64,000 nt of DNA, taken from an uncultured Lachnospiraceae bacterium. Lineage in GTDB: Bacteria > Bacillota > Clostridia > Oscillospirales > CAG-272. The notes beneath the pieces were generated by a model. That model was not told the origin of the DNA. It saw only the letters and a program-made list of their open reading frames with translations, and did not search any database. Positions 1 to 64,000 of this stretch are shown piece by piece. The position numbers and the translations under genes were made by a program. The stretch spans positions 1,344 through 65,343 of the forward strand of contig CAZLRV010000010.1 of assembly GCA_964562175.1 (NCBI GenBank), in the 5' to 3' direction. Each line of letters opens with the position of its first letter. Positions within the stretch are counted from its first letter, which is position 1.

Positions 1-518
1 TTGGGCATAAGCACCTCTTTTGTGCTTATATAAGCTCTGTCCGCAAGCAACGACTTATCGACCTCATCGGCGGCGCCTATAAGCTCACCGTCGATATAAA
101 GACCTATGCAATCGGTATAATAAGATGATTCTACTTCATAGAGGGAGGTATAGAGCATATCGGGATCTGCCATTTCCGCCGCACCGCGTTTGAAGCTGTA
201 GGTCAAGCTACAGGTATCACGAGCGGGCAAAACGGCTTTGTCCGAAATATCGCCGCGCACTTTTGAGAGCAAAAGCGTGGCATCCGCCTTACATTCCACA
301 TTACCGACATATCTGCCGTCCGCATACACGGCAAGCGATATATCCGCGGAATTGAAATACGATATGTAGCCTATCGACAAAGCGGAGAGGGCGGCAAAAC
401 AGCAGACTGACGAAACAGTACGCACAAAGCGTTTTGGTTCTTCACGCCGTGCGGCGGATATACGCTCAAGCACTGAGGTACAGCCGTCACGCAGACGCAA
501 AGCAATCTTCTGTAACAA
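1..518 (-). CDS. hypothetical membrane-anchored protein, N-terminal part only (gene runs off the left edge)
   Basis: Hand translation of the minus strand gives an uninterrupted frame from about 518 to position 1 (...RFVRTVSSVCCFAALSALSIGYISYF... hydrophobic anchor followed by a soluble region). It is absent from the ORF track because no stop lies in the window. The start (TTG at 518) is a guess. Confidence 0.35.
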   Translation of the reverse strand, partial: MLQKIALRLRDGCTSVLERISAARREEPKRFVRTVSSVCCFAALSALSIGYISYFNSADISLAVYADGRYVGNVECKADATLLLSKVRGDISDKAVLPARDTCSLTYSFKRGAAEMADPDMLYTSLYEVESSYYTDCIGLYIDGELIGAADEVDKSLLADRAYISTKEVLMP

Positions 519-801
519 ACCGAATATTTCCTTTCCCTCGGACGGTGCTTTGCACCGACACGAATTCGTTCAAGATGTCACATTCTCAAACCAAAGGATA
601 TTATACTATAAAAAATCGGAAAAATCAACCCTTATTGAAATAAAAATTCCCGATTTTCGCCGTCATTTTTCACAAAATTCAACCGCCGTTGATGTGCAAC
701 TTGCCCAATTTCAAAATAATTTTAATTTATTTCGGTTTTTTGTTTGCATTTGTTTCACAAAACTGCTTGCATTCCCTCCGCTTTTGTTATATCATATTCT
801 C

Positions 802-1725
802 ATGAATAATAACAACGATATACACGACAAGCTCCACCTCGCCGAGGAGTTGAAAAAACGTCAGGCTCGGTGTGTGTGCGCTTTGTTCATAATGCTGTTT
901 GTCGGAGCGGTAACGAGCATTTTTTCGTCTTTTGCCGATGAATATACAGCCGAATATCCGAGCAAAATAAGATCCTTGCTCGATACGGTATTCGATATGA
1001 TATCTTATACCCTCTATCTCGGTATACCCACAATTTACATGGCACGTGCAAATATCGAGCCGATAAAAATAAAAAAGAGAGTAAGCCGTACTTTCTTTTT
1101 TGAGGTATGCTTCTGTCTCGGCTCTATGTATTTGGGAAATCTGGCAGTCGGTTATTTACAGAGCTTTCTCGACACCGTCGGCATAAGCATCGCAACCCCC
1201 TCGCCCGTCAGCGCAAACGGAGCGGACGAAATAGCCCTTTTGTATATTTCATCGGCGCTTTTGCCTGCCCTGCTTGAGGAAATACTTGTGAGGGGATATA
1301 TGCTCGGTGCCATGGGCGAGTACAGCCCTTGTTGCGGCATAATACTTTCAAGTCTGTTCTTTTCTCTTATGCACCTCTCTCCCCTGCAAAACGTATTTGC
1401 TTTGTCGGCGGGGCTTTCCATGGGCTTTTTCACTCAAAAAAACCACTCATTGAATGTGGCGATAACGGCGCATTTCATCAACAATTCCCTTGCTCTGACA
1501 AAGGAGCTTATAAGCAGAGGTGCCGCCGAGTCGGTATATATCCGATTTTCGCTTATTGCTGATATTACCGTCTTTGTTTTGGGAATGATATCCGTTTTCG
1601 TGATCTTTCGCAAGAAGCAAGAGCTTGAGGGGGGTGAGCAAGTACCGTTTACCCTCTCCCCTTACACCGTATTATACGCTTTGCTTGCCCTTGCGTTGGC
1701 ATTTACGCAAATAACCTTAGGGTAG
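802..1725 (+). CDS. CPBP family intramembrane glutamic endopeptidase (CAAX protease-like)
   Basis: Multi-pass hydrophobic protein with motifs LPALLEEILVRGYM, FSLMHL and AHFINNS, typical of the CPBP/Abi family. I prefer the ATG at 802 over the track start at 550, because the upstream extension is low-complexity. Confidence 0.75.
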   Translation: MNNNNDIHDKLHLAEELKKRQARCVCALFIMLFVGAVTSIFSSFADEYTAEYPSKIRSLLDTVFDMISYTLYLGIPTIYMARANIEPIKIKKRVSRTFFFEVCFCLGSMYLGNLAVGYLQSFLDTVGISIATPSPVSANGADEIALLYISSALLPALLEEILVRGYMLGAMGEYSPCCGIILSSLFFSLMHLSPLQNVFALSAGLSMGFFTQKNHSLNVAITAHFINNSLALTKELISRGAAESVYIRFSLIADITVFVLGMISVFVIFRKKQELEGGEQVPFTLSPYTVLYALLALALAFTQITLG

Positions 1726-1739
1726 TATAGAATAAATAT

Positions 1740-2201
1740 ATGAATAACGAAGAAATATACTATTATATGTCGCACGCCTTGAGCCTTGCCGAGGAAGCGA
1801 TGGAGCTGAACGAGGTTCCCGTCGGAGCGGTAGTCGTATGTGACGGGAAGATCGTCGGTCAAGGCTTCAATACGAGGGAGAGGGACAAAAACGCACTGTG
1901 CCACGCCGAGATAAAGGCAATAAACGATGCTTGCAACACTCTCGGCGGCTGGCGGCTTCACAGGTGCGATATGTTCGTCACTCTCGAACCGTGCATGATG
2001 TGTGCCGGAGCAATAATAAACTCGCGAATAAAAAATCTTTATTACGGTGCTTGCGACTTAAAGGCGGGCGGCTTCGGCAGTATCGTGGATCTGAATTCTT
2101 ATCCGTTCAATCACAAGGTAAACGTAGTGGGAGGAATAATGAGTGAGGAAGCCTCGGAGCTTTTATCCCGTTTTTTCCTCAAGCTTCGCTCTCGGTCATA
2201 G
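1740..2201 (+). CDS. tadA: tRNA-specific adenosine deaminase
   Basis: Zinc deaminase motifs HAEIKAI and TLEPCMMCAGAI; size 153 aa. Confidence 0.9.
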   Translation: MNNEEIYYYMSHALSLAEEAMELNEVPVGAVVVCDGKIVGQGFNTRERDKNALCHAEIKAINDACNTLGGWRLHRCDMFVTLEPCMMCAGAIINSRIKNLYYGACDLKAGGFGSIVDLNSYPFNHKVNVVGGIMSEEASELLSRFFLKLRSRS

Positions 2202-2360
2202 ATCGTCCGCATCCTGTGTGGGCTTATCGCAATCGGGTATACACACACCCGTATAGCTTCCGTCGGGATCGGTCTTTATATTCGCATCGACGTGCTTATA
2301 TGCGTATATTGCCTCGTTTGCGCTTTTTTTCTTGTTTTTGTTTTTGTTTTCTTTTTTCAT
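2196..2360 (-). CDS. small lysine-rich hypothetical protein (doubtful)
   Basis: Shortened version of track ORF 2196..2447, starting at MKKENKNKNKKK. Weak RBS. Converges on and overlaps the tadA stop. No recognisable family. Confidence 0.25.
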   Translation of the reverse strand: MKKENKNKNKKKSANEAIYAYKHVDANIKTDPDGSYTGVCIPDCDKPTQDADDL

Positions 2361-2377
2361 ACCTTTATTGTTCCGCA

Positions 2378-2905
2378 TTAAGCATAAAATATTCGACATA
2401 TAAAAGAAGAAATAAAAATACAAAATAAAAGCGTAAGAGTCGAACATAGCAGGGCGTGTCTGCCGTGCTTTATTCCAACGGAGGATAGGTAAACGGCATT
2501 TACATAAAGCATTGTATCCGACGAGCCCATCACCACCGAAATAAAATATCCGGCATAGCTGTCCGGTGAAAGCTGTGAGAACAGATCCGACGCCATGGCA
2601 AGCGATGCCGAGCCGGATATGGGACGGAGAAGTAGCAGAGGAATAGCCTCGGAGGGTATTCCGAGCCTGCAGAATATCGGTGCCATGAGCTTACCTATCG
2701 GTTCGAGTATTCCGCAGGTACAAAACATATTCACGCCGACGAGCAACAATATAAGTGTCGGCAAAAGCTTTACGGATACCTCAATTCCTCTTACAGCACC
2801 CTCGATGAATTTGTCAAACTGTGCATCATTCGAAAAAAACAGCACTCCGACAACTACAAGCAGTGCGGGAATAACGTAAGCGGTTATATTTTCTATTATT
2901 TGCAT
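2378..2905 (-). CDS. spmB: spore maturation protein B / nucleoside-recognition (Gate) domain membrane protein
   Basis: 175-aa multi-pass membrane protein immediately downstream of an SpmA-like gene (stop/start abutting at 2905/2906). This pairing and these sizes are typical of spmA-spmB. Confidence 0.7.
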   Translation of the reverse strand: MQIIENITAYVIPALLVVVGVLFFSNDAQFDKFIEGAVRGIEVSVKLLPTLILLLVGVNMFCTCGILEPIGKLMAPIFCRLGIPSEAIPLLLLRPISGSASLAMASDLFSQLSPDSYAGYFISVVMGSSDTMLYVNAVYLSSVGIKHGRHALLCSTLTLLFCIFISSFICRIFYA

Positions 2906-3481
2906 TTAATATATTTTGGAAAATATTTTTGTTATGATAACGGCGAATACCGTCGTGCATACGGATGACAGCAAAACGGGAATTATTATACCGCACGGAT
3001 CGGACGAGCCGCAGCTGCGCCGCAAGGCTATGAGCGTTGTGGGCAAAATATCTATAGAGGCAGTATTCAGCACCACAAGCATTACCATATCGTCTGTCGC
3101 TCGTCCCTCGGTATCGGAGAGCTTTTTCAGCTCCTTCATTGCTCCGAGTCCGAGTGCGGTCGCCGCATTTCCCAGCCCCAATATATTTGCGCTTACGTTT
3201 GATGCTATTTCGTTTATCCCAACACCCGACTTTGCGCTTTGCGGAAATACCGCACGCAAGATCGGGTGTATCGTTTTTGAGAGCTTTTTTATCAGCCCAC
3301 AGCCCTCCAATACGTTCATACAGCCGCAAAAGAAGCACGTTGTACCCACAAGCGATACCGTAAGGCTTACAGCTCGCTCCGCACCGTCGAAAACACATCC
3401 GCTCATTTGCGATATATCTCCGCATACAGCGGAAAACACAACGGATACTATGCAAAGCACGGCAAATATTTTTCCTATCAT
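2906..3481 (-). CDS. spmA: spore maturation protein A / nucleoside-recognition (Gate) domain membrane protein
   Basis: 191-aa membrane protein containing ...NILGLGNAATALGLGAMKEL...; abuts spmB. Confidence 0.7.
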   Translation of the reverse strand: MIGKIFAVLCIVSVVFSAVCGDISQMSGCVFDGAERAVSLTVSLVGTTCFFCGCMNVLEGCGLIKKLSKTIHPILRAVFPQSAKSGVGINEIASNVSANILGLGNAATALGLGAMKELKKLSDTEGRATDDMVMLVVLNTASIDILPTTLIALRRSCGSSDPCGIIIPVLLSSVCTTVFAVIITKIFSKIY

Positions 3482-3731
3482 GCCCTCACCTCCGAAAGCA
3501 AAAGCTCGTATGTTATAGATATTATCATCTGGGGCATTATATGAATGTAGCTATTGACGATATTATTCGACATTATGTTTCCATTTTTTTACATTCTTGG
3601 CTTTTGTTCATAATATTTGATTGTAATTTGTAATCACATACAGCAATATTTGTGCTAAAATGTAAGCATAGACAAAACAGTAAAATCAAGAATAATATTC
3701 CAAATTTATATTTTTAAGGAGAATTTTACCA

Positions 3732-3983
3732 ATGTTAAGATCCACCGGAATCGTTCGTAAAGTCGATGAGCTGGGAAGAATAGTGCTTCCCATTGAGCTG
3801 AGAAAGAACATGGATATTGCCCCCAAGGACTCTATCGAGATCTTTGTCGAGGAGGACAGAATAATCCTCAAGAAGTATATGCCCTGCTGTATTTTCTGCG
3901 GAAACGCCGAGGATGTTTCCTACTTCAAGAACAAGCTCGTTTGCGCTCAGTGCTTGGAAAGCCTGCGTGAGACGACCTTCTGA
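3732..3983 (+). CDS. abrB: AbrB/SpoVT-family transition-state regulator
   Basis: N-terminus MLRSTGIVRKVDELGRIVLPIELRKNMDI is the swapped-hairpin AbrB DNA-binding domain. AAGGAG RBS lies upstream. Size 83 aa. Confidence 0.9.
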   Translation: MLRSTGIVRKVDELGRIVLPIELRKNMDIAPKDSIEIFVEEDRIILKKYMPCCIFCGNAEDVSYFKNKLVCAQCLESLRETTF

Positions 3984-3991
3984 TGTAAGAT

Positions 3992-4663
3992 ATGGCAGAG
4001 GGACACAGACAGCGACTCAAAAACCGCTTCTTAAACTACGGTCTTGAGAGCTTTGAGCCGCACAATGTTATCGAGCTGATGCTTTTTTATACGATACCGA
4101 GAAAGGATACAAACGGTTTGGCACACGATTTGATAGACCGTTTCGGTTCCTTTAATGCCGTACTTGAAGCGGATTACGAATCGCTTATGGAGGTCAAGGG
4201 TATCACCGCACATTCCGCATCGTTGATAAAGCTGTTTCTTGAAACGATAAAATACTATGAACGAGGTGAAAAGCCCGTTGCACGCACGTTTTACAACACA
4301 AATGAAATAGGACATTATCTCGCGGGCGTGTTCACGGGATTCGTAAACGAGCAGCTGTACATTATGTATTTGGATAATAAAAACCGTGTTATATACTGTG
4401 CAAATTCTTTCGGAGGTCCTTCATCCTCTACGGCATATACCTTGACAAATTCCATAGTCGATGATGCAACCGCAAGGCACGCCTCGGGAATAGTACTTGC
4501 ACACAATCATCCGAAAGGCACATACATACCGTCAACGGATGATATCAGGTTCACAAACATAATACACGGTGCCGTACATGAGGCAGGTATGAATTTTATA
4601 GAGCATTACATCATAGCGGACGGAAAATACAACGCCTTACTCAGCAGAACTATCGGCTCGTGA
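3992..4663 (+). CDS. radC: RadC-family JAB/MPN domain protein
   Basis: HRQRLKNRF N-terminus, helix-hairpin-helix region and JAMM motif LAHNHPKG. Confidence 0.85.
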   Translation: MAEGHRQRLKNRFLNYGLESFEPHNVIELMLFYTIPRKDTNGLAHDLIDRFGSFNAVLEADYESLMEVKGITAHSASLIKLFLETIKYYERGEKPVARTFYNTNEIGHYLAGVFTGFVNEQLYIMYLDNKNRVIYCANSFGGPSSSTAYTLTNSIVDDATARHASGIVLAHNHPKGTYIPSTDDIRFTNIIHGAVHEAGMNFIEHYIIADGKYNALLSRTIGS

Positions 4664-4674
4664 AGAAAAGCATA

Positions 4675-4715
4675 CACGGCAACTCTCCGACAATACGGGC
4701 TTTGCCGTGTTTTTT
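4675..4715 (+). terminator. Rho-independent terminator after radC
   Basis: Stem CACGGCAA ... TTGCCGTG followed by TTTTTT. Confidence 0.7.
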
Positions 4716-4848
4716 CAATCGCATTTCGCATTTTTCACAAAAATGCGAGTGCATAGACGGCTATTATACCGCTGTTTTTTTCAAAAGGACTTGACATTGA
4801 CGAAATAATATGATAAAATAAGACATATTGTTCCGTATGGAGAAAATT

Positions 4849-6126
4849 ATGGGATCTTTGAAAACATTCAAAAGAATTTTATGTATAGCTCTTTTGCTTC
4901 TATGTCAGGTCGGACTTATATGCTGCACGGGAAAGAGCGAGCAGACGGGTGAGGATACCTCGTCGAATACGATTTTCAAGCCCATGGCAAGTGAGGAAAT
5001 GAAGAAAGAAAACGATATAACACAATTCGAGCTTGACAAATACCTGTCGCCCATATGGGAGGGCGATATCAGCTACGCCGAATCGGCTTTTGTCAGACAG
5101 AACAAGGACGGGGAAATCGATCCCATTAAGCTGCTCTACCCCATCGAAAAAATAATTTCCGTAAGAAGCTCGGATCTTAAGACCGAATATATATACGGTA
5201 CGGATTATACCGTAAACGAAAACGGTGAGCTTATTATAACGGACGGCGGAAGCATTCCGTTCTTGAAATACGACGATTACTTTTTCCCGCTTTCCGAGGC
5301 ACAGCACGAGGAAAATAAGCTGTCTACGAAATTTCCCGCGGCTAACCATCGCGGCATGGGCTATATACGTGCGGAGATAGGCACAAGCTCGTCCGGAATG
5401 GCAACATGGTCGCTTGCCGTTACCTACAGCCACAGCTCGGAATGCGTCGTCAAAGAGCCGACATCAAAGCGTGACACGTTCAAGGGGCTTATCGAAAAGC
5501 TTGAGAGAGGCGAGGATATAACCGTAGTTGCAACCGGTGACAGCATAACGGACGGCTGGTCTTCTTCTGGCAAGGTCGGTATCGCTCCGAATTGTCCGCA
5601 GTACAATCTGCTCTTTGAGCAATACATAGAGAAAACTTACAATGTAAATGTCGATCAAAAAAACGTCGGTGTCAGCGGTTCGGTTTCATCGGGCGGTGTT
5701 GAAAAGCTTGATGAGATAGTTTCCTACTCGCCCGATCTCGTTATCATAGCCTTCGGTATGAACGACGGCGGCGGCACACCCGTTGAGAACTACATTTCAA
5801 ACATAAATCAAATGGTCAGCCGAATAAATACAGAGTTGCCCGACGCTTATATCATTGTCGTAAGCACTTGTCTGCCCAACGAAGAGCTTTCATGGAGCGT
5901 CGGCGGTCCTTCGATGCTCGTATATCATAAGGCTTACGCTCCCGCACTGTGCAATGAAGAAAAGAATTGGACAAATGCGGCAGTGGCAAATGTAACGCAA
6001 GCCAATATCGAGCTGTTTGAAAGAAAGGTCTACCAAGATGTTGCCGGCTCTAACTCAAATCATCCGAACGACTATATGCATCGGATATATGCGCAGGTAA
6101 TAATACAGACCGTATTCGGCAAATAA
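4849..6126 (+). CDS. secreted SGNH/GDSL-family hydrolase (signal peptide or lipoprotein-like N-terminus)
   Basis: GDSITDGW (block I Ser) and FGMNDG (block III) in the C-terminal half. Hydrophobic leader LCIALLLLCQVGLICC. Start chosen at the ATG at 4849, which has a GGAGA RBS. Confidence 0.7.
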   Translation: MGSLKTFKRILCIALLLLCQVGLICCTGKSEQTGEDTSSNTIFKPMASEEMKKENDITQFELDKYLSPIWEGDISYAESAFVRQNKDGEIDPIKLLYPIEKIISVRSSDLKTEYIYGTDYTVNENGELIITDGGSIPFLKYDDYFFPLSEAQHEENKLSTKFPAANHRGMGYIRAEIGTSSSGMATWSLAVTYSHSSECVVKEPTSKRDTFKGLIEKLERGEDITVVATGDSITDGWSSSGKVGIAPNCPQYNLLFEQYIEKTYNVNVDQKNVGVSGSVSSGGVEKLDEIVSYSPDLVIIAFGMNDGGGTPVENYISNINQMVSRINTELPDAYIIVVSTCLPNEELSWSVGGPSMLVYHKAYAPALCNEEKNWTNAAVANVTQANIELFERKVYQDVAGSNSNHPNDYMHRIYAQVIIQTVFGK

Positions 6127-6269
6127 GCCTATATATTTTCAAGCATTGACAAAAGTTTCATTTTATTTCATATAAAATTCACTTTGTTATTGAAAAAGCT
6201 CTTGCTTTTTTCCTCAAAATATGTTATAATCTTATCAAATGATAACAAAATGTTAATAAGAGGTATGTT

Positions 6270-6842
6270 ATGAGAACTCATAATGAAGAAAGATTCTTGA
6301 GAAACAAAGCCGTATTTATGGAAAAGTGCTACGATTGTTTTGCCGAGCATGGGTTGAACAACGTAGGTATACGTGCTTTGGGTGAATGCTGTGGTGTCAG
6401 CTCCGCGGCACTGTATACATATTTCGATGGTACGGACGACCTTATTATTAAATGTACCGAGTATTGCATGAATCAGGTTGAAGACGATTTTATGTCGATA
6501 GCTCCGACAGATGCGGACGACCTTGAGCGTTTTATAAACGAAGTTCCCTATTGGACCGCCGAAAAGCACGGAAAAAGATACCGTTTGATGTATCAAATAT
6601 ACACCAACCCGAAATATCGCGAGTACGGCAAAAAATTCTTTGAGGGTGTTGACAAGAGATATACCGAATATGCCGAGATGCTTGAGGAGAAATTGGGTAT
6701 ATCCGTTGAGTTTCTTCGTCCGATGATATTCGTATTCATTCGTGCCTGTGTCCACTATGCGCTTTATGAAGACGAATTCTATTTGCAAGAACAGTTGAAA
6801 TTTCTCAAGGCAAGCATTGAAATGTACAAGCAAACGCATTGA
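6270..6842 (+). CDS. TetR/AcrR family transcriptional regulator
   Basis: N-terminal HTH (FAEHGLNNVGIRALGECCGVSSAALYTYF) and 190-aa all-helical architecture. Confidence 0.8.
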   Translation: MRTHNEERFLRNKAVFMEKCYDCFAEHGLNNVGIRALGECCGVSSAALYTYFDGTDDLIIKCTEYCMNQVEDDFMSIAPTDADDLERFINEVPYWTAEKHGKRYRLMYQIYTNPKYREYGKKFFEGVDKRYTEYAEMLEEKLGISVEFLRPMIFVFIRACVHYALYEDEFYLQEQLKFLKASIEMYKQTH

Positions 6843-6896
6843 ATGGAACACCACTCGAAGCTTTGACCTGTTATCATACAAAAAAGCATAATTATA

Positions 6897-6929
6897 TCGG
6901 CGGAGGCTCTGTTTCTCCGCCGATTTTTG
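6897..6929 (+). terminator. Rho-independent terminator after the TetR gene
   Basis: Stem ATCGGCGGAG, loop gctctgttt, stem CTCCGCCGAT, then TTTT. Confidence 0.7.
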
Positions 6930-6971
6930 ATATAGTGGGAGAAACGATATAAATGAACGAAGAAAAGGAAT

Positions 6972-7022
6972 TTCAAAAAAGAAAATATACGCCCGAAGAA
7001 TTACGATCATAGCTCTTCGGGC
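6972..7022 (-). terminator. probable terminator of the minus-strand ECF operon
   Basis: Stem GCCCGAAGA / TCTTCGGGC. On the minus strand it is followed by a T-rich run (gtatattttctttttt). Confidence 0.5.
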
Positions 7023-7255
7023 GCATATTTTGCAACTATCTGTACGATAGACATAAGAAATCGCTTTTGGAGGGGAACGTGTTCGTTTGCGGTGATGTCG
7101 TGTCGGATGAATCGGAATGTCGGAATCAAACATATCCTACGGTATCATTGTATACATATACGATCATGCCGAAGCATCTGTATATAATTGTTATTATCTC
7201 CGCCGACGAATACGGGCGACCGCAGGTGTCCCTATGCTGTCGTGCGCAAATAATA

Positions 7256-7942
7256 TCAAATGCCGTACTTCTTTTTTATCCGTTCAAGCTTTTGCCCCAT
7301 GCTATCGGAGAGTATGCACAGATAAATGACATTGGATACCGAGTAAACAAGTGTATACGGCACAGCCGAAAGCAACGAAGCACGGTAAAGCGATATGTTG
7401 AACGTGCCGTTATACCAAAGCACCGTCCAAATATCCATTATAAATGAAAATGCGATGCCCGATATTATACCGTAGAGTATCAATAAAATGCGGTACTTTT
7501 TAAGAGCACCTCCGAGCAAGCCCGCAAAATAACCCAAAAGCCCGAAAGCGAGCATCTGAAAGGGTGTCCACGGTCCTTGCCCGAAATAAAAATTCGACAA
7601 CAGCACCGACAATGCACCGACGAGAAAACCCGATTCCGCACCGAGATACATTGCGCTTATAACGGCTATTGCCGTTATCGGCTTAAAAAGCGGGATAAAG
7701 CGACCTACTATGGAAAGTGCCGTCATTACGGAGCATATCACCATTCTTCTTGTGCCGATATTCTTTTTTTCAAAGCCAGTACAAAACAGAAGAAGTGCGG
7801 CAAGTGTAACGGCAAGCACGATGAGCATATACTTTTTTTCATCTATCAACACCGCGCCGAGCAATACCGCAAGCGGAATGATACAAAGCGGCAGGGCATA
7901 TCTCAAAACAGTGCGTGCATATTTATTTTTTACGGTAAGCAT
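7256..7942 (-). CDS. ECF transporter substrate-specific (S) component
   Basis: 228-aa protein with about 6 TM segments. It overlaps the EcfT-like gene by 13 nt. Operon context is DUF4430 proteins plus a cobalamin riboswitch. Confidence 0.65.
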   Translation of the reverse strand: MLTVKNKYARTVLRYALPLCIIPLAVLLGAVLIDEKKYMLIVLAVTLAALLLFCTGFEKKNIGTRRMVICSVMTALSIVGRFIPLFKPITAIAVISAMYLGAESGFLVGALSVLLSNFYFGQGPWTPFQMLAFGLLGYFAGLLGGALKKYRILLILYGIISGIAFSFIMDIWTVLWYNGTFNISLYRASLLSAVPYTLVYSVSNVIYLCILSDSMGQKLERIKKKYGI

Positions 7943-8823
7943 TTATTACCTCCACGCCCTTGAGATGAGAATTTTTTCCGTATCGCATATACAATGTCGT
8001 TGAGTATCGGAAGTGCGGCAAGCAATGCAAACGATAGCCGACCGACAAGCTTGGCACAAGACATCGGCGATGTTTTGAATGAAGGGTAAAACTCGGTATT
8101 CATCGCACCGCTTGCCACGCATATGCACGTTATCGCCGACAGTGCCGACATTGCGACGATAAGTATGACATCCGCTTTTTTTATGTGATATTGCGAATAA
8201 TTTGTACGTTTTCCCACTCCCCAGCCGCGTGCCTCCATGCTTTGTGCGGTGGTTATTCCGTTTTCGAGTGTAAGGGATACCATTACCGAGAATATCCTGA
8301 GCTTGCCTTTTATTGCATCAATGGGATTGCCGTCGGCGTAAATGCCGAGCGTTGTTTGAGCCTCGCTTATGCGTTTGATATCACGGCTGAATTCGGGAAT
8401 CAGGCGTAAGCCCATCGAAATAACGAGTGAGAGCTTCGGTGAGAGAATACCGAGCAGATAGAGCAGCTTATCGCTTGTCATTATATGAGTAAACGAGCCG
8501 AAGGCGTACAGTGTCGAGCATATCATTGCGGCGGCAAAAAGCCCGTAGACGGTTGCCTCAAGCGTTATCGGTCTGTCATTCAAAACGAGCAGTACGGTAA
8601 CGCCGTCGTGTGAAACGAGCGGATTAACTACAAGCGTTGCGGCAAATATCAATGCATAATATATATGCGACCTTCCCGCACCGCACATCATAAGATTATA
8701 TACAACGCAAGAGGCGAGCGAGGTGAGCAACAGCATCGGCTCAAAGCAAAAAACGGATATCCCGACCACTGCGGCAAAATACACAAGAACCGTTACCGGG
8801 TCGTATCGTGCAAATGTACGCAT
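7930..8823 (-). CDS. ecfT: energy-coupling factor transporter transmembrane (T) component, CbiQ/EcfT family
   Basis: 297-aa polytopic protein with the size and Ala-Arg-Gly-type coupling helix region (QSMEARGWG) typical of EcfT/CbiQ. Confidence 0.7.
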   Translation of the reverse strand: MRTFARYDPVTVLVYFAAVVGISVFCFEPMLLLTSLASCVVYNLMMCGAGRSHIYYALIFAATLVVNPLVSHDGVTVLLVLNDRPITLEATVYGLFAAAMICSTLYAFGSFTHIMTSDKLLYLLGILSPKLSLVISMGLRLIPEFSRDIKRISEAQTTLGIYADGNPIDAIKGKLRIFSVMVSLTLENGITTAQSMEARGWGVGKRTNYSQYHIKKADVILIVAMSALSAITCICVASGAMNTEFYPSFKTSPMSCAKLVGRLSFALLAALPILNDIVYAIRKKFSSQGRGGNKCLP

Positions 8824-8842
8824 CCGTACCCCTCCTTTCGTT

Positions 8843-10438
8843 TTACTCTATATCTCTGCCTAATTGAACCGTATAGAGCCATTCTATATTGTCGCCGTCA
8901 GTCAAAGCATATTGACCGCAAGCCACATTCGGCGTTACTCCGTTCACACGGTACATCCAGCCCGACAGATCGCCGAAATCAAATTCGTATAAGCTGTTTA
9001 TTCCCGAAACATACGCACTCTCCTCGCTTCCCCGTATATCCAAGCGCAGGCTTCGACTTTTTGCCGCTCGGATAAGCACATCGTAAACGGTATCGCCCTT
9101 TATCAAATCAAATTCGGTATACTCAAGCATAACGCCGTCACTCGGTATATGCGCCTTGCCCTTATCCGATACGGTATCGCACCTGATACAAAGGCTCACA
9201 TGACCTATGACCTCACCCGTGCTTATATCGCTTGTACCGTAATAGTTTCCCGGTAAATGCACATCCGTAAAATAAACGATACAGACAATACATCCCCACA
9301 CGAGAACGACGGCAATATAATTTTTGATATTGCGTTTTTTTATCAAAAAAAGCCAAAGGCACACAATAACGCATAGCACGCTTGCGATAATATAGGCAAG
9401 GTGCTTATAGTTTATCGCTTTCTTTTCGCCCCCCGTCGGCACAGTCGGCTCGTCGGTGTCGTCGTTTTCCGTAATCTTATCAACCGCTATTGCGGTATTT
9501 GCGTTATCAAGGATATAAAGCCCCTCTCTGCCCTCTTTCATTCGAAGATAAGACACGGAGGAATAAAAAGCTTGAACGGTCGCATTCTCACTCGTTTTTT
9601 GACCGAGGGTATGGCAGAAGCTGCCGTCATCAAGGCGAAAAAGACACATTGCATCGAAAAGCGTATTTCCGTTTTTGATAAATCGCTCATCATATCGGCA
9701 ATCTATACCGAGTGAGGACAGAGCCGTTATGACCTGTGCAATGCTTTCGGGATTTTCCGTACCGTAGCTTTTATACGTTCCGTTATCGAGCTGTGCGGCA
9801 GACAAAAACGCAAGTGCTTTTTCGATTTTTTCCTCAGCCCCGTCAAGGTCTTTATGAGGCGGCAGAGCCTGCAGAGCCATAGATGTGACATCAACATCGC
9901 CCTTTTTTCCGTCAAGCGACCAGCCGCCGTCGGAGCATTGCATGGAAAACAGCTTTTCCGCAGTGCCGTCGGCGGTATACTTATCGCTTGTGTAACCGTT
10001 ATTCAGTAAATGAAGTCCGAAAATAAGGCTCATTATACCGCCTTTCTCCGTATATTCGTCAATAGAGGAAAGGATATATCCGTCACAGCTGCCGAAAGAT
10101 GCCAGACACAAGGCGAATTTCAGACCCGATGCGGGCGAATATGCTTTATTTTCGGACAAATATTCGAGAAGTGCCGTCTCGTATGTCGAGGTATCGCAAT
10201 CAACGTACTGTGAAAGCGTAAAAGCGTACCACTCGTTGCCCGATGCGGGCGATGCCGAAAGCGTAATGTCTATCCACTCTTGAAGGCTTGATGACGATGA
10301 CGTACTCAGCTTATAATTTATGATACCGTCGACGAGCTGTTTTACCTCGCCGACGGTATCATTATTTTCGGCAAAGACGTTGTGCGGCGTAACCGATATC
10401 AATATTACGCATAAAAGCAATGCCGAAAGCTTTTTCAT
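8843..10438 (-). CDS. surface protein with a prenyltransferase/terpene-cyclase-like alpha-toroid domain, two TM helices and a C-terminal DUF4430 domain (transcobalamin-like architecture)
   Basis: Signal peptide MKKLSALLLCVILISV. Repeated aromatic/Gly helical hairpins (QCSDGGWS, QLDNGTYKS, RLDDGSFCH). C-terminus ...YVSGINSLYEFDFGDLSGWMYRVNGVTPNVACGQYALTDGDNIEWLYT resembles DUF4430. Start taken at the ATG at 10438, which forms an ATGA overlap with the upstream stop. Confidence 0.6.
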   Translation of the reverse strand: MKKLSALLLCVILISVTPHNVFAENNDTVGEVKQLVDGIINYKLSTSSSSSLQEWIDITLSASPASGNEWYAFTLSQYVDCDTSTYETALLEYLSENKAYSPASGLKFALCLASFGSCDGYILSSIDEYTEKGGIMSLIFGLHLLNNGYTSDKYTADGTAEKLFSMQCSDGGWSLDGKKGDVDVTSMALQALPPHKDLDGAEEKIEKALAFLSAAQLDNGTYKSYGTENPESIAQVITALSSLGIDCRYDERFIKNGNTLFDAMCLFRLDDGSFCHTLGQKTSENATVQAFYSSVSYLRMKEGREGLYILDNANTAIAVDKITENDDTDEPTVPTGGEKKAINYKHLAYIIASVLCVIVCLWLFLIKKRNIKNYIAVVLVWGCIVCIVYFTDVHLPGNYYGTSDISTGEVIGHVSLCIRCDTVSDKGKAHIPSDGVMLEYTEFDLIKGDTVYDVLIRAAKSRSLRLDIRGSEESAYVSGINSLYEFDFGDLSGWMYRVNGVTPNVACGQYALTDGDNIEWLYTVQLGRDIE

Positions 10439-11349
10439 TTTTTTCTTCTGATAAAAGCGATAACGGCAATAACGATTATTGCACACGCTACCGCAACAGC
10501 CGCTGCCGTGGCAACGGTTTTGGCAGAATCATTACCGTTCGCATTCTCTACGTCACTGTCGGAGGTCTCGCCGGACGTTTCCTCGTCCTGAGGTGCTTCC
10601 GTCGTTTCACTCGTATCGGTGTTTTCGGTATCTGTACCCGTTGGCGCACTCGCCTCAACGCCTACGACACAGACAGTGGGAACAAGCACTTGCGTATCGG
10701 ATACGGCACTTACGATATGCTCACCGCCGTTATCGAATTTAACGCTTACCTTACCCTGTGCATCGGTCTTGAACGACGTTTTTTGTCCGTCTATCGTTAT
10801 TGTGGCATCCGCAACGGGCGTTTTCGTTGCATTATAGTTTTCATCGTACACATTGTATGAAAGTGTCAACTCAAGCTCGCCGTCAGCCTTTACGGTAGCC
10901 ATGTCTTTGTCAAACCAACAATAAGTATCGGACCATGCATTAAGGTCGGAATATACGAATGCGTTTACGTGATCGCCCTCATTTACCGTATCCGCCAAGC
11001 TCATTGCGGCATTGTTATTTACGTAATAGCCGTAGCTTCCGCCGTTTTCAACGCCCCATAGCTTTGTGAGGCTCAGCCCCCACTCGGTCTTTGCGGTAGC
11101 GTAGCCGGTTGCCGCACCGCCGTCAAAAAACTTGTCGTGTGCCGCATACAGCACATCATTTACGGTAATTGCATTGTCCGAGTCCGTATCGGCTACATTT
11201 AGCTCTGCTCTGCTCAGTACCAAGCTGCCGGCGTTGGACAGTGTGACATAGACCTTTATACCGTCTGCCTCACCGTCGGCAAGCGATACGATACAAGTGC
11301 ATGACAATATCATCATCATGACAAGTGCGATTGAAAGAATTTTTTTCAT
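10435..11349 (-). CDS. DUF4430 domain surface protein with C-terminal membrane anchor
   Basis: Signal peptide followed by two DUF4430-like modules (...WGVENGGSYGYYVNNNAAMSLADTVNEGDHV...), an acidic Thr/Glu-rich linker and a C-terminal TM plus RRKK anchor. Confidence 0.6.
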   Translation of the reverse strand: MKKILSIALVMMMILSCTCIVSLADGEADGIKVYVTLSNAGSLVLSRAELNVADTDSDNAITVNDVLYAAHDKFFDGGAATGYATAKTEWGLSLTKLWGVENGGSYGYYVNNNAAMSLADTVNEGDHVNAFVYSDLNAWSDTYCWFDKDMATVKADGELELTLSYNVYDENYNATKTPVADATITIDGQKTSFKTDAQGKVSVKFDNGGEHIVSAVSDTQVLVPTVCVVGVEASAPTGTDTENTDTSETTEAPQDEETSGETSDSDVENANGNDSAKTVATAAAVAVACAIIVIAVIAFIRRKK

Positions 11350-11377
11350 TTTTTCCTCTTCTTTTTTTATTTATATC

Positions 11378-11917
11378 TTAATTGAAGATATACGTTCCGA
11401 AAAACGGCAAGATACCGTTCTTATAATCGTAGGTCATACCGCACACCTCGGCAAGTGCCTTAACGTGTATACAGTATGCCGACATACATGAATATCTCAG
11501 CTCGGGATATCTGCACCCCTGCCCGGTGGGCATAACGCACGGTTGGCATAAAACACAGCCGCTCGCCCCTATCATAAAGCCGTCGTGTCCACTTGCACGC
11601 AATTTTTTTATAACGGCAAACATCATGGCGTTATGTGTATTTCTTGCGTGCTTAAGCTTATCGTTATCGGATAGCTCCGGTACGTCCCATTCCGTTTTGA
11701 CAAACAGGGCTTTTTTGTATGACAATACCCTTTGCTTCATCTCCTCCGGTGTGCCGCAGGTCGGTGGGCATGAGTAATTTACGCCGTACTGACCGCACAG
11801 ATTTTCCTCACAATACGGGCGAAAGCGTTCGTCAAATACTATTTTATCCGTTTGCGTGACCTCGGCATTTGAAAAGCCTTCGTCAAGTGCAAGACTCACG
11901 ATATCCTCGTTATTCAC
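11378..11917 (-). CDS. DUF2284-like Cys-rich predicted metal-binding protein
   Basis: Cys pattern CEENLCGQYGVNYSCPPTCG ... CVLCQPC. Size 179 aa. Confidence 0.55.
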   Translation of the reverse strand: MNNEDIVSLALDEGFSNAEVTQTDKIVFDERFRPYCEENLCGQYGVNYSCPPTCGTPEEMKQRVLSYKKALFVKTEWDVPELSDNDKLKHARNTHNAMMFAVIKKLRASGHDGFMIGASGCVLCQPCVMPTGQGCRYPELRYSCMSAYCIHVKALAEVCGMTYDYKNGILPFFGTYIFN

Positions 11918-12197
11918 TTTTATCTGTGTCCGTCCTCTCTTTTTTCGCTTCTTTCATTGCCTTTATTCTGTTTTGCTTTGCTCTTATGCGTTTTTCTCTG
12001 TTCTTTTGCATTCTGTCGTCATCTCTCGACGGCTTTATACCGGCACTTTCGAGCGCTCTCGGCCATGGTCCCAAATGCGCCTTTATCGCAACGACTTCGC
12101 TCTGCGACATATCCGAGCGTTTGGGATAGCGTCCCAGGCACTCATACTTTTTTCGCAACAGCTCAATGCATTCACTTTCGGATATCGGTTGACACAC
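11910..12197 (-). CDS. small protein with one homing-endonuclease-associated-repeat-like (HNH_repeat-like) motif and a basic tail
   Basis: Collinear with the repeat consensus: LLRKKYECLGRYPKRSDMSQSEVVAIKAHLGPWPRALESAGIKP. I use the GTG at 12197, preceded by GGAGGA, instead of the track start at 12365, which lies inside the predicted riboswitch. Confidence 0.45.
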   Translation of the reverse strand: MCQPISESECIELLRKKYECLGRYPKRSDMSQSEVVAIKAHLGPWPRALESAGIKPSRDDDRMQKNREKRIRAKQNRIKAMKEAKKERTDTDKSE

Positions 12198-12332
12198 GGC
12201 TTCCTCCGCAAAAAAATAATACGCTTCTTTATCCTTTACAATAAAAGAGCGTAGCTTTACTTCCCGATAATAAACACTCTTATCGGGTATTCGGGCTACA
12301 CTTTTCATGTCCAAAAATGATGTTACACCATA

Positions 12333-12446
12333 CCGATACGGTGAGTATTCCGACTTAACGGGCAAATGCCCGAATTACGGTAATGACGGTTGCGACGGAT
12401 TTTCACCGAACTTCCCTCTGATCCGCTCTGTGCGGAACCATATCGG
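12333..12446 (-). promoter_or_regulatory. probable cobalamin (B12) riboswitch aptamer
   Basis: The minus-strand RNA reads CCGAUAUGG (P1 5') - UCCGC acag GCGGA hairpin - GGGAAguucGGUGAAAAUCCG - ...ACCGUAA - CGGGCA uu UGCCCG hairpin - AAGUCGGAAUAC (B12-box-like) - CCGUAUCGG (P1 3'). It sits just downstream of a sigma-A-type promoter and upstream of an ECF/DUF4430 operon. Confidence 0.6.
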
Positions 12447-12466
12447 CAAATATTCTGTTTTTATGT

Positions 12467-12495
12467 ATGATACCACTTTTTTTTCGTTTTGTCAA
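12467..12495 (-). promoter_or_regulatory. sigma-A-type promoter for the riboswitch/ECF operon
   Basis: TTGACA, 17 nt spacer, then TGgTATCAT (extended -10) on the minus strand. Confidence 0.6.
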
Positions 12496-12622
12496 TCGCT
12501 TTTGCCGATTTTTTTTCATTAAATGTATTATTTTACTTTAGATAGGCACTCTTTTTGCATTCGCAAATTGCGGTTGCAATGAAAAAAATCTCCGAAATAC
12601 ACAAATTTTATCAAAAAAGGGC

Positions 12623-12651
12623 TTGAAATTTGAGTTTTTTTATGGTATCAT
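12623..12651 (+). promoter_or_regulatory. sigma-A-type promoter for the XRE-cupin regulator gene
   Basis: TTGAAA, 17 nt spacer, then TGgTATCAT (extended -10). Confidence 0.55.
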
Positions 12652-12685
12652 GTACATATATAATGTGTCTTGGAGAATTAAATAA

Positions 12686-13261
12686 ATGGAAGAATGTAAC
12701 CTCAAACAAATAGGTGAGAGACTTAAGGACTTAAGAGAGATATTTTCTTACTCAACCGAATACACGGCAAAGGCTCTTGATGTGTCCGAGCAGATATATA
12801 TTGAAAGCGAGAACGGTGAACGCGATCTGCCGATTTCCTTTTTGCATAAGGCGGCTAAGCTGTTCGAGGTCGATATAACCGATATCATTCTCGGCGAAGC
12901 ACCGACGCTTTCGCTCTACCACGTTGCTCATCTTGACGACGGCTTGCCCGTCGAGCATAGAGAGGGCTTTGCGTACAGAAACATGGCGTATCTGTTCAAG
13001 GACCGCAGAGTTGAGCCGTTTATCGTAGTTGCTCCCTATTCCGAGGCGGCTCAGAACGCACCGATATCGCTCTCCGTTCACGACGGTCAGGAATTTGATC
13101 TGGTGCTTAAGGGCACGCTTAAAATGGTCGTAAATGAGAAAACGGAAATACTGCACGCAGGCGAGAGCATCTACTTAAATTCGAAATATCCGCACGGTAT
13201 GATCGCCGTTGACGGTGAGGACTGCGAATTTTTGGCTGTGGTCATTCCCGAAAACGCTTGA
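12686..13261 (+). CDS. XRE-family HTH transcriptional regulator with C-terminal cupin domain
   Basis: N-terminal HTH (IGERLKDLREIFSYSTEYTAKALDVSEQIYIESENG) and a C-terminal cupin beta-barrel (GESIYLNSKYPHG). Confidence 0.75.
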   Translation: MEECNLKQIGERLKDLREIFSYSTEYTAKALDVSEQIYIESENGERDLPISFLHKAAKLFEVDITDIILGEAPTLSLYHVAHLDDGLPVEHREGFAYRNMAYLFKDRRVEPFIVVAPYSEAAQNAPISLSVHDGQEFDLVLKGTLKMVVNEKTEILHAGESIYLNSKYPHGMIAVDGEDCEFLAVVIPENA

Positions 13262-13262
13262 T

Positions 13263-13985
13263 ATGCGATTTTTCGTATCAAACGAGTGCATTCACGGTGA
13301 TTCGATAGTTATCGGAGGCGAGGATGCACGCCACATCTCCTACTCGTTACGTTGCAGAGTCGGCGAGCTTCTGACCGTGTGCGGCGAGGGTGGGCTTGAA
13401 TATGCGTGTAAAATATCGGATATCACAAAGGACACCGTATTTCTCACCGTTACCGACGTTAAAAAAAGCGAGAACGAATCGGCTGTGAGAGTCCATCTGT
13501 TTCAAGCGATGCCGAAAGGTGAGAAAGCCGAGCTTATCGTGCAGAAGGCGGTCGAGCTTGGCGTATACGATATCACCTTTGTTCAAACCGAGCGGTGCAT
13601 AGTGAAGCTTGACGGAAAAAGTGCCGAGAGCAAGCGAACAAGATATGAAAAAATAGCGAAAGCGGCATCCGAGCAATGCGGGCGGGCAATGATACCGAAA
13701 ATCATAATGCCCGTTTCTTTTGAGAGTGCCCTGCACTCCCTCGGCAATGCGTGCAATATCTTTTGCTATGAGGGCGGGGGCACAGTATCGCTGAAAAAAG
13801 CTCTGAGGGAACGGGTGAGTGACGATATAAATGTTTTCATAGGTCCGGAGGGCGGTTGGTCGGAGACAGAATACGAGCTGTCGCTTGGCTTTTGTACTCC
13901 GGTAAATCTCGGAAAAAGGATATTAAGGTGTGAAACTTCTCCGCTTTTCGTTCTCTCATCGGTCGTTTACGAATGCGAACTGTGA
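13263..13985 (+). CDS. rsmE: 16S rRNA (uracil1498-N3)-methyltransferase
   Basis: MRFFV start, PUA-like N-terminus, SPOUT C-terminus with GPEGGWSETE. Start at the ATG at 13263 rather than the track start at 13209. Confidence 0.85.
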   Translation: MRFFVSNECIHGDSIVIGGEDARHISYSLRCRVGELLTVCGEGGLEYACKISDITKDTVFLTVTDVKKSENESAVRVHLFQAMPKGEKAELIVQKAVELGVYDITFVQTERCIVKLDGKSAESKRTRYEKIAKAASEQCGRAMIPKIIMPVSFESALHSLGNACNIFCYEGGGTVSLKKALRERVSDDINVFIGPEGGWSETEYELSLGFCTPVNLGKRILRCETSPLFVLSSVVYECEL

Positions 13986-14152
13986 ATTTTCCGTCAACCT
14001 GTCGTAAACATTGGCTTTTATTCACGATTTTTTTTGCAAAAACTATTGAATTTTGCCAAAAAGTAATGTAAAATATTGTTGAAATGTACTCGTACAGAGT
14101 CGATACGGCGCTGTACGCTGTACGCACGCAATGAAAGGGGCTGCGTAATCGT

Positions 14153-15238
14153 ATGTCAAACAGATTATTCCAAAGTATAATCCATCAAATGAAAGATGCT
14201 ATTGATAGAGGCATCGGCGTTATAGACGAAAACGGTGTCATTATATCCTGTTCGGAGCTGGGACGCATCGGAGAAACGAGGCTTGGCATACGCGAGGAGC
14301 TGTCATATTCAACCGACGTTATATTTTCGGGCGGCTACACGTACCGACCTCTCAGCATCGGTGCAAAGGCGGAGTACATAGTATTTGTCGAAGGTGACGA
14401 TAAGCTGGCTGAAAAGATCTCCGCATTGCTTGCCGTTTCACTCAACAACATAAAGACCTTGTATGACGAAAAATACGACAAGGCTTCGTTTATCAAAAAC
14501 ATAATTTTGGACAATATACTGCCGAGCGATATATATATCAAATCAAAGGAGCTTCATTTCGATGCCGACGCAATGCGCGCCGTCGTTTTGATAAAGTTCC
14601 ATAACCATACCGATACTCTGCCCTTGGATATTGTATCGAATCTTTTCCCCGACAAAAACAACGATTACGTTATAAGCGTCGGAGAGACCGATATCGTCCT
14701 TGTTCGCGAGATGCATCACTCCTACGAGTTGCCCGAAATAATGAAGACCTGCAAGACCATCGCCGACACGCTTTCGGCCGAGTTCTTCGCCAAGGTCTCC
14801 ATAGGTATAGGCACGCCCGCAGAGAGCATAAAGGATCTTGCCCGCTCTTTCAAGGAGGCGCAGGTGGCTCTTGAGGTCGGCAAGGTATTCGATACCGAAA
14901 AGAATATAATCGCTTACGAAAATTTGGGAATAGGCAGACTTATTTACCAACTTCCCACCACTCTGTGCGAAATGTTTTTGCAAGAGGTCTTCAAGCGCGG
15001 CTCGCTTGAGTCTCTCGACCAGGAAACACTGCTCACGATACAATGCTTCTTTGAAAACAATCTGAATGTTTCCGAGACCTCACGTAAGCTGTTCGTTCAC
15101 AGAAATACGCTCGTATACAGACTTGAAAAGATCAAAAAGATTACGGGACTTGACCTGCGTGAATTTGAGCATGCCATAACCTTCAAGGTTGCCTTGATGG
15201 TTAAAAAATATCTCACCTCCAAGCCTGTAAAATATTGA
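14153..15238 (+). CDS. PucR/CdaR-family transcriptional regulator
   Basis: C-terminal PucR HTH: NVSETSRKLFVHRNTLVYRLEKIKKITGLDLREFEH. Confidence 0.75.
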   Translation: MSNRLFQSIIHQMKDAIDRGIGVIDENGVIISCSELGRIGETRLGIREELSYSTDVIFSGGYTYRPLSIGAKAEYIVFVEGDDKLAEKISALLAVSLNNIKTLYDEKYDKASFIKNIILDNILPSDIYIKSKELHFDADAMRAVVLIKFHNHTDTLPLDIVSNLFPDKNNDYVISVGETDIVLVREMHHSYELPEIMKTCKTIADTLSAEFFAKVSIGIGTPAESIKDLARSFKEAQVALEVGKVFDTEKNIIAYENLGIGRLIYQLPTTLCEMFLQEVFKRGSLESLDQETLLTIQCFFENNLNVSETSRKLFVHRNTLVYRLEKIKKITGLDLREFEHAITFKVALMVKKYLTSKPVKY

Positions 15239-15271
15239 TCTTGACGCATCTCGGATGCGGAAAGGCTTAAA

Positions 15272-15949
15272 TTGATAGATTTCAAAAACGTGTCAATGGT
15301 GTATCCCAACGGCACCGTGGCACTGAAAAACATAAACCTTCATATCGACGACGGTGAATTTGTTTTCATCGTGGGAATCTCCGGTGCGGGCAAAACTACG
15401 CTTATGCGTCTATTGCTCAAGGAGGAGGTACCCACCGACGGCTCGGTCACCGTCGATCAATACGTATTAAACAAGCTTCCCACAAGGAAGATACCGTATT
15501 ACAGACGTAATATCGGCATGGTATTTCAGGATTTCAAGCTCTTTGAAAAAAGCACGGTCTACGAAAACGTCGCCTTTGCTCTGCGTGCCATCGGAAGAAC
15601 ACGCTCGGTAATACGCAAGCGTGTCCCCAAGCTGCTTTCCTTAGTCGGCTTGGAGGATAAGGAAGATAATTTCCCTCATCAGCTGTCCGGCGGTGAACAG
15701 CAGAGAGTCGCACTTGCCCGTGCAATCGCAAATAATCCCAAGATAGTCATAGCAGATGAGCCCACCTCAAGTGTCGATTACAAGCGCAGTCACGAAATAA
15801 TGGAGCTGCTTCTTGAATTTAACAAGAGCAAACGAACCGTTATAGTTATAACTCACGATCTTTCCTTTGTCAATTCGTACGGAAAGCGAGTTGTCGAGTT
15901 GAGAGACGGCGAGATAGTTTCGGACGAGATAAAGGGGGTGAGGGCGTGA
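15272..15949 (+). CDS. ftsE: cell division ATP-binding protein FtsE
   Basis: Walker A GISGAGKTT, signature LSGGEQQR, Walker B VIADEPT. Followed by ftsX with a 4-nt overlap. TTG start. Confidence 0.9.
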   Translation: MIDFKNVSMVYPNGTVALKNINLHIDDGEFVFIVGISGAGKTTLMRLLLKEEVPTDGSVTVDQYVLNKLPTRKIPYYRRNIGMVFQDFKLFEKSTVYENVAFALRAIGRTRSVIRKRVPKLLSLVGLEDKEDNFPHQLSGGEQQRVALARAIANNPKIVIADEPTSSVDYKRSHEIMELLLEFNKSKRTVIVITHDLSFVNSYGKRVVELRDGEIVSDEIKGVRA

Positions 15950-16848
15950 AATATTACAGTATTTCCTATATGCTTTCACGGAGCTTCAAGAGCTTTTTGC
16001 GAAATGGCTTTATGTCATTCGCCTCCGTGCTTATCTTGACCTCCTGCCTGTTTATAACCGGCTCCGTTGGTCTTTTGACGTATAATCTATATGTGAATCT
16101 TGAATCGCTTACCGAGCTGAACGAGATAGTTTGCGAGGTAAAGCTTGATGTTGACGACGATACCGCCGCAGGTCTTAAGGAACAGATCGAGGCACTTGAC
16201 AATGTTAAAGAAGTCGTTTTCGTAACAAAAGAGGAGGCAATGGAGCAGATGCGCCAACGCTACGCATCGCATCCCGAGGTCTTGGCTTTTTACGAGGAAA
16301 CGGGCGAAAATCCACTACCCTTCGTGTATAAGGTCACATACGAAAGCACCGATGAGGTTCTGACCTTAAAAAGCAATTTGGGCAAGATAGATGAGTTCGA
16401 GAGCATAACCGACCGACTTGAGATAACAAAGACAATAGAGAATATGAAGAATTCGATCACTCTCATTTTCATAGGTCTGTTGATAATACTTGTATTTACT
16501 TCAATAGTAATAATAATGAATGCGATACGCATGGCGATAAGCTCCCGCAGTAAGGAGATCACCGTTATGCGTTATGTCGGTGCGACAAGCTTTTTCATCT
16601 CCGCACCGTTCGTGCTTGAATCGATGATAATCGGGCTTATATCCACCGCAGTTGCGTATGCGATACAGTACGGTCTGTACTCTTATCTTTACAACGCCGT
16701 AAACAAGGATATGGGCATATCCGAGTTTATCAGAATAGCCCCGTTTTCAGACGTATGGCTCTATACCCTGCTTGCGTTCATTGCGATATCGTTTATCACC
16801 TGCTTTTCGGGCAGTAAAATATCGCTTGCCAAGCACATAAAGGTATGA
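15946..16848 (+). CDS. ftsX: cell division permease-like protein FtsX
   Basis: 300 aa: TM1, a large extracellular loop, then 3 C-terminal TM segments. Coupled to ftsE. Confidence 0.85.
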   Translation: MKYYSISYMLSRSFKSFLRNGFMSFASVLILTSCLFITGSVGLLTYNLYVNLESLTELNEIVCEVKLDVDDDTAAGLKEQIEALDNVKEVVFVTKEEAMEQMRQRYASHPEVLAFYEETGENPLPFVYKVTYESTDEVLTLKSNLGKIDEFESITDRLEITKTIENMKNSITLIFIGLLIILVFTSIVIIMNAIRMAISSRSKEITVMRYVGATSFFISAPFVLESMIIGLISTAVAYAIQYGLYSYLYNAVNKDMGISEFIRIAPFSDVWLYTLLAFIAISFITCFSGSKISLAKHIKV

Positions 16849-16890
16849 CCCACGTCCTACAAAAGGAAAGAATAGTAAAAGAATAATAAA

Positions 16891-18312
16891 ATGAACCAAA
16901 AAATCAAAAGAACAGTCGCCGCACTGCTTGCCGTCGTGACTCTTTCGGTAAGCGCGATAAGTGCCAACGCAAAAAGCTTTGAGGATAAGCTCAGCGAAGC
17001 TGAAAAAGAAATAGCGGCGGCGAGATCCGAAATAAATTCACTTGAGGACCGACTTAAAAAACAGGAAGCCGAAAAAAAGAAAAACGAGGCGGCAATAGCC
17101 GAGCTTGAAAAAGAAGGACAGCTGACCTTAGAGAAAAAACAGCTTTTGGACGAGGAGATGGAATATCTTCTGCGTGAGATCGAGATAACCGAGGATATCA
17201 TCTCGAATTACGAGGTTCAAATAACATACAAGAAGCAAGACATTGAAAAGACCGAAAAGGAGCTTGAAGAACAGCGCGAGCTTTTCTCCGAGCATTTCAG
17301 AAACGATTACATTCAAGGCTCAACAAAGCTCAAGTACATAGAATATCTTTTCTCCTCCGAGTCGATAGGAGATTTCATTTCAAACTTCAACTACGTTGCG
17401 AGCATGATGAATTACGAAAAGCATCTTGTAAACAAGATGGAAACACTTATCGTAAGTCTTCAGTCACAGCAAGACGAGCTTGAAAAAACGCTTGCCGAAC
17501 AGCAAGAATACGTTAAAACACTCGATGTCAAAAAAGGCGACGTTGAGGTGCTGAGCGAGCAAACGATAGCTTATATGCTTCAAATAGTCGAGGATGCCGA
17601 CAAGCTTGCCGAGTACAGCAAGGAGTTGGAGGACGGCGAGGCGGAGATCGAAGCTGAGATAGCGAAGCTTGAAAAAGAGCGTGACGAGCTTGTAAAGACA
17701 AAGGAAGACCTCATAAAAGAGGAAGAAGCGAGAAAAGAAGCCGAAAGAATTGCCGAAGAGGAACGCAAAAAGGCAGAGGAAGAAGCCAAGAAGAACGAGA
17801 TATTGAACAACAATACTTCCTCCGGCTCAACCTCAAGCATACCGTCCTCATCAAAGAACATAAGATTTGACAAGAACTCCGTCGGAGTATGGCAATGGCC
17901 CGTTGATTACACGAAATTCAAATGGACCGAGGATTTCGGATACAGAGTAGACCCGATCACCCATGAAAAAGGAAAATGGCACGGTGCGGTCGACCTCGCA
18001 CTCGGTGCGGGTAACAATATATACGCCGTGGATGCCGGCGTCGTGCTTATCGCAAAAAGCTCACGCTCATACGGTAATTACGTTGTAATACTTCATGACA
18101 ACGGAATGAAAACGCTGTATGCGCACGCCTCAAAGCTTCTCGTTTCCGAGGGAGACAGAGTTGCGCAGGGCAAGGTAATAGCTCTCGTCGGAACGACGGG
18201 CTATTCCACGGGCAACCACCTGCACTTTGTCGTATATAACAAATCCGGTGTTGCGGTTCATCCGTTTGACTACTTCCCCACTTTGAGTAAGGGACTCAAG
18301 CTGTATTTGTAA
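16891..18312 (+). CDS. coiled-coil M23-family peptidoglycan DD-metalloendopeptidase (EnvC/PcsB-like FtsEX partner)
   Basis: Signal peptide, about 300 aa of heptad-rich coiled coil, and a C-terminal LytM domain (HGAVDLA ... GNHLHF). Confidence 0.85.
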   Translation: MNQKIKRTVAALLAVVTLSVSAISANAKSFEDKLSEAEKEIAAARSEINSLEDRLKKQEAEKKKNEAAIAELEKEGQLTLEKKQLLDEEMEYLLREIEITEDIISNYEVQITYKKQDIEKTEKELEEQRELFSEHFRNDYIQGSTKLKYIEYLFSSESIGDFISNFNYVASMMNYEKHLVNKMETLIVSLQSQQDELEKTLAEQQEYVKTLDVKKGDVEVLSEQTIAYMLQIVEDADKLAEYSKELEDGEAEIEAEIAKLEKERDELVKTKEDLIKEEEARKEAERIAEEERKKAEEEAKKNEILNNNTSSGSTSSIPSSSKNIRFDKNSVGVWQWPVDYTKFKWTEDFGYRVDPITHEKGKWHGAVDLALGAGNNIYAVDAGVVLIAKSSRSYGNYVVILHDNGMKTLYAHASKLLVSEGDRVAQGKVIALVGTTGYSTGNHLHFVVYNKSGVAVHPFDYFPTLSKGLKLYL

Positions 18313-18482
18313 TTTGCGAATCCAATTCGTCAAATATATACAAATATTTCGCACCGCACGTGGTATGATATAATACGGTGATGCCACGCAAGGTGTCGCG
18401 GGCAGGAAGAGGATATGCTTAGGTATATCCTCCGACCTGCCCGACTTGCATATTAAAAGTGCGAAGAATTCGGAGGTTTTTA

Positions 18483-19757
18483 ATGGAAGAAGAATATGAA
18501 AACGAGCAAGACTCGGAAAACGAGGAGCTTGAACCGGAAAAAGAGCCGAAAAAGCGAAAACGACAGCCGAAAATGCTCTCTTTGACCTCAAGCATTATAT
18601 TGATAATTCTTTCCTGCGTGCTTACGTTTCAAATAACATATGTTTCGCAAGCCAAGAAATACGAAAACGCACTCAATTCCGCATACGGCGACGAGCTTGA
18701 TCTTTCTTTGCTCGGCGAATTGAATTCGCTTTACAAGAACAATTTCGTCGGCAAGCTTGACAAGGATAAGCTCAATGAGGGAATACTTGAGGGCTATATA
18801 AAAGGCTCGGGCGACAAATACGGCAGTTACATGACAGCGGAGGAATTTGCCGAGCATAGTGCGACGATGAAAAACAACGCCGTGGGTATAGGTGTTTCGG
18901 TAACATACAACGCCGAGAACGATGCCATTGAGATCCTGCGCGTCTATAATGACTCGCCTGCCCTGACTGCGGGCGTAAGGGTCGGAGACCTTATAATTGC
19001 CGTTGACGGTAAAAGCGTTTCCGAGGTCGGATACAACGATTCGGTGGATGCCGTGAAGGGTGAGAAGGATTCCGTCGTGAAGCTTACCTTAAAGCGTGAC
19101 GGTTCAAATACGGAGGTCTCCGTAAAGCGCCGCGAGGTAACCATAGAAACGGTGGAATACAAGTTGCTCGATGACAATATCGGATATATAAGAATAACCA
19201 ATTTCTACGAAAAAACGCCCGATGAATTCAAGAGTGCCGTTCAGGCACTCAAAGATAAAAACGTATCGGGAATCGTGTTTGATGTGAGAGGAAACACAGG
19301 CGGCAGGCTCGATTCGATAACGAACGTGCTTGACTATCTGCTTCCCGAAGGTCCTCTTGTAAGAATTGCGGACAGCTCCGGCAATTTTGAAACGATAAGT
19401 TCAGATGAGGAGTGCATTGACATACCGATGACGGTGCTTGTCAACGGCATGACCGCATCTGCGGCAGAGCTGTTCACCTCGGCGCTTATGGATTACGATA
19501 AGGCAACGGTCATCGGAACACAGACCTTCGGCAAGGGTACGGTCACATCGGCTAAGCCGCTTTCCGACGGCTCGTGGGTATATATTTCCACGGAGCTGTA
19601 TTATCCGCCCTATTCGGATAATTTCGAGGGTGTGGGAATAACGCCCGATGTGGTTCTTGAGCTTCCCGACGAGGTCAAAAATATCAGCCTGTACAAGCTG
19701 AGCTATGAGCAAGACACACAGCTGAAAAAGGCTGTTGAAATATTAAAATCAAAATAA
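18483..19757 (+). CDS. ctpA: S41-family carboxy-terminal processing peptidase
   Basis: TM anchor, PDZ region (GDLIIAVDG), and catalytic regions GGRLDS, NGMTASAAE and TFGKGT. Start at the ATG at 18483, preceded by GGAGG. Confidence 0.85.
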   Translation: MEEEYENEQDSENEELEPEKEPKKRKRQPKMLSLTSSIILIILSCVLTFQITYVSQAKKYENALNSAYGDELDLSLLGELNSLYKNNFVGKLDKDKLNEGILEGYIKGSGDKYGSYMTAEEFAEHSATMKNNAVGIGVSVTYNAENDAIEILRVYNDSPALTAGVRVGDLIIAVDGKSVSEVGYNDSVDAVKGEKDSVVKLTLKRDGSNTEVSVKRREVTIETVEYKLLDDNIGYIRITNFYEKTPDEFKSAVQALKDKNVSGIVFDVRGNTGGRLDSITNVLDYLLPEGPLVRIADSSGNFETISSDEECIDIPMTVLVNGMTASAAELFTSALMDYDKATVIGTQTFGKGTVTSAKPLSDGSWVYISTELYYPPYSDNFEGVGITPDVVLELPDEVKNISLYKLSYEQDTQLKKAVEILKSK

Positions 19758-19787
19758 GTATAACATATAAGAAAGAAGGAATGATTT

Positions 19788-20264
19788 ATGTCAGAGCAGA
19801 TCTCAATAACAGAGGAAGGACTCAAAAAATTACAGGATGAGCTTGAATACCTTAAAACGACAAAAAGAAACGAGGTCAGAGAAAGCGTTAAGGTGGCACG
19901 TTCATTCGGTGACTTAAGCGAAAACAGCGAATACGATGCCGCACGCACGGAGCAAGCGCAGGTCGAAGCAAAAATTGCGGAGCTTGAGGATATGCTTAAG
20001 CGCGTTAAGGTATTTTCCGAAAGCGAAATAACGACGGACAGAGTAAACGTCGGTGCAAGAGTAACGGTCTTGAACGAAACAGACGGTAAGCAGACCGAAT
20101 ATATTCTCGTCGGCTCAACCGAGGCTAACCCGTTTGAGCATAAAATATCGGACACCTCGCCAATAGGCAAGGCGATAATCGGAGCCAAGGTCGGTGACAA
20201 GGTAACTCTTAAGCTTGCAAACGGTGAAAAAACGCTTCTGATAAAAGAAATAGGAAAACAATAA
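19788..20264 (+). CDS. greA: transcription elongation factor GreA
   Basis: 158 aa with GDLSENSEYDAA and the C-terminal SPIGKAIIGAKVGD motif. Confidence 0.92.
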   Translation: MSEQISITEEGLKKLQDELEYLKTTKRNEVRESVKVARSFGDLSENSEYDAARTEQAQVEAKIAELEDMLKRVKVFSESEITTDRVNVGARVTVLNETDGKQTEYILVGSTEANPFEHKISDTSPIGKAIIGAKVGDKVTLKLANGEKTLLIKEIGKQ

Positions 20265-20281
20265 GTAAGGATACCGAGATC

Positions 20282-21769
20282 ATGAGTGAACAAATAGAAA
20301 ACAACGAACAAGAACTGAGCGAGGTAGTGGCTATACGTCACGCAAAGCTTGACGCACTTAAAGAAAGCGGAAAAGACCCATTCGTTATAACAAAATACGA
20401 CGTTACCGCAAAATGCAAGCAGATAAAGGAAGAATTTGAGACTCTCGAAAATCAGACAGTAAGAATTGCCGGCAGAATGATGTCACGTCGTGACATGGGA
20501 AAGGCAAACTTTATAGATATTGCCGATTCCACCGGCATGGTTCAGGCGTATATAAAGATCGACGATATAGGACAAGAGCTTTTTGATGATTATAAAAAGT
20601 GGGATATCGGCGATATAATCGGTCTTGAGGGCTTCGTATTCAAAACACGTAGAGGCGAGATATCGGTGCATGCAAAGAATTTAGTGCTTCTTTCCAAGTC
20701 ACTGCTTCCCTTGCCCGAAAAGTGGCACGGTCTTAAGGACACGGACACACGTTACCGTCAGAGATATGTCGATCTGATAGTCAATGCCGAGGTTCGCAAT
20801 ACCTTTGTTTGCAGAAGCAAAATAATAGCCGAAATGAGGAATTACTTAAACGGAGAGGGCTTCTTGGAGGTTGAAACTCCCCTGCTTCACAATCAAGCGG
20901 GCGGTGCGGCTGCTCGTCCCTTCGTCACACACCACAATTCTCTCGATATAGATATGTATCTGCGTATAGCGCTTGAGCTTCATTTGAAGAGATTGATAGT
21001 CGGAGGCTTCGACAAGGTCTACGAAATAGGCAGAGTATTCCGTAACGAGGGCATGGACGCACGCCACAACCCCGAATTTACATTGATGGAGCTTTATCAA
21101 GCGTATACCGACTTTGAGGGAATGATGGATCTGAGTGAGAATCTTATAAGACATCTTGCAAAGACCGTCGTAGGCTCAACGCAGATAAAATTCGGAGAAT
21201 ATGATATAGACCTTGAAAAGCCGTTTGAAAGACTTTCCATGCTTGATGCCGTAAAGAAATATTCCGGCGTTGACTTCAATATTATAACCTCGCTTGAGCA
21301 AGCAAGACATGCTGCGAAGAATTTTCATATTGAATTTGAAGAGCGTCATAAGATCGGCGATATACTCAATCTGTTCTTTGAAGAATATGCCGAAAAGAAG
21401 CTTATTCAACCGACGTTTATCACACATCATCCCGTTGAAATATCACCTCTTGCAAAAAGATGCCCCACCTCACCGAATTATACCGAAAGATTTGAGCTTT
21501 TCATCGCAGGCTCGGAGCATGCCAACGCATTTTCGGAGCTTAACGACCCCATCGACCAACGTGCGAGATTTGAAGCCCAAGCGGCGCTCAAAGCACAGGG
21601 CGATGAAGAGGCTTGCGGCGTTGACGAAGATTTCCTCTGCGCCCTCGAATACGGTATGCCCCCCACAGGCGGTATCGGTATCGGCGTAGACCGCCTCGTT
21701 ATGCTCTTGACAAATAATACCTCCATCCGCGATGTTCTTCTCTTCCCGACAATGAAACCCATTGATTGA
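20282..21769 (+). CDS. lysS: lysine--tRNA ligase (class II)
   Basis: OB-fold N-terminus and class II motifs (FRNEGMDARHNPEFTLMELY, GIGIGVDRLVMLL). Confidence 0.95.
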   Translation: MSEQIENNEQELSEVVAIRHAKLDALKESGKDPFVITKYDVTAKCKQIKEEFETLENQTVRIAGRMMSRRDMGKANFIDIADSTGMVQAYIKIDDIGQELFDDYKKWDIGDIIGLEGFVFKTRRGEISVHAKNLVLLSKSLLPLPEKWHGLKDTDTRYRQRYVDLIVNAEVRNTFVCRSKIIAEMRNYLNGEGFLEVETPLLHNQAGGAAARPFVTHHNSLDIDMYLRIALELHLKRLIVGGFDKVYEIGRVFRNEGMDARHNPEFTLMELYQAYTDFEGMMDLSENLIRHLAKTVVGSTQIKFGEYDIDLEKPFERLSMLDAVKKYSGVDFNIITSLEQARHAAKNFHIEFEERHKIGDILNLFFEEYAEKKLIQPTFITHHPVEISPLAKRCPTSPNYTERFELFIAGSEHANAFSELNDPIDQRARFEAQAALKAQGDEEACGVDEDFLCALEYGMPPTGGIGIGVDRLVMLLTNNTSIRDVLLFPTMKPID

Positions 21770-21785
21770 CATATTATTTTTCAAA

Positions 21786-21831
21786 GCCGTAATTTGATAT
21801 CTTAAGATATCAAATTACGGCTTTCTTTTTT
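21786..21831 (+). terminator. lysS Rho-independent terminator
   Basis: Perfect 36-nt palindrome GCCGTAATTTGATATCTTAAGATATCAAATTACGGC followed by TTTCTTTTTT. Confidence 0.85.
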
Positions 21832-21909
21832 AAGCTGCACTTTAGGATACGAGCCATGGTATAAAAGTCATGGTTTTTTGTCGCTTTAATTGTTAATAAT
21901 GTTTTTACA

Positions 21910-21931
21910 ATATATATATATATATATATAT
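21910..21931. repeat. (AT)11 microsatellite
   Basis: Uninterrupted AT dinucleotide run read directly from the sequence. Confidence 0.95.
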
Positions 21932-21935
21932 GATG

Positions 21936-21944
21936 TGATATAAT
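21936..21944 (+). promoter_or_regulatory. extended -10 element TGaTATAAT (copy upstream of the island operon)
   Basis: Perfect TATAAT with an upstream TG, immediately after the (AT)n tract. An identical element lies at 37250-37258. Confidence 0.45.
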
Positions 21945-22299
21945 CACATATATAGGAATCAACGACAAGATAAATTCGAAAACATTCGATGCTCTCACGG
22001 GGTCAAAAGAACGTCAATCATACTCAAGCAGAAAGCTTCGGGGTTTCTTTAATGAAAAGTCAAAAATATTATAGAATATTTTGTCGAAACACATCGAGCT
22101 TCCGTTCAAACGACGGTGTACCATAATAGAGTTTGATAATACATTCAGAAACGAAACAGCTTCTTGTTTCAAATACATAGTATGGAATCCGTTTATTCAG
22201 AACTATACCTAAGCCGGCGTCGAAATTGTCTGCCGTAGCAGCATAATCTGCGGAGATCATCAATGTGAATATCATAAAATATTGAAGGAGGCTAAAAGG

Positions 22300-25152
22300 A
22301 TGATCAAAGGAAATAAAACGATAATTGACGATTTTACGCAGTATCTCTCGGAAAAAGTATCTCCTTCTCAGCTCTCGGGGTTATACTTCTGTTTTTCTGA
22401 AATCGAGAATTTCTGTTTAAAAGTCAAAGTATTACATAAACCTCTATTTGAAACGACAGATTTTGAGACGATCAAAAAAGTCCGTCAAACAATAGAACAG
22501 AACAAGATTTTCAGAGTTACGCATAAGCGTCAGTATAATAAAATTCTGATTGCTTGCAGGCAATATTATCTTTATATCAAAGAAGGTCATTTTCCTCAGG
22601 GAGAGAAACAATTCAAAGAGGAATGTAAGGATCGTTCGAAAAATATTGAAGCAGCATCGCAAAAAAACGCTGTCGGTAATGCTTCCGTTGAGACACAAAT
22701 TGTACGAACAAATCAAGACGAGAGGCTTTTGCAGAAATATCCGATCGTTTACAAGCAAGTATACAATGCACTTATAAATGCCGGTTGTTCATTATCAATT
22801 GAAATTATCTGCAATAAGATCGGGCGTATTGCTCGCTCTGCGGTGCTTGAAGAGATATTGGATAGTGTAAGTTGGGCAAAGTGGGTTGAGAACGAGTATT
22901 CTTTTTCAACTGAAATTGAGGAGCATCACATTGTCGCAAACGAGGTCAATGAGAAATCAATAGTAAACGAAGCAAAAACCGCTGTTACCTACGTAATTGA
23001 TTTCAACAGTTCCTTTGATCTTACTTACTCCAAGCCTATATCATTCACCTATTTTGGAGCAAAAAAAGAATTCGGTAACACATGGGTCGATCTTTATATT
23101 GCTTTTTTCGAGGCAATTCACGAGGATCATCATCATTTGTTGAAGCCCGGTATGTCATTCTCAAAAACAGGCACACGAGTTGAACTTGCGGAAAATACAA
23201 ATTACGATCTCATGATCGATCCAAAGCATATTCCCGGAACGAATCTAATGCTGGAAACCAATGTTAGTGCAAAAGATGTTGCTTCCAAAATCAAATACGT
23301 TCTTGAGCTGTGCGGCATTGACTTTGAAAATATTATAATCGGTTACATTAAAAAGAATGACGTTTCCCCCTCAAAGGAAGAGTGTCCCACTAATCCATCA
23401 AGAAGAGGAGCAAGCGGCTATAGCGCTGATTTTTACAATTTTCTATCAAAGAGATTAGGAATGGCAGAGGCAACTTGCCGTAGCTACGTTTCGGCTATCA
23501 ATAACTGTGAATCATTTGCAAAAGAGCATCACTTTGTGTCTTGGCAACTATACGGAGTACAACAAACCGCCGCAGAAGAAACTATTAAGCTCCTAATGGC
23601 AGATGAAGCTTTTCAAAAGTATACTGCGAGCCAACATAACAGATTTCGCACAGCACTTCAAAAATATCTGTTGTTTGTTGGAAGCGAAGCTGTAATTCAC
23701 AGCACTGCACCGGAACCTTATAGAACCGAAGTTGCCGCACCATATAGAAATGAAGAATATGAGATGATGCTCAGCCGTTTTTTTCAAAAAGGATTTCGAA
23801 TGGAATCTCCGCTTGAGATACGAAAATTCAGGCGATACTACTCGTCAACTTACGAAAAAGAGCTTCTCGATTCCGACGATGAAATAAGCTGCAATATTAG
23901 GAAGCTTGCAATTGAATACGACGGAAAAGCTTTCTTGCCCGTTGCAATGCTCAATGATGAAGTTAAAGCTCAACTGTATGCCTACATTGATTCCGCATTT
24001 GCCGAAGGAAAAAAAGCAATTTACTATCAGGCATTATACGCAGAGTTTGCAGAAACTTTTCTTGACCACCATATTCATAATGCAGATATGCTTAAAGCGT
24101 ATTTATCTGCCACAGCTAATGGGAAATTCTATGTTCAAAAGAATTTTATATCAAAGGAAGAAAATGTAACGATAGATCCGCTCTCGGAAATTCGCAAATG
24201 CCTCATTGAGTATGGTAGACCCGTAGAATACGAAGAATTATTTGAAGCGTTACCGCACATACCGCAGAAGAAAATCAAGTATCTATTAGCAAGCAATGGA
24301 GAGTTTATAAATAACGGACAAGGTACTTACTTTCATGAAAAAACAGTACGGCTTTCGGATGATGAGCTTGAAAGCATTGCCGAAATTATCAGCTGTACAA
24401 TAGAAGACAAGGACTACATGGGCGGCAATGAGCTCTATGATGCAATTAAGGCGAAGTACGGTTACATTATAGAAGATAATAAGCTGCTATCCATATATGG
24501 CTTCAGAGACGCTCTGAGCGCAAAACTCGGCGATAGATTTTCTTTTAAGGGAAATATTATCAGCCGCTACGGCAACGAGTTATCTATGGCTGATGTATTT
24601 GCAAAATACGCCCAAACGCACGACAGCTTCACATTGTCTGAACTTCAGGAACTTGCTTCTAATCTGGCAACAGTAATTTACTTTGATGCCGTATACGAAA
24701 ACAGCCTGAGAGTCAGCAAAGAGCAGTTTGTATCTAAAGAAATGGCGCAGTTTGCAATCTCCGAGACCGATGATGTGCTTGATCGCATTTGTCTTGGAAA
24801 ATATATTCCGATTTGTGAAGTTCAAAACTTCGGAATTTTCCCATATGGAGGATTTACTTGGAATAGTTATTTGCTGGAACACTATGTTGCAAGTTATAGC
24901 CATAAATACAAGCTTCTTCACAGAGGCTTCAGCGAAACGGAATGTGCGGGCGCAATAGTACGACGTTCCGCAAATATCAATAGCTTTGACGATTTAATTG
25001 TCGATATCTTAGTCAACGACCCGATCGAATTGAACCAATCCTCGGTACTTCAGTACTTGAGTGACAAAGGATATCTTGTGCGAAGAAGATATTCCGAAAT
25101 TGAATCGCTTATGATCAAAGCGAAGGCACAGAAACAGAGGAGGGGCGACTAA
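22300..25152 (+). CDS. large uncharacterised protein, first gene of the BREX-like operon
   Basis: 950-aa ORF (ATG at 22300 after GGAGG; the track start is TTG at 22282). No P-loop or other catalytic motif seen. It has an internal duplication of an ~84-aa module. Its stop lies 2 nt before brxP. Confidence 0.7.
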   Translation: MIKGNKTIIDDFTQYLSEKVSPSQLSGLYFCFSEIENFCLKVKVLHKPLFETTDFETIKKVRQTIEQNKIFRVTHKRQYNKILIACRQYYLYIKEGHFPQGEKQFKEECKDRSKNIEAASQKNAVGNASVETQIVRTNQDERLLQKYPIVYKQVYNALINAGCSLSIEIICNKIGRIARSAVLEEILDSVSWAKWVENEYSFSTEIEEHHIVANEVNEKSIVNEAKTAVTYVIDFNSSFDLTYSKPISFTYFGAKKEFGNTWVDLYIAFFEAIHEDHHHLLKPGMSFSKTGTRVELAENTNYDLMIDPKHIPGTNLMLETNVSAKDVASKIKYVLELCGIDFENIIIGYIKKNDVSPSKEECPTNPSRRGASGYSADFYNFLSKRLGMAEATCRSYVSAINNCESFAKEHHFVSWQLYGVQQTAAEETIKLLMADEAFQKYTASQHNRFRTALQKYLLFVGSEAVIHSTAPEPYRTEVAAPYRNEEYEMMLSRFFQKGFRMESPLEIRKFRRYYSSTYEKELLDSDDEISCNIRKLAIEYDGKAFLPVAMLNDEVKAQLYAYIDSAFAEGKKAIYYQALYAEFAETFLDHHIHNADMLKAYLSATANGKFYVQKNFISKEENVTIDPLSEIRKCLIEYGRPVEYEELFEALPHIPQKKIKYLLASNGEFINNGQGTYFHEKTVRLSDDELESIAEIISCTIEDKDYMGGNELYDAIKAKYGYIIEDNKLLSIYGFRDALSAKLGDRFSFKGNIISRYGNELSMADVFAKYAQTHDSFTLSELQELASNLATVIYFDAVYENSLRVSKEQFVSKEMAQFAISETDDVLDRICLGKYIPICEVQNFGIFPYGGFTWNSYLLEHYVASYSHKYKLLHRGFSETECAGAIVRRSANINSFDDLIVDILVNDPIELNQSSVLQYLSDKGYLVRRRYSEIESLMIKAKAQKQRRGD

Positions 25153-25154
25153 TT

Positions 25155-27515
25155 ATGTATTCATATAATTGGGACGCAGAAACGGGAGGTCTTCTGCTGA
25201 ATACTTCCCCACTGACATTCAGCAAAGAACCTCGTCCGGTATATTATAAAGAACTTGACATTCTCGGGTTTGATAAGTATTGGAATTACGCAAAAGATGA
25301 CACATATCCGTATATGTGGGCAGAAGCAAACAATTACTTTTACAGGGGGCGGCTTGTTGCAAAGACAAAAGGAGGCAGTCTGTATACTGCACCTGAAATC
25401 ATTATTCTTGAGGATGCGGAACCCGACGGGGAGCCGCTCCGCTTCGTTGACATACCGGCAATGGTGAGCAAGAACCGTGATTTGATCGAGAAGCTCGCTG
25501 CTGATACCATCAAAAAAATCTATAACATTTATATAGATTATGCAGGGAGGGTAGATGTTTTCTATGTTGCATTCAGCGGCGGTAAAGATAGTATAGTAGC
25601 ACTTGATCTTGTGCAACGAGCATTGCCGCACAACAGCTTCAAGGTGTTGTTTGGGGATACTGAAATGGAATTTCCCGACACATACGATATTGTTGACAAA
25701 ATCCGCAATTATTGTATTCAAGAAGATATCGAATTTTTAAGATCAAAGTGCGATTTCCCACCTGAGTACACATGGCACAAATTCGGTCCTCCTGCCCAAA
25801 CAATTCGCTGGTGCTGTAGTGTACATAAAACTGCGCCTCAAGTTATACTTCTTCGAGAACACATGAATAATCCTCACTTTCGAGGAATGGCCTTTACAGG
25901 AGTTCGGGGCGATGAAAGCGTGTCAAGAAGTGAGTACGAAGGAGTCAGTCAAGGAGAGAAAATCCGAGGACAATATAGTTGTCATCCGATTTTGGAGTGG
26001 AACTCGGCAGAATTGTTTGCCTATATTTATGATAGAAATCTTCTGATAAATGAAGCATATAAAAAAGGAAACAGTCGAGCGGGTTGTTTAGTTTGTCCGT
26101 TAGCAGCATCCAAAAATATGTATTTTAAAGAGCAAGCGTACAACACCGGGTGCAACGGGCATAGGTCAACGGCAACATTTAACGATATCATCTTGGAAAC
26201 CACTTCGAAAGAACTCTCAGCTCCGGAAGCTATAAAAGAATATATGGATATCGGAGGCTGGAAAGCAAGGCGAAGCGGCAAGGAACTTTCTTTTGCCAAA
26301 AGTTATTCAACTGAGGTCTTTGAAAAAGGTATTCTCACAATTCATTTAACACAAAAAAATACTGATTGGAAACAGTGGATAAAAACAATCGGTGATATCT
26401 CATTTTTAGAAAATGGAGATGTCGATGTACTTTATCGTGGAAAATTATATCACATTGAAATCGAAGAAAATGATAAGGAACTCACAGCAGTTGTAAACAT
26501 CGGTTCAAATACACAAAAGGATATTTATTTTGCATCGGAACTAAAGACTATCTTTAGGAAAACTGCTTATTGCATCGGTTGTAGAGTTTGTGAGGCAAAT
26601 TGTCCAAATGGATTTATAACCATGAAAAACGGGTGCGTTACTATAGATAATCGATGTGTTAAGTGCAAGAAATGTCATGATATATTTCATGGTTGCTTAG
26701 TTGCGAACTCGTTACGATTGCCGAAAGGAGATAATAAAATGGGAAGCATAGATAGATATGGAAATATGGGAATTGAACTCAATTGGGTGAAAGAGTATTT
26801 CAAAACAAAAGATGAATTTTGGAATTCCCCACACAGTTTAGGAACGAACAAGGTTAAATACCTTAAAAGTTTTCTTAATGATAGTGAGATCACCGTGAAA
26901 GGTAAGCTTTCCGATTTCGGCAGAGTCATTGATTACATCGGTATAGAAAATACAGATGCATGGGCATTGATGCTCTGCAATCTTGCCTATACATCGGAAT
27001 TTAATTGGTGGGTAAAGAATATCAAATTCTCGATTATATACACTCCAGACACAATTTATGCGATGCTCGATGATGCAATGAGCAAAAATTCAAAATCGCA
27101 CATTGTTTCCGCATATAAGAATATCTTGATTTCAAATCCACATTTTGGTAACGAAATAGGGCTTGGAACTTGCGAATACGAAATTAAAAACGAAAAGCGT
27201 TTATGGAACAGTGTGATTAGGCTCGAGTGGAAAACGCCTAATCCTCTCGTTATCCTCTACAGTCTTTTTAAATTTGCTGAGGCTTGTGGAAATTATCACC
27301 AGTTCACGCTCTCTCGGTTGCTGAATCACGATATTGAAAGTGACGGCATCAGCCCTACCGAGATCTTCGGACTTGATAGGAAGCAGATGGAAAAGCTTCT
27401 TAGCGGTCTTTCCATTAACTACCCTGATTTCATCAACGCAAGCTTTACGCTTGATCTTGATAACATTACGCTAAATTGCGAAAAGACATCGCAAGATGTT
27501 TTGAAGCTGTTCTAA
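25155..27515 (+). CDS. brxP: PAPS-reductase/PP-loop ATP pyrophosphatase family protein with ferredoxin-type Fe-S motif (BrxP-like, DndC/SspD-related)
   Basis: PP-loop VAFSGGKDSIVALDL, then RWCCSVHKTAP, GVRGDES, and CIGCRVCEANCPNG...CVKCKKC. The long C-terminal extension may be DUF4007-like (inference). Confidence 0.8.
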   Translation: MYSYNWDAETGGLLLNTSPLTFSKEPRPVYYKELDILGFDKYWNYAKDDTYPYMWAEANNYFYRGRLVAKTKGGSLYTAPEIIILEDAEPDGEPLRFVDIPAMVSKNRDLIEKLAADTIKKIYNIYIDYAGRVDVFYVAFSGGKDSIVALDLVQRALPHNSFKVLFGDTEMEFPDTYDIVDKIRNYCIQEDIEFLRSKCDFPPEYTWHKFGPPAQTIRWCCSVHKTAPQVILLREHMNNPHFRGMAFTGVRGDESVSRSEYEGVSQGEKIRGQYSCHPILEWNSAELFAYIYDRNLLINEAYKKGNSRAGCLVCPLAASKNMYFKEQAYNTGCNGHRSTATFNDIILETTSKELSAPEAIKEYMDIGGWKARRSGKELSFAKSYSTEVFEKGILTIHLTQKNTDWKQWIKTIGDISFLENGDVDVLYRGKLYHIEIEENDKELTAVVNIGSNTQKDIYFASELKTIFRKTAYCIGCRVCEANCPNGFITMKNGCVTIDNRCVKCKKCHDIFHGCLVANSLRLPKGDNKMGSIDRYGNMGIELNWVKEYFKTKDEFWNSPHSLGTNKVKYLKSFLNDSEITVKGKLSDFGRVIDYIGIENTDAWALMLCNLAYTSEFNWWVKNIKFSIIYTPDTIYAMLDDAMSKNSKSHIVSAYKNILISNPHFGNEIGLGTCEYEIKNEKRLWNSVIRLEWKTPNPLVILYSLFKFAEACGNYHQFTLSRLLNHDIESDGISPTEIFGLDRKQMEKLLSGLSINYPDFINASFTLDLDNITLNCEKTSQDVLKLF

Positions 27516-27528
27516 GGAGAAATATGCA

Positions 27529-30500
27529 ATGCCAATGTTAGAGAAATATCGAGATTATTTTGATATCGATCCTGATTATTTTCCTGCCGTAAACGAAGCA
27601 GTTATTACAAAGAATCCGAATGTGTGGAAGAAGTTTTTCCCGCACGAAACCTTTATTAAGCTCATCAAGAACACTGTCAGTGTACTTGAACGCAGACAAA
27701 AACAATGTTTGTGGGTCGAGGGTGCTTATGGTACCGGTAAATCTCATGCGGTTCACACGCTGAAAAAGCTTTTGGATTCGGACGATGCGGACACCCGCGA
27801 GTATTTTAAAAAATATGATCTTGATAATGACCTGCTCAATCGGTTTCAAGCAGTCAAATCCGGCGCTCGCATTCTTACCGTTCACCGCTATGGTTCCGCT
27901 ACCATCCATGGTGATCACAATCTCGTATTCGCAGTTCAGGAAAGCATAGAAAAAGCTCTTATCGATGCCGGCATTGAGAATAAGGGTGGCAACGCTCTGA
28001 AAAATGCCGCAATCGCTTGGCTTTCCGATAAGGATAACAAAAGCTACTTCAACGGACTTATCACCGGCACATATTCAGATATATTCGGCGGAGATAATGT
28101 TGATATGGTTATCGAAAAGCTTCGCACATTTTCCGGCGATGCATTGGCAAAAGCTATGGATAACATCTTCAGAGTCGCTGACGAGCGTCAAATAAAGGCA
28201 TTGTCTTTGAGTGTTACCGACCTCTGTAATTGGATCCGTGAGGTAATAAAAGCCAATAGCCTGAAGGCTATTGTGTTTATCTGGGATGAATTCACCGAGT
28301 ACTTTTATAACAATACTCGTAATCTGACAGGCTTCCAAGAACTGTGCGAAATCAGTGAAACAGATCCCTTCTATTTTGTATTGGTGACACATGTTACGCA
28401 GGGTTTATTCCATGAACACGATCGTGATTTTATTAAGTTGAACGGACGCTTCGTCAGCCCGCATAGCTTAATTAGTCTGCCTGAAAACATTGCATTTCAG
28501 CTCATGGGTGCGGCAATGGAGAAAAACCAAGATCCTGCCGTAGCAGAAGATTGGGAGATCGCCTTGGGAGATTTAACCGACAGGACTCAAAATTCTCGAA
28601 AGCAGGTTAAATCAGTTGCCCGTATTACGGACAAAGAAATGACGGATATTCTCCCGATACACCCCTATGCGGCATTGCTTTTGAAGCATATATCATCTGC
28701 ATTTGATTCCAATCAACGCAGCATGTTCGATTTCATAAAAAATGATCGTGACGACGAGATCAAGGGCTTTCGGTGGTTTATTGACACTTTCGGTCCGGAG
28801 GACGACAATCCTCTGCTTTCCGTCGATATGCTATGGGAATTCTTCTACGACAAGGGCAAAGAATATCTTGCGCATGATATCCGTTCGATTCTTGACTACT
28901 ATAACCGAACCGGTAATCAAAGGTTGGATTCCGACCAAAAGCGCGTGTTAAAGACCGTTCTGCTGTTGCAAGCTATTTCTCAATATGCGGGTGATTCGGT
29001 AGAACTGTTTATTCCCAACGAAAAGAATCTCAATAATGCGTTTGAGGGCACGGATATGGAGGGTTCAGCAGCTCGTTGTGCAGATCAGCTTGTCCGTGAT
29101 AAGATTCTGTTTTCCAAATCTTTGGGCGGTGGCAAATTCCAGTACGCCGCTTATAACAATGAGGGAGAAATTGATGTTACGCCTTTTGAGGAGCAGATCG
29201 ATAAAAAGAGTACATCTGCTTTGATCATTGAAGAACTTGCAGACAGAACCAGAATCGTTGACGCAATTACTTTGGGCGGGGCGTTGAAGCTTCGTTACGA
29301 GCTACGTTATGTATCGTCATCTGATTTTGATTCTGCGATCAAGCAGCTTCGTAATACCGAAGATAAATATGACAACAAAATCGTTGCGGTCGTTTGCTTT
29401 GCAAAGGATGATGCCGAGAGTGTTGTTATTGGCAAAAAGATCAGAGATGCGCTTGCCGATGGTTCCTATCACATGATCTTTATCGATGCATCCCGAACAC
29501 CACTCGGAGCTGATGGATATAGTACATACCGTCATGATATGGCTTTGTCCATGTCTCAGCAAGGCAAAGACGGAGCGCTGGCAACACAGTATGCAAATAA
29601 CGCCAAAGATTCCCTGAAGAAATGGAAAAACAGAATTACAGCCGGCGAATTTATTATTCACACTGCGGATAAACGTGACGGAGAGCGTGCTACCTCTCTC
29701 GATGCGCTGTACACAATTCTTGCCGAAGTGAATAAGAAAAAGTTTCCCGGATGCCTTGAAGGTGCGTACAATGTTATTGCAAATATGTATACGCCGAATA
29801 ATCTTAAGCAGGGTGTTGAGTGTGCATTTAACGAAAAAACCGCAGGTACTTTTCTTTCCGGAAGTCCCGCAACAAAGCTTGAAACCGCACTGGAAGGTGC
29901 ATGGAAGGTAGCAGAATACTGGAAGATAAAGCCACACCTTTTGATTTCCAAAATCAAGCTTTGTGTTGATGAAATTGTAACCGATGGGTTTAACAATGGC
30001 GGTCGTGTATCTATTAAGAAGATCTACGATGTACTGAAAACCGCTCCTTACGGATTTATGCCCTGCAATCTCACTGCATTTATTCTGGGATTTGTTCTCA
30101 AGGAGTATGCGACCGGTACGTACAGTTGGAGCGACGGCTTGACAAATGATGTTCTGAATGTGGTCAAGCTGAAGGAGATGATCGATGAGGTCATCCGACT
30201 TGAGATCACGCCTAATCCTCGCTACAAAGACAAATACATCGTTGCTATGACTCAGGAAGAAAAAGCTTTTAATGAAATTACTTCGACCGCATTCGGGATC
30301 CCTCTCAACATATGTACCTCCGTACCGAACACAAGAGAACGGATTCGCGGAAAAATGAAGGAATACTCATTCCCGATCTGGACAATCAAATATATCTTGG
30401 ATTCGGTCGTAACAAAAACCGATAAAGCCGTATTAAGTGAAATTATAGACCTTTTCTGCGGAATTGCAAATAGCAATAACATGGGATCATCTAAGACCGA

Positions 30501-31731
30501 CAGCGATATAGCCATGTCGATCGGAAAGCTTTCACTCGACAATATTGATGCGGCATCCGATTTGAAGAATATTCTGACAAAAGAAAATTGCACAAATGGC
30601 ATGATACGATACATTGCGTCTTTTGACAATGGGTCGTTGGTTAATTTGTCTGAGGAGATCGGCGACGGTGGTCAATATATCAATGTATTACGCAAGAAAT
30701 TTGATGCGGATGCCGCGACTTGGGTGTGGAATGTCGAAACCGTGCAGCAGAAGATTTGCGAGGTGATATTAGAATATGCTACTATTGTCGAGAGCAATAA
30801 AGTTATCTCCAAGAACATCTCCTATGATGCAACTATTAGAGAATGGTGTGATAAATGTGGATATATTCGCATTTCTTATGCCGCCGCAAAAAACTATCTG
30901 GATGAGCTTGGTCCTTTCCTGAGCCTTCTGCATAGCATGAAAAAAACCGGAACTTTGCCGGATTCTCAGAAAAAAGCCTTTTTGGAGTTGCTTGAAGCAA
31001 ACGCCGAGTTATTCCGTGACTTTTACAATAATCAAGTCAAAATGTTTAAGCGAGTGTGCGGATATTATTTGGACAAGCTATCCGACGAAGAAATAAAAGA
31101 AGTTTTCAGCACAATTCCCTCCGGCTCCTTTACTTACGAAAAAGCTGACTACCTAAACACCGTTGAAAGTAAAGTGAAGTCCTACAAGGAGGGACGAAAG
31201 AGCACGAAGCTGAAGAAGTTCTGGAAGGATAAGACAGGCACCGATTCGCCGCGTGAATGGTCCGAAAAGCATGAAATGCCGATACTTTGTTTAATTCCCG
31301 ACGATGAAGTAGCAAAAGCAAGAACGGCTTTCGGTGCAGTTAACCGTACAAAGCCTGACGAGGCATCCATAGACAAAGCAAATGAGTATTTTGCTTCCGC
31401 AAAATTCTTCGACTTGCTTGATGATGAAGCAGCACTCGACAGAGCGTTCAGAAACGGTGTCATAAAGAACTACTCGGTTATGCTTACAGACATACCGGCT
31501 GTAAAGGAATATCTTAATTCTCACATTGAAGCGGAGCCTTTTGATTGGTTCGGTCTTCCGGAAATCGAAAAGAAATTACACATGATGGCAGAAGCCAACT
31601 ACAATCAAGGCGGTTGCGAGCGTGCATTGGCAAAAATCGATGAAATGGATATTGCCGATGTTAAGAAATATCTAAAGGATTTGATCAAGGATAATATGAT
31701 CGTCGGCATGGAGATCATCAAAGAAAACTAA
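27529..31731 (+). CDS. brxC: BREX P-loop ATPase BrxC/PglY-like
   Basis: 1400 aa. Walker A EGAYGTGKSH near residue 65 and Walker B VFIWDEF. Positioned between brxP and pglZ. Confidence 0.75.
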   Translation: MPMLEKYRDYFDIDPDYFPAVNEAVITKNPNVWKKFFPHETFIKLIKNTVSVLERRQKQCLWVEGAYGTGKSHAVHTLKKLLDSDDADTREYFKKYDLDNDLLNRFQAVKSGARILTVHRYGSATIHGDHNLVFAVQESIEKALIDAGIENKGGNALKNAAIAWLSDKDNKSYFNGLITGTYSDIFGGDNVDMVIEKLRTFSGDALAKAMDNIFRVADERQIKALSLSVTDLCNWIREVIKANSLKAIVFIWDEFTEYFYNNTRNLTGFQELCEISETDPFYFVLVTHVTQGLFHEHDRDFIKLNGRFVSPHSLISLPENIAFQLMGAAMEKNQDPAVAEDWEIALGDLTDRTQNSRKQVKSVARITDKEMTDILPIHPYAALLLKHISSAFDSNQRSMFDFIKNDRDDEIKGFRWFIDTFGPEDDNPLLSVDMLWEFFYDKGKEYLAHDIRSILDYYNRTGNQRLDSDQKRVLKTVLLLQAISQYAGDSVELFIPNEKNLNNAFEGTDMEGSAARCADQLVRDKILFSKSLGGGKFQYAAYNNEGEIDVTPFEEQIDKKSTSALIIEELADRTRIVDAITLGGALKLRYELRYVSSSDFDSAIKQLRNTEDKYDNKIVAVVCFAKDDAESVVIGKKIRDALADGSYHMIFIDASRTPLGADGYSTYRHDMALSMSQQGKDGALATQYANNAKDSLKKWKNRITAGEFIIHTADKRDGERATSLDALYTILAEVNKKKFPGCLEGAYNVIANMYTPNNLKQGVECAFNEKTAGTFLSGSPATKLETALEGAWKVAEYWKIKPHLLISKIKLCVDEIVTDGFNNGGRVSIKKIYDVLKTAPYGFMPCNLTAFILGFVLKEYATGTYSWSDGLTNDVLNVVKLKEMIDEVIRLEITPNPRYKDKYIVAMTQEEKAFNEITSTAFGIPLNICTSVPNTRERIRGKMKEYSFPIWTIKYILDSVVTKTDKAVLSEIIDLFCGIANSNNMGSSKTDSDIAMSIGKLSLDNIDAASDLKNILTKENCTNGMIRYIASFDNGSLVNLSEEIGDGGQYINVLRKKFDADAATWVWNVETVQQKICEVILEYATIVESNKVISKNISYDATIREWCDKCGYIRISYAAAKNYLDELGPFLSLLHSMKKTGTLPDSQKKAFLELLEANAELFRDFYNNQVKMFKRVCGYYLDKLSDEEIKEVFSTIPSGSFTYEKADYLNTVESKVKSYKEGRKSTKLKKFWKDKTGTDSPREWSEKHEMPILCLIPDDEVAKARTAFGAVNRTKPDEASIDKANEYFASAKFFDLLDDEAALDRAFRNGVIKNYSVMLTDIPAVKEYLNSHIEAEPFDWFGLPEIEKKLHMMAEANYNQGGCERALAKIDEMDIADVKKYLKDLIKDNMIVGMEIIKEN

Positions 31732-31742
31732 GGAGGTACGAT

Positions 31743-34073
31743 ATGACCACCGATGAAGTTATAAAAAAGATAGATCGCTATCTGAGGAAGGATGATGTCG
31801 GATCTATTATAGTTGATGTACAAAACAAGACCGATATGGAGATAATTGTTACTCATTATCAATTACCTCAATACACCTTCATATATGCATCAGATCCTGA
31901 AATCTGTAATTATGACGAGTTCCCGACAATTGATAGGCTTCTTGAAAGAATTGCTAATGAGACTGACAGCTTTTTCATTAAAGAGCTTTCTACCTTTTAT
32001 ATGCTGAAAGGTGAAAAAGAGCTGTCTCGGGAATTAAAGGAGCTTCTGTCTATGAATATCGCCGGTCATGTTGTATTTCTTACTTATCAATGCAAAAATT
32101 ATCTTCAAGCACTTATCAAAAGCGATAAACGTCTGCAGGGACGAGTTTGTATTATTGACGGACAACAGTGTCTACGTCCAAAGCTTGTATTTACGATTGG
32201 CGGAGTTCGATCTTTGGGCAACGGCAAGACGGTCAAGGGGTTGCATAGCCTTGCCGGTGCCATTGAATGCGAGTCGGCAGACACGATCTATGTTGAAACA
32301 AAAAAGCTCAAGGCAAATTTTCCTTTATCACTATACACTGTTTTTGAACGACACAGTCCTTATGATATCTTGTGTGATTTAGACGAATTAACTTCCGTTC
32401 TTGACCGTAATGCCGGTTCGGAGGAAGAATGGGAGTACGCTCTTGCTGAGTTTCAGACATTTCACTCATGGAGTGATTTTCTAACTGACAAGTTTGGAAG
32501 CGTTCAAAGCCTTGGCAGTGCCATTTCAAACTATAAATTAAATTCTAACGATAAAACTTGGTGTTGGCTTTACTTTATTGGCTTGAAATTATTTGGCGCG
32601 ACTAATGACCGATACATGAACAACGCAGTATCTAAGGCTTTGTCGCCTTCTGATTTTGTACGTGGCATATATCGAGGCATTTTAGAATTAGAGATAAACG
32701 ACGATTCGTTTGAGACAGTATACGAAAGAAGAAAGGCATTATTGAATGCACTGGGTAATCCGATAAACGAGACCATCGATTTTTGCAAAATTGTACTCAG
32801 CAAAGGAAAGAATGCAATATGTTATCTTACTGACAATTCCATTCAGGAGAAGGAACTCGTATTTGAACTGCTTGAAAAATATGGAACGGATTATACAAAA
32901 GCAGAAATCCTCTCAATATTGAGGAAAGTATATCCGGCATTGTATTCATATTTACAGCCGTTTAGATTTAAAAATGAGCTTTTGGATGGTTATTTTCAGG
33001 ACTATAAGTATCAGAAGGTGATTAACAAAATCTTTCCGGAGTTTATGGCACTCGTTGAACAACAAGCAGTTACCAGGGACTACAATGTACTGCTTCCGCC
33101 TCGAAGTGCGTTGGTGGAAAATATTGACACAGCAAATACACAAACATATTTTACCGATGCAATGGGTGTGGAATTTCTTGGATTTATCATGGATAAATGC
33201 AAAGAACTGCAGCTAATGGCTAAGGTATCTGTGTGTAGAAGTGAATTACCGTCGATTACAAGCCGCAATAAGGATTTTTGGGAGGAGCTTTCCAACGCAA
33301 GTTATCCGATCATCACTGTTGATAAGCTTGATAAGATCAAACATCACGGAGAAGATGGATTTGACTACAGTCGCAAAGACAGAAAACTTCCGATCCATTT
33401 GATAAGAGAGCTTGAAATAATTGACGATCTTCTCAAAAAAATTAAGTCAGACCTTGCATCGGGTAAGTATGCTAAAGGGATACTCATCTCAGATCATGGA
33501 GCGAGCAGGCTCGCAGTGATCCACGAAACCGAAAATCTTTGGGAGATGGGCTCCGCCGGAAAACATTCCGGAAGATGTTGTCCCAAAAGCGAGATCGACA
33601 CAAGACCGAATAGTGCTGCCGATGCGGATGATTTCTGGGCATTGGCAAACTATGATCGTTTTAAAGGCAGTAGGAAAGCAAACGTTGAGGTTCACGGTGG
33701 TGCGACCTTAGAGGAAGTCGTAGTTCCGATCATTGAAATCACATACTTGAACAATTCCATTGAGGTTAAACTAATGCCGCTTGATGCTCCGGCAAGTTTC
33801 GTTGGAGCGCCGAAAATCAGCGTAAGTTTCCGAAAAAAGGCAGCCATTAAGATTTTCGCTACACGTAAATTGATGGATGTGTGCATTGAGATCGATGGTC
33901 ATACATATGATGCCGAGCCTATAGACGATAATTTCTATGTAGTAAAGGAAATGCCGGAGATCCGCAAAGCAAAGCAATATGCTGTTGATGTATACGCTTG
34001 CGGAAACAAGATTGCCGATTCTTTACCGCTGGTCGTTGAGAAAGAAAGCGGAAGCGAAAACAGCATACTCTAA
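31743..34073 (+). CDS. pglZ: PglZ domain (alkaline-phosphatase superfamily) protein
   Basis: Hallmarks of the PglZ domain: YFTDAMGVEFLG ... ILISDHGASRL ... HGGATLEEVVVPII. AGGAGG RBS. Confidence 0.85.
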   Translation: MTTDEVIKKIDRYLRKDDVGSIIVDVQNKTDMEIIVTHYQLPQYTFIYASDPEICNYDEFPTIDRLLERIANETDSFFIKELSTFYMLKGEKELSRELKELLSMNIAGHVVFLTYQCKNYLQALIKSDKRLQGRVCIIDGQQCLRPKLVFTIGGVRSLGNGKTVKGLHSLAGAIECESADTIYVETKKLKANFPLSLYTVFERHSPYDILCDLDELTSVLDRNAGSEEEWEYALAEFQTFHSWSDFLTDKFGSVQSLGSAISNYKLNSNDKTWCWLYFIGLKLFGATNDRYMNNAVSKALSPSDFVRGIYRGILELEINDDSFETVYERRKALLNALGNPINETIDFCKIVLSKGKNAICYLTDNSIQEKELVFELLEKYGTDYTKAEILSILRKVYPALYSYLQPFRFKNELLDGYFQDYKYQKVINKIFPEFMALVEQQAVTRDYNVLLPPRSALVENIDTANTQTYFTDAMGVEFLGFIMDKCKELQLMAKVSVCRSELPSITSRNKDFWEELSNASYPIITVDKLDKIKHHGEDGFDYSRKDRKLPIHLIRELEIIDDLLKKIKSDLASGKYAKGILISDHGASRLAVIHETENLWEMGSAGKHSGRCCPKSEIDTRPNSAADADDFWALANYDRFKGSRKANVEVHGGATLEEVVVPIIEITYLNNSIEVKLMPLDAPASFVGAPKISVSFRKKAAIKIFATRKLMDVCIEIDGHTYDAEPIDDNFYVVKEMPEIRKAKQYAVDVYACGNKIADSLPLVVEKESGSENSIL

Positions 34074-34085
34074 GGAGGAATAGCC

Positions 34086-35537
34086 GTGATTGAAAAATTG
34101 AGAAATTGTTTTGATGATATGGTTGTCTACAAAGACTTAAAGAAAAGTAATTTTTTCTCGGCTTTAGGACTGCCTTCGTTTTTGAGAGATTGGTTGATAA
34201 AGAAATTTTCCGATGATGATGGCAATCTTGACGTTGAGAAGCTTACCGACTTTATCCGTACATATCTTCCGAATAAGGAAGAATGGATAAGTATTAAAGA
34301 CAGGATCATCAACGACAACGAGAGGGTGAAGCTTCTCACAAGAATATCTGTTGATATTAGCATTAAAACGGGTGAAGTCGCATTTTCACTTCCCAATTTT
34401 GGGCTGACAAACAAGGAAACAATGATTGACAATTCCACCTGGGAGCAATATAGAGGTGAGCTTGCAAGCGGTCAAGAAATATGGGGAGTTATTGAGTTGG
34501 GTTATCGTCCGCCCGATGATACGGTGAAGCCTAAGATCCCGGGCAAGATCAAGCTTATCGGATTTACCAATTTTTGCCCATACACAATTGATTTAGACTA
34601 CTATAAAGATGTCCGAAATGAATTTACCACTTCCGAGTGGATCGATGTGCTTCTCGGTGCAATTGATTACAATGCATCGGGGTATGAAAACGAAGAACAA
34701 AAGCTTGCTATGCTGACGAGAATTCTGCCCTTTGCCGAGAAACGCCTTAACCTAATAGAGCTTGCACCCAAAGGAACGGGAAAATCCTATGTTTTCGGTC
34801 ATGTTAGTAAATACGGACTCCTCACCGACGGAGGAAAAGTAACACGTGCAAAAATGTTCTATGATGTTGCGCGAAAAACTCCCGGCTTTATTTCCGGGAA
34901 CGATTTTGTTGCCATTGACGAGGTGAAACTTGTTCAATTTGGCGATGTCAATGAGATGCGCTCCATTATGCAAGGATATATGGAGTACGGTCAATTCAAC
35001 ATTGGAGGATATGAAGGAAAATCTGATGCAGGTGTAATATTCCTCGGCAATATTGCTCAGGATAATATGGATGAGTACCGGAATATGTTCTCGGAGCTTC
35101 CTCCCCTATTTCAGGAAAGTGCATTGGTAGATAGAATACACGGCTTTATAAAAGGCTGGGATATTCCCAGGATGAACGATGATCTCAAGCTCTCCGGCTG
35201 GGCGTTAAATTCGGAATATTTTTGCACGATCCTGCATGAGCTACGTAGCGATATTTCTTACCGAACTATTGTTGATAGGGTGATTGAAGTCCCCGACAAG
35301 GCAGATACTCGTGATACCGAGGCGATAAAAAGAATCGCCACTGGTTATTTAAAGCTTTTGTTTCCCAATGTGAGAAGCGTGTACGATATAAAACCCAAAA
35401 CATTCCAACAATATTGCCTTCGTCCGGCGGTGCGTATGAGAAAGATCATTAAAAGGCAGCTTGGTATTTTGGACAAAGAATTCAAAGGTAAGGATGTTCC
35501 ATCTTTCGCGTTAAAGGAGATAACGGATGAAGAGTAA
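34086..35537 (+). CDS. brxL: BrxL-like AAA+ ATPase lacking the C-terminal Lon-protease domain
   Basis: Collinear with the BrxL N-terminal and ATPase regions (EWIDVLLGAIDY, ELAPKGTGKSYVF, VAIDEV, DRIHGFIKGWDIPRM), but it ends at 483 aa. GTG start after AGGAGG. Confidence 0.8.
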   Translation: MIEKLRNCFDDMVVYKDLKKSNFFSALGLPSFLRDWLIKKFSDDDGNLDVEKLTDFIRTYLPNKEEWISIKDRIINDNERVKLLTRISVDISIKTGEVAFSLPNFGLTNKETMIDNSTWEQYRGELASGQEIWGVIELGYRPPDDTVKPKIPGKIKLIGFTNFCPYTIDLDYYKDVRNEFTTSEWIDVLLGAIDYNASGYENEEQKLAMLTRILPFAEKRLNLIELAPKGTGKSYVFGHVSKYGLLTDGGKVTRAKMFYDVARKTPGFISGNDFVAIDEVKLVQFGDVNEMRSIMQGYMEYGQFNIGGYEGKSDAGVIFLGNIAQDNMDEYRNMFSELPPLFQESALVDRIHGFIKGWDIPRMNDDLKLSGWALNSEYFCTILHELRSDISYRTIVDRVIEVPDKADTRDTEAIKRIATGYLKLLFPNVRSVYDIKPKTFQQYCLRPAVRMRKIIKRQLGILDKEFKGKDVPSFALKEITDEE

Positions 35538-35724
35538 CTGCGTCATATGCGGAAAAGATCGCCTTAGTAAAGACACCATCGGCATTAACAGGAAATTGTT
35601 AGGAGAAGATATAGATAACTTTTACTGCCTTGACTGTCTTGCAGAGTATCTCGGTTGTACAGTCGATGAACTCCTTGATAAGATCGAGGAGTTCAAAGAA
35701 GAGGGCTGTAAGCTGTTTGCCTGA
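35527..35724 (+). CDS. 65-aa zinc-ribbon protein (CxxC ... CxxC)
   Basis: CVICGKD ... CLDCLAEY. The ATG overlaps the brxL stop by 11 nt, with an AAGGAG RBS inside brxL. Confidence 0.6.
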   Translation: MKSNCVICGKDRLSKDTIGINRKLLGEDIDNFYCLDCLAEYLGCTVDELLDKIEEFKEEGCKLFA

Positions 35725-35738
35725 TCATAAAGAGAAAA

Positions 35739-36863
35739 ATGAAAAGTATTGTTTATGCCGATAATGCGGCAACCACAAAATTGGATATTGATGCATTTGA
35801 GGCGATGAGGCCATACTTATTGGAAGAATACGGCAATGCTTCTCAGCCATACTCGTTTGCCCGAACAGCAAAAAATGCCTTGAAAGAATCCAGAGAAATC
35901 ATTGCGCAATGCATTGGAGCCGCTCCGGAAGAAATATACTTTACTTCAGGCGGAACGGAAAGCGATAATTGGGCAATCAAGGGTAGTGCTTTTTCCGACC
36001 CCTCGAAACGTGCGACGATCACATCAACAATTGAGCATCATGCAATTCTGAATGCCTGTGCAGACATTGAAAGATTAGGATATCCTGTAAGCTATTTGCC
36101 GGTAGATTCTTATGGTAAAGTTTCGCCTCAAGCACTTTCCGAATGGATTACCGACAATACAAGATTGGTATCGATTATGTTTGCAAACAATGAAATAGGA
36201 ACGATCCAAGAAATTCAAAAATTATGTAGCATTACACATTCGATGGGAGCAATCTTCCATACCGATGCAGTACAAGCCGTAGGTCATACCGATATCGATG
36301 TGAAATCACTTGGGATCGATATGCTGTCCGCATCCGCTCATAAGTTTAACGGTCCTAAAGGCATTGGTTTTCTGTATATACGGAGCGGAACGAAAATCAC
36401 TTCCTATATCAGCGGTGGCAAACAAGAATTTGGCATGAGGGCGGGGACGGAGAATGTAGCATCAATTGTTGGTATGGCGGTTGCTCTTGAGAAGAATCTG
36501 CGGTTTTTGAACGAGAACACGGCTCACATAAAAAAGCTTGAGAAAGATCTAATCGATGGATTACGCATGAAAAAGATTGATTTTGTACGAAATGGCGGTG
36601 ATATTGGAATCCCGGGCAATATAAGCTTATCGTTTGGCGGTTATGAGGGAGAAGCGTTATTGCACCGGCTCGATCTTATGGGAATTTCCGTATCGACCGG
36701 TTCTGCTTGCGACAGTCATAATACTCGGATATCCCATGTCCTTAGGGAAATTGGGCTTAGTAATATATTGGCTAAAGGAACAATTAGAATTTCCCTCGGC
36801 AAATCTAATACCGAGGATGACATAAAAGCGATCTTATCGGCACTCTCAAAAATCGTTACCTAA
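35739..36863 (+). CDS. cysteine desulfurase, class V aminotransferase (NifS/IscS/DndA/SspA-like)
   Basis: PLP lysine motif SASAHKFNGPKGIGFLY and catalytic loop STGSACDS. Size 374 aa. Confidence 0.88.
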   Translation: MKSIVYADNAATTKLDIDAFEAMRPYLLEEYGNASQPYSFARTAKNALKESREIIAQCIGAAPEEIYFTSGGTESDNWAIKGSAFSDPSKRATITSTIEHHAILNACADIERLGYPVSYLPVDSYGKVSPQALSEWITDNTRLVSIMFANNEIGTIQEIQKLCSITHSMGAIFHTDAVQAVGHTDIDVKSLGIDMLSASAHKFNGPKGIGFLYIRSGTKITSYISGGKQEFGMRAGTENVASIVGMAVALEKNLRFLNENTAHIKKLEKDLIDGLRMKKIDFVRNGGDIGIPGNISLSFGGYEGEALLHRLDLMGISVSTGSACDSHNTRISHVLREIGLSNILAKGTIRISLGKSNTEDDIKAILSALSKIVT

Positions 36864-36891
36864 TGGCGGCATATCGGCAGGAAAGCATATT

Positions 36892-37056
36892 ATGACCGTT
36901 TTTACGACCCGTCAAACGAAATACGCAGGTCAACTCAACTTTTACCTGTCTGCGGTAGATGACAATTTGAAAAAGAATGGAGAGGCTCCTTGCATCTGTC
37001 TTTGCTTTGTAAAATGTCTTACGGTAAATTGTTTGTGCTTATATGGAATAGTTTGA
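36892..37056 (+). pseudogene. C-terminal remnant of a YhcG/DUF1016-type PDDEXK nuclease gene
   Basis: Hand translation gives ...KYAGQLNFYLSAVDDNLKKNGEAPCICLCFVK..., matching the conserved G-x-x-NFYLSAVDD...P-x-IG-LLLCK end of this family. Only about 54 codons are present. Confidence 0.5.
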
Positions 37057-37096
37057 ACAGCAATAAAACTCCTTGATTGACATATTATTTTTCAAA

Positions 37097-37142
37097 GTCG
37101 TAATTTGATATCTTAAGATATCGAATTACGGCTTTCTTTTTT
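37097..37142 (+). terminator. terminator copy at the island right end (likely terminates the BREX-like operon)
   Basis: GTCGTAATTTGATATCTTAAGATATCGAATTACGGC plus TTTCTTTTTT. The two substitutions relative to the lysS copy both become G-U pairs. Confidence 0.75.
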
Positions 37143-37214
37143 AAGCTGGACTTTTAGGATATGGGCCATGATTAAAAGTCATGGCTTTTTGTTATTTTCA
37201 ATGTTAATAAAATG

Positions 37215-37246
<32 letters not shown>

Positions 37247-37249
37247 TCG

Positions 37250-37258
37250 TGATATAAT
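37250..37258 (+). promoter_or_regulatory. extended -10 element TGaTATAAT upstream of the DUF4234 gene
   Basis: Perfect TATAAT with TG, about 78 nt upstream of the ATG at 37336. Confidence 0.5.
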
Positions 37259-37335
37259 TGCATACATAAGAATTTACGACAAGATAAATTCGATATTGTT
37301 CGACACATCTTGCCGCAAAAAACAAGGTGAAAAGT

Positions 37336-37863
37336 ATGAAAACCTGCCCTGCGTGTAACGCACAATTTGACGACAGTGCAACATTCTGCGGATGTTGCGG
37401 TAATTCCTTTCCGCAAGCGGAGACGGTGCAAGTAGAGACACCGAAAGCGGAAATACATTATCCGCCGGCACTTCAATTACCTACCCATCGCGGACTTATC
37501 AAAATGGTTCTTTTGAGTTTGATCACATTCGGAATATACGGTATCGTGGTTCAAAGCGAAATATCGGGTGAGATCAACATCGTTGCGAGCCGATATGACG
37601 GAAAACGTACAGTTCACATGCTTGCGGTACCTTGGCTTACATGTCTGACATTCGGAATCTATTTCTTTGTATGGAATCACGGCTTAGCCAAGCGTATCGG
37701 CAACGAGCTAAAGAGACGAGGCTGTAATTACTCATTCGGTGCATTACATTATTGGCTATGGAACATATTAGGTACACTTATCATAATCGGACCGTTTGTT
37801 TATTGTCACAAGTTTATGAAGGCGATGAATCTGATAAACAAAAGCTACAATATCAACGGATAA
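37336..37863 (+). CDS. zinc-ribbon plus DUF4234-like membrane protein
   Basis: N-terminal CPACNAQFDDSATFCGCCG, then two hydrophobic hairpins with FGIYG/FGIYFFVWNH motifs. Confidence 0.55.
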   Translation: MKTCPACNAQFDDSATFCGCCGNSFPQAETVQVETPKAEIHYPPALQLPTHRGLIKMVLLSLITFGIYGIVVQSEISGEINIVASRYDGKRTVHMLAVPWLTCLTFGIYFFVWNHGLAKRIGNELKRRGCNYSFGALHYWLWNILGTLIIIGPFVYCHKFMKAMNLINKSYNING

Positions 37864-37869
37864 AAGAAC

Positions 37870-37912
37870 AGTCTCATATCTCAAGAAAATTGAGGTATGA
37901 GACTCTTTTTTT
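37870..37912 (+). terminator. Rho-independent terminator
   Basis: AGTCTCATA ... TATGAGACT followed by CTTTTTTT. Confidence 0.75.
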
Positions 37913-38024
37913 AATGCACACAAGTTTTATATTTTATGCAGCTTTATATACTGCGGCTATTGATTTTTTTCACGATATATGGTACAATATTTATGTTAAT
38001 GATGATATATTATCGGAGGTTGTT

Positions 38025-38825
38025 ATGATACAATATCACATTTTTCCGGGTGGACTTAGGCGTGTTGTTACGTTCAGCTATGACGACGGCAGTGAAAACG
38101 ATCGACGCTTGATAGGGCTTTTTAACAAATACAGCGTTAAGGGCACCTTTCATCTCAACGGTATACGCTACCTTGGAATAAGTGACGAGGCACGCGGTAA
38201 GCTTTGCGAGCAATATTCGGGGCATGAAATTTCGTGCCACACCCTGCAGCACGGTTGGCCGGCACGTATGCCCGAGCAGTCTCTTGTTCGTGAAATAACG
38301 GAGGAGAGGCGTATTCTTGAGGATATTTGCTCGTATCCCGTTGTCGGTATGTCTTATCCGAGCGGTTCGTTCAACGAACGTGTCTGTCAAGTAGCACGCA
38401 ACTGCGGAATTTTGTACAGCAGAACGACAAAAAGCACCAAGGGGTTTATCCTTCCGGATGATTTTATGCAGTGGCATCCGTCATGTCATCACCGTGATGC
38501 TCTTTCGCTGTGTGAGCCTTTTCTTGCCTCGCTCGATTCCGAATGGACTCATCCTCTTTTCTACATATGGGGACACAGCCATGAGCTTCGATGCGAGGAG
38601 GATTGGGAATATATGGAGCAGATATTGAAAAAGCTTTCCGGAAATCCTAAAATATGGTACGCAACGAACATTGAGATATACCGTTATATCGAGGCTCAAC
38701 GCAGGCTTGAGGTATCATACGACGAAAGCGTTTTTTACAATCCGTCCTCGCTTGATGTATGGGTCGAGCGGAACAAGCGTGATATTATATGTATACCTGC
38801 GGGTCAGACCGTGCGTGTACCGTAA
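38025..38825 (+). CDS. polysaccharide deacetylase (NodB homology domain) family protein
   Basis: FSYDDGSENDRRL (Asp-Asp metal/catalytic motif) and HTLQHG. Start at the ATG at 38025 after GGAGG. The upstream part of the track ORF overlaps the previous gene. Confidence 0.7.
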   Translation: MIQYHIFPGGLRRVVTFSYDDGSENDRRLIGLFNKYSVKGTFHLNGIRYLGISDEARGKLCEQYSGHEISCHTLQHGWPARMPEQSLVREITEERRILEDICSYPVVGMSYPSGSFNERVCQVARNCGILYSRTTKSTKGFILPDDFMQWHPSCHHRDALSLCEPFLASLDSEWTHPLFYIWGHSHELRCEEDWEYMEQILKKLSGNPKIWYATNIEIYRYIEAQRRLEVSYDESVFYNPSSLDVWVERNKRDIICIPAGQTVRVP

Positions 38826-38828
38826 GGC

Positions 38829-39485
38829 TTATTCTTTATTTGACAGTGAACGGCAAACGGAACAATAGAGTGTAACAAGTGCCGATGAAAGCAACAGACT
38901 GCCGATTATATCCGTCAGCCAATGCACACCGCTGAGCAATCTTCCGACAACGGTCACGGCAATGATGACGATGCAGGGAGCTTCGAGCATCACACGCAAT
39001 GTCTTTTTCTCGCCGAGCAAACGTTTAAGCTCCGATATGCCTGTCGCCATAATACACACAACAAGCATTGTATGCGATGACGGGTACGATGCTTCAAGCT
39101 CACCGTCTATCAATACGGGGCGGCAATTTACCACGGCAAGCTCAAACAGAATATAGAACGCAACGACTGCAACGTAAAACACGCCGAGTGCTATCAGCTC
39201 TCTGTCTACCCTTGCCACACTTTTTCTTTTGATCAGTTGAACGACACCGCAAAGTGCAAAGCCGAATGCCGCCGCTATTGAAACAAGTCCGAGCATCTCT
39301 GTAATATCGTACCAAAGCTCACTTCTGCCGAGCAGATCGAAAACGGATTTATTGAGCGTTGCCATGCCGATATTGCCGCCTGTCGCCTCAACAGTCTGAA
39401 CATCGACAAAAAGCACGGCAGCCGTGAATATCGCAAACAGCAAAAACAACGTTGCCGACACTATGTAACCGACTTTGTTTTTCAT
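38829..39485 (-). CDS. PAP2-family phosphatase (phosphatidic acid phosphatase type 2 / undecaprenyl-PP phosphatase-like)
   Basis: Motifs SYPSSHT and SGVHWLTD in a polytopic membrane protein. Start at the ATG at 39485 after GAGGA. Confidence 0.75.
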   Translation of the reverse strand: MKNKVGYIVSATLFLLFAIFTAAVLFVDVQTVEATGGNIGMATLNKSVFDLLGRSELWYDITEMLGLVSIAAAFGFALCGVVQLIKRKSVARVDRELIALGVFYVAVVAFYILFELAVVNCRPVLIDGELEASYPSSHTMLVVCIMATGISELKRLLGEKKTLRVMLEAPCIVIIAVTVVGRLLSGVHWLTDIIGSLLLSSALVTLYCSVCRSLSNKE

Positions 39486-39572
39486 ATTATTTTTCCTCAT
39501 TACTTTATTCTTCCATACCCTCCGCTCGTGCCGCACGGCACGGGCATTTTATTATATCGCATATTGTCAAAG

Positions 39573-41807
39573 TCAATTAAGGTCTATTACGTCCCTGCCC
39601 TCTCTTATAATTCCCTCACAGCCTTCTTTGACTATTTTAGCGTATTCTTCCCTTGCAAGCTTATCCTTTACATATTCGGTAATATACATTCTTCGTCCGT
39701 TGTGTATCATTGTAAACGGTGCCTCGGCTTCATATCTCGCACCGTATACTATTGTAATATCGTCGCTCATATATTTTTTCACGACCCGTGTGGCATCAAA
39801 GCTTGAGTACGGTACATACAGCACACGTTCGTTTTTTTCCACGATAAACGGCACGAACACTTCATCCTCAAAGCCGTAGGGCTTAAGCAGTGTTATTTTG
39901 CATGACAGCTCGGACACCGTCGTTGCCGCCGACGGGTAATATCTTATCAGCTTACCGCCGCATTTTTCGGAGTACGATACGAGCTTTGCATATTCCTCCT
40001 CGTCCTCGGCATATTTATCCGGCACGTAAAGTTTATCTATCGTTATACGTGAGCAAACATTGGAAACCGTCTTGAAGTTATAGCTTTCGGTGTTTACCAT
40101 AACAAACGAATCGAGCCGTTTTATTCCGTGCTTGCCCAGCCCGTCAAGTATTTCAACGAACACATCGGAATCGCCTCCATCCGTGTAATCCAGCATTACG
40201 GCACGGGAATCCGATACTATGCACACGGCATCGCCGTTGTCCGTATTTTGAATTATCACATAGCTGTTTTTCGCATAGAACGCATCGCAAACGCAAGCAA
40301 TGACGATATACAGTGTCAATATTGATGCGGTAAAATACAGAAAATCAGAGCGTTTTGCTTTTCTGTAAAGCATAATACCGTACATTACAAAGACTATTAT
40401 CAGAAAAGGCAATGAAAAAACATACTCAAGTGAAACCACCGCATCGAGCGTGCTTGCACAGTATTTTATCGTCTGCGTACAGAAGACCGAAAACGCCGAG
40501 GCAAGACTTCCGCACAGAGCTGCCACAGGCTCAAAAAACGAGAATATAACACAGAGCGGGGCAAGATAAAGTATTGCGGTAATGCTCGGCGAAAGCATGA
40601 ATGTAGTCAAGGAAGAAAATACATGAAATTCTCCGTAATATATCATAAGCACGGGAATAACGGCAAAGGATGCGCTCAGCGAGATAAGAAACGACGAGGC
40701 AACGAACATCAGCGGGTCTTTCAGCGGCTTAGGTAATCTTCTTTTCAAATATTTGTCAAGCTCCTCTGAGGTCGGTACACCGAATGCCAATATTCCGTAG
40801 GTAGAACAGAGTGAAAGTGCGAGTCCCACATCGAAAAGCGCATACGGACAAAGAAAATAAAGCAAAAAAGCCGAAAAGAACAGCGTTGTCAGACTATCGG
40901 ATCTGTTTTTCAGGAAAAACGAGCCGTTGCAAAACAGGTACATTATTCCGGCACGCAAAACGGACATTGCCGCACCGGTAAGTAAAACATAGACAACGCA
41001 TATTGTAAGCGATATTATAAGTCCGGGAATTTTCATCCGCAAAAGCTTTTTGAAGATCATATCGGTGAGCGCAAGTATCGCTATCAAGTGCATTCCCGAC
41101 ACGGCACAAAGATGTGTTGTGCCGGTACGCTTGTAGTAGGAGTAGACTTCATCGGGTATATTATCACGGTCACCGAAAACAAGACCCGAAACAAAGCCGC
41201 TTTGATCGGCGCAATATTTGTTCGTGCGCGATACGGCGTAATTCTGCAAGCCCTTAAAGTATTGCATAGGGTCAGAGGAGCTGTCAAGTACTTCGACAAG
41301 CTTACCCGTACAGTAGCCGAGTACATTTCTTGACAAATAGTACGATTCATTGTCCGTATATTCCTCAATTCCCGTAAGCGCACCGGAAAAGGTGAAATAT
41401 GTGTATTCGCCGACATTTTCTCCCTCAACGTCGATAACGCATTTTATTTTTTTGCCATTGGGTGCGTAGACCACGCCCTCATGTCCGTCGGTATAATAGG
41501 CTTTAAATACCGTTTCGTTATCGTTAAAGCATTTTCTCGCTCCGTCAGCTGCGATACCGTAATAAATATAAGAGGATATGCACATTGCGCCGCACATAAC
41601 GCAAGCTGCCGCCATGAAAAAACCGGTATACTGCCCGAAATAGCCCTCCTCAAAGCGTTTGTGCTTATATGTGGGGATGACCGATACGGCAAAAAAGACT
41701 ATACCCAAGACAAGCGACAGCGCAACGGGAAGAAAAAAGCATAACAGCAATGCGACTATTGAGCAAAAGCTTGCAAATACAAATGGGCGATGTCTGAACA
41801 GCTTCAT
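39573..41807 (-). CDS. comEC: ComEC/Rec2-family DNA internalisation channel protein with degenerate C-terminal MBL-like domain
   Basis: Competence domain motif GTTHLCAVSGMHL within about 10 TM segments. Start at the ATG at 41807 after GGAGGA. The C-terminus lacks HxHxDH. Confidence 0.75.
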   Translation of the reverse strand: MKLFRHRPFVFASFCSIVALLLCFFLPVALSLVLGIVFFAVSVIPTYKHKRFEEGYFGQYTGFFMAAACVMCGAMCISSYIYYGIAADGARKCFNDNETVFKAYYTDGHEGVVYAPNGKKIKCVIDVEGENVGEYTYFTFSGALTGIEEYTDNESYYLSRNVLGYCTGKLVEVLDSSSDPMQYFKGLQNYAVSRTNKYCADQSGFVSGLVFGDRDNIPDEVYSYYKRTGTTHLCAVSGMHLIAILALTDMIFKKLLRMKIPGLIISLTICVVYVLLTGAAMSVLRAGIMYLFCNGSFFLKNRSDSLTTLFFSAFLLYFLCPYALFDVGLALSLCSTYGILAFGVPTSEELDKYLKRRLPKPLKDPLMFVASSFLISLSASFAVIPVLMIYYGEFHVFSSLTTFMLSPSITAILYLAPLCVIFSFFEPVAALCGSLASAFSVFCTQTIKYCASTLDAVVSLEYVFSLPFLIIVFVMYGIMLYRKAKRSDFLYFTASILTLYIVIACVCDAFYAKNSYVIIQNTDNGDAVCIVSDSRAVMLDYTDGGDSDVFVEILDGLGKHGIKRLDSFVMVNTESYNFKTVSNVCSRITIDKLYVPDKYAEDEEEYAKLVSYSEKCGGKLIRYYPSAATTVSELSCKITLLKPYGFEDEVFVPFIVEKNERVLYVPYSSFDATRVVKKYMSDDITIVYGARYEAEAPFTMIHNGRRMYITEYVKDKLAREEYAKIVKEGCEGIIREGRDVIDLN

Positions 41808-41965
41808 TTTTTCCTCCGTTATGCCGTGTTCGGCTCTTTTGTCTATTATAGCATAAGCGGTCGTAAATTGCAATACGGCAAATAAAATTTCTTTACACAA
41901 AAACGCCGAGGATAGCGTCTTTAAGCCATCCTCGGTGTATATCATCTATGATATCAATGTTGTTC

Positions 41966-43027
41966 TCAGTCGAGTGTTATCTCTCTGTTTTGTTCGGATG
42001 AATCGTACAATGCTTGCATTATTCTTGCCGTTATCTCGACGGTATCTATATGCGACGGGAGTCGCTCACCGCTCTGTATACAGCGGACGAAGGAGGCTAT
42101 TTCATTTCTGTACATATTCAGCTCATGGTCGAAGTCCGGCTTTTCGGTAACAAGCTCGCCGTCCTTTACGGTAAACAGTTGAAAATCTCCGCCGTATTTC
42201 AGCCGTATGCCGCCCTTATCTCCGATAAAATCTATAAATCTTTCATCTATGAAAATATTCTGCGCCCATGCGCCGTTGAGCGTTATCGTCGCTTTATCCG
42301 TGCGTATCATACCGGTTATAAATTCCTCAACGTCATATGTTCCGTTATAATCCGGAGGGCCTGCCCACATATTCTTGTATACATAGCCCTTCATATCCGT
42401 GGCGAGCTTGCTGTAAGCCTTGCCGCTTACGGCAAGCGGCTTCGGATCGGAGAGGCAATACATTATAAGATCGAGGTAATGCACGCCCCAATCTATCAAA
42501 ACGCCGCCGCCCGATACGGCTTTTGTCGTAAACATTCCGCCGAGTCCGGGAATGGAGCGTGCGGCTCTGAACGATGCATACACGTGATAGACCTCGCCGA
42601 GTGTGCCTTCGTCAATTATTTCTTTTATGCGGTTTACGGCGGCATTGAATCTGTTTACAACGCCGATATTCAGCGTCTTGCCCGTTTCCGCCGCAACCTT
42701 TTGCATCAAATGCACCTCGTCAAGTGTTCTTGCCGCAGGCTTTTCGCAAAGCACGTGCTTGCCGGCACGCATAAAATCAATCGATATTATAGGATGAAGA
42801 TCGTTCGGCGTACATACCGATACCGCATCAAGCTCGGGATCGTCCAATATTTGACGGTAATCATACACTGCCGTGCCTCCGTTTAAGGTCACCATTTCAT
42901 CGGCACGCTCGGGTATGATATCGCAATAATATTTTATATGCACATCCGGACAATTCAAATATGACGGTATATGAGCGGTTCTTGCTATATTACCGCAGCC
43001 GATCACCGCAACATTTATTTTACTCAT
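41966..43027 (-). CDS. Gfo/Idh/MocA-family NAD(P)-dependent oxidoreductase
   Basis: N-terminal Rossmann motif INVAVIGCGNIARTAHIP, then the EKP motif (LCEKPAA). Confidence 0.85.
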   Translation of the reverse strand: MSKINVAVIGCGNIARTAHIPSYLNCPDVHIKYYCDIIPERADEMVTLNGGTAVYDYRQILDDPELDAVSVCTPNDLHPIISIDFMRAGKHVLCEKPAARTLDEVHLMQKVAAETGKTLNIGVVNRFNAAVNRIKEIIDEGTLGEVYHVYASFRAARSIPGLGGMFTTKAVSGGGVLIDWGVHYLDLIMYCLSDPKPLAVSGKAYSKLATDMKGYVYKNMWAGPPDYNGTYDVEEFITGMIRTDKATITLNGAWAQNIFIDERFIDFIGDKGGIRLKYGGDFQLFTVKDGELVTEKPDFDHELNMYRNEIASFVRCIQSGERLPSHIDTVEITARIMQALYDSSEQNREITLD

Positions 43028-43229
43028 ATTACAAAGCCTTTCGTTTTTTGTTTATTATACTATATTTCAAGCGAAAAATCAAGTATTTTTTTCACATTTT
43101 ATCCTCAATGACACGTTTTTTTATGCCGTTCTTCGGCTAACTGATTTATTTGTGAAAAATTCGGCAAAATCGTTGACATACGGGCAAAAAAATGATATCA
43201 TTATCTTATTATTTTGTCGGAGGATGATT

Positions 43230-43850
43230 ATGAGCGAAATAAGAATTGATACAGTGAGCGAATGCGGAGAGCTTCCGATAGGTGCAAGCAAAATGTTCGG
43301 TCTGCCGAGCGTTTACGACAACGAGGAATTTGAGGTGCCGACATTTGATTGCCGGGGTATGGAGCATGATATGACATTCATAGCTCAAATAAAATGCTCG
43401 GATATTGCCTCACTCGATACGGAAAATATCCTGCCGCACACGGGAATGCTTTACTTTTTCTACAACACCGCAGAAATGCCGTCAACGCCCGACATTGAGG
43501 ATGCGGCGGCTGTAATATACGATGAGCGTGAAGCAAAAGAGGTGCTTGAGCAAGACGAGGACGAGGACATAATACCCGAGGTAAAGCTGTCATTTCACTC
43601 ACCGAGCGAGTCGGTAAGCGACGATTTTGTGATATTGCCGGAGCTTTGCGACGAGCTTTCCGAGGAGGATGAAACGGAATTTGAAGATGAATATGAGTCT
43701 GAGGGAGAGGACATAATACTGCTTAAGCTGAAGCTGTTCGGCGATGACGATACGAACTCCGATGTATGCGGTGAAAGCCTGTGCTTTCTCATTGACAAAA
43801 AGTGCTTGCAGGAAAGGGACTTTTCCGACATTCGGGTGATGGTAATATAG
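43230..43850 (+). CDS. DUF1963 (YwqG-like) family protein with acidic C-terminal region
   Basis: PHTGMLYFFYN motif. Start at the ATG at 43230 after GGAGGA. Confidence 0.45.
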   Translation: MSEIRIDTVSECGELPIGASKMFGLPSVYDNEEFEVPTFDCRGMEHDMTFIAQIKCSDIASLDTENILPHTGMLYFFYNTAEMPSTPDIEDAAAVIYDEREAKEVLEQDEDEDIIPEVKLSFHSPSESVSDDFVILPELCDELSEEDETEFEDEYESEGEDIILLKLKLFGDDDTNSDVCGESLCFLIDKKCLQERDFSDIRVMVI

Positions 43851-43976
43851 AACGGCGGCGTGTGCTTTGAATATCATATAAATTTAACATAAATTTAAAA
43901 TTATGTATTGACAATCGGGCGAGGGTCTTGTATAATATTTGTATATGGGTATAACGATATGCGGTCGGAGGGACGA

Positions 43977-44921
43977 ATGGAAAAAATAATATCTGTCTGC
44001 GGCCCTACGGCTTCGGGAAAAAGCGCACTGGCACTTGAGCTGTGCCGTCACTTTGACGGTGAGCTTATCTCCTGCGACAGTATGCAGGTATACAAATATC
44101 TCGATATCGGCACCGCAAAGCCGAGTGCGGACGAACAAGCCGAAATAAAGCATCATATGATCGATGTCTTTATGCCGTGGGAGGATTGCAGCTGCGGCGA
44201 ATATGCGAAAAGAGCCAGGGGTTGCATAAAGGATGTTCTCATTCGCAATAAAATGCCCGTTCTCTGCGGCGGCACGGGGCTTTATCTCAATGCCATAGTA
44301 AATAATCTCGATACTTGCCCCTCAAAATGTGACGAGGAGCTTCGACGTACCCTGCTTGAGAAAGATAAGCACGAGCTGTGGTCAATGCTTAAAGAGATCG
44401 ACCCGGACTCCGCCGAGTCCATACACGAAAACAATGTTAAGAGAGTCGTGCGTGCAATTGAGATATATCATACTGCGGGTATGACAAAAACAGAGCTTGA
44501 TGCAAAACAGCGAGCAAGCAAGCCCGAATTCGATGTGATAAACGTAATATTGGATTTTGAGGATCGCGAGCATTTATATGGCAAAATAGACCGCAGGTGC
44601 GAGCAAATGCTTGACGGCGGGCTTATCGACGAGATACGCCGCTTGCTTGAATGCGGCTCTTTGATAGAAGGTTCGACGGCATATCAAGCCATAGGATACA
44701 AAGAATTCATCTCATATCTGCGTGGCGAGGTCTCATATGATGAGGCGGTCACCACATTCAAGCAGGCAACGAGAAATTACGCAAAGCGTCAAATAACATG
44801 GTTTAAAAAAACAGACGGCTTGAGATTCAAGGTAGATACTTATTCGTCGTTTGAGAAGCTGAGGGACGAGGTCATAAAACAGCTTTCGTCCGTGCTTACA
44901 CCGATGGAGGAAACTGTATGA
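43977..44921 (+). CDS. miaA: tRNA dimethylallyltransferase
   Basis: ISVCGPTASGKSALA P-loop, SCDSMQVYKYLDIGTAKP and RNYAKRQITWFK. Confidence 0.92.
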   Translation: MEKIISVCGPTASGKSALALELCRHFDGELISCDSMQVYKYLDIGTAKPSADEQAEIKHHMIDVFMPWEDCSCGEYAKRARGCIKDVLIRNKMPVLCGGTGLYLNAIVNNLDTCPSKCDEELRRTLLEKDKHELWSMLKEIDPDSAESIHENNVKRVVRAIEIYHTAGMTKTELDAKQRASKPEFDVINVILDFEDREHLYGKIDRRCEQMLDGGLIDEIRRLLECGSLIEGSTAYQAIGYKEFISYLRGEVSYDEAVTTFKQATRNYAKRQITWFKKTDGLRFKVDTYSSFEKLRDEVIKQLSSVLTPMEETV

Positions 44922-46303
44922 TAAAAAAGGAATTATGTGAAAAGGTTCTCGCCCGTGCCATGTGCAGTGGTGCGGACTATGCGGAGATATACGCCGAGGA
45001 CAAGACCTCGTCATCTATATCCATGATAGCTTCATGCGTTGAAAACGCAGTATCGGGACGTGACAGAGGTGTCGGAATAAGAATATTTTCAAAAACGAAT
45101 TGCGTGTACGTATACGGCAACGATATGAGCGAGGACGGGCTTATCTCCCTTGCCGCACGAGCGGCGGATGCGCTCGGACAATGCCGTGGATGCAACACGG
45201 ATATGGTTCTCTGCGAAAAACGCTTTGAGCCTGTATGCGATATTGTGATACCGAATTCGAGCGTTGATATAAAAAGAAAGACGGAGCTTCTTAAGACGGG
45301 GTATTTTGCCGCACTTGATTATTCAAGTGAAATAAAGCAGGTGCGTGCCTCCCTCGCTCTGAGTGAAAAGGATGTGCTTGTGGCAAACAGCGACGGTGTA
45401 TACGGCTCCGACAGGCGTTCGTATTGCCGTGTCGTTATAAACGCCGTCGCATCCGACGGTACGGAAAATCAATCCGGACTTTTCTCTCCCGGCTCACACA
45501 GCGGTTGGGAATTTGTCGAGGGGCTTGATATGGTAACGGGCGGGCGTGAGGCCTCACGGCGTGCCGTGACCATGCTCAATGCCGACAAATGTCCGTCCGG
45601 CTTAATGCCCGTAATAATGGGCAACGGCTTCGGCGGTGTCATTTTCCATGAGGCGTGCGGTCATTCGCTTGAAGCGACCTCGGTTGGCAAGGGCAATTCC
45701 GTTTTTTGCGGAAAGCTCGGCGAGCGTATAGCCTCGGAAAAGGTAACCGCTTACGATGACGGAACGCTGGTGAATGCTTGGGGCAGTCTTTCCATGAGCG
45801 ATGAGGGCGAGAAGCCTCAAAAGATATTGCTTATCGAAAACGGTATCTTGAAAAATTATATGATAGACAAATTAGGCTCACGGCGTATGAATATGCCTCA
45901 GACGGGCAGCGGTCGCCGTCAAAGCTATGAATATGCCCCCACATCACGTATGACAAATACCTATATAGCGTGCGGTAACGACAGCTTTGAGGATATGCTT
46001 TCATCCGTCGATTGCGGACTTTATGCGGCAAATATGGGCGGCGGCTCTGTAGACCCCGTAACCGGAGAATTCAATTTTGCGGTAGTCGAGGGCTATATGA
46101 TACGAGGCGGCAAAATAGCGGAGCCTGTACGAGGTGCGACTCTTATCGGTAAGGGAAGCGAGATATTAAACGATATCTACATGGTATCAAACGACCTTGA
46201 GCTGGCACAGGGTATGTGCGGCTCATCATCCGGCTCAATTCCCACAAACGTCGGTCAGCCTACGATCGCCGTGAGAAAGATACTTGTAGGCGGCGAGGGC
46301 TGA
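44918..46303 (+). CDS. tldD: TldD-family metalloprotease
   Basis: HEACGHSLE zinc motif. Size 461 aa. Paired with pmbA. Confidence 0.85.
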   Translation: MIKKELCEKVLARAMCSGADYAEIYAEDKTSSSISMIASCVENAVSGRDRGVGIRIFSKTNCVYVYGNDMSEDGLISLAARAADALGQCRGCNTDMVLCEKRFEPVCDIVIPNSSVDIKRKTELLKTGYFAALDYSSEIKQVRASLALSEKDVLVANSDGVYGSDRRSYCRVVINAVASDGTENQSGLFSPGSHSGWEFVEGLDMVTGGREASRRAVTMLNADKCPSGLMPVIMGNGFGGVIFHEACGHSLEATSVGKGNSVFCGKLGERIASEKVTAYDDGTLVNAWGSLSMSDEGEKPQKILLIENGILKNYMIDKLGSRRMNMPQTGSGRRQSYEYAPTSRMTNTYIACGNDSFEDMLSSVDCGLYAANMGGGSVDPVTGEFNFAVVEGYMIRGGKIAEPVRGATLIGKGSEILNDIYMVSNDLELAQGMCGSSSGSIPTNVGQPTIAVRKILVGGEG

Positions 46304-46316
46304 AGGAGGAAATATC

Positions 46317-47681
46317 ATGAATAAAGAACAAGTACTCTCCTATTGCACCGAGCTTGACAAGCACGCCAAAAAAACGGGCTGTGAATATGAGATATACGCA
46401 ATGGTAGGCGACAGCTTTTCCGTCACGGTTATGGGCGGGGAGATAGAGGACTACCGTGTAAACGATTATGTGGGAATTTCATTCAGAATAAAAAAAGACG
46501 GCAAAATGGGTTATTGCTCCACCACCTCGGCCGATCCGGACGGTATCGACTCACTTATCAAAGAAGCGATATCGAACGCATCCGTTATTGAGAGCAAGGA
46601 CGAGCAATTTATATTTGCAGGCTCGGAAAAATACGAGTATCCCATGGTATACAGTCCCGAAGCGGATAAGATCAAGCCGTCGGAGAAGATAGAGATAGCG
46701 CATCGGCTTGAGCGTGCCGCACTTGAAAAAGACAAGCGGATAATAAGAACGATGGGAGCTGTGGTCTTCACCGAGTCGGGCGTGCGTATTATCAAAAATT
46801 CGTGGGGACTTTCGCTCAGCGAAGACTCAAATATAATAGGTGCTTATGTAATACCCATCGCCTCGGACGGCGAAAGCATGAATTCGGGTATGGGTTACAG
46901 AGTCGGTTGGTCAATAGACGATATAGACATTGACGGGATCGTAAACGACGCTTGTGAGGAAGCGATAGATTTTTGTTCCGCAGGCTCTTGCACAGGCGGC
47001 GGAATGAAGGTGATATTGAGGGCTTCGGCGATGTGCGAGCTGCTCGGTACGTTTTTACCCGTTTTTTCCTCGGACAACACGCAAAGAGGCTTGTCAATGC
47101 TTGAGGGCAAGGAGGGCGAGCTTATCGCCGGCGAGTGCGTTACGATCATTGACGATGCTTTGCTTGATCACGGCTACGGTTCACGAGCCTTTGACAGCGA
47201 GGGCGTTGCCTCTCAAAGAAACGTAATAGTCGAAAACGGTGTATTGAAAACGCTTTTGTACAATCTCAAGACCGCAAATAAAGCGGGTGTTAAGTCAACT
47301 GCCAATGCAAGCAAGGGCTCTTATTCTTCCCCTATCGGAATATCGGGCACCAATTTTATGATCACCCCCTCGGATACTTCGCTTGATGAGCTTATGCAAA
47401 AAGCCGAGTGCGGTATTATGATAACCTCGCTTGAGGGTCTGCACTCCGGTGCAAACGCCGTAACGGGAGATTTTTCGCTCTCCGCAAAGGGATATCTTAT
47501 AGAGGGCGGCAAAAAGGGACGTGCGGTAACGGGCGTTACGATATCGGGCAACTTCTACACTCTGCTGAAAAATATAGAGTGTGTCGGCTCGGATATGAAG
47601 CACGACCCGTTCGGTACCTCGGTATCCTCCCCGTCCGTGTTGCTTAACGAGCCTATGTCCGTATCGGGCGGAGGTGAGTAA
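46317..47681 (+). CDS. pmbA: PmbA/TldE-family protein
   Basis: 454-aa paralogue of TldD without the HExxxH motif, immediately downstream of tldD. Confidence 0.8.
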   Translation: MNKEQVLSYCTELDKHAKKTGCEYEIYAMVGDSFSVTVMGGEIEDYRVNDYVGISFRIKKDGKMGYCSTTSADPDGIDSLIKEAISNASVIESKDEQFIFAGSEKYEYPMVYSPEADKIKPSEKIEIAHRLERAALEKDKRIIRTMGAVVFTESGVRIIKNSWGLSLSEDSNIIGAYVIPIASDGESMNSGMGYRVGWSIDDIDIDGIVNDACEEAIDFCSAGSCTGGGMKVILRASAMCELLGTFLPVFSSDNTQRGLSMLEGKEGELIAGECVTIIDDALLDHGYGSRAFDSEGVASQRNVIVENGVLKTLLYNLKTANKAGVKSTANASKGSYSSPIGISGTNFMITPSDTSLDELMQKAECGIMITSLEGLHSGANAVTGDFSLSAKGYLIEGGKKGRAVTGVTISGNFYTLLKNIECVGSDMKHDPFGTSVSSPSVLLNEPMSVSGGGE

Positions 47682-48399
47682 GGTGACAGACGAGGAAAAA
47701 CGCACCATCAAGGACAATATAGAGCGAGTACGGGAAAATATCGAAAAGCACCGTGACCGTTCGCTTTACGACGGCGATATCACGCTGATGTGTGCGACAA
47801 AGACGGTAGACGCCGAAAAAATAGCTTATGCGGTAAACGAATGCGGTATAAAGGCTATCGGAGAAAATCATGTTCAGGAGCTTATGGCAAAATACGACGA
47901 TATCGGAGCTTTGCCGTGCCAAATTCATTTTATCGGCTCACTTCAAACAAACAAGGTCAAATATATCGTCCCGAGGGTATGCCTTATCCACTCCGTTGAC
48001 AGCGTAAGGCTTGCCGAACAAATAGACAAGCGTTCGTCGATGTGCGGCGTGGTAAGCGATGTGTTGCTCGAATACAACAGCGGACACGAGGAAAACAAGG
48101 GCGGTATACTCTATGAGAATTTTGAGGAAATTTATAATAAAATTTCTTCTTTTGGCAATATAAGGATAAAAGGACTCATGACAATGGCTCCCGTATGTGA
48201 AAATAAATCGGATTATGAGAAATATTTTTCACAAACTTATCGCATTTTTATTGACTTTTTCAAAAATATGAGCCATAATATAGATAAGCCCGTCTTGTCG
48301 ATGGGAATGTCCGACAGCTATATGCAAGCGGTAAGCTGCGGTGCGACAATGGTTCGCGTCGGGTCGGCAATATTCGGAAAAAGAAGTTATAATAAATAA
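47674..48399 (+). CDS. yggS: YggS-family pyridoxal-phosphate homeostasis protein
   Basis: CATKTV (PLP Lys), IGENHVQE, HFIGSLQTNK and SMGMSDS. The GTG start is ambiguous (47674 or 47683). Confidence 0.88.
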   Translation: MSKVTDEEKRTIKDNIERVRENIEKHRDRSLYDGDITLMCATKTVDAEKIAYAVNECGIKAIGENHVQELMAKYDDIGALPCQIHFIGSLQTNKVKYIVPRVCLIHSVDSVRLAEQIDKRSSMCGVVSDVLLEYNSGHEENKGGILYENFEEIYNKISSFGNIRIKGLMTMAPVCENKSDYEKYFSQTYRIFIDFFKNMSHNIDKPVLSMGMSDSYMQAVSCGATMVRVGSAIFGKRSYNK

Positions 48400-48419
48400 T
48401 ATCAAAGGAGATTTATAAA

Positions 48420-48920
48420 ATGGGATTTTTAGACAAATTTCAAAAGTTCAGTCAGACCTTTTCGGGTGATGACGATGAAATGATGGAGAACGATTACGAA
48501 AATGAGGAGGATTACGAATACGGATATGAGGAGGAGAAGCCCCGTCCCAAGGTTGAAGCAAAGCCTCAACCCGTAAAGGACAAGGCACCCGCTTACGGTA
48601 ATATTCGTTTTTCGGAGAATAATATGGCACCCGGTATGAACATAACGGTAGTAAGACCCGAGGCGTATGAGTCATCGGGACAAATTGCGGAGAGTCTGCT
48701 CGGCGGCTCGACCGTTATACTCAATCTTGAGGCAACGAACAAGGAGACCGCAAAGAGAATACTCGACTTTTTGTCGGGCGTTGTATTCTCCATTCAGGGT
48801 CACATTGAAGCGGTTACGAACAATACATATGTCGTAACACCCAAGGATGCATCCATATCGAGCAAGTCGCTTGCGACGGAGGATGATGCAAAGAAAGAAG
48901 CATTATACGACGAGGAATAA
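48420..48920 (+). CDS. sepF: cell division protein SepF
   Basis: Acidic linker and a conserved C-terminal domain (VVRPEAYESSGQIAESLLGGSTVILNLE...). Confidence 0.88.
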   Translation: MGFLDKFQKFSQTFSGDDDEMMENDYENEEDYEYGYEEEKPRPKVEAKPQPVKDKAPAYGNIRFSENNMAPGMNITVVRPEAYESSGQIAESLLGGSTVILNLEATNKETAKRILDFLSGVVFSIQGHIEAVTNNTYVVTPKDASISSKSLATEDDAKKEALYDEE

Positions 48921-49038
48921 ACCGAGTCAAGCGTGCTTTTCGACATCTGTCAGTGCATTGCCAATTTTTACCATTAAACCGTCTTGACGGACGGTTCTTT
49001 TGGCGTGCAAAAATTTATTTATATTAAGGTGAGATATA

Positions 49039-49758
49039 ATGCTTTCATCGCAAGATATTAAAAACAAGACCTTTAATCGGGCAATACGAGGTTATAACCC
49101 CGAAGAGGTTGACAGCTATATCGAATTTCTCGGTGACAAATTCGAGGATCTTTACAGAGAAAACCGAGAGCTTGAGTACAAGCTCAAGGCTTTGACCGAG
49201 CAAAACGCCGAGAAAAACGAGGGCGACGACATAAAGCAGACGCTTCTGCTTGCGCAAAAGGCGGCTGAAAGAATAACGTCGGATGCGGAGAAAAAGGCTC
49301 AACTCCTTTACGATTCGGCAAAAGAAAACACCGACAAGGTCTTGACCGAATTTCGCGAAAAAATCGCCACCGAGGCTATAGCATACAAAAAGCTCAAGGA
49401 GTGTGTCGAGGAGCTTAAGGAATCCATTTACGGAATATACAGAAAGAATCTTGAAAAAATAGAGGAGATCTCTCCCAGGTGCGAGGGCGAGGCTTCGCTT
49501 TGCGAGCCGGAGATCGCCGAGTATATCAAAATGGCAGTTGACGGCATGAAGGAAAGAATATCATTATCCGAGCAGGGCGAGGAGAGCGAGGAGAATGCTC
49601 CATACGCTCACCGAGAAGCAACGGATATGCCGGCACGGAAATTCAGAATTGTAAGCGTTAAGGACACGATAAAAGAGCTTAACAAAAAAATGCTTGACGG
49701 CACTGCGGACATATCGCCCGATGGTGAGGGCGGCGAGGACAGCGGCAATGAAGAATAA
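49039..49758 (+). CDS. divIVA: DivIVA domain protein
   Basis: N-terminus LSSQDIKNKTFNRAIRGYNPEEVDSYIE, followed by coiled coil. Confidence 0.88.
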   Translation: MLSSQDIKNKTFNRAIRGYNPEEVDSYIEFLGDKFEDLYRENRELEYKLKALTEQNAEKNEGDDIKQTLLLAQKAAERITSDAEKKAQLLYDSAKENTDKVLTEFREKIATEAIAYKKLKECVEELKESIYGIYRKNLEKIEEISPRCEGEASLCEPEIAEYIKMAVDGMKERISLSEQGEESEENAPYAHREATDMPARKFRIVSVKDTIKELNKKMLDGTADISPDGEGGEDSGNEE

Positions 49759-50266
49759 AAAAATAAAGCCGTTTTTAATTTATCTTGCCGTTTCCGTCCT
49801 CTGCGTTCTGCTCGATCTGCTGACTAAGCATTTTGCGGTAAAGCATCTCAAGGGCGGCGAGGACATTCGAATACTTCCCCACCTCATCAATCTCACCTAT
49901 GTTGAAAACCGAGGTGCGGCATGGGGAATGCTCGCCGACAAGCGGTGGGTATTTATGGTAATATCAAGCATTGCGATAGTTCTCATGATATTTATTATGT
50001 ATAAATTCGCCGATCAATCAAAGGGCTTTTGCATACCGCTTTCGCTTATCGTCGGCGGCGGTATCGGAAATATGATAGACCGTGTATTTAAGGGCTATGT
50101 AGTGGATTTTCTGCAATTTGACTTTTTCAAGAGCTTTCCCGTTTTCAACGTTGCCGACTCCTTCATTACGGTAAGCTCGTTTGCCGTTTGCATTTATCTT
50201 ATCTTTTTCGACAAAACGATACTTGCCGACAAAAAGGCGCAGAGCGATGCGGATAACAACGGATAA
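49748..50266 (+). CDS. lspA: lipoprotein signal peptidase (signal peptidase II)
   Basis: NRGAAWG, GGGIGNMIDR and FNVADS motifs. The ATG at 49748 overlaps the divIVA stop. Confidence 0.9.
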   Translation: MKNKKIKPFLIYLAVSVLCVLLDLLTKHFAVKHLKGGEDIRILPHLINLTYVENRGAAWGMLADKRWVFMVISSIAIVLMIFIMYKFADQSKGFCIPLSLIVGGGIGNMIDRVFKGYVVDFLQFDFFKSFPVFNVADSFITVSSFAVCIYLIFFDKTILADKKAQSDADNNG

Positions 50267-51167
50267 AGCGGGCTACAGGCTTGACAGTGTATCCTCAGAG
50301 CTGTTTGACATATCAAGGTCTTACGCCGCTGTCATGATCGAGCAGGGCAGAATAACGGTAAACGGTAAAGGCTCAAGCAAAAATTACAAGGTCAAAGCAG
50401 ATGACGAGCTTCAATTCTCCCCACCCGAGGCGATACCGGCAAACGCACAGCCGGAGGATATAGACATTGAAATAGTGTACGAAGACGAGCAGCTTGCGGT
50501 GGTAAACAAGCCGAAGGGCATGGTGGTACACCCCGCTCCGGGCAATTATACCGGCACGCTCGTATCGGCTCTGCTGTATAAAATGGACGGCAGGCTCTCG
50601 GGCATAAACGGTGTAATACGTCCGGGAATAGTTCACAGGATAGACAAGGACACCTCCGGACTGTTAGTCGTGGCAAAGACGGACGATGCTCACGAGGGAC
50701 TTGCCCTACAGATAAAAGAGCATAGCTTTTTAAGAGAGTATCAGGCAATTGCCCTTGGTCATTTCAAAGAGCCTCGAGGCGTTGTCGATAAGCCTATAGG
50801 TCGTCATCCCAAGGACAGAATAAAGATGGCGGTAGTTGACAAAAATTCGAAAAACGCCGTAACGGAATACTCCGTGATATCGGAATATGACAGCTGGTCA
50901 CATATTTCCTGCAAGCTTCAAACGGGGCGAACGCATCAAATACGCGTGCATATGTCTTCGATAGGTCATCCGCTTATGGGCGATACGCTTTACGGCGGCG
51001 GCAAAACGAAATTCGAGAAAGCAAACGAGAGCATTCTCCAAGGTCAATGCCTACACGCAAAGACGATAGGCTTTGTGCATCCTCTGACCGGTGAAAATAT
51101 GTTTTTCGATTCGCCTCTGCCGGACTACTTTACAGCCATGTTAGACAAGCTGAAAAAAACAACATAA
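50247..51167 (+). CDS. rluD: RluA-family 23S rRNA pseudouridine synthase (RluD-like)
   Basis: S4 domain, then HRIDKDTSGLLVVAK and RTHQIRVH. Confidence 0.9.
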   Translation: MRITTDKAGYRLDSVSSELFDISRSYAAVMIEQGRITVNGKGSSKNYKVKADDELQFSPPEAIPANAQPEDIDIEIVYEDEQLAVVNKPKGMVVHPAPGNYTGTLVSALLYKMDGRLSGINGVIRPGIVHRIDKDTSGLLVVAKTDDAHEGLALQIKEHSFLREYQAIALGHFKEPRGVVDKPIGRHPKDRIKMAVVDKNSKNAVTEYSVISEYDSWSHISCKLQTGRTHQIRVHMSSIGHPLMGDTLYGGGKTKFEKANESILQGQCLHAKTIGFVHPLTGENMFFDSPLPDYFTAMLDKLKKTT

Positions 51168-51171
51168 TATA

Positions 51172-51200
51172 AGCCCGAGCGTTTTAAGGCGTTCGGGCTT
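51172..51200. terminator. bidirectional terminator hairpin between rluD and the convergent gene
   Basis: AGCCCGAGCG ... CGTTCGGGCT (one mismatch) flanked by A/T-rich runs. Confidence 0.55.
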
Positions 51201-51204
51201 TGTG

Positions 51205-51807
51205 TTATTCCATTATAAGCTTTCCGAAATATTCGGGACGATGAAAATCGGGCTTTTCGGTAAGTATTTTGTTCCATGTGCCGTAATGCGGTATCTCGCA
51301 TTTGTCTCCGCATTTATAGGCATTGCCTCGGAACGTGTAGCCGCTGTGCGGATCGAAGCTTTTGTAGACCTTTTTCAAAAGCTCATACGGCACGAATACA
51401 TCAACTCCCCAAAGCTCGCCCTCACGCACAGGCGTAACGGCGGGAAGCATTCCGACCATATCGAGCAACGGCACTCTGTTTGCCCTGCCCTCTCCGTAGG
51501 CTATAAGGCAAGCACCATTTGAATTGCATTCGATGTTTATATATCCGCCCTCGCCGTAGCAAGCGAAAAATTCAAGGCATGAATCGGTATAAACAGGCGA
51601 CATATACCCCGTGCATTCCGCTCTCGGCTCTTTTTCACGGCAACGAAGATATATGAATATTCCCTCATCGGTACACGCCGCCTTGAAATACGCCTCGGGC
51701 ATATAATCGCCGCCCCATGCGTATTCGTCGATCTTACCCACCTCAAGCAATGAGGGGTCTATATCCTCGCTTGCCGAAAAGTGCTTTATCAAATACTCTT
51801 TTTTCAT
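51205..51807 (-). CDS. carbohydrate-binding family 9-like protein
   Basis: 200-aa soluble beta-rich protein. The resemblance to CBM9-like family members is recalled from annotation patterns only. Confidence 0.4.
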   Translation of the reverse strand: MKKEYLIKHFSASEDIDPSLLEVGKIDEYAWGGDYMPEAYFKAACTDEGIFIYLRCREKEPRAECTGYMSPVYTDSCLEFFACYGEGGYINIECNSNGACLIAYGEGRANRVPLLDMVGMLPAVTPVREGELWGVDVFVPYELLKKVYKSFDPHSGYTFRGNAYKCGDKCEIPHYGTWNKILTEKPDFHRPEYFGKLIME

Positions 51808-52883
51808 CCGAATATTACCTTATCCTTTATTTTTGTCGAGCATACGGAAACGAACGTCTTACCCGGGCAAAGCTTTACATCGCTTTTCCCATCCTCCTGC
51901 AAGAAACGTATCTCGCCGCCGGTGCCGATGCTCCACTTTATTTTTACATACTTGCCGCAGCTTACAAGATAGCCGTCACCCTCCTGCAAAAGCATACCCA
52001 ATTCCCCGCTCTGCTCGTCTGCGGTGTACGTATCCGCAAGCATGACAATGACGTTTGAATAGCTGAGTTGCTCGCCGCTTGCCCCGTCTTTATGCTCCGC
52101 ATCATATTGATATCGCTTGTACTCGTTGTCAAGCGTTGAGTACTTGAAGCTCGGTGCGTGGCTTGTGCTGTATTGTATCGTGACCGACGAACAGGGTGAG
52201 CCGCTTGTACGTGCCGTGTTTTCTTTTGCCGAAAACTCAAGATGATTTTTGAATGTTTCTTTATCTTGAGTAAGCTTTGATGCGCTTATCGAATTTTTGA
52301 GCATATTTCCGTCTGTCAACACGCTGTTTTCACTTCCCCGTTCGTTTTTAAGCTTCTCGTCACGTCTGAACGACGGTTCAAGCTCGCACGCAAGTGCATC
52401 TATTACCTGAATGCCGTTTTGCTTAAATATCCCGCGTGTGAAGGCGCTTGTGCCTGCCTGTACGAAGATCGCATTATGGCACTGTGAAAGCGTGTAAAGA
52501 TATGAGCGTGAGTCGATTATCGGAGCAACCTCGGGCATTTTGTACAGGTCGGAATATACAGCCAAGAACCTTGTAAGCCCGCCCTCAACACTGACCTCAT
52601 AGGTTATTGCCGCCTGCGACAAGCCGTATTGAGGCGATGCCGCACGGTCGTTTTTGACGACTAATGCAATGCATCTTTTGCCCGACAGCTCCTCCTCGCA
52701 TTTCAGCCCCGTGAGCGGATCGTAATACATGACCTCCGGTTCCGGTGCATCCGTTTCCGCCTCGGTCACAAGCACACTCTCCTCTTCGTTTTTGTCCGTC
52801 ACATCTGTCTGTACCGCTTCACTCTTACATGACGGTGCGGCAAGCAAGACTAAAGATAATAAGATCAAAACAGCTTTTTTCAT
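51804..52883 (-). CDS. DUF3048 (YerB-like) lipoprotein
   Basis: Lipobox LLAAPSC, then RCIALVVKNDRAASPQYGLSQAAITYEVSVEGGLTRFLAVYSD, typical of DUF3048. Confidence 0.6.
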   Translation of the reverse strand: MKKAVLILLSLVLLAAPSCKSEAVQTDVTDKNEEESVLVTEAETDAPEPEVMYYDPLTGLKCEEELSGKRCIALVVKNDRAASPQYGLSQAAITYEVSVEGGLTRFLAVYSDLYKMPEVAPIIDSRSYLYTLSQCHNAIFVQAGTSAFTRGIFKQNGIQVIDALACELEPSFRRDEKLKNERGSENSVLTDGNMLKNSISASKLTQDKETFKNHLEFSAKENTARTSGSPCSSVTIQYSTSHAPSFKYSTLDNEYKRYQYDAEHKDGASGEQLSYSNVIVMLADTYTADEQSGELGMLLQEGDGYLVSCGKYVKIKWSIGTGGEIRFLQEDGKSDVKLCPGKTFVSVCSTKIKDKVIFG

Positions 52884-52884
52884 T

Positions 52885-53814
52885 TTAAAATATCGTTTCT
52901 ATCCTTTTTTTGCATATATTCGGCGAATACACCCAGCTGTCTATATGCTCCGTTTCCTTTGGTACGAAATATTTGATATCGTTTTTTTCTCTTTGAGGAA
53001 ACACGTCAACTATGGACAGCTTTATTTTCATTTTTTCACGGCAGATGCTTTTTATGTAGACCCCCGCACCCAGACCGGGCTCACAGCCCGTGCGGTATTC
53101 GGCAAGTGCGGAAAGATTCGGAGCAAGCTCGACGAAAACGCCGTAGTCCTCCACACTTCTGATTATTCCGCTCACCGTTTGCCCTGCGGCGTAATACGCC
53201 GCATTTTCATCCCATGTACCCAAAAGCTCCTTAAGCGACAGAAATATGCGATACGTATCGGGATCTATGCTTTTTATGACACAGCGCAATGTATCGCCCA
53301 CACGCATACGGTCGCTCGGATGAGATATGCGGCTTGTGGATATGCAATCGGTCGGCAAAAGTGCGGTTATGCCGCAGCCGACATCGACAAAGGCACCGAA
53401 GCCTTCGTTTCTCGTTATTCTGCAGGTCACAATATCGCCCGCACGCCGACGTGACAGGTATTTGTCAAGGCATTCTTTTTGCGCCTCGGCACGTGACAGT
53501 ATCGCCGTTTTCTGCCCTCTGTACCTTGTTATTTCCTTGACCTTAAAGCACACCGCCTTGCCGACTCGCGTTATGACCGCAATATCCTTCATCCGCTCAT
53601 CGGGACGAAGATACAAAGCCTCATCTCTCGGAATTATCGCATTCATGCACGGCACGGCTACGCTCAGATCGAGGCTCTTATCGCACATAACGGCATATGC
53701 CTCAAGTATCTTACCCGCAGTGCAGGCTCTTTGAAGCATTGCCTCGGATGCGAGATACTCTCTGTTTTCATAGCCGCAAACAAGACCGCCCTCGGGTCTG
53801 TAGATATCGTTCAT
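52885..53814 (-). CDS. S1 RNA-binding domain protein (multiple S1 repeats)
   Basis: Repeated OB-fold S1 signatures (GDIVTCRITRNEGFGAFVDVG; GQTVSGIIRSVEDYGVFVELA). Confidence 0.7.
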   Translation of the reverse strand: MNDIYRPEGGLVCGYENREYLASEAMLQRACTAGKILEAYAVMCDKSLDLSVAVPCMNAIIPRDEALYLRPDERMKDIAVITRVGKAVCFKVKEITRYRGQKTAILSRAEAQKECLDKYLSRRRAGDIVTCRITRNEGFGAFVDVGCGITALLPTDCISTSRISHPSDRMRVGDTLRCVIKSIDPDTYRIFLSLKELLGTWDENAAYYAAGQTVSGIIRSVEDYGVFVELAPNLSALAEYRTGCEPGLGAGVYIKSICREKMKIKLSIVDVFPQREKNDIKYFVPKETEHIDSWVYSPNICKKRIETIF

Positions 53815-54043
53815 TGTAATTTCCTCCGCTTTATTTGTTCGGCTTAAATTTATACGGTATCATTTTATAAAGCTCGGAGAAAAAATATTACTCGTTGTCT
53901 CACATCGTTCTTATTATACTACACAGATATTAAAAAGTATATACATTACGTTATTTTTTTACAAATTAACACATCAAAATTTCACTATTCAAAAAAACTG
54001 CACATTTTTTTGCGTATACAGCGTAAAATTTACCTTTCGGATA

Positions 54044-54072
54044 TTGATTTTTCTCGCAAAATATGGTATTAT
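54044..54072 (+). promoter_or_regulatory. sigma-A-type promoter upstream of fhs
   Basis: TTGATT, 17 nt spacer, then TGgTATTAT. Confidence 0.5.
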
Positions 54073-54108
54073 AGGTAAATAAGAATATTTTTGCGCAAAG
54101 GAGAAACT

Positions 54109-55782
54109 ATGCTTTCCGATATCGAAATTGCAAGAGGGGCAAAAATGAAGCCCATTTCCGAGATAGCGTCCTCGCTCGGCGTTCTCGACTCAGAGCTTAT
54201 ACCCTACGGTAGGTATAAGGCGAAGATCGACGACGGCTTTGAGGTAAGAATGAAGGATAAGCCGGATGGTCGGCTCATTCTCGTTACCGCTATCAATCCC
54301 ACCCCCGCAGGTGAGGGAAAAACGACAACAACAATAGGACTCGGTCAAGCTATGTCCAAAATAGGCAAAAATGCGATAATCGCATTGAGAGAGCCGTCAC
54401 TCGGCCCCGTGTTCGGCGTTAAAGGCGGTGCGGCAGGCGGCGGTTACTCGCAGGTGTTGCCGATGGAAGATATAAATCTTCATTTTACAGGCGACTTTCA
54501 CGCCATTACGGCGGCAAATAATCTTCTTTGCGCTATGCTCGATAACCATATACAGCAGGGCAATCTTCTCAATATCGACCCTCGCAAGGTCGTGATAACA
54601 CGTTGCCTTGACTGTAACGACAGAGTACTTCGTAATGTAGTTGTCGGACTCGGTGCAAGCAAGGACGGAGTGCCGAGGCAGGATTCTTTCATTATAACCG
54701 TTGCAAGCGAGGTAATGGCGATACTCTGCCTTGCCTCGGATATCAAAGACCTTAAAAAGCGTTTGGGCAATATACTCATTGCATACAAATACGACAACTC
54801 GCCCGTATTTGCAAAGGATATTCAAGCACAGGGTGCCATGGCGGCATTGCTTAAGGATGCACTTAAGCCCAACCTCGTGCAGACTATAGAAAACACGCCC
54901 GCACTTATCCACGGCGGTCCGTTTGCCAACATCGCTCACGGCTGCAACTCCGTTCGTGCAACAAAGCTTGCACTTAAGCTTGCGGACTACACCATAACCG
55001 AGGCAGGCTTCGGTGCGGATCTCGGTGCGGAGAAATTCCTTGACATAAAATGCAGAAAAGCAGGTCTTAAGCCCTCGTGTATCGTTTTGGTCGCAACGGT
55101 TCGCGCATTGAAATATAACGGCGGCGTTGCAAAGACCGAGCTTAAGGGCGAAAACCTTGAGGCACTCAAGGCAGGTGCGGTAAACCTTCAGGCACATATA
55201 GAAAACCTTTCTCAATACGGTGTACCGGTAGTCGTTGCCATAAACCGTTTTGCGGACGATACGGATGCGGAGCTTTCATTGCTTGAGAGCATATGCCGTG
55301 AAAAGGGTGCCGACTTTGCTCTCTCCGAGGTATTTGCCAAGGGCGGAGACGGCGGTACGGCACTTGCCGAGGCTGTCGTTGCGGCGTGCGAAAAGCCCTC
55401 CGATTTTAAGCTTCTTTATTCGGATGAGCTTTCCGTCAAGGAAAAATTACATACGCTGGCTACCAAAATATACGGTGCCGACGGCGTAAAATTCGACGAT
55501 GCGGCACTCAAAGAATACGCCGCAATACTTGCCATAGACCCCGAATACGACCGTTTGCCGGTATGCGTTGCGAAAACTCAATATTCCCTCTCCGACGATC
55601 CCAAGCTGCTCGGCAGACCGAGCGGATTTTCGCTCAATGTACGCCATATCAAGCTTTCCGCAGGTGCGGGCTTCATCGTCGCTCTTACGGGCGATATAAT
55701 GACGATGCCCGGTTTACCCAAAGCTCCCGCCGCTCTTAATATCGATGTTGATGATGACGGCAATATAACGGGCTTGTTCTGA
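54109..55782 (+). CDS. fhs: formate--tetrahydrofolate ligase
   Basis: MLSDIEIA start, then [15 protein letters not shown]-loop and [19 protein letters not shown]. Confidence 0.95.
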
Positions 55783-55784
55783 TA

Positions 55785-56225
55785 ATGGACGAAACGTATT
55801 ATACCGAGAGTGCGGAGCAGACAGAGCAGCTCGGTAGGTGCCTCGCACAACGTCTTGATAAGACCTCGTTTGTGGCTCTCTACGGCGATCTCGGTGCAGG
55901 CAAGACCGCATTTGTGCGAGGTATGGCAAGCGTATTATGTCCGCTTGACCGAGTATCAAGCCCGACGTATACGATAGTAAACGAATATCTGACGGGGGAA
56001 TTTCCCTTATATCATTTCGACCTTTACAGAATAAAGGACGATGACGACCTTTATTCCACGGGCTTTTACGATTATATGGGCAACGGCGTATGCGTTTGCG
56101 AGTGGTGCGAAAACATTCCGCAGGCTATACCGCCCGATGCGATATGCGTTAAGATTGAAAAGCCTTCATCGGAGCTTGGTGTAACAAGCCTGCGAAAGAT
56201 CACGTTTTCGGGGGTAAAGCCATGA
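55785..56225 (+). CDS. tsaE: tRNA t6A37 biosynthesis ATPase TsaE
   Basis: GDLGAGKTAFVRG and SPTYTIVNEY motifs. Confidence 0.9.
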   Translation: MDETYYTESAEQTEQLGRCLAQRLDKTSFVALYGDLGAGKTAFVRGMASVLCPLDRVSSPTYTIVNEYLTGEFPLYHFDLYRIKDDDDLYSTGFYDYMGNGVCVCEWCENIPQAIPPDAICVKIEKPSSELGVTSLRKITFSGVKP

Positions 56226-56956
56226 TAATACTTGCAATTGAAGCAACGGCACAAGCCGCCTCCGTATGTGTGGCAAGGGGAGAGAAGGCAGGCTTTGAAA
56301 TACTCTCCCTGTACAGCTCAAATATCAAGAGAACGCACAGTGAAACTCTTCTGCCGATGATAATATCATGTATGGAGAACGTGGGACTGTCTTATGACGA
56401 TATAGACCTTTATGCCACCTCCTCCGGTCCCGGCTCGTTCACGGGCGTGCGTATAGGTGCGGCAACGCTGAAAGGTATCGCTTTCGGGCGCAGTAAGCCG
56501 TGTGTCGGTGTTTCATCTCTGCACGCACTTGCATATAATTTTGCGGATATGTACGAGGGCGAATATATTTGCTCTCTTATGGATGCGAGAGGAAACAGAT
56601 ATTTCACCTCACTGTATCAAATAAGAGAGGGCGTGCCGCACAGACTCGGAGATGATGAGATACTCACTGCCGAGCGTTTGAATGAGAGCTTGCTCTCACT
56701 GCACGCAACGGTGAATCTTGTCGGTGACGGAGCGGAGATGTTTTACCGCAATTATCAAGATCCGAGCTACCGTCCGGCACCACAGCTTTTGAGATATCAA
56801 AACGCCGCAAGCGTTGCCTTGTGTGCATATCGACGGTATTGTTCTGCGGAGAACAGATCCGTATTTACCGATACAGCGCTTACTCCCGTATATCTTCTGC
56901 CCTCTCAGGCAGAGCGGGAAAGAAATAAACGAAAGGAATTATTGAAAAATGAGTGA
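56222..56956 (+). CDS. tsaB: tRNA t6A37 biosynthesis protein TsaB
   Basis: ILAIEATAQAASV and GPGSFTGVRIG motifs. 4-nt overlap with tsaE. Confidence 0.88.
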   Translation: MIILAIEATAQAASVCVARGEKAGFEILSLYSSNIKRTHSETLLPMIISCMENVGLSYDDIDLYATSSGPGSFTGVRIGAATLKGIAFGRSKPCVGVSSLHALAYNFADMYEGEYICSLMDARGNRYFTSLYQIREGVPHRLGDDEILTAERLNESLLSLHATVNLVGDGAEMFYRNYQDPSYRPAPQLLRYQNAASVALCAYRRYCSAENRSVFTDTALTPVYLLPSQAERERNKRKELLKNE

Positions 56957-57398
56957 AAAAATACTTGCGATCGCTTGCGATCACGGAGCATACGAATTAA
57001 AGGAGACGATAAAGGCTCACCTCAATTCAAAGGGTATCAAATTTATCGACTTCGGTTGCGACGGAGAGAGCGTAAACTACCCCGACTACGCACATAAGCT
57101 TTGCACGGCGATACAGGACGGTGTATGCTACAGAGGCATATTGCTCTGCGGTACGGGTATAGGTATGTCAATGGCGGCAAACAAGCATAAGGGCATACGT
57201 GCGGCTGTTTGCTCCGATACTTATTCCGCAAGACTCACCCGTCAGCACAACGATGCAAATGTCCTTTGCATGGGCGGCAGAGTTGTCGGCTTCGGTCTTG
57301 CCATTGACATGGTTGATCTTTTCCTCAACACGGAATTTGAGGGCGGCAGACATCAAACGAGAGTTGATATGGTAAACGCTCTGGACGAGGGCAAATGA
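56949..57398 (+). CDS. rpiB: ribose-5-phosphate isomerase B
   Basis: CDHGAYELK, CGTGIGMSMAANK and RQHNDANVLCMG motifs. Confidence 0.92.
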   Translation: MSEKILAIACDHGAYELKETIKAHLNSKGIKFIDFGCDGESVNYPDYAHKLCTAIQDGVCYRGILLCGTGIGMSMAANKHKGIRAAVCSDTYSARLTRQHNDANVLCMGGRVVGFGLAIDMVDLFLNTEFEGGRHQTRVDMVNALDEGK

Positions 57399-57817
57399 GC
57401 AAACGCATACTCTGCGTGGATTACGGTGATGTGCGTTCGGGGCTTGCCGTCTCGGACGAGCTTGGAATGCTTGCCCACGGTATCGGATATATAAAAGAGA
57501 CGTATCCGCCGTATTTGGTGCGTCGCATTGCGGAAAAGGTCAACGAATACGGTGTTGAGCTGATAGTACTCGGCAATCCGATAAATATGAACGGCACACA
57601 CGGTCCCAGAGCCGAAAAAGCAAAGGAGCTTAAGGCTTTGCTTGAGAGTGAAATAGGCTGTGAGGTAGTGTTGTTTGACGAGCGAATGACCACCATGTCC
57701 GCACATACGTATTTGAATTATACCAACACACGAGGTAAAAACAGGCGGCAGGTAATTGACACGCTGTCTGCCGAGATAATTTTGCAAAATTATCTCGATT
57801 CGCACAAAGCTACATAA
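57395..57817 (+). CDS. ruvX: Holliday junction resolvase-like / pre-16S rRNA nuclease RuvX (YqgF)
   Basis: ILCVDYGDVRSGLAVSD N-terminus and DERMTT motif. Confidence 0.9.
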   Translation: MSKRILCVDYGDVRSGLAVSDELGMLAHGIGYIKETYPPYLVRRIAEKVNEYGVELIVLGNPINMNGTHGPRAEKAKELKALLESEIGCEVVLFDERMTTMSAHTYLNYTNTRGKNRRQVIDTLSAEIILQNYLDSHKAT

Positions 57818-57823
57818 AAAATT

Positions 57824-57862
57824 CGAGTCGCGGGCAAGCTTTGCCCGAGCGACTCGTTTTTT
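57824..57862. terminator. bidirectional Rho-independent terminator
   Basis: CGAGTCGCGGGCAAGC TTTGCCCGAGCGACTCG followed by TTTTTT. It lies between the convergent ruvX and ttcA-like genes. Confidence 0.8.
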
Positions 57863-57872
57863 ATCTCTTATT

Positions 57873-58577
57873 CTATTCTTTATAGCCGTCGATATTGTGC
57901 TTTTCGAGTGAATGCACGAGCCTGCGAGCGGTACCTCTGCAGTCGGCGTCTATGCCGTGTATTATGCGTTTCATATCCTCTCTGCGAGTGTTTTTGTCAA
58001 ACGGACATCCGTTTTTTGCAACGGGTGCGTTTATTTGAGCAGCTCCCTTGCGTATAAGAAGCTCCGAGCAGGAAAGAAGCGGACGTATTATTCTTATATC
58101 GGTATAATCCGTCACCGGCGAAAACGATATGAAATTACCGCCATACAGCAGATTCATAAGCAGGGTCTGCGCCGCATCGTCCTCGTTATGACCGAGTGCA
58201 AGCACGTTTGCCCCGTGTGTACGAGCGTGTTCACATAAAAGCCTTCTTCGTGTTCTCGAACATATCAGGCACGGGTCGTCATGATTTTTTATCGTCTCCG
58301 CACCGTCAAGCTCTATTACCGAATACTCAAGCCCGAGAGAGTGGCAGAAGGCACGGCACGCCCCGGTATCCGTGTTACCGAAGCCCATATCAACATAAGC
58401 ACAGCTCAAAGCAAATTTTGTCGGCAGATATTTTTGCAGGCGTGAAAGCAGATACAGCAGCATGAGCGAATCCGCACCGCCCGACACGGCGACACATACA
58501 CGGTCGCCGTCGTTTATCATCGAATATTTTTTTATACAGGCTCTTGTTTTGCCCTCAAGTATTTTAATATGATCCAT
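57873..58577 (-). CDS. ttcA: PP-loop ATPase of the TtcA (tRNA 2-thiocytidine) family
   Basis: VAVSGGADSLMLL PP-loop and the CLICSRTRRR Cys motif. Confidence 0.75.
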   Translation of the reverse strand: MDHIKILEGKTRACIKKYSMINDGDRVCVAVSGGADSLMLLYLLSRLQKYLPTKFALSCAYVDMGFGNTDTGACRAFCHSLGLEYSVIELDGAETIKNHDDPCLICSRTRRRLLCEHARTHGANVLALGHNEDDAAQTLLMNLLYGGNFISFSPVTDYTDIRIIRPLLSCSELLIRKGAAQINAPVAKNGCPFDKNTRREDMKRIIHGIDADCRGTARRLVHSLEKHNIDGYKE

Positions 58578-58752
58578 ATGACGATTATATATTTTTCGTG
58601 CTTTTTTGTCAATAGATATTTTTTAAAATATATCCCCCTTAAAAATTAACCGATTAAGGCGTGCTTTGTTAATATTATTATAGTATACTTGTTGCGTGAT
58701 CGTATTATATACGCACTCGCATACTCTTACTCAAAGGAATGGTTCTTTTTAT

Positions 58753-59580
58753 ATGAAATCCACTAAAAAGCTGTTGCTTCCGCTTTTGTGTGCCGCCTCT
58801 GTCATCGGTGCTGTCTTGACCGTGCTGAGGGTTCTGTTAATGGATAATTTTTACGATACGAGTGAAAAGCTCTATAAGGCGGGGACGGATCTGCCGGAGG
58901 CGTTTTCATGGGTCTTTGCCGTTGCTTTTCTGCTCACGGGTCTGTGTGCCTTGTTTATCAAATCGAATAAATTCAACAAAGTATTGCCGCAGGCAAGTCT
59001 TTCGATAGTATTTTCAAGTGCCTTTTGCGGCTTTCTGTTCATCTCATCATCTATTCTTCAGCTTTGGTATTTTCGGGAATCGACATTTGCTTCGAACAGC
59101 ACGATATACATTGCGGTATATATCGGGATGATAGCATTCGGTCTTTTATCCTCGCTTTACTTCTTCCGTGTTTCCTCCACCTCACAGCTCAATATGCTGA
59201 GTCTGCGTCTTACCTCCCTGTTTCCGATAATTTGGGCGATATGCTATTTGCTTTTCATATATTTCGATTCGAGCGTTGTAATAAACAACCCCGAACGTAT
59301 CATTATTCAGCTCGGCATTATCTTCTCAATGTTTTATTTTACCTCCGAGGCAAGATATCACCTTGACATTGCAACCCCTCCGCTCTATTTTGCCATTTCA
59401 CTCGCTTCCGTTATCGTGATATCTGTAAGCTGTATACCGAATATTATTTTGACGGTTCAGGGCATCGTTGGCTTTACGCCTCATACTATCTATTCTTTCT
59501 TGCAGCTCGGCGTGCTTTCCTATATAGTGACTCGACTTTTGTCGTTTGTTTTCGCAAATCCCGTTATATACGGCGACTGA
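58753..59580 (+). CDS. polytopic membrane protein, function unknown
   Basis: About 8 hydrophobic segments and no recognisable motif. Its last 17 nt overlap the 3' end of the convergent recombinase gene. Confidence 0.5.
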   Translation: MKSTKKLLLPLLCAASVIGAVLTVLRVLLMDNFYDTSEKLYKAGTDLPEAFSWVFAVAFLLTGLCALFIKSNKFNKVLPQASLSIVFSSAFCGFLFISSSILQLWYFRESTFASNSTIYIAVYIGMIAFGLLSSLYFFRVSSTSQLNMLSLRLTSLFPIIWAICYLLFIYFDSSVVINNPERIIIQLGIIFSMFYFTSEARYHLDIATPPLYFAISLASVIVISVSCIPNIILTVQGIVGFTPHTIYSFLQLGVLSYIVTRLLSFVFANPVIYGD

Positions 59581-60937
59581 TCGTGCCTTTGGTATAGTGT
59601 ATCTCAACTCTTTCGTATGTTATCACTATTTTTTCGATAAGCTCGCAGAGTATGCCTCGCCGTTCCTCTACACTCATTTTTTCCCACGCACCTCTCACCG
59701 CACTTAGCTTTGAAAAGCGTTGTGCCGCCTCCGAGCTTCTTTTACGTTCAAGTTTCATATTTTCATATTCGAGCTGTGCTTTTGCCAGCTCGTCTTTTTT
59801 TCTGTTTATCTCACCCAAAAGTATCTCGTCCTCGGCACTTGAGTAAAGGTCATAGAGCCTTGACAATCTTCTTTTGCACTGATAGACCGTGTTTTCGAGT
59901 ATTTTCAGCGAATCGCCCCTGTCCTCATCCTCACCTCCACCCTCGGCTGTCATTGAAAAAAGGTCGGCAAGCACTTCGTTTTCAAGCTCGGCGGCATCTA
60001 CCCTTATATTATCGCATTTATCCGTGTGTGCGATATGAGACTTTGACGGATCCCTTGAGTAGCAATATATCTTATACTCCCCACCGCTCCACTTTTGATA
60101 TCTCATTTTTGAGCCGCAAACACCGCAGTATATCAAGCCCGCAAGCAGACATTTTGCACCGGAGGTGCTTTTAGCTCTTATTGCCATTTGCCGCATTGCC
60201 AGCTCAAACGTGTTTTTTGATATTATCGGCTCGTGGCAATTTTCATATTCCACGCCCTTGTATACTATACTGCCGATGTTCGATTTACGTTTAAGTATCT
60301 GTATCGCAAGTCGCTCGTACTTAAGCCCTGTCATTTGAGCTATTCTTCTCGGAGAATAGCCGTCAAGATAGAGAGAATATATATCCTTTACGACTTGCGC
60401 ATCCTCATTCGGGATAAGCTTGCCGCTTTCTTTATCGTAATCGTAACCGAACGGAACTCTGCCCCCGCCCATCCATAAGCCGCTTTTTACCCTCTCAAGC
60501 ATACCCATTCTTGTACGTTCTTTTATCGTTTCACGCTCAAGCTGAGCAAACGCCGACATAATACCGAGCATTGCCCGTCCTATCGGCGTTGAGGTATCCA
60601 TGTTTTCGTTCATTGAGATAAAAGCCACATTATTCGGAATAAGTATATCCTCGATAAGATAGAGCGTATCCTTTTGGCTTCTTGAAAATCTGTCAAGCTT
60701 GTACACAATGACCTCGGATACGTTTCCTTTTTTTATTTCCTCAATGAGCGTTTTAAGCATCGGTCTGTCCGTATTCGCTCCGCTGTAACCGCCGTCGATA
60801 TAAAAGCGGCGTTCTTCTATCCCACGTGACACGCAGTACGCATCAAGCATCTGCTTTTGCGCTTCAATGGAATAGCCCTCCTCCCATTGAGCCTCCGTCG
60901 ATACACGTGCGTACATTGCGGCGTGCTTAGTCGTCAT
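59564..60937 (-). CDS. large serine recombinase (resolvase/invertase catalytic domain, recombinase domain, zinc ribbon, coiled coil)
   Basis: AAMYARVSTEAQ (catalytic Ser), DRFSRS, C-terminal CGVCGSKM...C...C zinc ribbon and a coiled-coil tail. Confidence 0.88.
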   Translation of the reverse strand: MTTKHAAMYARVSTEAQWEEGYSIEAQKQMLDAYCVSRGIEERRFYIDGGYSGANTDRPMLKTLIEEIKKGNVSEVIVYKLDRFSRSQKDTLYLIEDILIPNNVAFISMNENMDTSTPIGRAMLGIMSAFAQLERETIKERTRMGMLERVKSGLWMGGGRVPFGYDYDKESGKLIPNEDAQVVKDIYSLYLDGYSPRRIAQMTGLKYERLAIQILKRKSNIGSIVYKGVEYENCHEPIISKNTFELAMRQMAIRAKSTSGAKCLLAGLIYCGVCGSKMRYQKWSGGEYKIYCYSRDPSKSHIAHTDKCDNIRVDAAELENEVLADLFSMTAEGGGEDEDRGDSLKILENTVYQCKRRLSRLYDLYSSAEDEILLGEINRKKDELAKAQLEYENMKLERKRSSEAAQRFSKLSAVRGAWEKMSVEERRGILCELIEKIVITYERVEIHYTKGTISRRI

Positions 60938-61076
60938 CTTTCTCCGCCTTTACCTCGTCCGTCTCTCTCCTTTGTGCTTTTTTTATCATATTAAGCACGC
61001 AGGAGGAAACTATAACATAGTTTTTCATTTCCTCGTTTATTCTCTCGCTGTCACCGAAATAGCGATATATTTCCAT
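60927..61076 (-). CDS. 49-aa ORF translationally coupled to the serine recombinase (hypothetical)
   Basis: Hand-translated MEIYRYFGDSERINEEMKNYVIVSSCVLNMIKKAQRRETDEVKAEKDDD. GGAGGTGA RBS. Its stop overlaps the recombinase ATG by 11 nt. It is below the track length cut-off. Confidence 0.4.
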   Translation of the reverse strand: MEIYRYFGDSERINEEMKNYVIVSSCVLNMIKKAQRRETDEVKAEKDDD

Positions 61077-61166
61077 ATTCTCACCTCCATGACCGATTAT
61101 TGTCACGCTGTCATAAAAATATACCGCGGTAAATATACTTTTAGGGTATAAAAAGGAGAGAATAAT

Positions 61167-62339
61167 ATGATGAAAAAAGCTCTGTCTTCACTTCTCGCAC
61201 TTGTCCTTGTCTTGACTTCTCTTTCGCCGCTTGCCGTTTTGGGGGTCGGCTTTGATGAGGATATAGAATGCAAAAGCGCAATTTTAGTTGAGCAAAGCAC
61301 CGGGCGTGTGCTTTACGAAAAAAACGCCGACGAGCCTCTGCCGCCTGCCTCGGTAACGAAAATAATGACTCTGCTTTTGACCTTTGAGGCGTTGGAGTGC
61401 GGTCGGATCCACCTTGACGATACGGTGGTCGCAAGCGAATACGCCGCATCCATGGGCGGCTCGCAGGTCTTTTTGAAGGCAGGTGAGCAAATGAGCGTTT
61501 CCGATATGATTAAATCGGTCTGCGTTGCAAGTGCAAACGATTGTGCCGTCGCACTTGCCGAGCATATTTACTCATCCGAGAGTGCATTCGTGCAAAAAAT
61601 GAACGAGCGTGCCGCAGAGCTTGGGATGAGCGGCACGGTATTTAAGAACGCAACGGGGCTTGACGATACGGACACGGGGCATTTGACCTGTGCAAGAGAT
61701 ATTTCCATAATGTCGCGTGAGCTGATGAAGCATAAGGCGATATTCGATTATACCACTATATGGACAGATACCATACGAAACGGACAATTCGGGTTGACCA
61801 ATACAAACAAGCTCATTCGATTTTACCGTGGGGCAAACGGCTTGAAGACCGGCTCGACCTCAAAAGCCAAGTTTTGCATTTCAGCCACGGCACTTCGTGA
61901 CGGAATGCAGCTTATAGCCGTTGTAATGGCATCTGACACCGCAAAGACGAGAAACGCAATTGCTCAAAAGCTTCTCGATCACGGCTTTTCAAATTACGGA
62001 ATTTACTCTGCGGATGCCTCATCCCTGCCCCCTCTTGCCGTTAGAGGCAGTGCCGTGGGAGAGGTCGGCATATCGCACTCCTCCTCATCATGCTTGCTTG
62101 AAAAAGCACGTATCAAGGACGTGACATATGAAATAGAGCTGCCCGACTATGTAACCGCTCCACTGAAAAAGGGCGAGCGTGTGGGACAAATAGTATTTTA
62201 CTGTAATGGCGAGAAAATAAACGCAGTCGACATTGTAGCCGACTGCGAGGTTAAGCGTATTACGTTTTGGCAATCATTTCTTATACTGCTTGAGCGATTT
62301 CTTATGAGCCCATCTTGCTCATCTGACGTTGAGCCATAA
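61167..62339 (+). CDS. dacB: serine-type D-Ala-D-Ala carboxypeptidase (PBP5/S11 family)
   Basis: Signal peptide, then SVTK (SxxK), SAND (SxN) and KTGST (KTG). Confidence 0.85.
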   Translation: MMKKALSSLLALVLVLTSLSPLAVLGVGFDEDIECKSAILVEQSTGRVLYEKNADEPLPPASVTKIMTLLLTFEALECGRIHLDDTVVASEYAASMGGSQVFLKAGEQMSVSDMIKSVCVASANDCAVALAEHIYSSESAFVQKMNERAAELGMSGTVFKNATGLDDTDTGHLTCARDISIMSRELMKHKAIFDYTTIWTDTIRNGQFGLTNTNKLIRFYRGANGLKTGSTSKAKFCISATALRDGMQLIAVVMASDTAKTRNAIAQKLLDHGFSNYGIYSADASSLPPLAVRGSAVGEVGISHSSSSCLLEKARIKDVTYEIELPDYVTAPLKKGERVGQIVFYCNGEKINAVDIVADCEVKRITFWQSFLILLERFLMSPSCSSDVEP

Positions 62340-64000
62340 CAAGCTCATAATATATACCGTGCTTTTTCAAAAGCTCCTCGTGAGTACCTACCTCCGCGAC
62401 TCTGCCCTTATCAAGCACAACGAGCTTGGTGGCGTTACGCAGAGTGGAAAGGCGGTGAGCTATCGCTATTGTGGTTCTTCCCGCTGTGAGCTTTTGCAGG
62501 GTCTGTTGTATGCTTTTTTCCGTTTCCGTATCAAGTGCCGAGGTAGCCTCATCGAGTATCAATATCCTTGGGTCATGCAGTAGCGCACGTGCTATTGCAA
62601 CACGTTGTCTTTCACCGCCCGATAGTGTATGCCCTCTTTCGCCAACCTTTGTATTATAGCCGTCGGGGAGCTTAACAATAAAGCCGTGAGCGCCTGCCGC
62701 CTTTGATGCCTCTATGACCTCTGTCTTTGTGCATCCTGGCTTGGCGTAGGCTATATTATCGTATATGGAGCCGGAGAAAAGAAAATTTTCTTGCAGAACA
62801 ACGCCTATTTGCGAACGCAGTGAATGCTGTGAAATATCTCTTATATCCATACCGTCTATCTTAATGCTTCCGCCGGTAACGTCGTACATACGCATTATCA
62901 GATTTATAAGTGTCGATTTACCGACACCGGATCTGCCGACGATCCCTATCATTTCGCCGCACTTGATATCGAGGTCTATATTTTTCAAAACGTCACCGCT
63001 CTCGTCGTAGCCGAACGATACTCCCTCAAGGCTTATATCGCCGTGTATCTTAAGGTCTGCGGCGTTTTCTTTATCGGCGACTTCGGGCTTTTCATCGAGT
63101 ATGTCAAACACCTTTATCATTGATGTATACGCCTTGGTGAGCAATCTCGGAAGCGAGGCAAGCCAATGTATCGGACCGTATATCAATGTCACATAGCCCG
63201 ACAGCATCGTCGCATCGCCGAGTTGCATTTCCCCTTTAAGTATCGCATTTCCGGTATAATAGAGCAGAAAGAACGAGGATAGGTTCAATACAAAGCTCAA
63301 TAAGGGATGTACCGCATTATATGACAACTCGTTTTTTATGGAGATATCACGCTCTTGAGCTATTGCAGCATCGTAGCGTTCCTCTTCTTTTTTCTCCGTA
63401 CCGAACGCCTTTACGACACGTATTCCCGAAAAGATATCGAACAATACCGACGAGCTTTTCGACTCCGCTTGCCACTGACGGTGGTATATTTTGTGCATAT
63501 ATTTATGAAATCTTCTCATAAACAGCGTGACAAACGGCAGAGGTATTATAACGAACAGTGCAATGGCAGGCTCGTAAATAAACAGAAACGTGCCTACGCC
63601 GAGCAACAGCAGCAGCTGTTGAAGAATATTCGGCAGCTGTGCTATTATAAAGCTTTCAAGCGCCGCAGTATCCTGCGTTATGCGCCTTATCAGCTCGCCG
63701 CTCGTCCGTCTGCTTACGCTTGCCAGCGACAGATTCTGTATCTTTTCAAAGACTCTGCGGCGCAGGTCGACGATGAATTTCATTCCGATATTCATCATAA
63801 GTAGATTTCTCGCTATCGTTATCACATAATTGACGAGATATATCAACAGCATTGAGCCGATAACGAGCAGATATTTGCCGAGCAGTGACGGCTGTGCTTG
63901 TTGTGTTGTGATAAAATCATCAACGAGCAGCTTGTTTACGTAGGGTGAAAAGAGGTTTACGCCGATGCCGAGGAAAAACAGCACCACGGCAACGCATATG
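62302..64000 (-). CDS. ABC exporter, fused permease/ATPase (MsbA-like); N-terminus lies beyond the right edge
   Basis: TMD followed by NBD with GRSGVGKST, LSGGERQR and ILILDEATS. The reading frame is still open at 64000. Confidence 0.85.
   Translation of the reverse strand, partial: ICVAVVLFFLGIGVNLFSPYVNKLLVDDFITTQQAQPSLLGKYLLVIGSMLLIYLVNYVITIARNLLMMNIGMKFIVDLRRRVFEKIQNLSLASVSRRTSGELIRRITQDTAALESFIIAQLPNILQQLLLLLGVGTFLFIYEPAIALFVIIPLPFVTLFMRRFHKYMHKIYHRQWQAESKSSSVLFDIFSGIRVVKAFGTEKKEEERYDAAIAQERDISIKNELSYNAVHPLLSFVLNLSSFFLLYYTGNAILKGEMQLGDATMLSGYVTLIYGPIHWLASLPRLLTKAYTSMIKVFDILDEKPEVADKENAADLKIHGDISLEGVSFGYDESGDVLKNIDLDIKCGEMIGIVGRSGVGKSTLINLIMRMYDVTGGSIKIDGMDIRDISQHSLRSQIGVVLQENFLFSGSIYDNIAYAKPGCTKTEVIEASKAAGAHGFIVKLPDGYNTKVGERGHTLSGGERQRVAIARALLHDPRILILDEATSALDTETEKSIQQTLQKLTAGRTTIAIAHRLSTLRNATKLVVLDKGRVAEVGTHEELLKKHGIYYELVMAQRQMSKMGS

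Follow-up and report, generated by a model that had tools for sequence, protein, structure and literature searches.

How a 15.1-kb island came to lie between lysS and a DUF4234 gene, bracketed by imperfect direct repeats and with no integrase among its genes, is the question raised by this locus, which was examined in a 64,000-nt stretch of DNA (the window; all positions refer to it) from a 1.9-Mb assembly of 41 contigs. The genes around the island are housekeeping genes, and the island itself carries a seven-gene type 4 BREX cassette. The features on which the analysis rests are collected in Table 1.

Table 1. Features of the island, its flanking genes and the two repeat copies, in order along the window.
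Feature	Position	Strand	Basis
lysS, lysyl-tRNA synthetase, 495 aa	20282-21769	+	Pfam tRNA-synt_2 1.7e-92 plus OB-fold
Left repeat copy, lysS 3' end to leader start	21750-21995	+	Alignment, terminator scan, folds
Orphan junction segment, 141 nt between left copy and cassette	21996-22136	+	
Decayed 5' region of first cassette gene	22137-22299	+	tblastn, six-frame reading, DNA alignment
First cassette gene, remaining open frame, 950 aa	22300-25152	+	ORF list; unnamed family upstream of brxP
BrxP	25155-27515	+	PADLOC 7e-234
BrxC	27529-31731	+	PADLOC 8e-280
PglZ	31743-34073	+	PADLOC 1.6e-90
BrxL	34086-35537	+	PADLOC 1.6e-212
65-aa protein	35527-35724	+	Cassette member
DndA/SspA-like cysteine desulfurase	35739-36863	+	PADLOC DndA 2.3e-130
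YhcG/DUF1016-type PDDEXK nuclease remnant, 54 codons	36892-37056	+	Pfam, PADLOC
Right repeat copy, 20-nt lysS-end-like stub to leader start	37061-37310	+	Alignment, terminator scan, folds
DUF4234 gene (zinc-ribbon plus DUF4234 membrane domain)	37336-37863	+	Pfam DUF4234 7.3e-16

Formal alignment bore out the imperfect direct repeats of about 230 bp that the original prediction had placed on either side of the island. In a local alignment of 21750-21979 with 37061-37293, 202 of 234 columns were identical (86.3%, with 5 gap positions), and the score of 297 compares with 21.2 ± 2.8 in 300 shuffles (maximum 35), which rules out chance likeness of AT-rich intergenic DNA. Identity was 22-24 per block of 25 columns over the first 100 columns and 19-21 thereafter, and beyond the aligned core a weak similarity extends to about 21995 and 37310, for a total repeat of about 245 nt. 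The repeat opens with a perfect block of 25 nt (TTGATTGACATATTATTTTTCAAAG), the length of the longest identical blocks, and the count of two mismatches in the first 76 nt proved exact (21787 C/T and 21812 A/G, counted from 21762). These are the only two copies in the assembly. The AT-richness of the region, with its (AT)n tract, and its source in a 41-contig assembly might suggest a chance similarity or an artefact of assembly; however, besides the shuffle test, the island and the right copy were recovered independently from eight other samples, a contig from another sample (L082) reaches from the left copy to the right, and k-mer collapse cannot create such a structure because exact matches between the copies never exceed 25 nt. 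This explanation is refuted by these results, and the probability left to it is negligible.

What is repeated is the whole intergenic module between lysS and the DUF4234 gene, present in two copies. Each comprises the last 20 nt of lysS (in the left copy, which they begin) or a stub resembling them (in the right), followed by two hairpins, an (AT)n tract, a predicted extended -10 element (TGATATAAT; 21936-21944 left, 37250-37258 right) and the start of the DUF4234 leader. The first terminator of the left copy is a perfect 42-nt palindrome at 21783-21824 (fold -26.2 kcal/mol, z -8.5), with a second hairpin and T-run at about 21846-21882 (-11.8 kcal/mol). Its counterpart at 37094-37135 carries two G-U-compatible changes (-23.2 kcal/mol, z -7.9) and is followed by a hairpin with a T-run at 37163-37187 (-14.4 kcal/mol, z -4.0), both right-copy hairpins being detected by the terminator scan. 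Full pairing is kept in both terminator copies, which differ only by G-U-compatible changes, and the AT tract is (AT)11 at 21910-21931, (AT)14 at 37219-37246 and at least 29 nt long at the start of contig L082. Along the repeat, identity falls from 94% to about 82%, a gradient attributable to selection on the terminators together with fast change in the AT-rich promoter part. Downstream of the module, the DUF4234 gene is the native one; it has no relative on record above 64% identity.

The right copy opens with CAATAAAACTCCTTGATTGA, where lysS ends in CAATGAAACCCATTGATTGA (8/12 plus 8/8 matches), and the full intergenic module then follows. The 8/12 part is the resemblance to the end of lysS that had been reported just upstream of the right copy, eight matches in the 12 nt 5' of TTGATTGA (CAATGAAACCCA versus CAATAAAACTCC). 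The binomial probability of such a match is 0.0095 at p = 0.30, and the right copy therefore probably retains the 3' end of lysS as a diverged stub. A stub of this kind at the start of the right copy points to a duplicated target and not to a reusable regulatory element.

Between the repeats, BrxP (with its PAPS reductase domain), BrxC/PglY, PglZ and BrxL lie in one operon with no methyltransferase, the composition of a type 4 BREX system. The part of the cassette after the first gene (25155-36863, + strand) is also supported by Pfam and is collinear with loci L028-L034 of other genomes; the first gene is 65% identical to a 1073-aa homologue in locus L028 and is likewise 950 aa long in contig L082. 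The GC content of the island is 40.9%, compared with 46.6% for the genome, which puts it in the bottom 0.2% of windows of 15 kb. The same-genus genome lacks the cassette, and a search of 60 relatives yielded one partial match only, at a contig edge. Given this base composition and distribution, the segment between the repeats is foreign.

Pfam and PADLOC searches of the island genes confirmed that no integrase lies between the repeats, and revealed no transposase, conjugation or other mobility gene among the seven cassette genes and the remnant. No recombinase was found in the island flanks, and the whole genome gave a single tyrosine recombinase hit (PF00589), on another contig (C21). In other Eubacteriales, the same seven-gene cassette adjoins MobL, Toprim, TraG/VirD4 and ArdA genes, implying that conjugative elements are its usual vehicle; the present island has none of their genes. 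A single complete genome was examined, that behind locus L029: there the element carrying the cassette has serine recombinases at a distance of 22-30 kb, and lysS is on another contig. The loci in which the cassette rides integrative and conjugative elements (ICEs) have no sequence in common with the repeat or the junction segments, and the plasmid and phage collections searched contained neither a match to these segments nor a circular form, replicon or plasmid relative.

The inner edges of the island are broken genes. At the left, 22137-22299 corresponds to about codons 53-110 of related first genes, with three 1-nt deletions and one in-frame stop, and codons 1-52 are missing; its DNA identity to locus L028 is 69% (score 118, shuffles 28 ± 4). 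The orphan segment that precedes it matched nothing elsewhere in the genome, in the fetched loci or in phages, and when aligned as DNA with the starts of homologous first genes it scored no better than shuffles. A reading of 21980-22135 as the decayed N-terminus of the first gene ('ERQSYS' versus 'ERQPSW') was rejected on the same grounds, the DNA alignment equalling shuffles. At the right, the YhcG remnant (Pfam YhcG_C 6.7e-5, profile positions 84-116 of 157; PADLOC PDC-S02 1.9e-8) is truncated on both sides and abuts the join; over 30 aa it shares 43% identity with a full-length gene of 299 aa that stands beside lysS in another genome (G022). Broken genes at both inner edges indicate illegitimate joins and not the ends of an element.

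The earlier proposal that the insert brought or created a diverged second copy of its target fits these data, but its site-specific version, integration at the 3' end of lysS, does not find support. In that version, a decayed ICE or integrative and mobilizable element (IME) would have inserted at lysS carrying a replacement end, the repeats would be attL and attR, and the mobility genes would have been deleted later. The start of the repeat within the 3' end of a conserved housekeeping gene, with its perfect 25-nt block first, the carriage of the same cassette by ICEs elsewhere and the broken edges, which show that deletions or truncations did happen, would all be consistent with such a history. 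However, the homology does not stop at this block: about 245 nt long and graded, it takes in a promoter and leader, whereas an att core would be short and identical, and the deletions would have had to run up to the repeats, or to within about 140 nt of them, on both sides. The missing recombinase, the lack of shared sequence with the ICE loci and the position of the cassette element away from lysS in the complete genome argue in the same direction, and we consider a decayed element unlikely.

The arrangement is not confined to one assembly. Contigs of the island occur in nine other samples as two haplotypes, with an identical desulfurase protein, which implies that it is old and stable; in the Logan contigs of eight of the nine, the same right junction leads into the right repeat copy, and contig L082 runs from the left copy to the right through the same left junction. 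A suggestion from the size of the BrxP cluster that other samples lack the island was refuted by the exact desulfurase in eight more samples. One sample (SRR14160767) yielded contigs of the flanks and none of the island. In conspecific contigs lysS is identical or nearly so, and among the strains covered at 21166-21818, all from island-yielding samples, there are no SNPs and the 3' 600 nt of lysS are identical. A donor-derived tract is not visible in lysS, the sampled strains including no island-free comparator. A break of contigs at 21812 was rejected as a population boundary, since it falls exactly at the last 31-mer before the perfect 42-nt palindrome.

The right copy, by comparison, has three alleles among strains; strains with more than 99% identity elsewhere differ in it at 6-7 positions over about 60 nt, and some of its variants carry the left-copy state. 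It follows that the 14% divergence of the repeats is unreliable as a clock and, taken alone, need not imply a separate donor. This would be consistent with duplication of the module in situ, either in tandem before the insertion or by replication or repair during a doubly illegitimate insertion, with divergence in place thereafter. The fast change of the promoter-proximal part, the variants matching the left-copy state, which indicate shared ancestry or exchange between the copies, and the three frameshifts in the truncated first gene, which point to an old junction, would all accord with such an origin. Nevertheless, 245 nt is far beyond a staggered-cut target duplication, and a non-functional stub diverged at 4 of 12 positions beside a lysS essentially invariant between strains would need a long residence. 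The absence of the cassette from the same-genus genome and a GC content still far from that of the host also tell against an origin in situ. Duplication in situ is, on balance, an unlikely explanation.

We lean, with moderate confidence, towards a homology-assisted, integrase-free insertion from a related donor that duplicated the target module. A foreign piece of 15.1 kb, excised from a larger mobile element, would have been joined to the chromosome by the general recombination machinery, and in the donor the cassette would already have adjoined that organism's own version of the intergenic module. In a first possible route, lysS or the intergenic region would have supplied the homology by which one end recombined, and an illegitimate join about 20 nt short of the resident lysS stop would have attached the other end, moving the resident stub, module and DUF4234 gene downstream (homology-facilitated illegitimate recombination, or 'displacement'). 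In a second, a circular intermediate with one diverged copy of the module would have integrated by a single crossover of the Campbell type. The present layout is compatible with either route, and both presuppose that the truncated cassette had earlier come to lie next to a homologous intergenic module in the lineage of the donor. In the resulting layout, lysS would keep a terminator and the DUF4234 gene its own promoter, and the BREX operon would stand behind the first copy of the predicted DUF4234 promoter and end at the terminators of the second.

Searches for the empty site returned no counterpart. The left copy against 40 relatives, and the right junction, right copy and 5' part of the DUF4234 gene against 400 representatives of the family, gave only matches to lysS coding sequence or (AT)n; the exact hairpin pattern had no match in the genome and metagenome contig collections; and none of the assemblies searched contained an empty-site contig or an excision product. 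In the same-genus genome the contig ends within lysS, and its PAP2 contig is not syntenic. No conspecific or sister genome free of the island was found, and the ancestral single-copy state is accordingly one that we infer rather than observe. Gene order downstream of lysS is not conserved in 12 other genera, variable content being seen only between genera. A defence hotspot with alternative cargo, as suggested in the original prediction, did not emerge within the species, where all strains with island sequence carry the same island with the same junctions where these are covered. Its further suggestion of precise loss by homologous recombination gained no support, the identical blocks being no longer than 25 nt and no empty site having been found.

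A more speculative possibility is that the cassette with one copy of the module forms a self-sufficient shuttle that needs no integrase: recombination between the flanking copies would release a circle, and the copy that it carries would serve as a portable homology arm for re-insertion between lysS and the DUF4234 gene of related genomes. Each re-insertion would regenerate the repeat-flanked layout and give the operon a host-matched promoter and terminator. Alternative junctions of such a shuttle could have left the branches of the assembly graph at 37151 and 37728, although we regard the shuttle as very improbable. Logan contigs of three samples stop at 37728, inside the DUF4234 gene. A repeat or paralogue in the genome was tested as the cause of this break and found not to be so. 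No DUF4234 allele combining this C-terminus with another N-terminus turned up when one was searched for, and a look-up of the partial protein was also without match.

The locus is a clear example of a defence operon usually carried by conjugative elements becoming a fixed chromosomal locus with no recombinase of its own, through an insertion that is predicted to leave no transcription unit lacking a terminator or a promoter. The lesson for annotators is not to take long, graded direct repeats with a gene-end stub for att sites automatically. No new mechanism is revealed, since target duplication through homology-assisted insertion is established biology.

Several known systems resemble the locus in part. 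Campbell integration, a single crossover of a circular molecule, produces direct repeats of the shared segment around the whole insert, and the divergence of the repeats then equals that between donor and recipient. Direct repeats of a shared segment likewise flank the entire insert here, although this segment is only about 245 nt long and 86% identical with exact blocks of at most 25 nt, a poor substrate for RecA. The 3' end of a housekeeping gene, the direct repeats and a cargo that rides ICEs elsewhere recall integrase-mediated islands and ICEs, from which the locus differs in its broken edges, its long and graded homology, which continues well past the identical 25-nt block, and its lack of recombinase and transfer genes.

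The traits of displacement insertion are found at this site, namely an orphaned fragment of the lysS 3' end with displaced downstream DNA, and an illegitimate join at the non-homologous end. In the effector-immunity arrays of the Vibrio cholerae type VI secretion system (T6SS), insertion is anchored on one side and the ancestral downstream sequence is displaced (Kirchberger et al. 2017, PMC5361080), homology-facilitated illegitimate recombination having been described originally by de Vries & Wackernagel 2002 and Prudhomme et al. 2002, as cited there. As in those arrays, entry here would have been beside a conserved gene usable as a one-sided anchor, with the downstream sequence shifted and no need of a recombinase gene. 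By contrast, the displaced unit here is a non-coding terminator-promoter module with a 20-nt stub, the cargo is a 15-kb defence operon, and no anchor tract is visible, all strains with usable data being island-bearing. Rhs loci, as they are cited in PMC5361080, gather orphaned 3' regions, and an orphaned fragment of the 3' end of the anchor gene has similarly been kept at this site. Finally, the core defence hotspots of Pseudomonas aeruginosa (PMC10250203) are defence sites flanked by core genes and devoid of mobility genes, a setting shared by the present locus with its defence system between conserved chromosomal genes and its absence of mobile-element genes. Such hotspots are defined by alternative cargo at the same site across strains, whereas every island-bearing strain here carries the same cassette.

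Direct repeats flank the island between lysS and the DUF4234 gene; they were seen on reading both stretches and returned by a repeat finder, at an offset of 15311-15314 nt. Formal local alignment paired the two copies with 202 of 234 columns identical (86.3%) and five gap positions, and its score of 297 lies far above the 21.2 ± 2.8 (maximum 35) obtained in 300 shuffles. The repeats proposed in the original prediction are thus borne out, and its count of two mismatches within the first 76 nt is correct. Identity per block was 22-24/25 in the first 100 columns and 19-21/25 beyond, and weaker similarity extends to about 21995 and 37310 (MAFFT). The suggested lysS resemblance upstream of the right copy was also recovered: 8 of the 12 nt preceding the common TTGATTGA match (p ~0.0095), so the right copy probably opens with a diverged stub of the final six lysS codons. 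The longest exact blocks between the copies are 25, 25 and 24 nt. Only these two copies occur in the whole genome, and this is therefore not a dispersed repeat. Chance similarity and assembly artefact are excluded as its source, and duplication of the module in situ, followed by divergence, is unlikely.

Each copy comprises the whole lysS-DUF4234 intergenic module, followed in the right copy by a ribosome-binding site and the DUF4234 start (37336) and in the left copy by the island. The left terminator is a perfect 42-nt palindrome (-26.2 kcal/mol, z -8.5), and both substitutions in the right one (-23.2 kcal/mol) still pair, as G-U; full pairing is kept in both terminator copies, which accounts for the much stronger conservation of the repeat's 5' half relative to its 3' half. 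The predicted transcription layout is readily seen in the sequence: lysS retains its terminator, the BREX operon sits downstream of one DUF4234 promoter copy and ends at the second hairpin pair, and DUF4234 retains its own promoter.

Features of the repeat modules, the island and its right flank (window positions)
Feature	Left copy or single position	Right copy	Remarks
Aligned repeat	21750-21979	37061-37293	
lysS stop codon			module part
Terminator 1		37094-37135	19-bp stem, then CTTTTTT
Second hairpin with T-run			-11.8 (left), -14.4 kcal/mol (right)
(AT)n tract	21910-21931	37219-37246	11 units left, 14 right
Extended -10 element TGATATAAT	21936-21944	37250-37258	
Leader			~40-50 nt
Unnamed large first gene	22300-25152		
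BrxP	25155-27515		
BrxC	27529-31731		
PglZ	31743-34073		
BrxL	34086-35537		
65-aa protein	35527-35724		
DndA/SspA-like cysteine desulfurase	35739-36863		
ComEC-type competence channel gene	39573-41945		minus strand; 1.7 kb right of the island locus

PADLOC and Pfam identify the seven-gene set between the repeats as a type 4 BREX cassette. Its foreign origin, as originally proposed, is supported by windowed GC (0.409 versus 0.466 for the genome, in the lowest 0.2% of 559 15-kb windows), by its absence from the sole same-genus genome, and by a match in only 1 of 60 relatives searched, which was partial and at a contig edge. Eubacteriales very commonly carry BrxP relatives of 80-88% identity, and a Bacteroidales MAG also has such relatives labelled. 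In six contexts of a 'MULTISPECIES' BrxP, the same seven-gene set directly adjoins conjugation genes (Toprim and TraG/VirD4 coupling protein in 6/6, MobL relaxase in 4/6, ArdA in 1/6), and is therefore cargo of conjugative elements there. In the cassette loci L029-L034 of other Eubacteriales (e.g., L029:7511-21707), the set directly follows TraG/VirD4 and a small HTH gene of a conjugative element and precedes a SIMPL-domain gene; L031 has its PglZ gene divided into two. In the complete genome containing L029, the cassette lies on a 2.99-Mb record with a cluster of large serine recombinase genes 22-30 kb off, and lysS is on a different contig, so that this element occupies another site than lysS there.

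DNA similarity to related cassettes is confined to ~22137-22166 through ~36854. The first gene has no counterpart of codons 1-52 of its homologues, and the ~55 codons that follow (22137-22299) are disrupted by three 1-nt deletions and an in-frame stop. The lost N-terminal domain (MxxRQPSW...FQMHSMES...) is conserved among homologues; the 950-aa frame that is left stays intact in every strain, and the domain seems dispensable, or the protein seems to work without it. The 141-157 nt from the left repeat to the first-gene similarity had no match in homologous first genes, the rest of the genome, the fetched loci or phages. At the other edge, a YhcG/DUF1016 PDDEXK nuclease gene has left a remnant of 54 codons downstream of the desulfurase stop and before the right copy; it is cut on both sides, since only profile positions 84-116 of 157 are represented. 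By their sequence, the edges of the island are interrupted genes rather than the ends of an element. The sole outside match to the remnant (43% over 30 aa) is a full-length 299-aa gene of this type in a genome of another genus in the same family (L044, from G022:C61; 1828-2727, minus strand), directly 3' of lysS and convergent with it, and YhcG-type genes may have landed repeatedly in the 3' flank of lysS. In other relatives, the first ORF after or overlapping the lysS stop (L036, L037) encodes a conserved segment, KIDFS.VEIEPLFKDFVDF...LDDG.G..R.ILSGIH.YYEPEEL.GK, which may be a tRNA-binding domain, and an 'FWYYxKW' membrane protein is encoded at most ~700 nt 3' of lysS (L035, L036, L038, L039); the window has neither.

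As originally noted for the interval between the repeats, no recombinase was found within the island, nor among the flanking genes on the left (PcsB, S41 peptidase, GreA, LysS) or right (DUF4234, deacetylase, PAP2, ComEC, oxidoreductase); the single PF00589 match in the genome is on contig C21. A decayed integrative element, for which the conjugative contexts elsewhere might speak, is unlikely. The original prediction that the island entered with its own diverged copy of the target, site-specifically or by homology, stands as regards the second target copy and the foreign origin, but its integrase route is the less likely one. Site-specific integration fits poorly with a locus that has no recombinase, that shows long, graded homology extending over a promoter, and that has broken genes at or near both repeats; moreover, in the single complete genome examined the cassette element lies elsewhere than at lysS.

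Exact-protein look-ups recovered conspecific Logan contigs from more than a dozen runs, and nine other samples gave island-bearing contigs (L063-L070 plus L082, the full contig behind L064). L063-L069 and L082 share the YhcG remnant and the right junction and continue into the right copy; L070 ends at 37051, just before it, and L082 runs from 21910, within the left copy, to 37151, within the right. The islands fall into two haplotypes. Type A islands show 0-2 differences from the window, and type B islands (L063, L067) are ~99.4% identical to it, with all differences within 25876-32481 (BrxP, BrxC and the PglZ start; ~1%) and 0% across 32482-37170, a mosaic that suggests recent recombination or a sweep over the right half. 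In these strains, the flanking sequences differ by 0.1-0.4%. The layout therefore predates the divergence of the recovered strains and has been stably inherited. Over its final 600 nt, lysS does not differ among any of the strains covered there and gives no sign of a donor tract, a comparison without power because the same samples also yielded island contigs.

The right copy has three alleles with 6-7 differing sites within ~60 nt (37171-37221), including variants equal to the left-copy state (CCATGGTA in L063; TTTAC in both type B alleles). The left (AT)n tract reaches at least 29 nt in SRR14160766 (L082:1-29) versus 22 nt in the window, and L063 and L067 depart from the window's right tract by one or more units; these two tracts, just upstream of the extended -10 elements, also break the Logan assemblies. 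This variable part evolves fast or exchanges with its twin, which makes the 14% divergence between copies a weak clock.

Alternative cargo at a recombination hotspot could not be shown, the same island being present in all nine other samples covering that part; no island-free contig was among the conspecific contigs recovered, and SRR14160767 gave a 41-kb right-flank contig and no island contig. Nor could precise loss by recombination between the repeats be shown; given the short exact blocks and an island in 9/9 samples, such loss is expected to be rare.

Left-flank contigs terminate at 21812 or 21818. The break at 21812 was rejected as a biological boundary and is technical, falling exactly at the point where the 42-nt perfect palindrome necessarily interrupts a k=31 graph. 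An end at exactly 37151, in the right copy just past terminator 1 (stretch 37121 to 37152), is common to four island contigs, each from a different sample (L064, L066, L068, L069), and three others read through; k-mers common to both copies were ruled out as the cause, the exact blocks being at most 25 nt. The right-flank contigs of three samples (L051, L052, L054) all start at exactly 37728, inside DUF4234; L067, the island contig of SRR36265362, stops at 37757 and has exactly 30 nt (k-1) in common with its neighbour. Since the genome has no repeat or paralogue at 37727-37758, some alternative sequence in these samples has those 30-mers, and the 37728 end may mark a recombination boundary or structural variant. 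No recorded DUF4234 protein pairs the same C-terminus with a different N-terminus.

The layout is what general recombination yields when incoming DNA and the chromosome have one short region in common. In a one-sided anchored insertion, one end would be joined by homology and the other illegitimately, pushing the resident gene-end stub and downstream DNA beyond the insert; alternatively, in a Campbell-type event, a circle with a diverged module copy would integrate through a single crossover. Both routes fit, and they are not separable on present data. The ComEC-type gene nearby may indicate that DNA-uptake machinery exists in this organism, which would bear on a transformation-based route; nothing was seen linking it to the island. 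The kind of event is already known: the displacement expected from one-sided insertion has been put forward (PMC5361080) for T6SS effector-immunity arrays and for Rhs loci whose 3' regions are orphaned, and the lysS-DUF4234 island is a new example.

Follow-up and report, generated by a model that had tools for sequence, protein, structure and literature searches.

The question raised by this locus is whether its cassette is a new, type-4-BREX-like operon with three extra components, as a first-pass annotation had it, or a copy of a system already described, and which of its genes is then new. In the window (the whole 64-kb stretch of DNA that was analysed), seven tightly spaced ORFs on the + strand fill positions 22282/22300-36863 in the order orphan-brxP-brxC-pglZ-brxL-zf-cysD (Table 1). 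The intergenic spacers measure, in gene order, 2, 13, 11 and 12 nt up to brxL; the zf ORF and the end of brxL share 11 nt, and 14 nt separate zf from cysD, exactly as first annotated. No strong intrinsic terminator was found within the run, and two strong hairpins lie 3' of cysD. The seven genes form a single operon.

Table 1. Features of the cassette and its borders (positions in the window).
Feature	Position	Strand	Evidence and remarks
~200-bp imperfect direct repeat, left copy	21762..21960	.	Repeat comparison, 91% identity to 37073-37271
Frameshifted remnants of the N-terminal domain of the orphan family	22126..22281	+	tblastn with the N-termini of P0002, P0010 and P0050
Orphan, first cassette gene	22282..25152	+	956 aa from TTG; more likely 950 aa from ATG 22300
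BrxP, PP-loop PAPS-reductase-like sulfurtransferase	25155..27515	+	PADLOC BrxP 7e-234; Pfam PAPS_reduct 4e-27
BrxC/PglY P-loop ATPase, SspC homolog	27529..31731	+	PADLOC BrxC 8e-280, SspC 2e-18
PglZ, type 4 form, alkaline-phosphatase superfamily	31743..34073	+	NCBIfam BREX_PglZ_4 9.7e-126; PADLOC PglZ 1.6e-90
BrxL, short type 4 form	34086..35537	+	TIGR02688 1.2e-125; PADLOC PDLC02505 1.6e-212
65-aa Zn-ribbon protein (zf), HTH-like tail	35527..35724	+	CxxC...CxxC; HTH/repressor matches weak
DndA/SspA/NifS-type cysteine desulfurase (cysD)	35739..36863	+	PADLOC DndA 2.3e-130, SspA 2.5e-129; Pfam Aminotran_5 1.7e-77
YhcG-type PD-(D/E)XK nuclease gene fragment, 54 aa	36892..37056	+	Pfam YhcG_C 6.7e-5, sub-cutoff
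~200-bp direct repeat, right copy	37073..37271	.	Hairpins 37094-37135 and 37163-37187; (TA)n run

Type 4 BREX was reportedly defined by Goldfarb and colleagues in 2015 by the gene set brxP, brxC/pglY, pglZ and brxL. Profile searches recovered all four genes, adjacent and co-directional and with no pglX, and no ORF of the island or its flanks matched a methyltransferase family; the initial assignment to type 4 BREX without a methyltransferase was thereby upheld. The profile E-values, from 1e-90 to 1e-280, rule out chance matches, and every motif quoted in the first-pass annotation was found in the translations. BrxP matched the PADLOC BrxP model over residues 1-785 and Pfam PAPS_reduct (PF01507) with 95.8 bits (cutoff 22.5). 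It contains SGGKDS at aa 141-146, CIGCRVCEANCP, an invariant CC...CxxC arrangement (C220, C221, C311, C314), a ferredoxin-like 2x CxxCxxC region (C473-C514) and a C-terminal part of the DUF4007/SspB-like, DNA-binding type. BrxC, with Walker A GAYGTGKSH and Walker B IWDEF, gave a full-length match to PADLOC PDLC02485; its 39 bits against the NCBIfam type 1 BrxC model fall short of the cutoff (400), in keeping with a different subtype. The proposed PglZ was placed as such by NF033445 BREX_PglZ_4 (421 bits, cutoff 140) and PADLOC, while PF08665, the model suggested for this check, did not reach threshold; Pfam matches were to DUF7864, DUF7863 and DUF7862, and the motifs are ISDHGASRL, HGGATLEEVVVPII and HGGATLEE.

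BrxL matched TIGR02688 (449 positions; 419.7 bits, cutoff 329.3) and PDLC02505 (482 positions) from end to end, as well as Pfam BrxL_N and BrxL_ATPase, and carries ELAPKGTGKSYVF, VAIDEV and DRIHGFIKGWDIPRM. It consists of an N-terminal domain and an MCM-like AAA+ ATPase, without a Lon domain. The absence of the protease domain had been noted correctly but taken for a novelty; the protease-less protein is the normal type 4 form, given as HTH-like + OB-fold + MCM in the supplement of PMC12839542.

The mechanism of type 4 BREX, described earlier as not worked out, has been published. According to Yuan et al. (preprint 2024, Nat Commun 2026; PMC12914056), type 4 BREX makes phosphorothioate (PT) DNA via BrxP, BrxC and a cysteine desulfurase, an activity demonstrated in Bacteroides salyersiae and B. 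thetaiotaomicron. In a host bearing a cysteine desulfurase brxP and brxC sufficed for PT dinucleotides (the B. thetaiotaomicron reconstitution used the host SufS), brxZ and brxL were dispensable for PT, and brxP, mcrA and brxC of B. salyersiae alone gave the native PT pattern. The brxPCZL operon of B. salyersiae DSM 18765 has in common with the cassette the core brxP, brxC, brxZ (pglZ) and brxL, a BrxP that is an SspD-SspB fusion and a BrxC homologous to SspC. It depends on a cysteine desulfurase, none being described as encoded in the operon, and it holds mcrA between brxP and brxC and HMPREF1532_02796, a gene of unknown type, downstream of brxL, whereas the cassette lacks mcrA and adds its own desulfurase, a Zn-finger gene and the upstream multi-winged-helix (multi-WH) gene. 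The tested system comes from another clade and its gene set differs, and transfer of its mechanism to the cassette therefore rests on homology.

Homologs of all four modification proteins of SspABCD were found in the cassette, BrxP matching both SspD (3e-14) and SspB (2e-3). These two are separate proteins in Ssp systems and are fused here, and the restriction side is formed by PglZ and BrxL instead of SspE or SspFGH; SspE, SspF, SspG and SspH gave no PADLOC match in the cassette. With SspD and SspB fused and the restriction partner absent, it is a relative and not a member of the SspABCD-SspE/FGH systems. Nor does it belong to Dnd (DndABCDE-FGH): the DndC match was partial (6e-6), there was none to DndB, D, E, F, G or H, and TIGR03183 scored 18.5 bits (cutoff 290). 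Type 1 BREX (brxA-brxB-brxC-pglX-pglZ-brxL) has the same BrxC, PglZ and BrxL core and the same logic of self-marking and exclusion of unmarked DNA, but PT machinery stands here in place of the PglX methyltransferase, and BrxL is without a Lon or HKD domain.

Three genes of the operon lie outside the four-gene definition, and all of them had been presented as new. The 65-aa protein has cysteines at C5, C8, C34 and C37, with C61 likewise conserved; of 69 loci, 68 have its gene beside brxL, and conservation of the cysteines is 90% or higher. The desulfurase, with the PLP lysine motif SAHKF and the active-site loop STGSAC, is encoded adjacently in 63 of 68 loci. The text and supplements of PMC12839542 (Krishnan lab survey, NAR 2026) name an in-operon desulfurase and a small zinc-finger partner as frequent in type 4, and the 65-aa protein matches that 'small zinc-finger protein'. 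The type 4 BREX described there likewise comprises BrxP (a PAPS reductase-DUF4007 fusion with an alpha+beta domain and a Fer4-like Cys cluster), BrxC, PglZ, a Lon-less BrxL, a DndA-like desulfurase and a small Zn-finger/HTH protein, with BrxA-like and BrxB-like parts fused into BrxP and PglZ. Almost every locus in the BrxP clade of the window has the desulfurase, compared with 56% overall. What that text and those supplements do not mention is a large multi-WH protein upstream of brxP, and of the three extra genes only this first one is apparently undescribed.

A new type-4-like variant, set apart from described systems by its extra genes and of uncharacterised mechanism, is accordingly quite unlikely. 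The three genes are real and co-transcribed, none of them is included in the four-gene PADLOC definition and the first has no family model. However, the PT mechanism and two of the three components are in the literature, and loci of this BrxP clade as a rule have all seven genes, in an order maintained across 80 species loci. The claim of novelty for the cassette as a whole mostly fails; the first gene seems to be its sole undescribed part, the rest being mostly published.

From its sequence, the cassette is very probably a complete, typical example of type 4 BREX in its common Clostridia/gut form, a PT-based modification-restriction system. As such it would be an unremarkable member of a widespread type of seven-gene anti-phage cassette that marks the host's DNA with sulfur. 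By homology to the tested system, the cysteine desulfurase would draw sulfur from cysteine as a persulfide, and BrxP, in effect an SspD-SspB fusion (PP-loop ATP pyrophosphatase, Fe-S clusters and a DUF4007 DNA-binding part), would act with the SspC-like ATPase BrxC to insert that sulfur at a short sequence motif of the DNA backbone. On the restriction side, PglZ and the MCM-like BrxL would act on unmarked DNA. The Zn-ribbon/HTH protein probably serves as a regulator or as a small adaptor for the desulfurase.

The protein encoded by the first gene, which had been called an orphan, is one of a very large family, with at least 315 close homologs and no fewer than 2875 clusters at 50% identity, whose genes nearly always stand ahead of brxP. 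Of 78 species loci, 77 have a homolog directly upstream of brxP, within tens of nucleotides; conversely, the homolog is followed by brxP in 75 of 78 metagenome loci. The linkage to the core proposed for all three extra genes holds. Adjacency is independent of the flanks, which include lysS, galactose genes, FeoB, phage-type integrases and serine recombinases. Nothing above threshold was found for the protein in Pfam, NCBIfam, PADLOC or PHROGs, and a sequence profile search of PDB gave no match. No description of it was found in the type 4 BREX literature examined, which for PMC12839542 comprised text and supplements other than the gene-neighbourhood figures (Supplementary Data S1), in which it may be drawn.

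Structure modelling suggests a protein without enzymatic function, built as an array of small domains of helical, SAM-like and winged-helix type; its N-terminal half is variable and a C-terminal module of ~470 aa is conserved. The module was modelled with confidence (pLDDT 95, pTM 0.77) as ~6 tandem WH domains and a helical tail, with no enzyme fold. Its only structural matches in Foldseek were tandem winged-helix arrays (UFL1 2.8e-5, SelB WH1-4 3.6e-4). The WH-string fold is common to UFL1, SelB C-terminal WH1-4, Dcc1 and MukE, but there is no detectable sequence relationship and the differing domain arrangement keeps the TM-scores low (0.15-0.3); as the functions of these proteins are unrelated, the likeness is architectural only. 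A weak Phage_int_SAM_1 signal was obtained in 15 of 18 family members, and ORF length in the family ranges from 411 to 1799 aa.

Such SAM-like (integrase N-terminal type) and winged-helix domains would also suit cargo or a regulator of a mobile element, for example a DNA-binding maintenance or anti-silencing protein, rather than a BREX component. Related cassettes elsewhere are located in integrative mobilisable elements, flanked by serine recombinases and a MobA/MobL relaxase, and the gene is the fastest-evolving of the cluster (mean pairwise identity 0.39). Yet it stays near brxP whatever the flanking genes, co-varies with BrxC and PglZ, and is retained here while the recombinase, relaxase and HTH_26 genes are gone, which leaves this reading only a very slight chance. 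The co-variation is uneven: pairwise identity of the C-module followed that of BrxC (rho 0.92) and PglZ (rho 0.89) closely and that of the adjacent BrxP far less so (rho 0.44), these mirror-tree correlations being inflated by shared ancestry. The pattern could reflect a brxP swapped by recombination, with the remainder inherited together.

The invariant residues F755, R810, D830, P854, W860, S873 and G890 (full-length numbering) come together in the last WH domain, in a loop rich in aromatic residues and proline. This recalls the SBD, which holds sulfur in a hydrophobic Tyr/Pro pocket and has an ORC winged-helix protein as its closest structural relative (PMC6224610), and would fit a reader of the PT mark (SBD-like, cf. 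ScoMcrA). SBD structures are, however, present in the PDB library and absent among the 50 matches listed for the protein, which has no sequence match to any solved structure. A role as DNA-motif specificity subunit, a partner determining which sequence BrxP targets, is opposed by the lack of co-variation between the variable N-part and the variable C-half of BrxP (rho 0.27, partial 0.05), and by the native PT pattern obtained with brxP, mcrA and brxC alone. A reader or specificity function is improbable.

From fold, linkage and co-variation we infer a different role, and propose it tentatively, as somewhat short of an even chance: the multi-WH protein may be an unrecognised, near-universal seventh component of the main type 4 BREX clade, a hypervariable restriction-side sensor or adaptor working with BrxC and PglZ. 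The conserved C-terminal module would dock on the BrxC-PglZ core and the hypervariable N-terminal domains would bind nucleic acid or features of the invader, so that the protein would serve as such a sensor or adaptor and have no part in PT synthesis. If this is true, the four-gene definition of type 4 BREX is incomplete for defence, which could explain why anti-phage activity of such cassettes has not yet been reconstituted.

The cassette occupies a ~15-kb island, filled by the seven genes, whose insertion site is just downstream of lysS. Its GC is below that of the flanks, and ~200-bp direct repeats lie on both sides. The left copy is the intergenic region downstream of lysS; besides the lysS terminator hairpin (21783-21824) it holds a second one, a (TA)n run and, oriented toward the operon, an extended -10-like TGATATAAT. 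The right copy is the right boundary of the island and the source of the operon's terminators. Recombinase, relaxase and HTH_26 genes are absent from the island.

The first cassette gene in the window has lost the N-terminal domain of its family (~105 aa). Remnants of the second half, IEFDNTFRNE / FQIHSMESVY / KPASKLSAVAA, are distributed over three frames, and the first half is missing. The gene appears to start at a conserved internal Met (ATG 22300), preceded by the Shine-Dalgarno GAAGGAGG at 22284-22291; gene callers also choose this start in intact homologs. This copy of the cassette could be partly decayed, because that domain is lost and the island has no recombinase. That it is a decaying, non-functional remnant is unlikely: the frameshifted domain, the disappearance of recombinase, relaxase and HTH_26 regulator and the nuclease gene fragment downstream of cysD are set against seven open ORFs that are full length against their models, intact catalytic motifs, the strong Shine-Dalgarno at the conserved Met and an identical cassette in an independent sequencing run.

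The YhcG-type nuclease remnant sits just inside the right repeat and matched the YhcG_C profile at positions 84-116 of 157 only.

The ORF listing bore out the seven co-directional plus-strand ORFs described in the first-pass annotation, and all of the motifs quoted there were found in the translations. The type 4 BREX assignment was also correct, as judged by profile matches to BrxP, BrxC, PglZ_4 and BrxL, with the fourth and fifth ORFs placed in PglZ and BrxL by scores above the model cutoffs. The spacers within the seven-gene set are, in order, 2, 13, 11 and 12 nt, an 11-nt overlap, and 14 nt. A terminator scan detected only short, chance-level sites inside the set and two strong hairpins 3' of cysD, so a single operon is the natural reading.

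Genes of the type 4 BREX cassette in the window and the evidence for their identity
Gene	Coordinates	Strand	Evidence
First gene (upstream protein)	22282-25152	+	ORF opening at TTG
brxP	25155-27515	+	PADLOC BrxP 7e-234, full length; Pfam PAPS_reduct 4e-27
brxC	27529-31731	+	PADLOC BrxC 8e-280, full length
pglZ	31743-34073	+	NCBIfam BREX_PglZ_4 421 bits (cutoff 140); PADLOC 1.6e-90
brxL	34086-35537	+	TIGR02688 420 bits (cutoff 329); PADLOC 1.6e-212
Zn-finger gene	35527-35724	+	ORF overlapping brxL end by 11 nt
cysD, NifS-type cysteine desulfurase	35739-36863	+	DndA 2.3e-130, SspA 2.5e-129 (PADLOC)

In PADLOC, BrxP gave secondary matches to SspD and, weakly in its C-terminus, to SspB, and the SspC model was also matched by BrxC. 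A CC...CxxC set (C220, C221, C311, C314) is invariant among the five BrxP sequences aligned, and eight more cysteines at 473-514 are common to them; these sets would fit APS-reductase-type and ferredoxin-type Fe-S clusters. The absence of a protease domain from BrxL had been put forward as a novelty. The best BrxL models (449 and 482 positions) are both matched end to end; a protease-less BrxL is therefore the family norm. The type 4 BrxL is given as HTH-like + OB-fold + MCM in the NAR 2026 supplement (PMC12839542).

The mechanism of type 4 BREX, held at first to be not worked out, had already been published as the writing of phosphorothioate (PT) into DNA (Yuan et al., preprint June 2024, Nat Commun January 2026; PMC12914056). 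In B. salyersiae, deletion of brxC abolished PT, and transfer of brxP, mcrA and brxC to B. thetaiotaomicron, which has SufS, reproduced the PT pattern; brxZ and brxL were dispensable for PT, and BrxP was described as an SspD-SspB fusion (PMC12914056). The NAR 2026 survey (PMC12839542) records a cysteine desulfurase for 255 of the 457 type 4 taxa and regards it as a potential sixth core component. BREX is unmentioned in a 2024 paper on the PT machinery (PMC10853773). The modification mechanism and two of the three supposedly new genes, those for the desulfurase and the Zn-finger peptide, are therefore published (PMC12914056, PMC12839542). The claims of novelty have thus largely been overtaken by two 2026 papers, and the cassette as a whole is a further example of a system already described.

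The distribution of the seven-gene layout was surveyed with one genome per species. A BrxP alignment was chosen as the anchor because a BrxC homolog search gave only relatives at 83-89% identity, too close for a diverse anchor. This single genome scan, which covers only this BrxP clade with its MYSYxWD / YPYMWAE N-terminus, returned 80 loci, and these were searched for all seven proteins. The 950-aa upstream protein is not an orphan: a homolog ends just upstream of brxP in 77 of the 78 assessable loci. The Zn-finger gene follows brxL in 68/69 and cysD is adjacent in 63/68, so all three extra genes are linked to the core in other genomes. The loci belong to many Clostridia, and also to Negativicutes, Bacilli, and MAGs labelled Bacteroidales, Spirochaetes, Alphaproteobacteria, Desulfovibrionaceae and Hydrogenedens. 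Cultured carriers of the full cassette are Angelakisella massiliensis Marseille-P3217, Pseudoramibacter alactolyticus DSM 3980, Acetanaerobacterium elongatum CGMCC 1.5012, Clostridium vitabionis and Neglectibacter caecimuris.

A reverse metagenome scan with the conserved motif W[NT]x[YF]LLE[HQS]Y of the upstream protein showed brxP to be the next gene downstream in 75 of 78 loci; in two others it lay no more than ~210 nt away. The seven-gene operon therefore represents the rule for this BrxP clade rather than a variant. One BrxC database sequence (P0162) stands for 1319 member sequences, always within the same seven-gene cassette, which is flanked by serine recombinases and a MobA/MobL relaxase and has a small HTH_26 gene upstream. 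At the human-gut metagenome loci L007-L014 (e.g. L009:1-4400 and 19485-24206) the cassette lies inside an integrative mobilisable element, with two or three large serine recombinases on one side, a MobA/MobL relaxase, DUF3847 and another serine recombinase on the other, and a 69-aa HTH_26 gene just upstream of the first cassette gene. Further copies, each beside mobile or defence genes, were observed at L002/L003:2660-9953 and L004:6743-9629; among the other copies, one neighbourhood contains a tyrosine integrase, a PemK toxin and several XRE-type HTH genes, and another an N6_Mtase, a RhuM gene and an rve transposase. At L001 a GmrSD gene precedes the cassette, and brxC is called as two overlapping ORFs of 1057 and 355 aa (L001:15553-19753), probably owing to a frameshift or assembly error. 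The contexts of L001-L004 are defence-island or mobile, unlike that of the window.

What still merits attention is the family of the upstream multi-winged-helix protein, which is strictly brxP-linked, fast-evolving and without a curated model. The protein had no match in Pfam, NCBIfam, PADLOC or PHROGs. Its close homologs number at least 315, and a profile search retrieved at least 2875 clusters at 50% identity; for 1276 of these the E-value was below 1e-30. The conserved region comprises the C-terminal ~470-590 residues; the N-termini vary both in size and in what they contain. Protein lengths range from 427 to 1859 aa, with as many as nine repeated matches, and the ORFs in the 80 species loci span 411-1799 aa. 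An AF2 model of the whole protein was poor for the C-terminus (pLDDT 66, pTM 0.30) and consisted of small helical and winged-helix units; a weak Phage_int_SAM_1 signal was present in 15 of 18 family members. Residues 485-956, the C-module, were modelled confidently (pLDDT 95, pTM 0.77) from an alignment of 79 diverse sequences, as about six winged-helix units followed by a three-helix tail. The Foldseek matches listed for this module were tandem winged-helix proteins only: UFL1 (2.8e-5), SelB WH1-4 (3.6e-4), then Dcc1 and MukE. A Foldseek search of viral models gave nothing informative.

Several identities were considered for this protein. An enzyme was rejected, as no catalytic family or fold was found in any library searched, and no PD-(D/E)XK-like pattern was apparent by eye in the conserved C-terminus. 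Relatedness to the BrxA/DUF4007 part of BrxP was likewise rejected (hhalign probability 3%), as was an SBD-like PT reader, its sole support being a loose motif resemblance. Nor was the gene covered by Yuan et al., whose deleted 'unknown' gene sits downstream of brxL and not upstream of brxP. No mention of the family was found in the texts consulted, among them that of Yuan et al. and that of the NAR 2026 survey.

Co-variation within the cassette was measured as Spearman rho of pairwise identities across 58 non-redundant species loci. Shared descent inflates these correlations, and they do not prove contact. For the C-module the values were 0.92 with BrxC, 0.89 with PglZ, 0.68 with CysD, 0.66 with BrxL, 0.44 with BrxP and 0.34 with the C-terminal 450 aa of BrxP. 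Partial correlations controlled for BrxL were 0.86 with BrxC and 0.80 with PglZ. The C-terminal half of BrxP correlated poorly with all other components (0.24-0.36), and brxP has therefore seemingly been exchanged as a module; on these sequence comparisons, exchange of its C-terminal half seems to be independent of the other parts of the cassette, which fits a swappable determinant of the PT target motif. The variable N-part of the upstream protein might have shared specificity with the variable half of BrxP. This was rejected, since the two do not co-vary (rho 0.27, partial 0.05); the N-part gave rho 0.73 with BrxC and PglZ. With regard to function, which we infer, the correlations speak against a specificity partner of BrxP and favour a link with the BrxC-PglZ core. 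Median identity to the window in the 80 species loci was highest for the Zn-finger protein (73%), BrxL (70%) and BrxC (60%) and lowest for the upstream protein (42%) and PglZ (44%); evolution of the cassette is mosaic. A reconstitution of type 4 BREX defence with brxPCZL only would omit a gene that accompanies brxP in ~99% of surveyed loci and co-varies with BrxC and PglZ.

In the window, the first gene may start at the TTG at 22282 or at an ATG at 22300 preceded by GAAGGAGG (22284-22291). The ATG is more likely, and the identical 950-aa database protein P0001 is recorded with this start. Most homologs begin ~105 aa earlier, with a domain RQPSWD..EA..LLE...NGISFQMKSMESAY; the window lacks the first half of this domain and retains only frameshifted pieces of the second, at ~22126-22281. 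The Met that opens the window ORF is almost invariant across the family, and the K-E-A codons before this Met form a Shine-Dalgarno sequence. Intact homologs might thus make two isoforms by use of this internal start. Gene callers also place the start at this Met in certain intact homologs, although others with identical DNA are called full length. Phase variation was rejected: homologs with identical BrxC called as 950 or 1059 aa have identical DNA, so the two lengths reflect only the gene caller's choice of start.

The cassette is bounded by lysS (20282-21769) and a DUF4234 gene, and the GC content of the island is 0.38-0.43 compared to 0.44-0.49 in the flanks. An imperfect direct repeat of ~200 bp (21762-21960 and 37073-37271, 91% identity) brackets the island. 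It is a duplication of the region downstream of lysS, containing the lysS terminator hairpin, a second hairpin, a (TA)n microsatellite and an extended -10-like TGATATAAT. The repeat resembles an attL/attR pair or the scar of a recombination event, and its left copy may be the source of the operon promoter. Within the island, no trace was found of the HTH_26 gene, the relaxase gene or the flanking recombinase genes that the related elements carry. Between cysD and the right repeat, at 36892-37056, lies a 54-aa piece of a YhcG-type PD-(D/E)XK nuclease gene, probably the remnant of another gene formerly carried by the island. Outside the repeats, ~23 kb or more from the island, are a 457-aa ORF (59564-60937, minus strand) distantly similar to large serine recombinases (21% identity, 5e-11) and, at the window edge, a 561-aa ORF (62302-63987, minus strand) matching the PADLOC MADS models mad3 (1e-34) and mad8 (3e-13).

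Follow-up and report, generated by a model that had tools for sequence, protein, structure and literature searches.

A multi-domain protein encoded directly upstream of brxP in a type 4 BREX operon carries a duplicated integrase-type helical module

The locus

The stretch of DNA analysed (hereafter the window) comprises 64,000 nt of a contig from an uncultured Lachnospiraceae bacterium. Five collinear genes, all on the + strand, lie in the order X, brxP, brxC/pglY, pglZ and brxL, where X is a working label for a 950-aa gene whose family is unnamed. The following features were recognized:

22130–22299, + strand: decayed, frameshifted relic of a ~109-aa N-terminal domain, as judged from homologue starts, relic peptides and DNA alignment
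22300–25152, + strand: X, 950 aa, the gene that opens the type 4 BREX operon (ORF and its translation)
25155–27515, + strand: brxP; PAPS reductase, Fe-S, C-terminal SspB/DUF4007-like region (PADLOC BrxP, 7e-234; Pfam PAPS_reduct, 4e-27)
27529–31731, + strand: brxC/pglY ATPase (PADLOC BrxC, 8e-280)
31743–34073, + strand: type 4 pglZ (Pfam DUF7864, DUF7863 and DUF7862; PADLOC PglZ, 1.6e-90)
34086–35537, + strand: brxL (Pfam BrxL_N and BrxL_ATPase; PADLOC, 1.6e-212)
35739–36863, + strand: cysteine desulfurase (DndA/SspA/NifS-like), sulfur donor for phosphorothioation (PADLOC DndA, 2.3e-130; NCBIfam NifS, 3.9e-134)

These profile matches identify the genes at 25155–35537 as a type 4 BREX operon, in agreement with the preliminary description of this DNA. 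All four hallmark genes of the canonical system (brxP-brxC-pglZ-brxL; PMC12914056, PMC12839542) are present and collinear, as are, again like the canonical system, the cysteine desulfurase and a small zinc-finger ORF. The match of the C-terminal part of BrxP to SspB was weak (PADLOC). It had been assumed earlier that type 4 BREX lacks BrxA, BrxB and PglX. The last point agrees with the window, where neither PglX nor any other methyltransferase was found in the operon (ORFs, Pfam, PADLOC). The first two do not stand as worded, since, according to the main text of PMC12839542, BrxP incorporates a BrxA-like module (DUF4007) and PglZ is fused to an inactive STAND domain resembling BrxB; it also counts the cysteine desulfurase as a sixth type 4 component. 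The island in the window is flanked by a 240-nt direct repeat, and such islands are often mobile, with integrase genes or prophage replication modules close by.

Type 4 BREX was recently found to write phosphorothioate (PT) into DNA (main text of PMC12914056). X is of interest for the question of how such a system chooses its sites and tells self from invader. As set out in the main text of PMC12914056 and PMC12839542, the system consists of BrxP (with DUF4007), BrxC, PglZ and BrxL plus the cysteine desulfurase, and X is not named there as a component. The names of four genomes that carry X did not turn up in a search of the supplements of PMC12839542, and a text search of that paper gave no mention of SeqA, recombinase or Xer. 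A large type 4 BREX clade thus carries one further big, tightly linked gene beyond the components described in those main texts.

The ORF of X spans 22282–25152 and is the largest non-ATPase ORF of the operon, as had been noted before. The ATG at 22300, which gives 950 aa, is the likely start; it is preceded by GGAGG at 22287–22291. Only 2 nt separate the X stop codon from the brxP ATG. Most homologues begin 109 aa further upstream, with an N-terminal domain of the pattern W..E..LL...FRNxNGI..Q..ME...KPA.KLF...YQKLLKEA. In the window, peptides recalling this pattern (FRNE, FQIHSMES, PKPASKL and EYHKILKEAKRMIKG) are spread over three different frames at 22130–22299, and a DNA alignment with an intact gene (L152) revealed indels of 1, 4 and 1 nt. 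Judged from these sequence traces, the window copy has lost the N-terminal domain of ~109 residues. From the N to the C terminus, what is left comprises two core-binding-like modules, a winged helix and a tentative SeqA-C-like domain between them, and a core of ~470 residues:

22321–22581, + strand: module 1 (aa 8–94), five helices, apparently a diverged copy of an integrase-type SAM-like/core-binding domain (AF2 helices; hhalign to the module 2 class)
22711–22905, + strand: winged-helix-like domain (aa 138–202), predicted H-H-H-H-E-E (AF2 secondary structure, pLDDT about 70–84)
22981–23364, + strand: alpha/beta domain D3 (aa 228–355), tentatively similar to the SeqA C-terminal DNA-binding domain (Foldseek, Pfam in one relative, hhalign)
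23413–23679, + strand: module 2 (aa 372–460), by profile match a phage-integrase N-terminal SAM-like (core-binding) domain (Pfam PF02899)
23737–25149, + strand: invariant C-terminal core (aa 480–950), with about five predicted winged-helix-like units (aa 485–812) and a highly conserved tail (conservation profile, AF2, Foldseek)

The X family and its link to type 4 BREX

X had been regarded as an orphan, a description that no longer applies: its family contains 2,906 representative clusters at 50% identity (E≤1e-3), and the window protein has 198 close homologues. The relatives are 950–1,860 aa long, and the cluster members bear either no source name or that of 'hypothetical protein'. No Pfam, PADLOC or PHROG model spans the whole of X, which reveals a gap in the annotation tools for defence systems. 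The N-terminal cassettes are shuffled among family members (77 architectures in 269 proteins, with variation in cassette copy number), while the core is constant. The core of the window protein scored 886 bits against the family HMM, and has the motifs WN..LLEHYV, FSFKGNIIS and YFHE that define the family core.

The gene neighbourhood of X is obligate in the loci sampled. X lay directly 5′ of brxP-brxC-pglZ in all 31 sampled loci, in 76 of 77 metagenome loci (down to 35% identity) and in three further loci out of three (P0162, P0262 and Enterocloster clostridioformis P0326), the first two of which represent a subfamily with a core 23–25% identical. Homologues of X thus occur in this one defence context with hardly an exception. 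The distance from the X stop to the brxP start was 2–14 nt in about 100 loci. Many other loci contain separate small HTH (XRE-type), WYL or PC4 genes just upstream of X. When loci were sampled with BrxP as the seed, 11 of the 13 with a full-length BrxP at least 40% identical to that of the window had a strong X match ending just before brxP; of the two exceptions, one (L119) had a 50-bit match there and the other (L123) a match about 3.4 kb upstream. Two distant type 4 loci in this sample (BrxP ~30% identical) lacked X. X is tied, then, to the clade whose BrxP is at least 40% identical to that of the window. It is not universally required, because these distant loci lack it and because BrxP, BrxC and the cysteine desulfurase suffice for phosphorothioate in Bacteroides salyersiae (main text of PMC12914056). 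The clade with X consists mostly of gut Clostridia, and also includes Phascolarctobacterium, spirochaete and Bacteroidales genomes.

Distances between X cores correlated with distances between the corresponding BrxC proteins (Mantel r=0.80), which may reflect shared descent. Within the operon, variation is greatest in the C-terminal half of BrxP (aa 321–720), where the BrxA-like DUF4007 DNA-binding region is located. This half varied independently of the variable half of X (partial Mantel r=0.07), indicating that the two are swapped independently.

The two helical modules

The duplication proposed in the preliminary description involved residues 11–93 (nt 22330–22578) and 377–460 (nt 23428–23679), with sequences as quoted there. 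Within the window protein the similarity between modules 1 and 2 was marginal (BLASTP E=0.027, 20% identity over 96 columns), and slices from 30 close homologues gave P=0.017 in hhalign. When diverse instances of each module class were used (A3 versus A2), hhalign returned a probability of 97.2% and E=4.3e-11 over 94 aligned columns; a repeat run gave E=1.3e-11. Cross-class HMM scores had medians of 20–23 bits, compared with a maximum of 8.3 bits among control sequences that had been reversed or shuffled. AlphaFold (AF2) predicted a small all-helical bundle of five helices for both modules (pLDDT about 80–95 in a domain-level model), at residues 8–19, 22–41, 55–67, 69–74 and 79–94 in module 1 and 372–385, 390–409, 422–434, 436–444 and 448–460 in module 2, a likeness that refers to the secondary-structure patterns of the predicted models. 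Some relatives have as many as four tandem copies of the core-binding module.

A chance resemblance between helical segments of low information content would be compatible with the pairwise E-value and with the shallow-profile P-value, but it is rejected by the deep-profile comparison, the HMM controls, the identical helix topology and the tandem copies in relatives, which leave it a negligible probability. Profiles and models concur in making the duplication genuine, module 1 being homologous to module 2, and bear out the tandemly reused helical domain suggested earlier. The motif proposed to be shared by both copies was correct at its ends (DF-x2-[YF]L... and A-x3-Y-x-L-[YF]-[IV]), whose register is that of the profile alignment, but not in its middle: I-x-N-x-C is out of register, given that the sequence in module 2 is I-N-N-C and that E36/F38 of module 1 stand opposite E404/F406 of module 2 in the alignment.

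Module 2 of the window protein matched PF02899 (Phage_int_SAM_1) with E=0.0014 and 19.3 bits over profile positions 3–76 of 83, below the gathering score of 22.3. The same profile was matched by 17 of 30 diverse family members (best E=4.6e-7), PF13102 (Phage_int_SAM_5) by 10 of them and PF13495 (Phage_int_SAM_4) by four. Weak matches to XerC/XerD N-termini were also obtained; the sole recombinase structure listed by Foldseek was Tre/loxLTR (rank 17, E=5.1), again weak. On these profile grounds, module 2 is assigned to the phage-integrase N-terminal SAM-like domains and module 1, which gave no direct Pfam match, is taken as a diverged copy of it.

In tyrosine recombinases, the SAM-like/core-binding domain binds the core DNA site. 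Module 2 matches nearly the full length of the profiles for this domain of XerC/XerD and phage integrases, and carries its signature F..YL...S..T...Y...I..F...(N)RF..AL.KY..F within a modelled small helical bundle, even if the window copy falls short of the gathering threshold and module 1 has diverged past Pfam detection. Unlike recombinases, X-family proteins have two to four or more SAM-like domains and no recombinase catalytic domain after them: PF00589 was found neither in the window protein nor in the 30 and 36 relatives scanned, even at E≤1–10.

The winged-helix, SeqA-like and core regions

The winged-helix-like domain at aa 138–202 is an optional cassette across the family. For D3, SeqA-DNA structures were the top domain-sized Foldseek matches in two independent models (1LRR and 3FMT; 89–96 columns, rmsd 2.5–4.1 Å, probability 0.82–0.99, TM-score by target 0.41–0.57), with E-values of 0.45–1.3 that are not significant. 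Pfam SeqA (PF03925) was matched by one of 26 diverse family members (E=0.002), and hhalign of D3 against Escherichia coli SeqA gave P=0.006 over 27 columns, along a PKH.PGT...TN stretch. The window D3 itself did not match PF03925 at E≤10, and SeqA was not returned when the D3 profile was searched against PDB sequences. D3 is tentatively assigned, from models and profiles, as a SeqA C-terminal-like DNA-binding domain. The stretch PKH(V/I)PGT...(E/I)TN is common to D3 and SeqA; in SeqA-DNA structures it presumably belongs to the part of the protein that touches hemimethylated GATC. The N-terminal oligomerisation domain of SeqA is absent from X, and the mark written by the system hosting X is phosphorothioate, as opposed to Dam methylation.

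In the C-terminal core, aa 485–812 were modelled as repeated H-H-H-E-E units (AF2). The best overall Foldseek matches were tandem winged-helix arrays, namely UFL1/DDRGK1 (7e-4), SelB (C-terminal WH1–4; 2.8e-3), Dcc1 and ESCRT-II, with E-values from 7e-4 to 3e-2. In these proteins serial winged helices act as docking platforms for nucleic acids or proteins; identities of 10–15%, TM-scores of 0.09–0.33 and unrelated biology make the likeness to X one of architecture only. No Pfam family was found in the core in a scan of 36 members. A weak match to RE_LlaJI in one of these 36 (E about 0.01) was dismissed as noise. The most conserved stretch, residues 817–893 (WN..LLEHYV...LLH...EC.GAIV.R), was modelled with low confidence and could conceal an activity. 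The full-length model had a pTM of 0.35 and does not give the relative packing of the domains.

Pfam, NCBIfam, PADLOC and PHROGs yielded no catalytic domain anywhere in X, and nothing catalytic of the P-loop, nuclease, methylase or protease type, as the preliminary description had held; only weak integrase N-terminal matches appeared. When PDB sequences were searched with profiles of the whole family, of the individual module classes and of D3, nothing significant emerged (best, a XerC-like N-terminus, E=0.079), nor did a Foldseek comparison of D3 plus module 2 with viral structures (BFVD). No PADLOC-DB v2 model (BrxA, BrxB, BrxR, DndB, DndE, SspB, SspE, etc.) matched the window protein at E≤0.01, and meaningful recurrent matches were absent from 30 relatives at E≤1. 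X nevertheless resembles BrxA and the BrxA-like DUF4007 of BrxP/SspB (a tripartite HTH plus two winged helices, according to the main text of PMC12839542) in being BREX-associated, having no enzyme domain and being built of serial HTH/winged-helix units. It differs from them in being about five times the size of BrxA, in its extra core-binding and SeqA-like cassettes, and in matching neither BrxA nor SspB in PADLOC; moreover, the BrxP of the same operon already has a weak SspB-like match of its own.

Proposed role of X and alternatives

The reading favoured here, with a probability of roughly 0.55, is that X is an accessory subunit that binds DNA through several domains, has no enzymatic function and belongs specifically to a single large clade of type 4 (PT) BREX. 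DNA binding is suggested by the fold classes of its domains. The C-terminal half of ~470 residues would dock X onto the BREX core, most likely onto BrxC and/or BrxP, given the gap of only 2 nt between the X stop and the brxP start and a core divergence that follows that of BrxC. The N-terminal half would be a variable string of small DNA-reading cassettes that hold the complex on DNA, or read some feature of it such as modification state, structure or foreign origin. The cassettes might thereby direct or gate modification by BrxP-BrxC, restriction by PglZ/BrxL, or both, and X may in this way contribute to telling self from foreign DNA. This makes X a tangible candidate for the step at which DNA is recognized or activity gated. 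The earlier proposal of a 'specificity, DNA-recognition or regulatory subunit' is reasonable in its second term, because every recognisable part of X is of a nucleic-acid-binding type; the other two terms fare less well, as discussed below. A bolder version, quite unlikely as it stands, would make X the reader that PT-BREX requires: the SeqA-like and core-binding cassettes would sense fully, hemi- or un-modified DNA, as SeqA does with hemimethylated GATC, and the winged-helix core would relay the signal to BrxC, PglZ and BrxL. If this were true, type 4 BREX would have in X the discriminator between self and non-self that it has been missing, and X would represent a new class of sensor for DNA-backbone modification, with no relation to the known sulfur-binding domains of ScoMcrA and SspE.

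A rather unlikely alternative is that X is an invader sensor or gatekeeper, whose fast-shuffling cassettes would recognize either foreign DNA or some protein of the phage, whereupon the core would activate restriction by PglZ/BrxL. Shuffled architectures with varying cassette numbers beside an invariant core are a pattern common in defence sensors, and modification state might be read by a domain like that of SeqA; PglZ has been argued to recognize invaders through DNA-binding modules that evolve rapidly (main text of PMC12839542). However, the likeness to SeqA is tentative, the cassettes belong to generic DNA-binding types, and a sensing role has already been proposed, in the same text, for the BrxB-like inactive STAND domain of PglZ. 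Somewhat less likely still is a sequence-specificity subunit whose variable cassettes would determine at which PT motif BrxP-BrxC act, in the manner of HsdS in type I enzymes. The variable array of DNA-binding modules beside an invariant core and the position of X abutting brxP would suit such a role, as would the findings that PT motifs vary among type 4 systems and that swapping BrxC alone failed to transfer activity (main text of PMC12914056). A paired specificity subunit is argued against because the variable halves of BrxP and X swap independently, the BrxP region with DUF4007 being the more variable. Further, BrxP and BrxC, with the desulfurase, are enough for PT in B. salyersiae, and X varies by gain and loss of cassettes, not by divergence of a single target-recognition domain. 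No Methylase_S or HsdS-like match was found with Pfam in the window protein or its relatives. HsdS has two target-recognition domains kept apart by conserved helical spacers, whereas in X it is the helical module that is repeated, with a winged helix and an alpha/beta domain lying between the copies. A role in site specificity is thus not supported by the sequence comparisons.

The favoured accessory-subunit reading was also weighed against a BrxR-like transcriptional regulator of the operon, for which its place as first gene and its wealth of HTH-type domains would speak. This is improbable: a purely regulatory role is unlikely because separate small HTH, WYL or PC4 genes are present at many loci and because X ends 2 nt before brxP (2–14 nt in the wider set). 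Neither its length nor the conservation of its ~470-aa core, far higher than is usual for regulators, fits that role. Lastly, the integrase-type N-terminal domains, together with the frequent mobility of the islands, the integrase or prophage genes near them and the direct repeat around that of the window, could be taken to mean that X is a tyrosine recombinase, domesticated or no longer active, or a mobile-element remnant, outside BREX proper. Such an origin is very improbable, since no member scanned has a Phage_integrase catalytic domain, the core is modelled as winged helices and not as a recombinase fold, and X accompanies brxP whatever the surrounding element.

Gene X opens a type 4 BREX operon

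The unnamed gene X lies directly 5′ of brxP, and its likely start codon is preceded by a GGAGG sequence (22287–22291). The four genes 3′ of X follow with spacings of 2–14 nt, only 2 nt lying between the X stop codon and the brxP start. The assignments of BrxP, BrxC, type 4 PglZ and BrxL identify the operon as type 4 BREX.

Features of the X operon in the window
22282–25152, + strand: X ORF; likely start ATG at 22300, giving 950 residues
25155–27515, downstream of X: brxP (PADLOC, 7e-234); PAPS reductase and Fe-S
27529–31731, downstream of brxP: brxC (PADLOC, 8e-280)
31743–34073, downstream of brxC: type 4 pglZ; DUF7864, DUF7863, DUF7862
34086–35537, downstream of pglZ: brxL
35527–35724, + strand: 65-residue Cys-rich ORF (CxxC...CxxC), overlapping the brxL end, just before the desulfurase gene
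35739–36863, after the Cys-rich ORF: cysteine desulfurase, DndA/NifS-like

According to PMC12914056, type 4 BREX writes phosphorothioate (PT) into DNA, which in Bacteroides salyersiae takes no more than BrxP, BrxC and a desulfurase. PMC12839542 describes a small zinc-finger protein accompanying the type 4 BREX desulfurase, a description that the 65-residue ORF fits.

The island is flanked by housekeeping genes (greA and lysS upstream; comEC and the genes for a DUF4234 protein and a polysaccharide deacetylase downstream), and the G+C content of the window falls over 22–38 kb. A ~240-nt direct repeat (21750–21989 and 37061–37303; identity 82–94%, spacing 15,311 nt) encloses the entire BREX island. 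Its left copy comprises the lysS 3′ end, the lysS terminator and an (AT)n run, and the repeat looks like an att-type duplication produced by insertion of the island where lysS ends. Several X-bearing islands adjoin integrases or prophage replication modules.

X belongs to a widespread family linked to brxP

X is probably an accessory subunit, widespread but not described before, of a known defence system. The protein is called ‘hypothetical’ in all sources carrying it, has no model in PADLOC-DB v2, and is not mentioned in the searchable text of PMC12914056 and PMC12839542. An exhaustive profile search returned 2,906 representative X-family clusters (1,283 at E ≤ 1e-30). Hosts are mainly gut Clostridia, and some copies of X come from Phascolarctobacterium, spirochaete and Bacteroidales assemblies. 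Inspection of homologue context and of co-occurrence with brxP placed the family beside brxP-brxC-pglZ: these genes lay immediately 3′ of X in 31 of 31 loci (26 of them in species genomes, 5 on metagenome contigs), and X was immediately 5′ of them in 76 of the 77 metagenome loci having room downstream, at identities down to 35%. The same X-brxP order was found for P0162 and P0262, from a subfamily whose core (the C-terminal ~470 residues) is only 23–25% identical, and X was again directly 5′ of brxP-brxC-pglZ in Enterocloster clostridioformis (protein P0326). A BrxP-seeded search yielded 13 viral-contig loci with full-length BrxP of at least 40% identity; in 11, a strong X match ended right before brxP, the exceptions being L119 (only a 50-bit X match there) and L123 (X match ~3.4 kb upstream). 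X was absent from two loci in this search with BrxP at ~30% identity, and is therefore a hallmark of one type 4 BREX clade, not of all.

Fourteen IMG/VR viral contigs (L129–L140, L143 and L145) carried a gene matching only BrxP residues 1–520 (PAPS reductase and Fe-S; ~44% identity), with neither BrxC nor PglZ beside it. It may encode a sulfur or DNA-modification enzyme carried by phages, or serve in counter-defence. In four metagenome contigs (L038, L049, L062 and L096), which are decaying BREX-4 islands, internal deletions join a truncated brxP to brxC or brxL.

X contains an ancient duplication of an integrase-type module

The preliminary description proposed that X carries a duplicated module of ~84 residues, its two segments corresponding to residues 11–93 and 377–460. 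This duplication is real and ancient. Comparison of the two modules within the window protein alone was marginal (BLASTP E = 0.027), as was hhalign with module slices from 30 close homologues (P = 0.017). Both module types, however, recur across the family, in up to four tandem copies, and clean, diverse alignments built for each module class (profiles A3 and A2) made the comparison decisive (hhalign probability 97.2%, E = 4.3e-11 over 94 columns; E = 1.3e-11 in a separate run). Cross-class HMM scores had medians of 20–23 bits, against at most 8.3 bits for reversed and shuffled controls, and AlphaFold gave both modules a common five-helix pattern. Of the sequence motif originally proposed, both ends line up with the profile alignment, while the middle, ‘I-x-N-x-C’, is out of register.

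By sequence matching, module 2 is assigned as an integrase-type N-terminal SAM-like (core-binding) domain. In the window protein, module 2 matched PF02899 over profile positions 3–76 of 83 with E = 0.0014 and 19.3 bits, against a gathering score of 22.3, and 30 diverse copies matched PF02899 (17/30, best E = 4.6e-7), PF13102 (10/30) and PF13495 (4/30). Weak XerC/XerD matches agree with this identity, and precomputed annotation gives integrase N-terminal Pfam domains in some relatives. Module 1, for which Pfam gave no match, is a diverged paralogue of module 2. No recombinase catalytic domain was found among the family members scanned.

The remainder of X is built of variable cassettes and a constant core

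The AlphaFold model of full-length X had a mean pLDDT of 72 and a pTM of 0.35 (pLDDT 84 for a two-domain model).

Domains of X outside the two modules (structure model)
Residues 138–202: winged helix
Residues 228–355: alpha/beta domain D3
Residues 485–812: about five H-H-H-E-E winged-helix-like units
Residues 817–893 (window 24748–24978): very conserved, poorly modelled tail, pLDDT <50

Foldseek matched the whole model to tandem winged-helix proteins (UFL1/DDRGK1, 7e-4; SelB, 2.8e-3; then Dcc1 and ESCRT-II). For D3, SeqA-DNA structures were the top domain-sized matches with both models (probability 0.82–0.99, rmsd 2.5–4.1 Å, ~90 columns, but E = 0.45–1.3). One X relative matched Pfam SeqA (E = 0.002), and hhalign of the D3 profile with E. 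coli SeqA, the SeqA sequence being confirmed against the PDB, gave P = 0.006 over PKH(V/I)PGT...TN; the SeqA-C-like assignment of D3 is tentative. Pfam has no family for the ~470-residue core. As first noted from the sequence, X has no recognisable enzyme domain. The tail is among the most conserved stretches (W854 N855, L858 L859 E860 H861 Y862 V863, H874, E881 C882, G884 A885 I886 V887), and may form either an active site that escaped recognition or an interface dependent on a partner.

From residue 476 on, conservation is very high; it is high in module 1 and moderate in module 2, but low, with many indels, over residues 101–375. A domain-HMM census of 269 family proteins distinguished 77 architectures, all with the core; the N-domain (~109 N-terminal residues in most homologues), core-binding modules, winged helix and D3 varied in presence and copy number. 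The commonest layout (59 proteins) was N-domain, core-binding, winged helix, D3, core-binding and core; the window protein has this layout without the N-domain. Other relatives carry Sel1 repeats, and P0183 was read as containing RpoA-CTD-like and sigma-region-4-like segments.

The window copy of X is truncated at its 5′ end

Most homologues begin ~109 residues before the window protein, with the conserved N-domain, whose pattern W..E..LL...FRNxNG may resemble an N-terminal domain present in certain HNH restriction endonucleases. Relics of this domain are spread over three reading frames at ~22130–22299, where DNA alignment with an intact X gene revealed indels of 1, 4 and 1 nt; similarity was gone farther upstream. 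The annotated start is thus secondary. Since two further sequences in the collection encode a 950-residue X (one identical to the window protein, the other a cluster-mate sharing ≥90% identity), and other lineages naturally lack the N-domain, the truncated X is predicted to be probably functional.

At other loci, a gene of 69–80 codons directly upstream of X encodes an XRE-type HTH (HTH_26 in L001–L003 and L116) or a PC4-like ssDNA-binding protein (L005, L114 and L152; 1-nt gap to X), with a WYL regulator additionally present in L005. The window has no such gene because its 5′ region decayed.

Possible role of X

When the window was compared with ~70 loci, BrxP was conserved in its N-terminal 320 residues (mean identity 73–90% per 40-residue block; 61–66% at residues 161–240), while residues 321–720 were highly variable and fell into discrete types that tracked neither BrxC nor X. 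This suggests that the DNA-binding half of BrxP is exchanged as a cassette, and makes it a candidate determinant of the PT motif. Divergence of the X core correlated with that of BrxC (Mantel r = 0.80), which may reflect shared descent.

X had been put forward as a specificity, DNA-recognition or regulatory subunit, partly on the premise that type 4 BREX lacks BrxA/BrxB; PMC12839542 removes this premise, reporting BrxA-like and BrxB-like modules embedded in BrxP and PglZ. A DNA-recognition role is plausible, as all recognisable parts of X belong to nucleic-acid-binding fold classes. A role in specificity is weakened by the independence of the variable halves of BrxP and X (partial Mantel r = 0.07), and by the report in PMC12914056 that elsewhere only BrxP and BrxC are needed for PT synthesis. 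The case for X as a regulator is likewise weakened by the large size of the protein, by the short distance to brxP and by the separate small regulators at other loci. As an accessory subunit, X would dock on the BREX machinery through its core, the divergence of which tracks BrxC, while its cassettes would bind or read DNA and could thereby place or gate the activities of modification, restriction or both.

Follow-up and report, generated by a model that had tools for sequence, protein, structure and literature searches.

A type 4 BREX island from an uncultured gut Clostridia lineage with a cysteine desulfurase of its own

The window, by which we mean the whole 64-kb stretch of DNA that was analyzed, contains a low-GC island of 15.3 kb that lies between lysS and a housekeeping gene and has a direct repeat of ∼245 bp at each end. 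The GC content is 0.38 to 0.43 in the island as compared to 0.44 to 0.49 in the flanks. The operon within the island consists of seven genes, which encode X956, BrxP, BrxC, PglZ, BrxL, a 65-aa zinc-finger protein, and a cysteine desulfurase. By computation, we established the identity of the genes and their catalytic residues, the layout of the operon, the limits of the island, and the conservation of synteny, and the resulting features are as follows:

21750 to 21995, + strand: left copy of the direct repeat (∼245 bp), with the lysS 3′ end, a terminator with a 19-bp stem (21783–21824), a (TA)n run, and a TGnTATAAT extended −10 element (21936–21944)
22100 to 22299, + strand: frameshifted remnant of an N-terminal domain of ∼110 aa, from three-frame translations compared with P0002
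22300 to 25152, + strand: X956, 950 aa, unknown family; AAGGAGG ribosome-binding site 6 nt before the ATG, stop codon 2 bp before the BrxP start
25155 to 27515, + strand: BrxP, 786 aa; PP-loop/PAPS-reductase domain with CC...CxxC ligands, eight-Cys ferredoxin domain, and putative C-terminal SspB/DUF4007-like region
27529 to 31731, + strand: BrxC/PglY P-loop ATPase, 1400 aa, an SspC homolog (PADLOC BrxC, 8e-280, full length)
31743 to 34073, + strand: type-4 PglZ phosphatase-family protein (NCBIfam BREX_PglZ_4, 421.1 bits with a cut-off of 140; PADLOC PglZ, 1.6e-90)
34086 to 35537, + strand: BrxL, Lon-like/MCM-like ATPase (TIGR02688, 419.7 bits with a cut-off of 329.3; Pfam BrxL_ATPase, 1.4e-109)
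35527 to 35724, + strand: Cys-rich zinc-finger protein, 65 aa; start overlaps the BrxL stop codon, end 14 bp before the desulfurase start
35739 to 36863, + strand: group-I PLP cysteine desulfurase, 374 aa; PLP lysine K202, catalytic C324
36905 to 37000, + strand: short fragment of a YhcG-type PD-(D/E)XK nuclease gene, from its translation (Pfam YhcG_C, E 9e-5, sub-threshold)
37061 to 37305, + strand: right copy of the direct repeat, with a decayed lysS 3′ end, a terminator (37094–37135), a (TA)n run, and an extended −10 element (37250–37258)

The four genes that define BREX-4 (brxP, brxC/pglY, type-4 pglZ, and brxL) are all present, with scores that either exceed curated cut-offs or are very strong for the respective HMM. 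BrxC additionally matches SspC models, down to 2e-18, and PglZ carries two extra N-terminal domains, DUF7864 and DUF7863. A search of the seven island ORFs for a PglX methyltransferase gave no methyltransferase-family match. By gene content, the region is an ordinary type 4 BREX island, of putative phage-defense function, with its own cysteine desulfurase.

No two neighboring genes of the seven are more than 14 bp apart, and strong terminators are found only outside the gene cluster, at 21783–21824 and 37094–37135. The extended −10 element at 21936–21944 is likely the promoter of the island operon. The original prediction that BrxP and the desulfurase are co-operonic holds in that both belong to this tight cluster, but it had overlooked the 65-aa ORF that occupies an apparent 200-bp gap between BrxL and the desulfurase. 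Of 46 related loci from several phyla with enough downstream sequence to be informative, 43 have the same order, X956-BrxP-BrxC-PglZ-BrxL-Znf-CysDes. These derive from Oscillospiraceae, Lachnospiraceae, Negativicutes, Bacteroidales, Synergistota, and Flexilinea, and the flanks of the BREX loci are unrelated across phyla. A 212-aa ORF following the desulfurase was considered as an eighth conserved gene and rejected, as it is present only in a small sub-clade.

At the island boundaries, the right repeat is ∼88% identical to the left copy, and its extended −10 element lies upstream of a Zn-ribbon/DUF4234 gene. The YhcG-type fragment is apparently a pseudogene remnant at the island end. No recombinase or integrase was found inside the island, and the window as a whole has a single one, a large serine recombinase at a distance of 22 kb. 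Insertion by an integrase was rejected since the island itself has no recombinase. An isogenic empty site was sought. Looking up LysS by exact protein match returned a single contig, which breaks at the repeat; the same look-up gave no record for the DUF4234 and PAP2 neighbors, and a metagenome scan with the repeat core gave 0 matches. The nearest relatives, with LysS proteins that are 84 to 87% identical, keep the synteny upstream and have unrelated genes after lysS. Their contigs end 0.3 to 1.3 kb past lysS, and this available sequence contains no BREX gene and no desulfurase.

The first gene of the operon, X956, gave no match above threshold in Pfam, NCBIfam, or PADLOC, with a weak Phage_int_SAM_1 match alone (E 0.01–0.065), and a profile search of the PDB gave no match. 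An AF2 model predicts two bundles of five helices, a middle region that is variable, and a tandem winged-helix array at the C-terminus; the variable region covers residues 96 to 370. All structures that Foldseek returned, such as UFL1/DDRGK1 and the C-terminus of SelB (E ∼1e-3), are tandem winged-helix proteins, and no enzyme fold was among them. The conserved part of the protein is the C-terminal ∼470 residues, which comprise the predicted array. The N-terminal part is swappable, consisting here of SAM-like bundles and a wHTH/alpha-beta cassette, while longer relatives carry RNA-polymerase alpha-CTD and sigma region 4 modules at this end. The search returned 1528 representative clusters for X956, and in 51 of 54 loci fewer than 150 bp separate the end of a homolog from BrxP. 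A conserved X956 gene upstream of BrxP is possibly a new detail. X956 could be a DNA-recognition or specificity subunit, or else a sensor of invaders. We also considered whether X956 corresponds to the unknown gene that was deleted in B. salyersiae and rejected this, as that gene (HMPREF1532_02796) sits downstream of brxL.

Most X956 homologs carry the N-terminal domain of ∼110 aa that the window copy has lost, and this loss could be early decay. The frameshifted 5′ remnant, the nuclease-gene fragment at the 3′ end, and the absence of an integrase would all fit an island that is a decaying, nonfunctional copy. We regard this as improbable, given that each of the seven ORFs is intact, that the invariant catalytic residues are retained, and that the shortened X956 retains a strong ribosome-binding site and matches natural forms of 949 to 953 aa that exist elsewhere.

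BrxP matches the PADLOC BrxP profile at full length (E 7e-234, profile positions 1–774 of 779). Residues 138 to 316 match Pfam PAPS_reduct (E 4e-27), with the PP-loop FSGGKDS at residues 140 to 146, and ferredoxin-type motifs are found at residues 473 to 484 (CIGCRVCEANCP) and 501 to 514 (CVKCKKCHDIFHGC). Across 51 distinct BrxP homologs there is no variation in SGGKDS, in C220/C221 or C311/C314, or in any of the eight ferredoxin cysteines. Together, the PADLOC and Pfam matches and the invariant residues confirm the predicted PP-loop ATP pyrophosphatase of the PAPS-reductase fold with Fe-S cysteine motifs. The CC and CxxC pairs align with the [4Fe-4S] ligand motifs of APS reductase 2goy; BrxP has the ligands of an APS-reductase-type [4Fe-4S] site, and cluster binding is predicted. 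The PADLOC SspD model also matches BrxP (3.1e-14), covering the PAPS domain alone, and SspB weakly matches ∼100 C-terminal residues (8e-4). An SspD-SspB fusion in BrxP has been claimed from HHpred (PMC12914056). A Pfam search of BrxP for DUF4007 detected none at E ≤ 10, and the score for the DndC equivalog TIGR03183 is 18.5 bits, below the cut-off of 290.4 bits.

The desulfurase has the class-V aminotransferase fold (Pfam Aminotran_5, E 1.7e-77), with the PLP lysine in SAHKFNGPKG (residues 199–208) and the catalytic cysteine loop in STGSACDS (residues 319–326), as expected for a group-I (NifS/IscS-type) enzyme. Both K202 and C324 are invariant in 37 homologs, and the assignment of this gene as a class V PLP cysteine desulfurase is thereby borne out. 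The PADLOC models for DndA and SspA match at 2.3e-130 and 2.5e-129, respectively. However, the protein falls below the cut-offs of the DndA equivalog TIGR03235 (326 bits, cut-off 480) and the NifS equivalog TIGR03402 (447.2 bits, cut-off 530.75), and it is nearer to generic NifS/IscS structures in the PDB (up to 321 bits) than to SspA 6m4j (224 bits) or DndA 3vax. Therefore, its assignment as the phosphorothioate (PT) donor rests on context, by which it would be a functional DndA/SspA analog; it is not a DndA equivalog.

A generic NifS-like sequence below the DndA cut-off is also what would be seen if a housekeeping IscS/NifS gene happened to lie beside the BREX genes, an outcome that the original prediction had named as fatal to its hypothesis. 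This explanation is effectively refuted. The desulfurase lies within the repeat-bounded, low-GC island, where the overlapping zinc-finger ORF connects it with BrxL. Of 46 loci from phyla with unrelated flanks, 43 have the desulfurase at this position, following BrxL and the zinc-finger gene, and it is absent from the 0.3 to 1.3 kb available after lysS in the nearest relatives. Across loci, desulfurase identity to the window copy tracks BrxL identity (r = 0.84).

A different role for the enzyme, which would be compatible with the PT reading that we favor below, is that it chiefly serves to build and repair the BrxP Fe-S clusters and does not donate the DNA sulfur directly. This is suggested by the twelve invariant cluster-type cysteines of BrxP, with up to three predicted [4Fe-4S] sites, by the NifS-like sequence of the desulfurase, and by the characterization of DndA as capable of assembling DndC as an Fe-S protein (You et al. 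2007, as cited in PMC12914056). In Dnd and Ssp systems, on the other hand, the desulfurase is taken as the persulfide donor for PT, and the two roles are neither mutually exclusive nor separable by sequence. We consider cluster assembly as the main role to be unlikely, if a serious contender.

In the database search, conservation within the cassette is highest for the 65-aa protein, whose gene separates BrxL from the desulfurase. Five of its cysteines (C5, C8, C34, C37, and C61) are invariant, and the fifth, C61, is on a predicted flexible tail, which is possibly a new detail. Pfam gave sub-threshold matches only, and Foldseek returned only HTH look-alikes that are not significant (E > 0.5). 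The protein could relay persulfide between the desulfurase and BrxP, as opposed to regulating transcription. The joint proposal that X956 is an undescribed seventh core subunit of this BREX-4 clade and that the zinc-finger protein is a persulfide relay is put forward tentatively, as a possibility that we doubt more than we believe.

PT synthesis by BREX-4 has been demonstrated (Yuan et al., bioRxiv June 2024, Nat Commun 2026, PMC12914056). In that work, brxP, brxC, and a cysteine desulfurase were enough for PT DNA, PT dinucleotides were detected by LC-MS/MS, and deletion of brxC abolished PT. Reconstitution in B. thetaiotaomicron was achieved with brxP and brxC using the host SufS and no dedicated desulfurase, and the validated BREX-4 PT producers (30 of 30 isolates) are Bacteroidota (PMC12914056). 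Of 457 type-4 BREX taxa, 255 have the desulfurase, which is often accompanied by a zinc-finger protein (PMC12839542). By analogy, the experiments on homologous BREX-4 systems and this association of the desulfurase support the idea, raised from the window alone, of a sulfur-based self-mark with an operon-encoded donor in a BREX/Ssp hybrid. The idea is already published and is not new.

The sulfur modification made by the BrxP of the Clostridia-type clade could instead be a different one, for example a thiolation of bases like that by TtcA, TtuA, or ThiI. Fe-S PP-loop enzymes with a desulfurase partner also thiolate RNA bases (PMC12914056), and this BrxP is only ∼44 to 53% identical to the BrxP of loci with Bacteroidota-named records (L025 and L048). 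Nevertheless, BrxP, BrxC, PglZ, and BrxL are clear orthologs of the validated PT systems, BrxC is SspC-like, the BrxP tail is weakly SspB-like, and every validated BREX-4 group had PT (PMC12914056). A sulfur modification other than backbone PT is highly improbable.

Our preferred reading, to which we assign a probability of about 0.82, is that the locus is a horizontally acquired type 4 BREX island that places a PT self-mark on DNA and brings its own sulfur supply. We infer PT formation in the host organism, the route of the sulfur, and what PglZ, BrxL, X956, and the zinc-finger protein do, as follows. Sulfur from L-cysteine would form a persulfide on Cys324 of the PLP desulfurase and would be passed to BrxP, either directly or via the 65-aa zinc-finger protein. 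BrxP, putatively a PP-loop ATP pyrophosphatase that bears Fe-S clusters and is joined to an SspB-like region for DNA binding, would then act with the SspC-like ATPase BrxC to swap a non-bridging phosphate oxygen for sulfur at short motifs. PglZ and BrxL would constitute the exclusion arm against unmarked DNA, and the upstream winged-helix protein X956 may be a DNA-binding accessory subunit.

A self-mark of backbone sulfur in place of methyl groups ties BREX mechanistically to Ssp and Dnd. Because the operon-encoded desulfurase was cataloged in 2026 and PT had been shown before, the locus is one more example, from an uncultured gut Clostridia lineage. X956 or the zinc-finger protein could bear on PT motif specificity in BREX-4 and on the sulfur path to BrxP.

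Among known systems, DndABCDE is similar in its chemistry, in which a DndA-type desulfurase works together with a PP-loop Fe-S enzyme of the DndC type, whereas the window system has no DndD, DndE, or DndB, and its BrxP and desulfurase are under the DndC and DndA cut-offs. The likeness to SspABCD extends to the desulfurase (SspA), the PAPS-reductase-like SspD, the large ATPase SspC, which resembles BrxC, and the DUF4007 protein SspB, which weakly resembles the BrxP tail. In contrast to SspABCD, BrxP would unite SspD and SspB in one protein, PglZ and BrxL take the place of SspE or SspFGH as effectors, and the desulfurase is closer to generic NifS (321 bits) than to SspA 6m4j (224 bits). Type 4 BREX (brxPCZL) of B. 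salyersiae DSM 18765 and other gut Bacteroidota shares the BrxP, BrxC, PglZ, and BrxL core, and PglX is absent from both (PMC12914056). BrxP is described there as an SspD-SspB-type fusion, BrxC is SspC-like, and the self-mark is PT (PMC12914056). The B. salyersiae operon differs in having mcrA between brxP and brxC, and PT reconstitution used the host SufS (PMC12914056), whereas the window operon has its own desulfurase, the zinc-finger protein, and the upstream X956, in an Oscillospirales-like Clostridia genome. The text and supplement index of the catalog that describes the desulfurase as a sixth component of the type-4 BREX core, along with a zinc-finger protein of small size (NAR 2026, gkag035; PMC12839542), do not list the ∼950-aa winged-helix protein that precedes BrxP in 51 of 54 loci here. 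The systems in that catalog otherwise have the same six components as the window, and their BrxP has the extra ferredoxin-type Cys-rich region and their PglZ the extra N-terminal domains (PMC12839542).

The locus is a standard example of type 4 BREX in its desulfurase-bearing form. It consists of seven closely spaced ORFs on the plus strand, flanked by lysS (20282-21769) and a Zn-ribbon/DUF4234 gene (37336-37863).

Features of the BREX locus
21750-21995: left direct repeat
22300-25152, plus strand: X956, 950 aa, without a family match
25155-27515, plus strand: BrxP (PADLOC BrxP 7e-234; Pfam PAPS_reduct 4e-27)
27529-31731, plus strand: BrxC/PglY (PADLOC 8e-280)
31743-34073, plus strand: PglZ (NCBIfam BREX_PglZ_4, 421 bits, cut-off 140)
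34086-35537, plus strand: BrxL (TIGR02688, 419.7 bits, cut-off 329.3)
35527-35724, plus strand: zinc-finger ORF (Znf), 65 aa, whose start overlaps the BrxL stop codon
35739-36863, plus strand: cysteine desulfurase (Pfam Aminotran_5 1.7e-77; PADLOC DndA 2.3e-130, SspA 2.5e-129)
37061-37305: right direct repeat

The intergenic gaps within the cluster are at most 14 bp and strong terminators (19-bp stems) are found only outside of it, at 21783-21824 and 37094-37135, and thus the seven genes are co-operonic. This bears out the original prediction that BrxP and the desulfurase share an operon. The sequence motifs it quoted for these two proteins were all found and the genes it named are present; the 65-aa zinc-finger ORF had been overlooked.

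The seven genes lie within a 15.3-kb island bordered by ∼245-bp imperfect direct repeats that are roughly 88% identical. Each repeat combines the lysS 3′ end, which has decayed in the right copy, with a terminator (19-bp stem), a (TA)n microsatellite, and a TGnTATAAT element; the island operon therefore appears to be driven by a duplicated copy of the neighbor's promoter. The GC content of the island is 0.38-0.43, compared to 0.44-0.49 in the flanks, and no recombinase was found within it. A scan for BrxP relatives, using one genome per species, yielded 61 loci from Oscillospiraceae, Lachnospiraceae, Negativicutes, Bacteroidales, Synergistota, Cloacimonadales, and Flexilinea. Of these, 46 were informative for downstream gene order (complete BrxL plus ≥1.5 kb of downstream sequence); in 45 of them BrxL is followed by the Znf gene, and in 43 the desulfurase comes next. 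The desulfurases are 55-73% identical to the window copy, and this identity tracks that of BrxL (r = 0.84). The DNA flanking the cassette is unrelated from locus to locus. The relatives of LysS indicate that the host belongs to an uncultured Clostridia lineage of Oscillospirales type. The nearest available host relatives (LysS 84-87% identical) share the upstream order FtsE-FtsX-M23-CtpA-GreA-LysS and carry no BREX gene, desulfurase, or DUF4234 gene after lysS over the 0.3-1.3 kb to the contig end. Taken together, the repeat-bounded island, its low GC content, the synteny across loci, and the missing gene in relatives identify the desulfurase as a cassette gene and argue against a housekeeping IscS/NifS conserved at this site.

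Several other features were observed in and around these cassettes. The stretch from the desulfurase to the right repeat contains a probable gene remnant (36905-37000), a fragment similar to a YhcG-type PD-(D/E)XK nuclease domain with a sub-threshold Pfam match (E 9e-5). A large serine recombinase with Resolvase, Recombinase, and Zn_ribbon_recom domains is encoded on the minus strand at 59564-60937, 22 kb from the BREX island. The remainder of the window is ordinary chromosome (e.g., MiaA, TldD/PmbA, formate-THF ligase, and ComEC), with a cobalamin riboswitch (Rfam RF00174, 35.4 bits, gathering score 31.5) at 12323-12457 on the minus strand, upstream of a minus-strand operon. A ∼210-aa repeat-containing ORF without known family comes after the desulfurase in a sub-clade of the related cassettes (locus L070, 11349-11987; also L071, L072, L045, L017, and L008); this ORF is missing in the window. 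Locus L069 holds a decayed cassette (6242-10515) in which BrxL is reduced to a fragment, the zinc-finger gene is intact, and further pieces are truncated; it adjoins WYL-domain, Macro, and ADP-ribosylglycohydrolase genes as well as phage capsid and protease genes, and the contig may represent a defence-island or prophage junction.

Homologues taken from the 61 related loci were aligned for residue conservation. Invariant positions in BrxP comprise the PP-loop SGGKDS, the cysteine pairs C220/C221 and C311/C314, and each of the eight cysteines in the ferredoxin-type region (473-514); those in the desulfurase comprise the PLP lysine K202 (SAHK) and the catalytic cysteine C324 (SACDS). In an alignment with the APS reductase structure 2goy, RWCCSVHK and AGCLVCP of BrxP fall on its CC and CxxC motifs, which ligate the [4Fe-4S] cluster of that enzyme. 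That BrxP carries an additional Cys-rich region of ferredoxin type has already been described (PMC12839542). The C-terminal region of BrxP gave a weak match to the PADLOC SspB model (E 8e-4) and several SspC models match BrxC (best 2e-18), in agreement with the published view that BrxP is an SspD-SspB fusion and BrxC an SspC homologue (PMC12914056). The desulfurase scores below the curated cut-offs of both DndA (326 versus 480) and NifS (447 versus 530.75), and against structures it matches generic desulfurases (321 bits) better than SspA (6m4j, 224) or DndA (3vax, 165). Judged by its sequence, it is a generic NifS-like enzyme, with a DndA/SspA-like role by context yet outside both equivalogs.

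The Znf contains four zinc-type cysteines (C5, C8, C34, and C37) and a fifth, C61, all of which are invariant. The protein is extremely conserved, with homologues in 1270 clusters and at least 80% identity to the window Znf in every one of the best 120. In the Znf model, C61 is located on a low-confidence C-terminal tail that is predicted to be flexible (pLDDT <50 at residues 59-65); one might speculate that C61 is a persulfide relay. A Foldseek search with the Znf fold gave no significant match, only HTH look-alikes, which agree with the published similarity to HTH regulators (PMC12839542). The association of the Znf with the desulfurase is likewise published (PMC12839542).

Gene identities, residues, operon, and synteny are established for this locus. 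In the most likely mechanism, the desulfurase would convert L-cysteine to a persulfide on C324 and the sulfur would pass to BrxP, either directly or through the zinc-finger protein. BrxP, as a predicted ATP pyrophosphatase of PP-loop type carrying Fe-S clusters and a DNA-binding tail that resembles SspB, would together with the SspC-like ATPase BrxC install phosphorothioate (PT) at short motifs, and unmarked DNA would be the target of PglZ and BrxL. Loading the Fe-S clusters of BrxP may be an additional or the main role of the desulfurase, as reported for DndA with DndC (cited in PMC12914056).

Upstream of brxP, X956 has no match in Pfam, NCBIfam, PADLOC, or PDB sequences. In 51 of 54 loci, the end of a homologue lies <150 bp upstream of brxP. 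An AlphaFold model built with 31 homologues (mean pLDDT 74, pTM 0.36) predicts two five-helix bundles (8-94 and 371-460), a wHTH and an alpha/beta domain within 138-351, and five or six winged-helix modules within 485-812 followed by a helical tail. The bundles gave a weak Phage_int_SAM_1 match (E 0.01 with the homologue P0002; E 0.065 with window X956, there for the second bundle only). Foldseek matches to the model were tandem winged-helix proteins only (8b9x, 9e-4; SelB 1lva, 2e-3), with no enzyme fold among them. Homologues range from 719 to 1544 aa, always keeping the C-terminal ∼470 residues while the N-terminal content varies; region 96-370 is missing in several loci whose BrxP, BrxC, and BrxL nearly match those of loci having it. 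An exhaustive search of the family gave 1528 representative clusters, in which the conserved module is C-terminal throughout, and the two longest members examined contain RNA-polymerase alpha-CTD and sigma region 4 DNA-binding modules. Window X956 has lost the N-terminal domain of ∼110 aa that most homologues carry, which survives as frameshifted remnants (∼22100-22299); its ATG at 22300 follows a strong AAGGAGG site, and forms of 949-953 aa occur naturally. We regard X956 as a DNA-binding accessory subunit, possibly serving specificity or sensing. The text and supplement index of PMC12839542 list no X956-like component for type 4 BREX. The "unknown" gene deleted in B. salyersiae was rejected as a counterpart since its position differs, being downstream of brxL.

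The original prediction was that the operon carries its own sulfur donor, that its self-mark may be sulfur-based, and that it would then be a BREX/Ssp-Dnd hybrid. This is supported, and PT synthesis has been shown experimentally for homologues elsewhere. Using LC-MS/MS, Yuan et al. (PMC12914056; bioRxiv June 2024, Nat Commun January 2026) detected PT dinucleotides in bacteria carrying brxPCZL; PT disappeared when brxC was deleted and returned upon complementation. PT was also reconstituted in B. thetaiotaomicron with brxP-mcrA-brxC and SufS from the host, and the authors give brxP, brxC, and a cysteine desulfurase as the minimal PT set; their 30 validated BREX-4 isolates are all Bacteroidota (PMC12914056). 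Since the PT mark, the sulfur donor encoded in the operon, and the hybrid character between BREX and Ssp are covered by PMC12914056 and PMC12839542, they are already in print and not novel, and the remaining value of the locus lies in the upstream winged-helix protein X956 and the zinc-finger protein.
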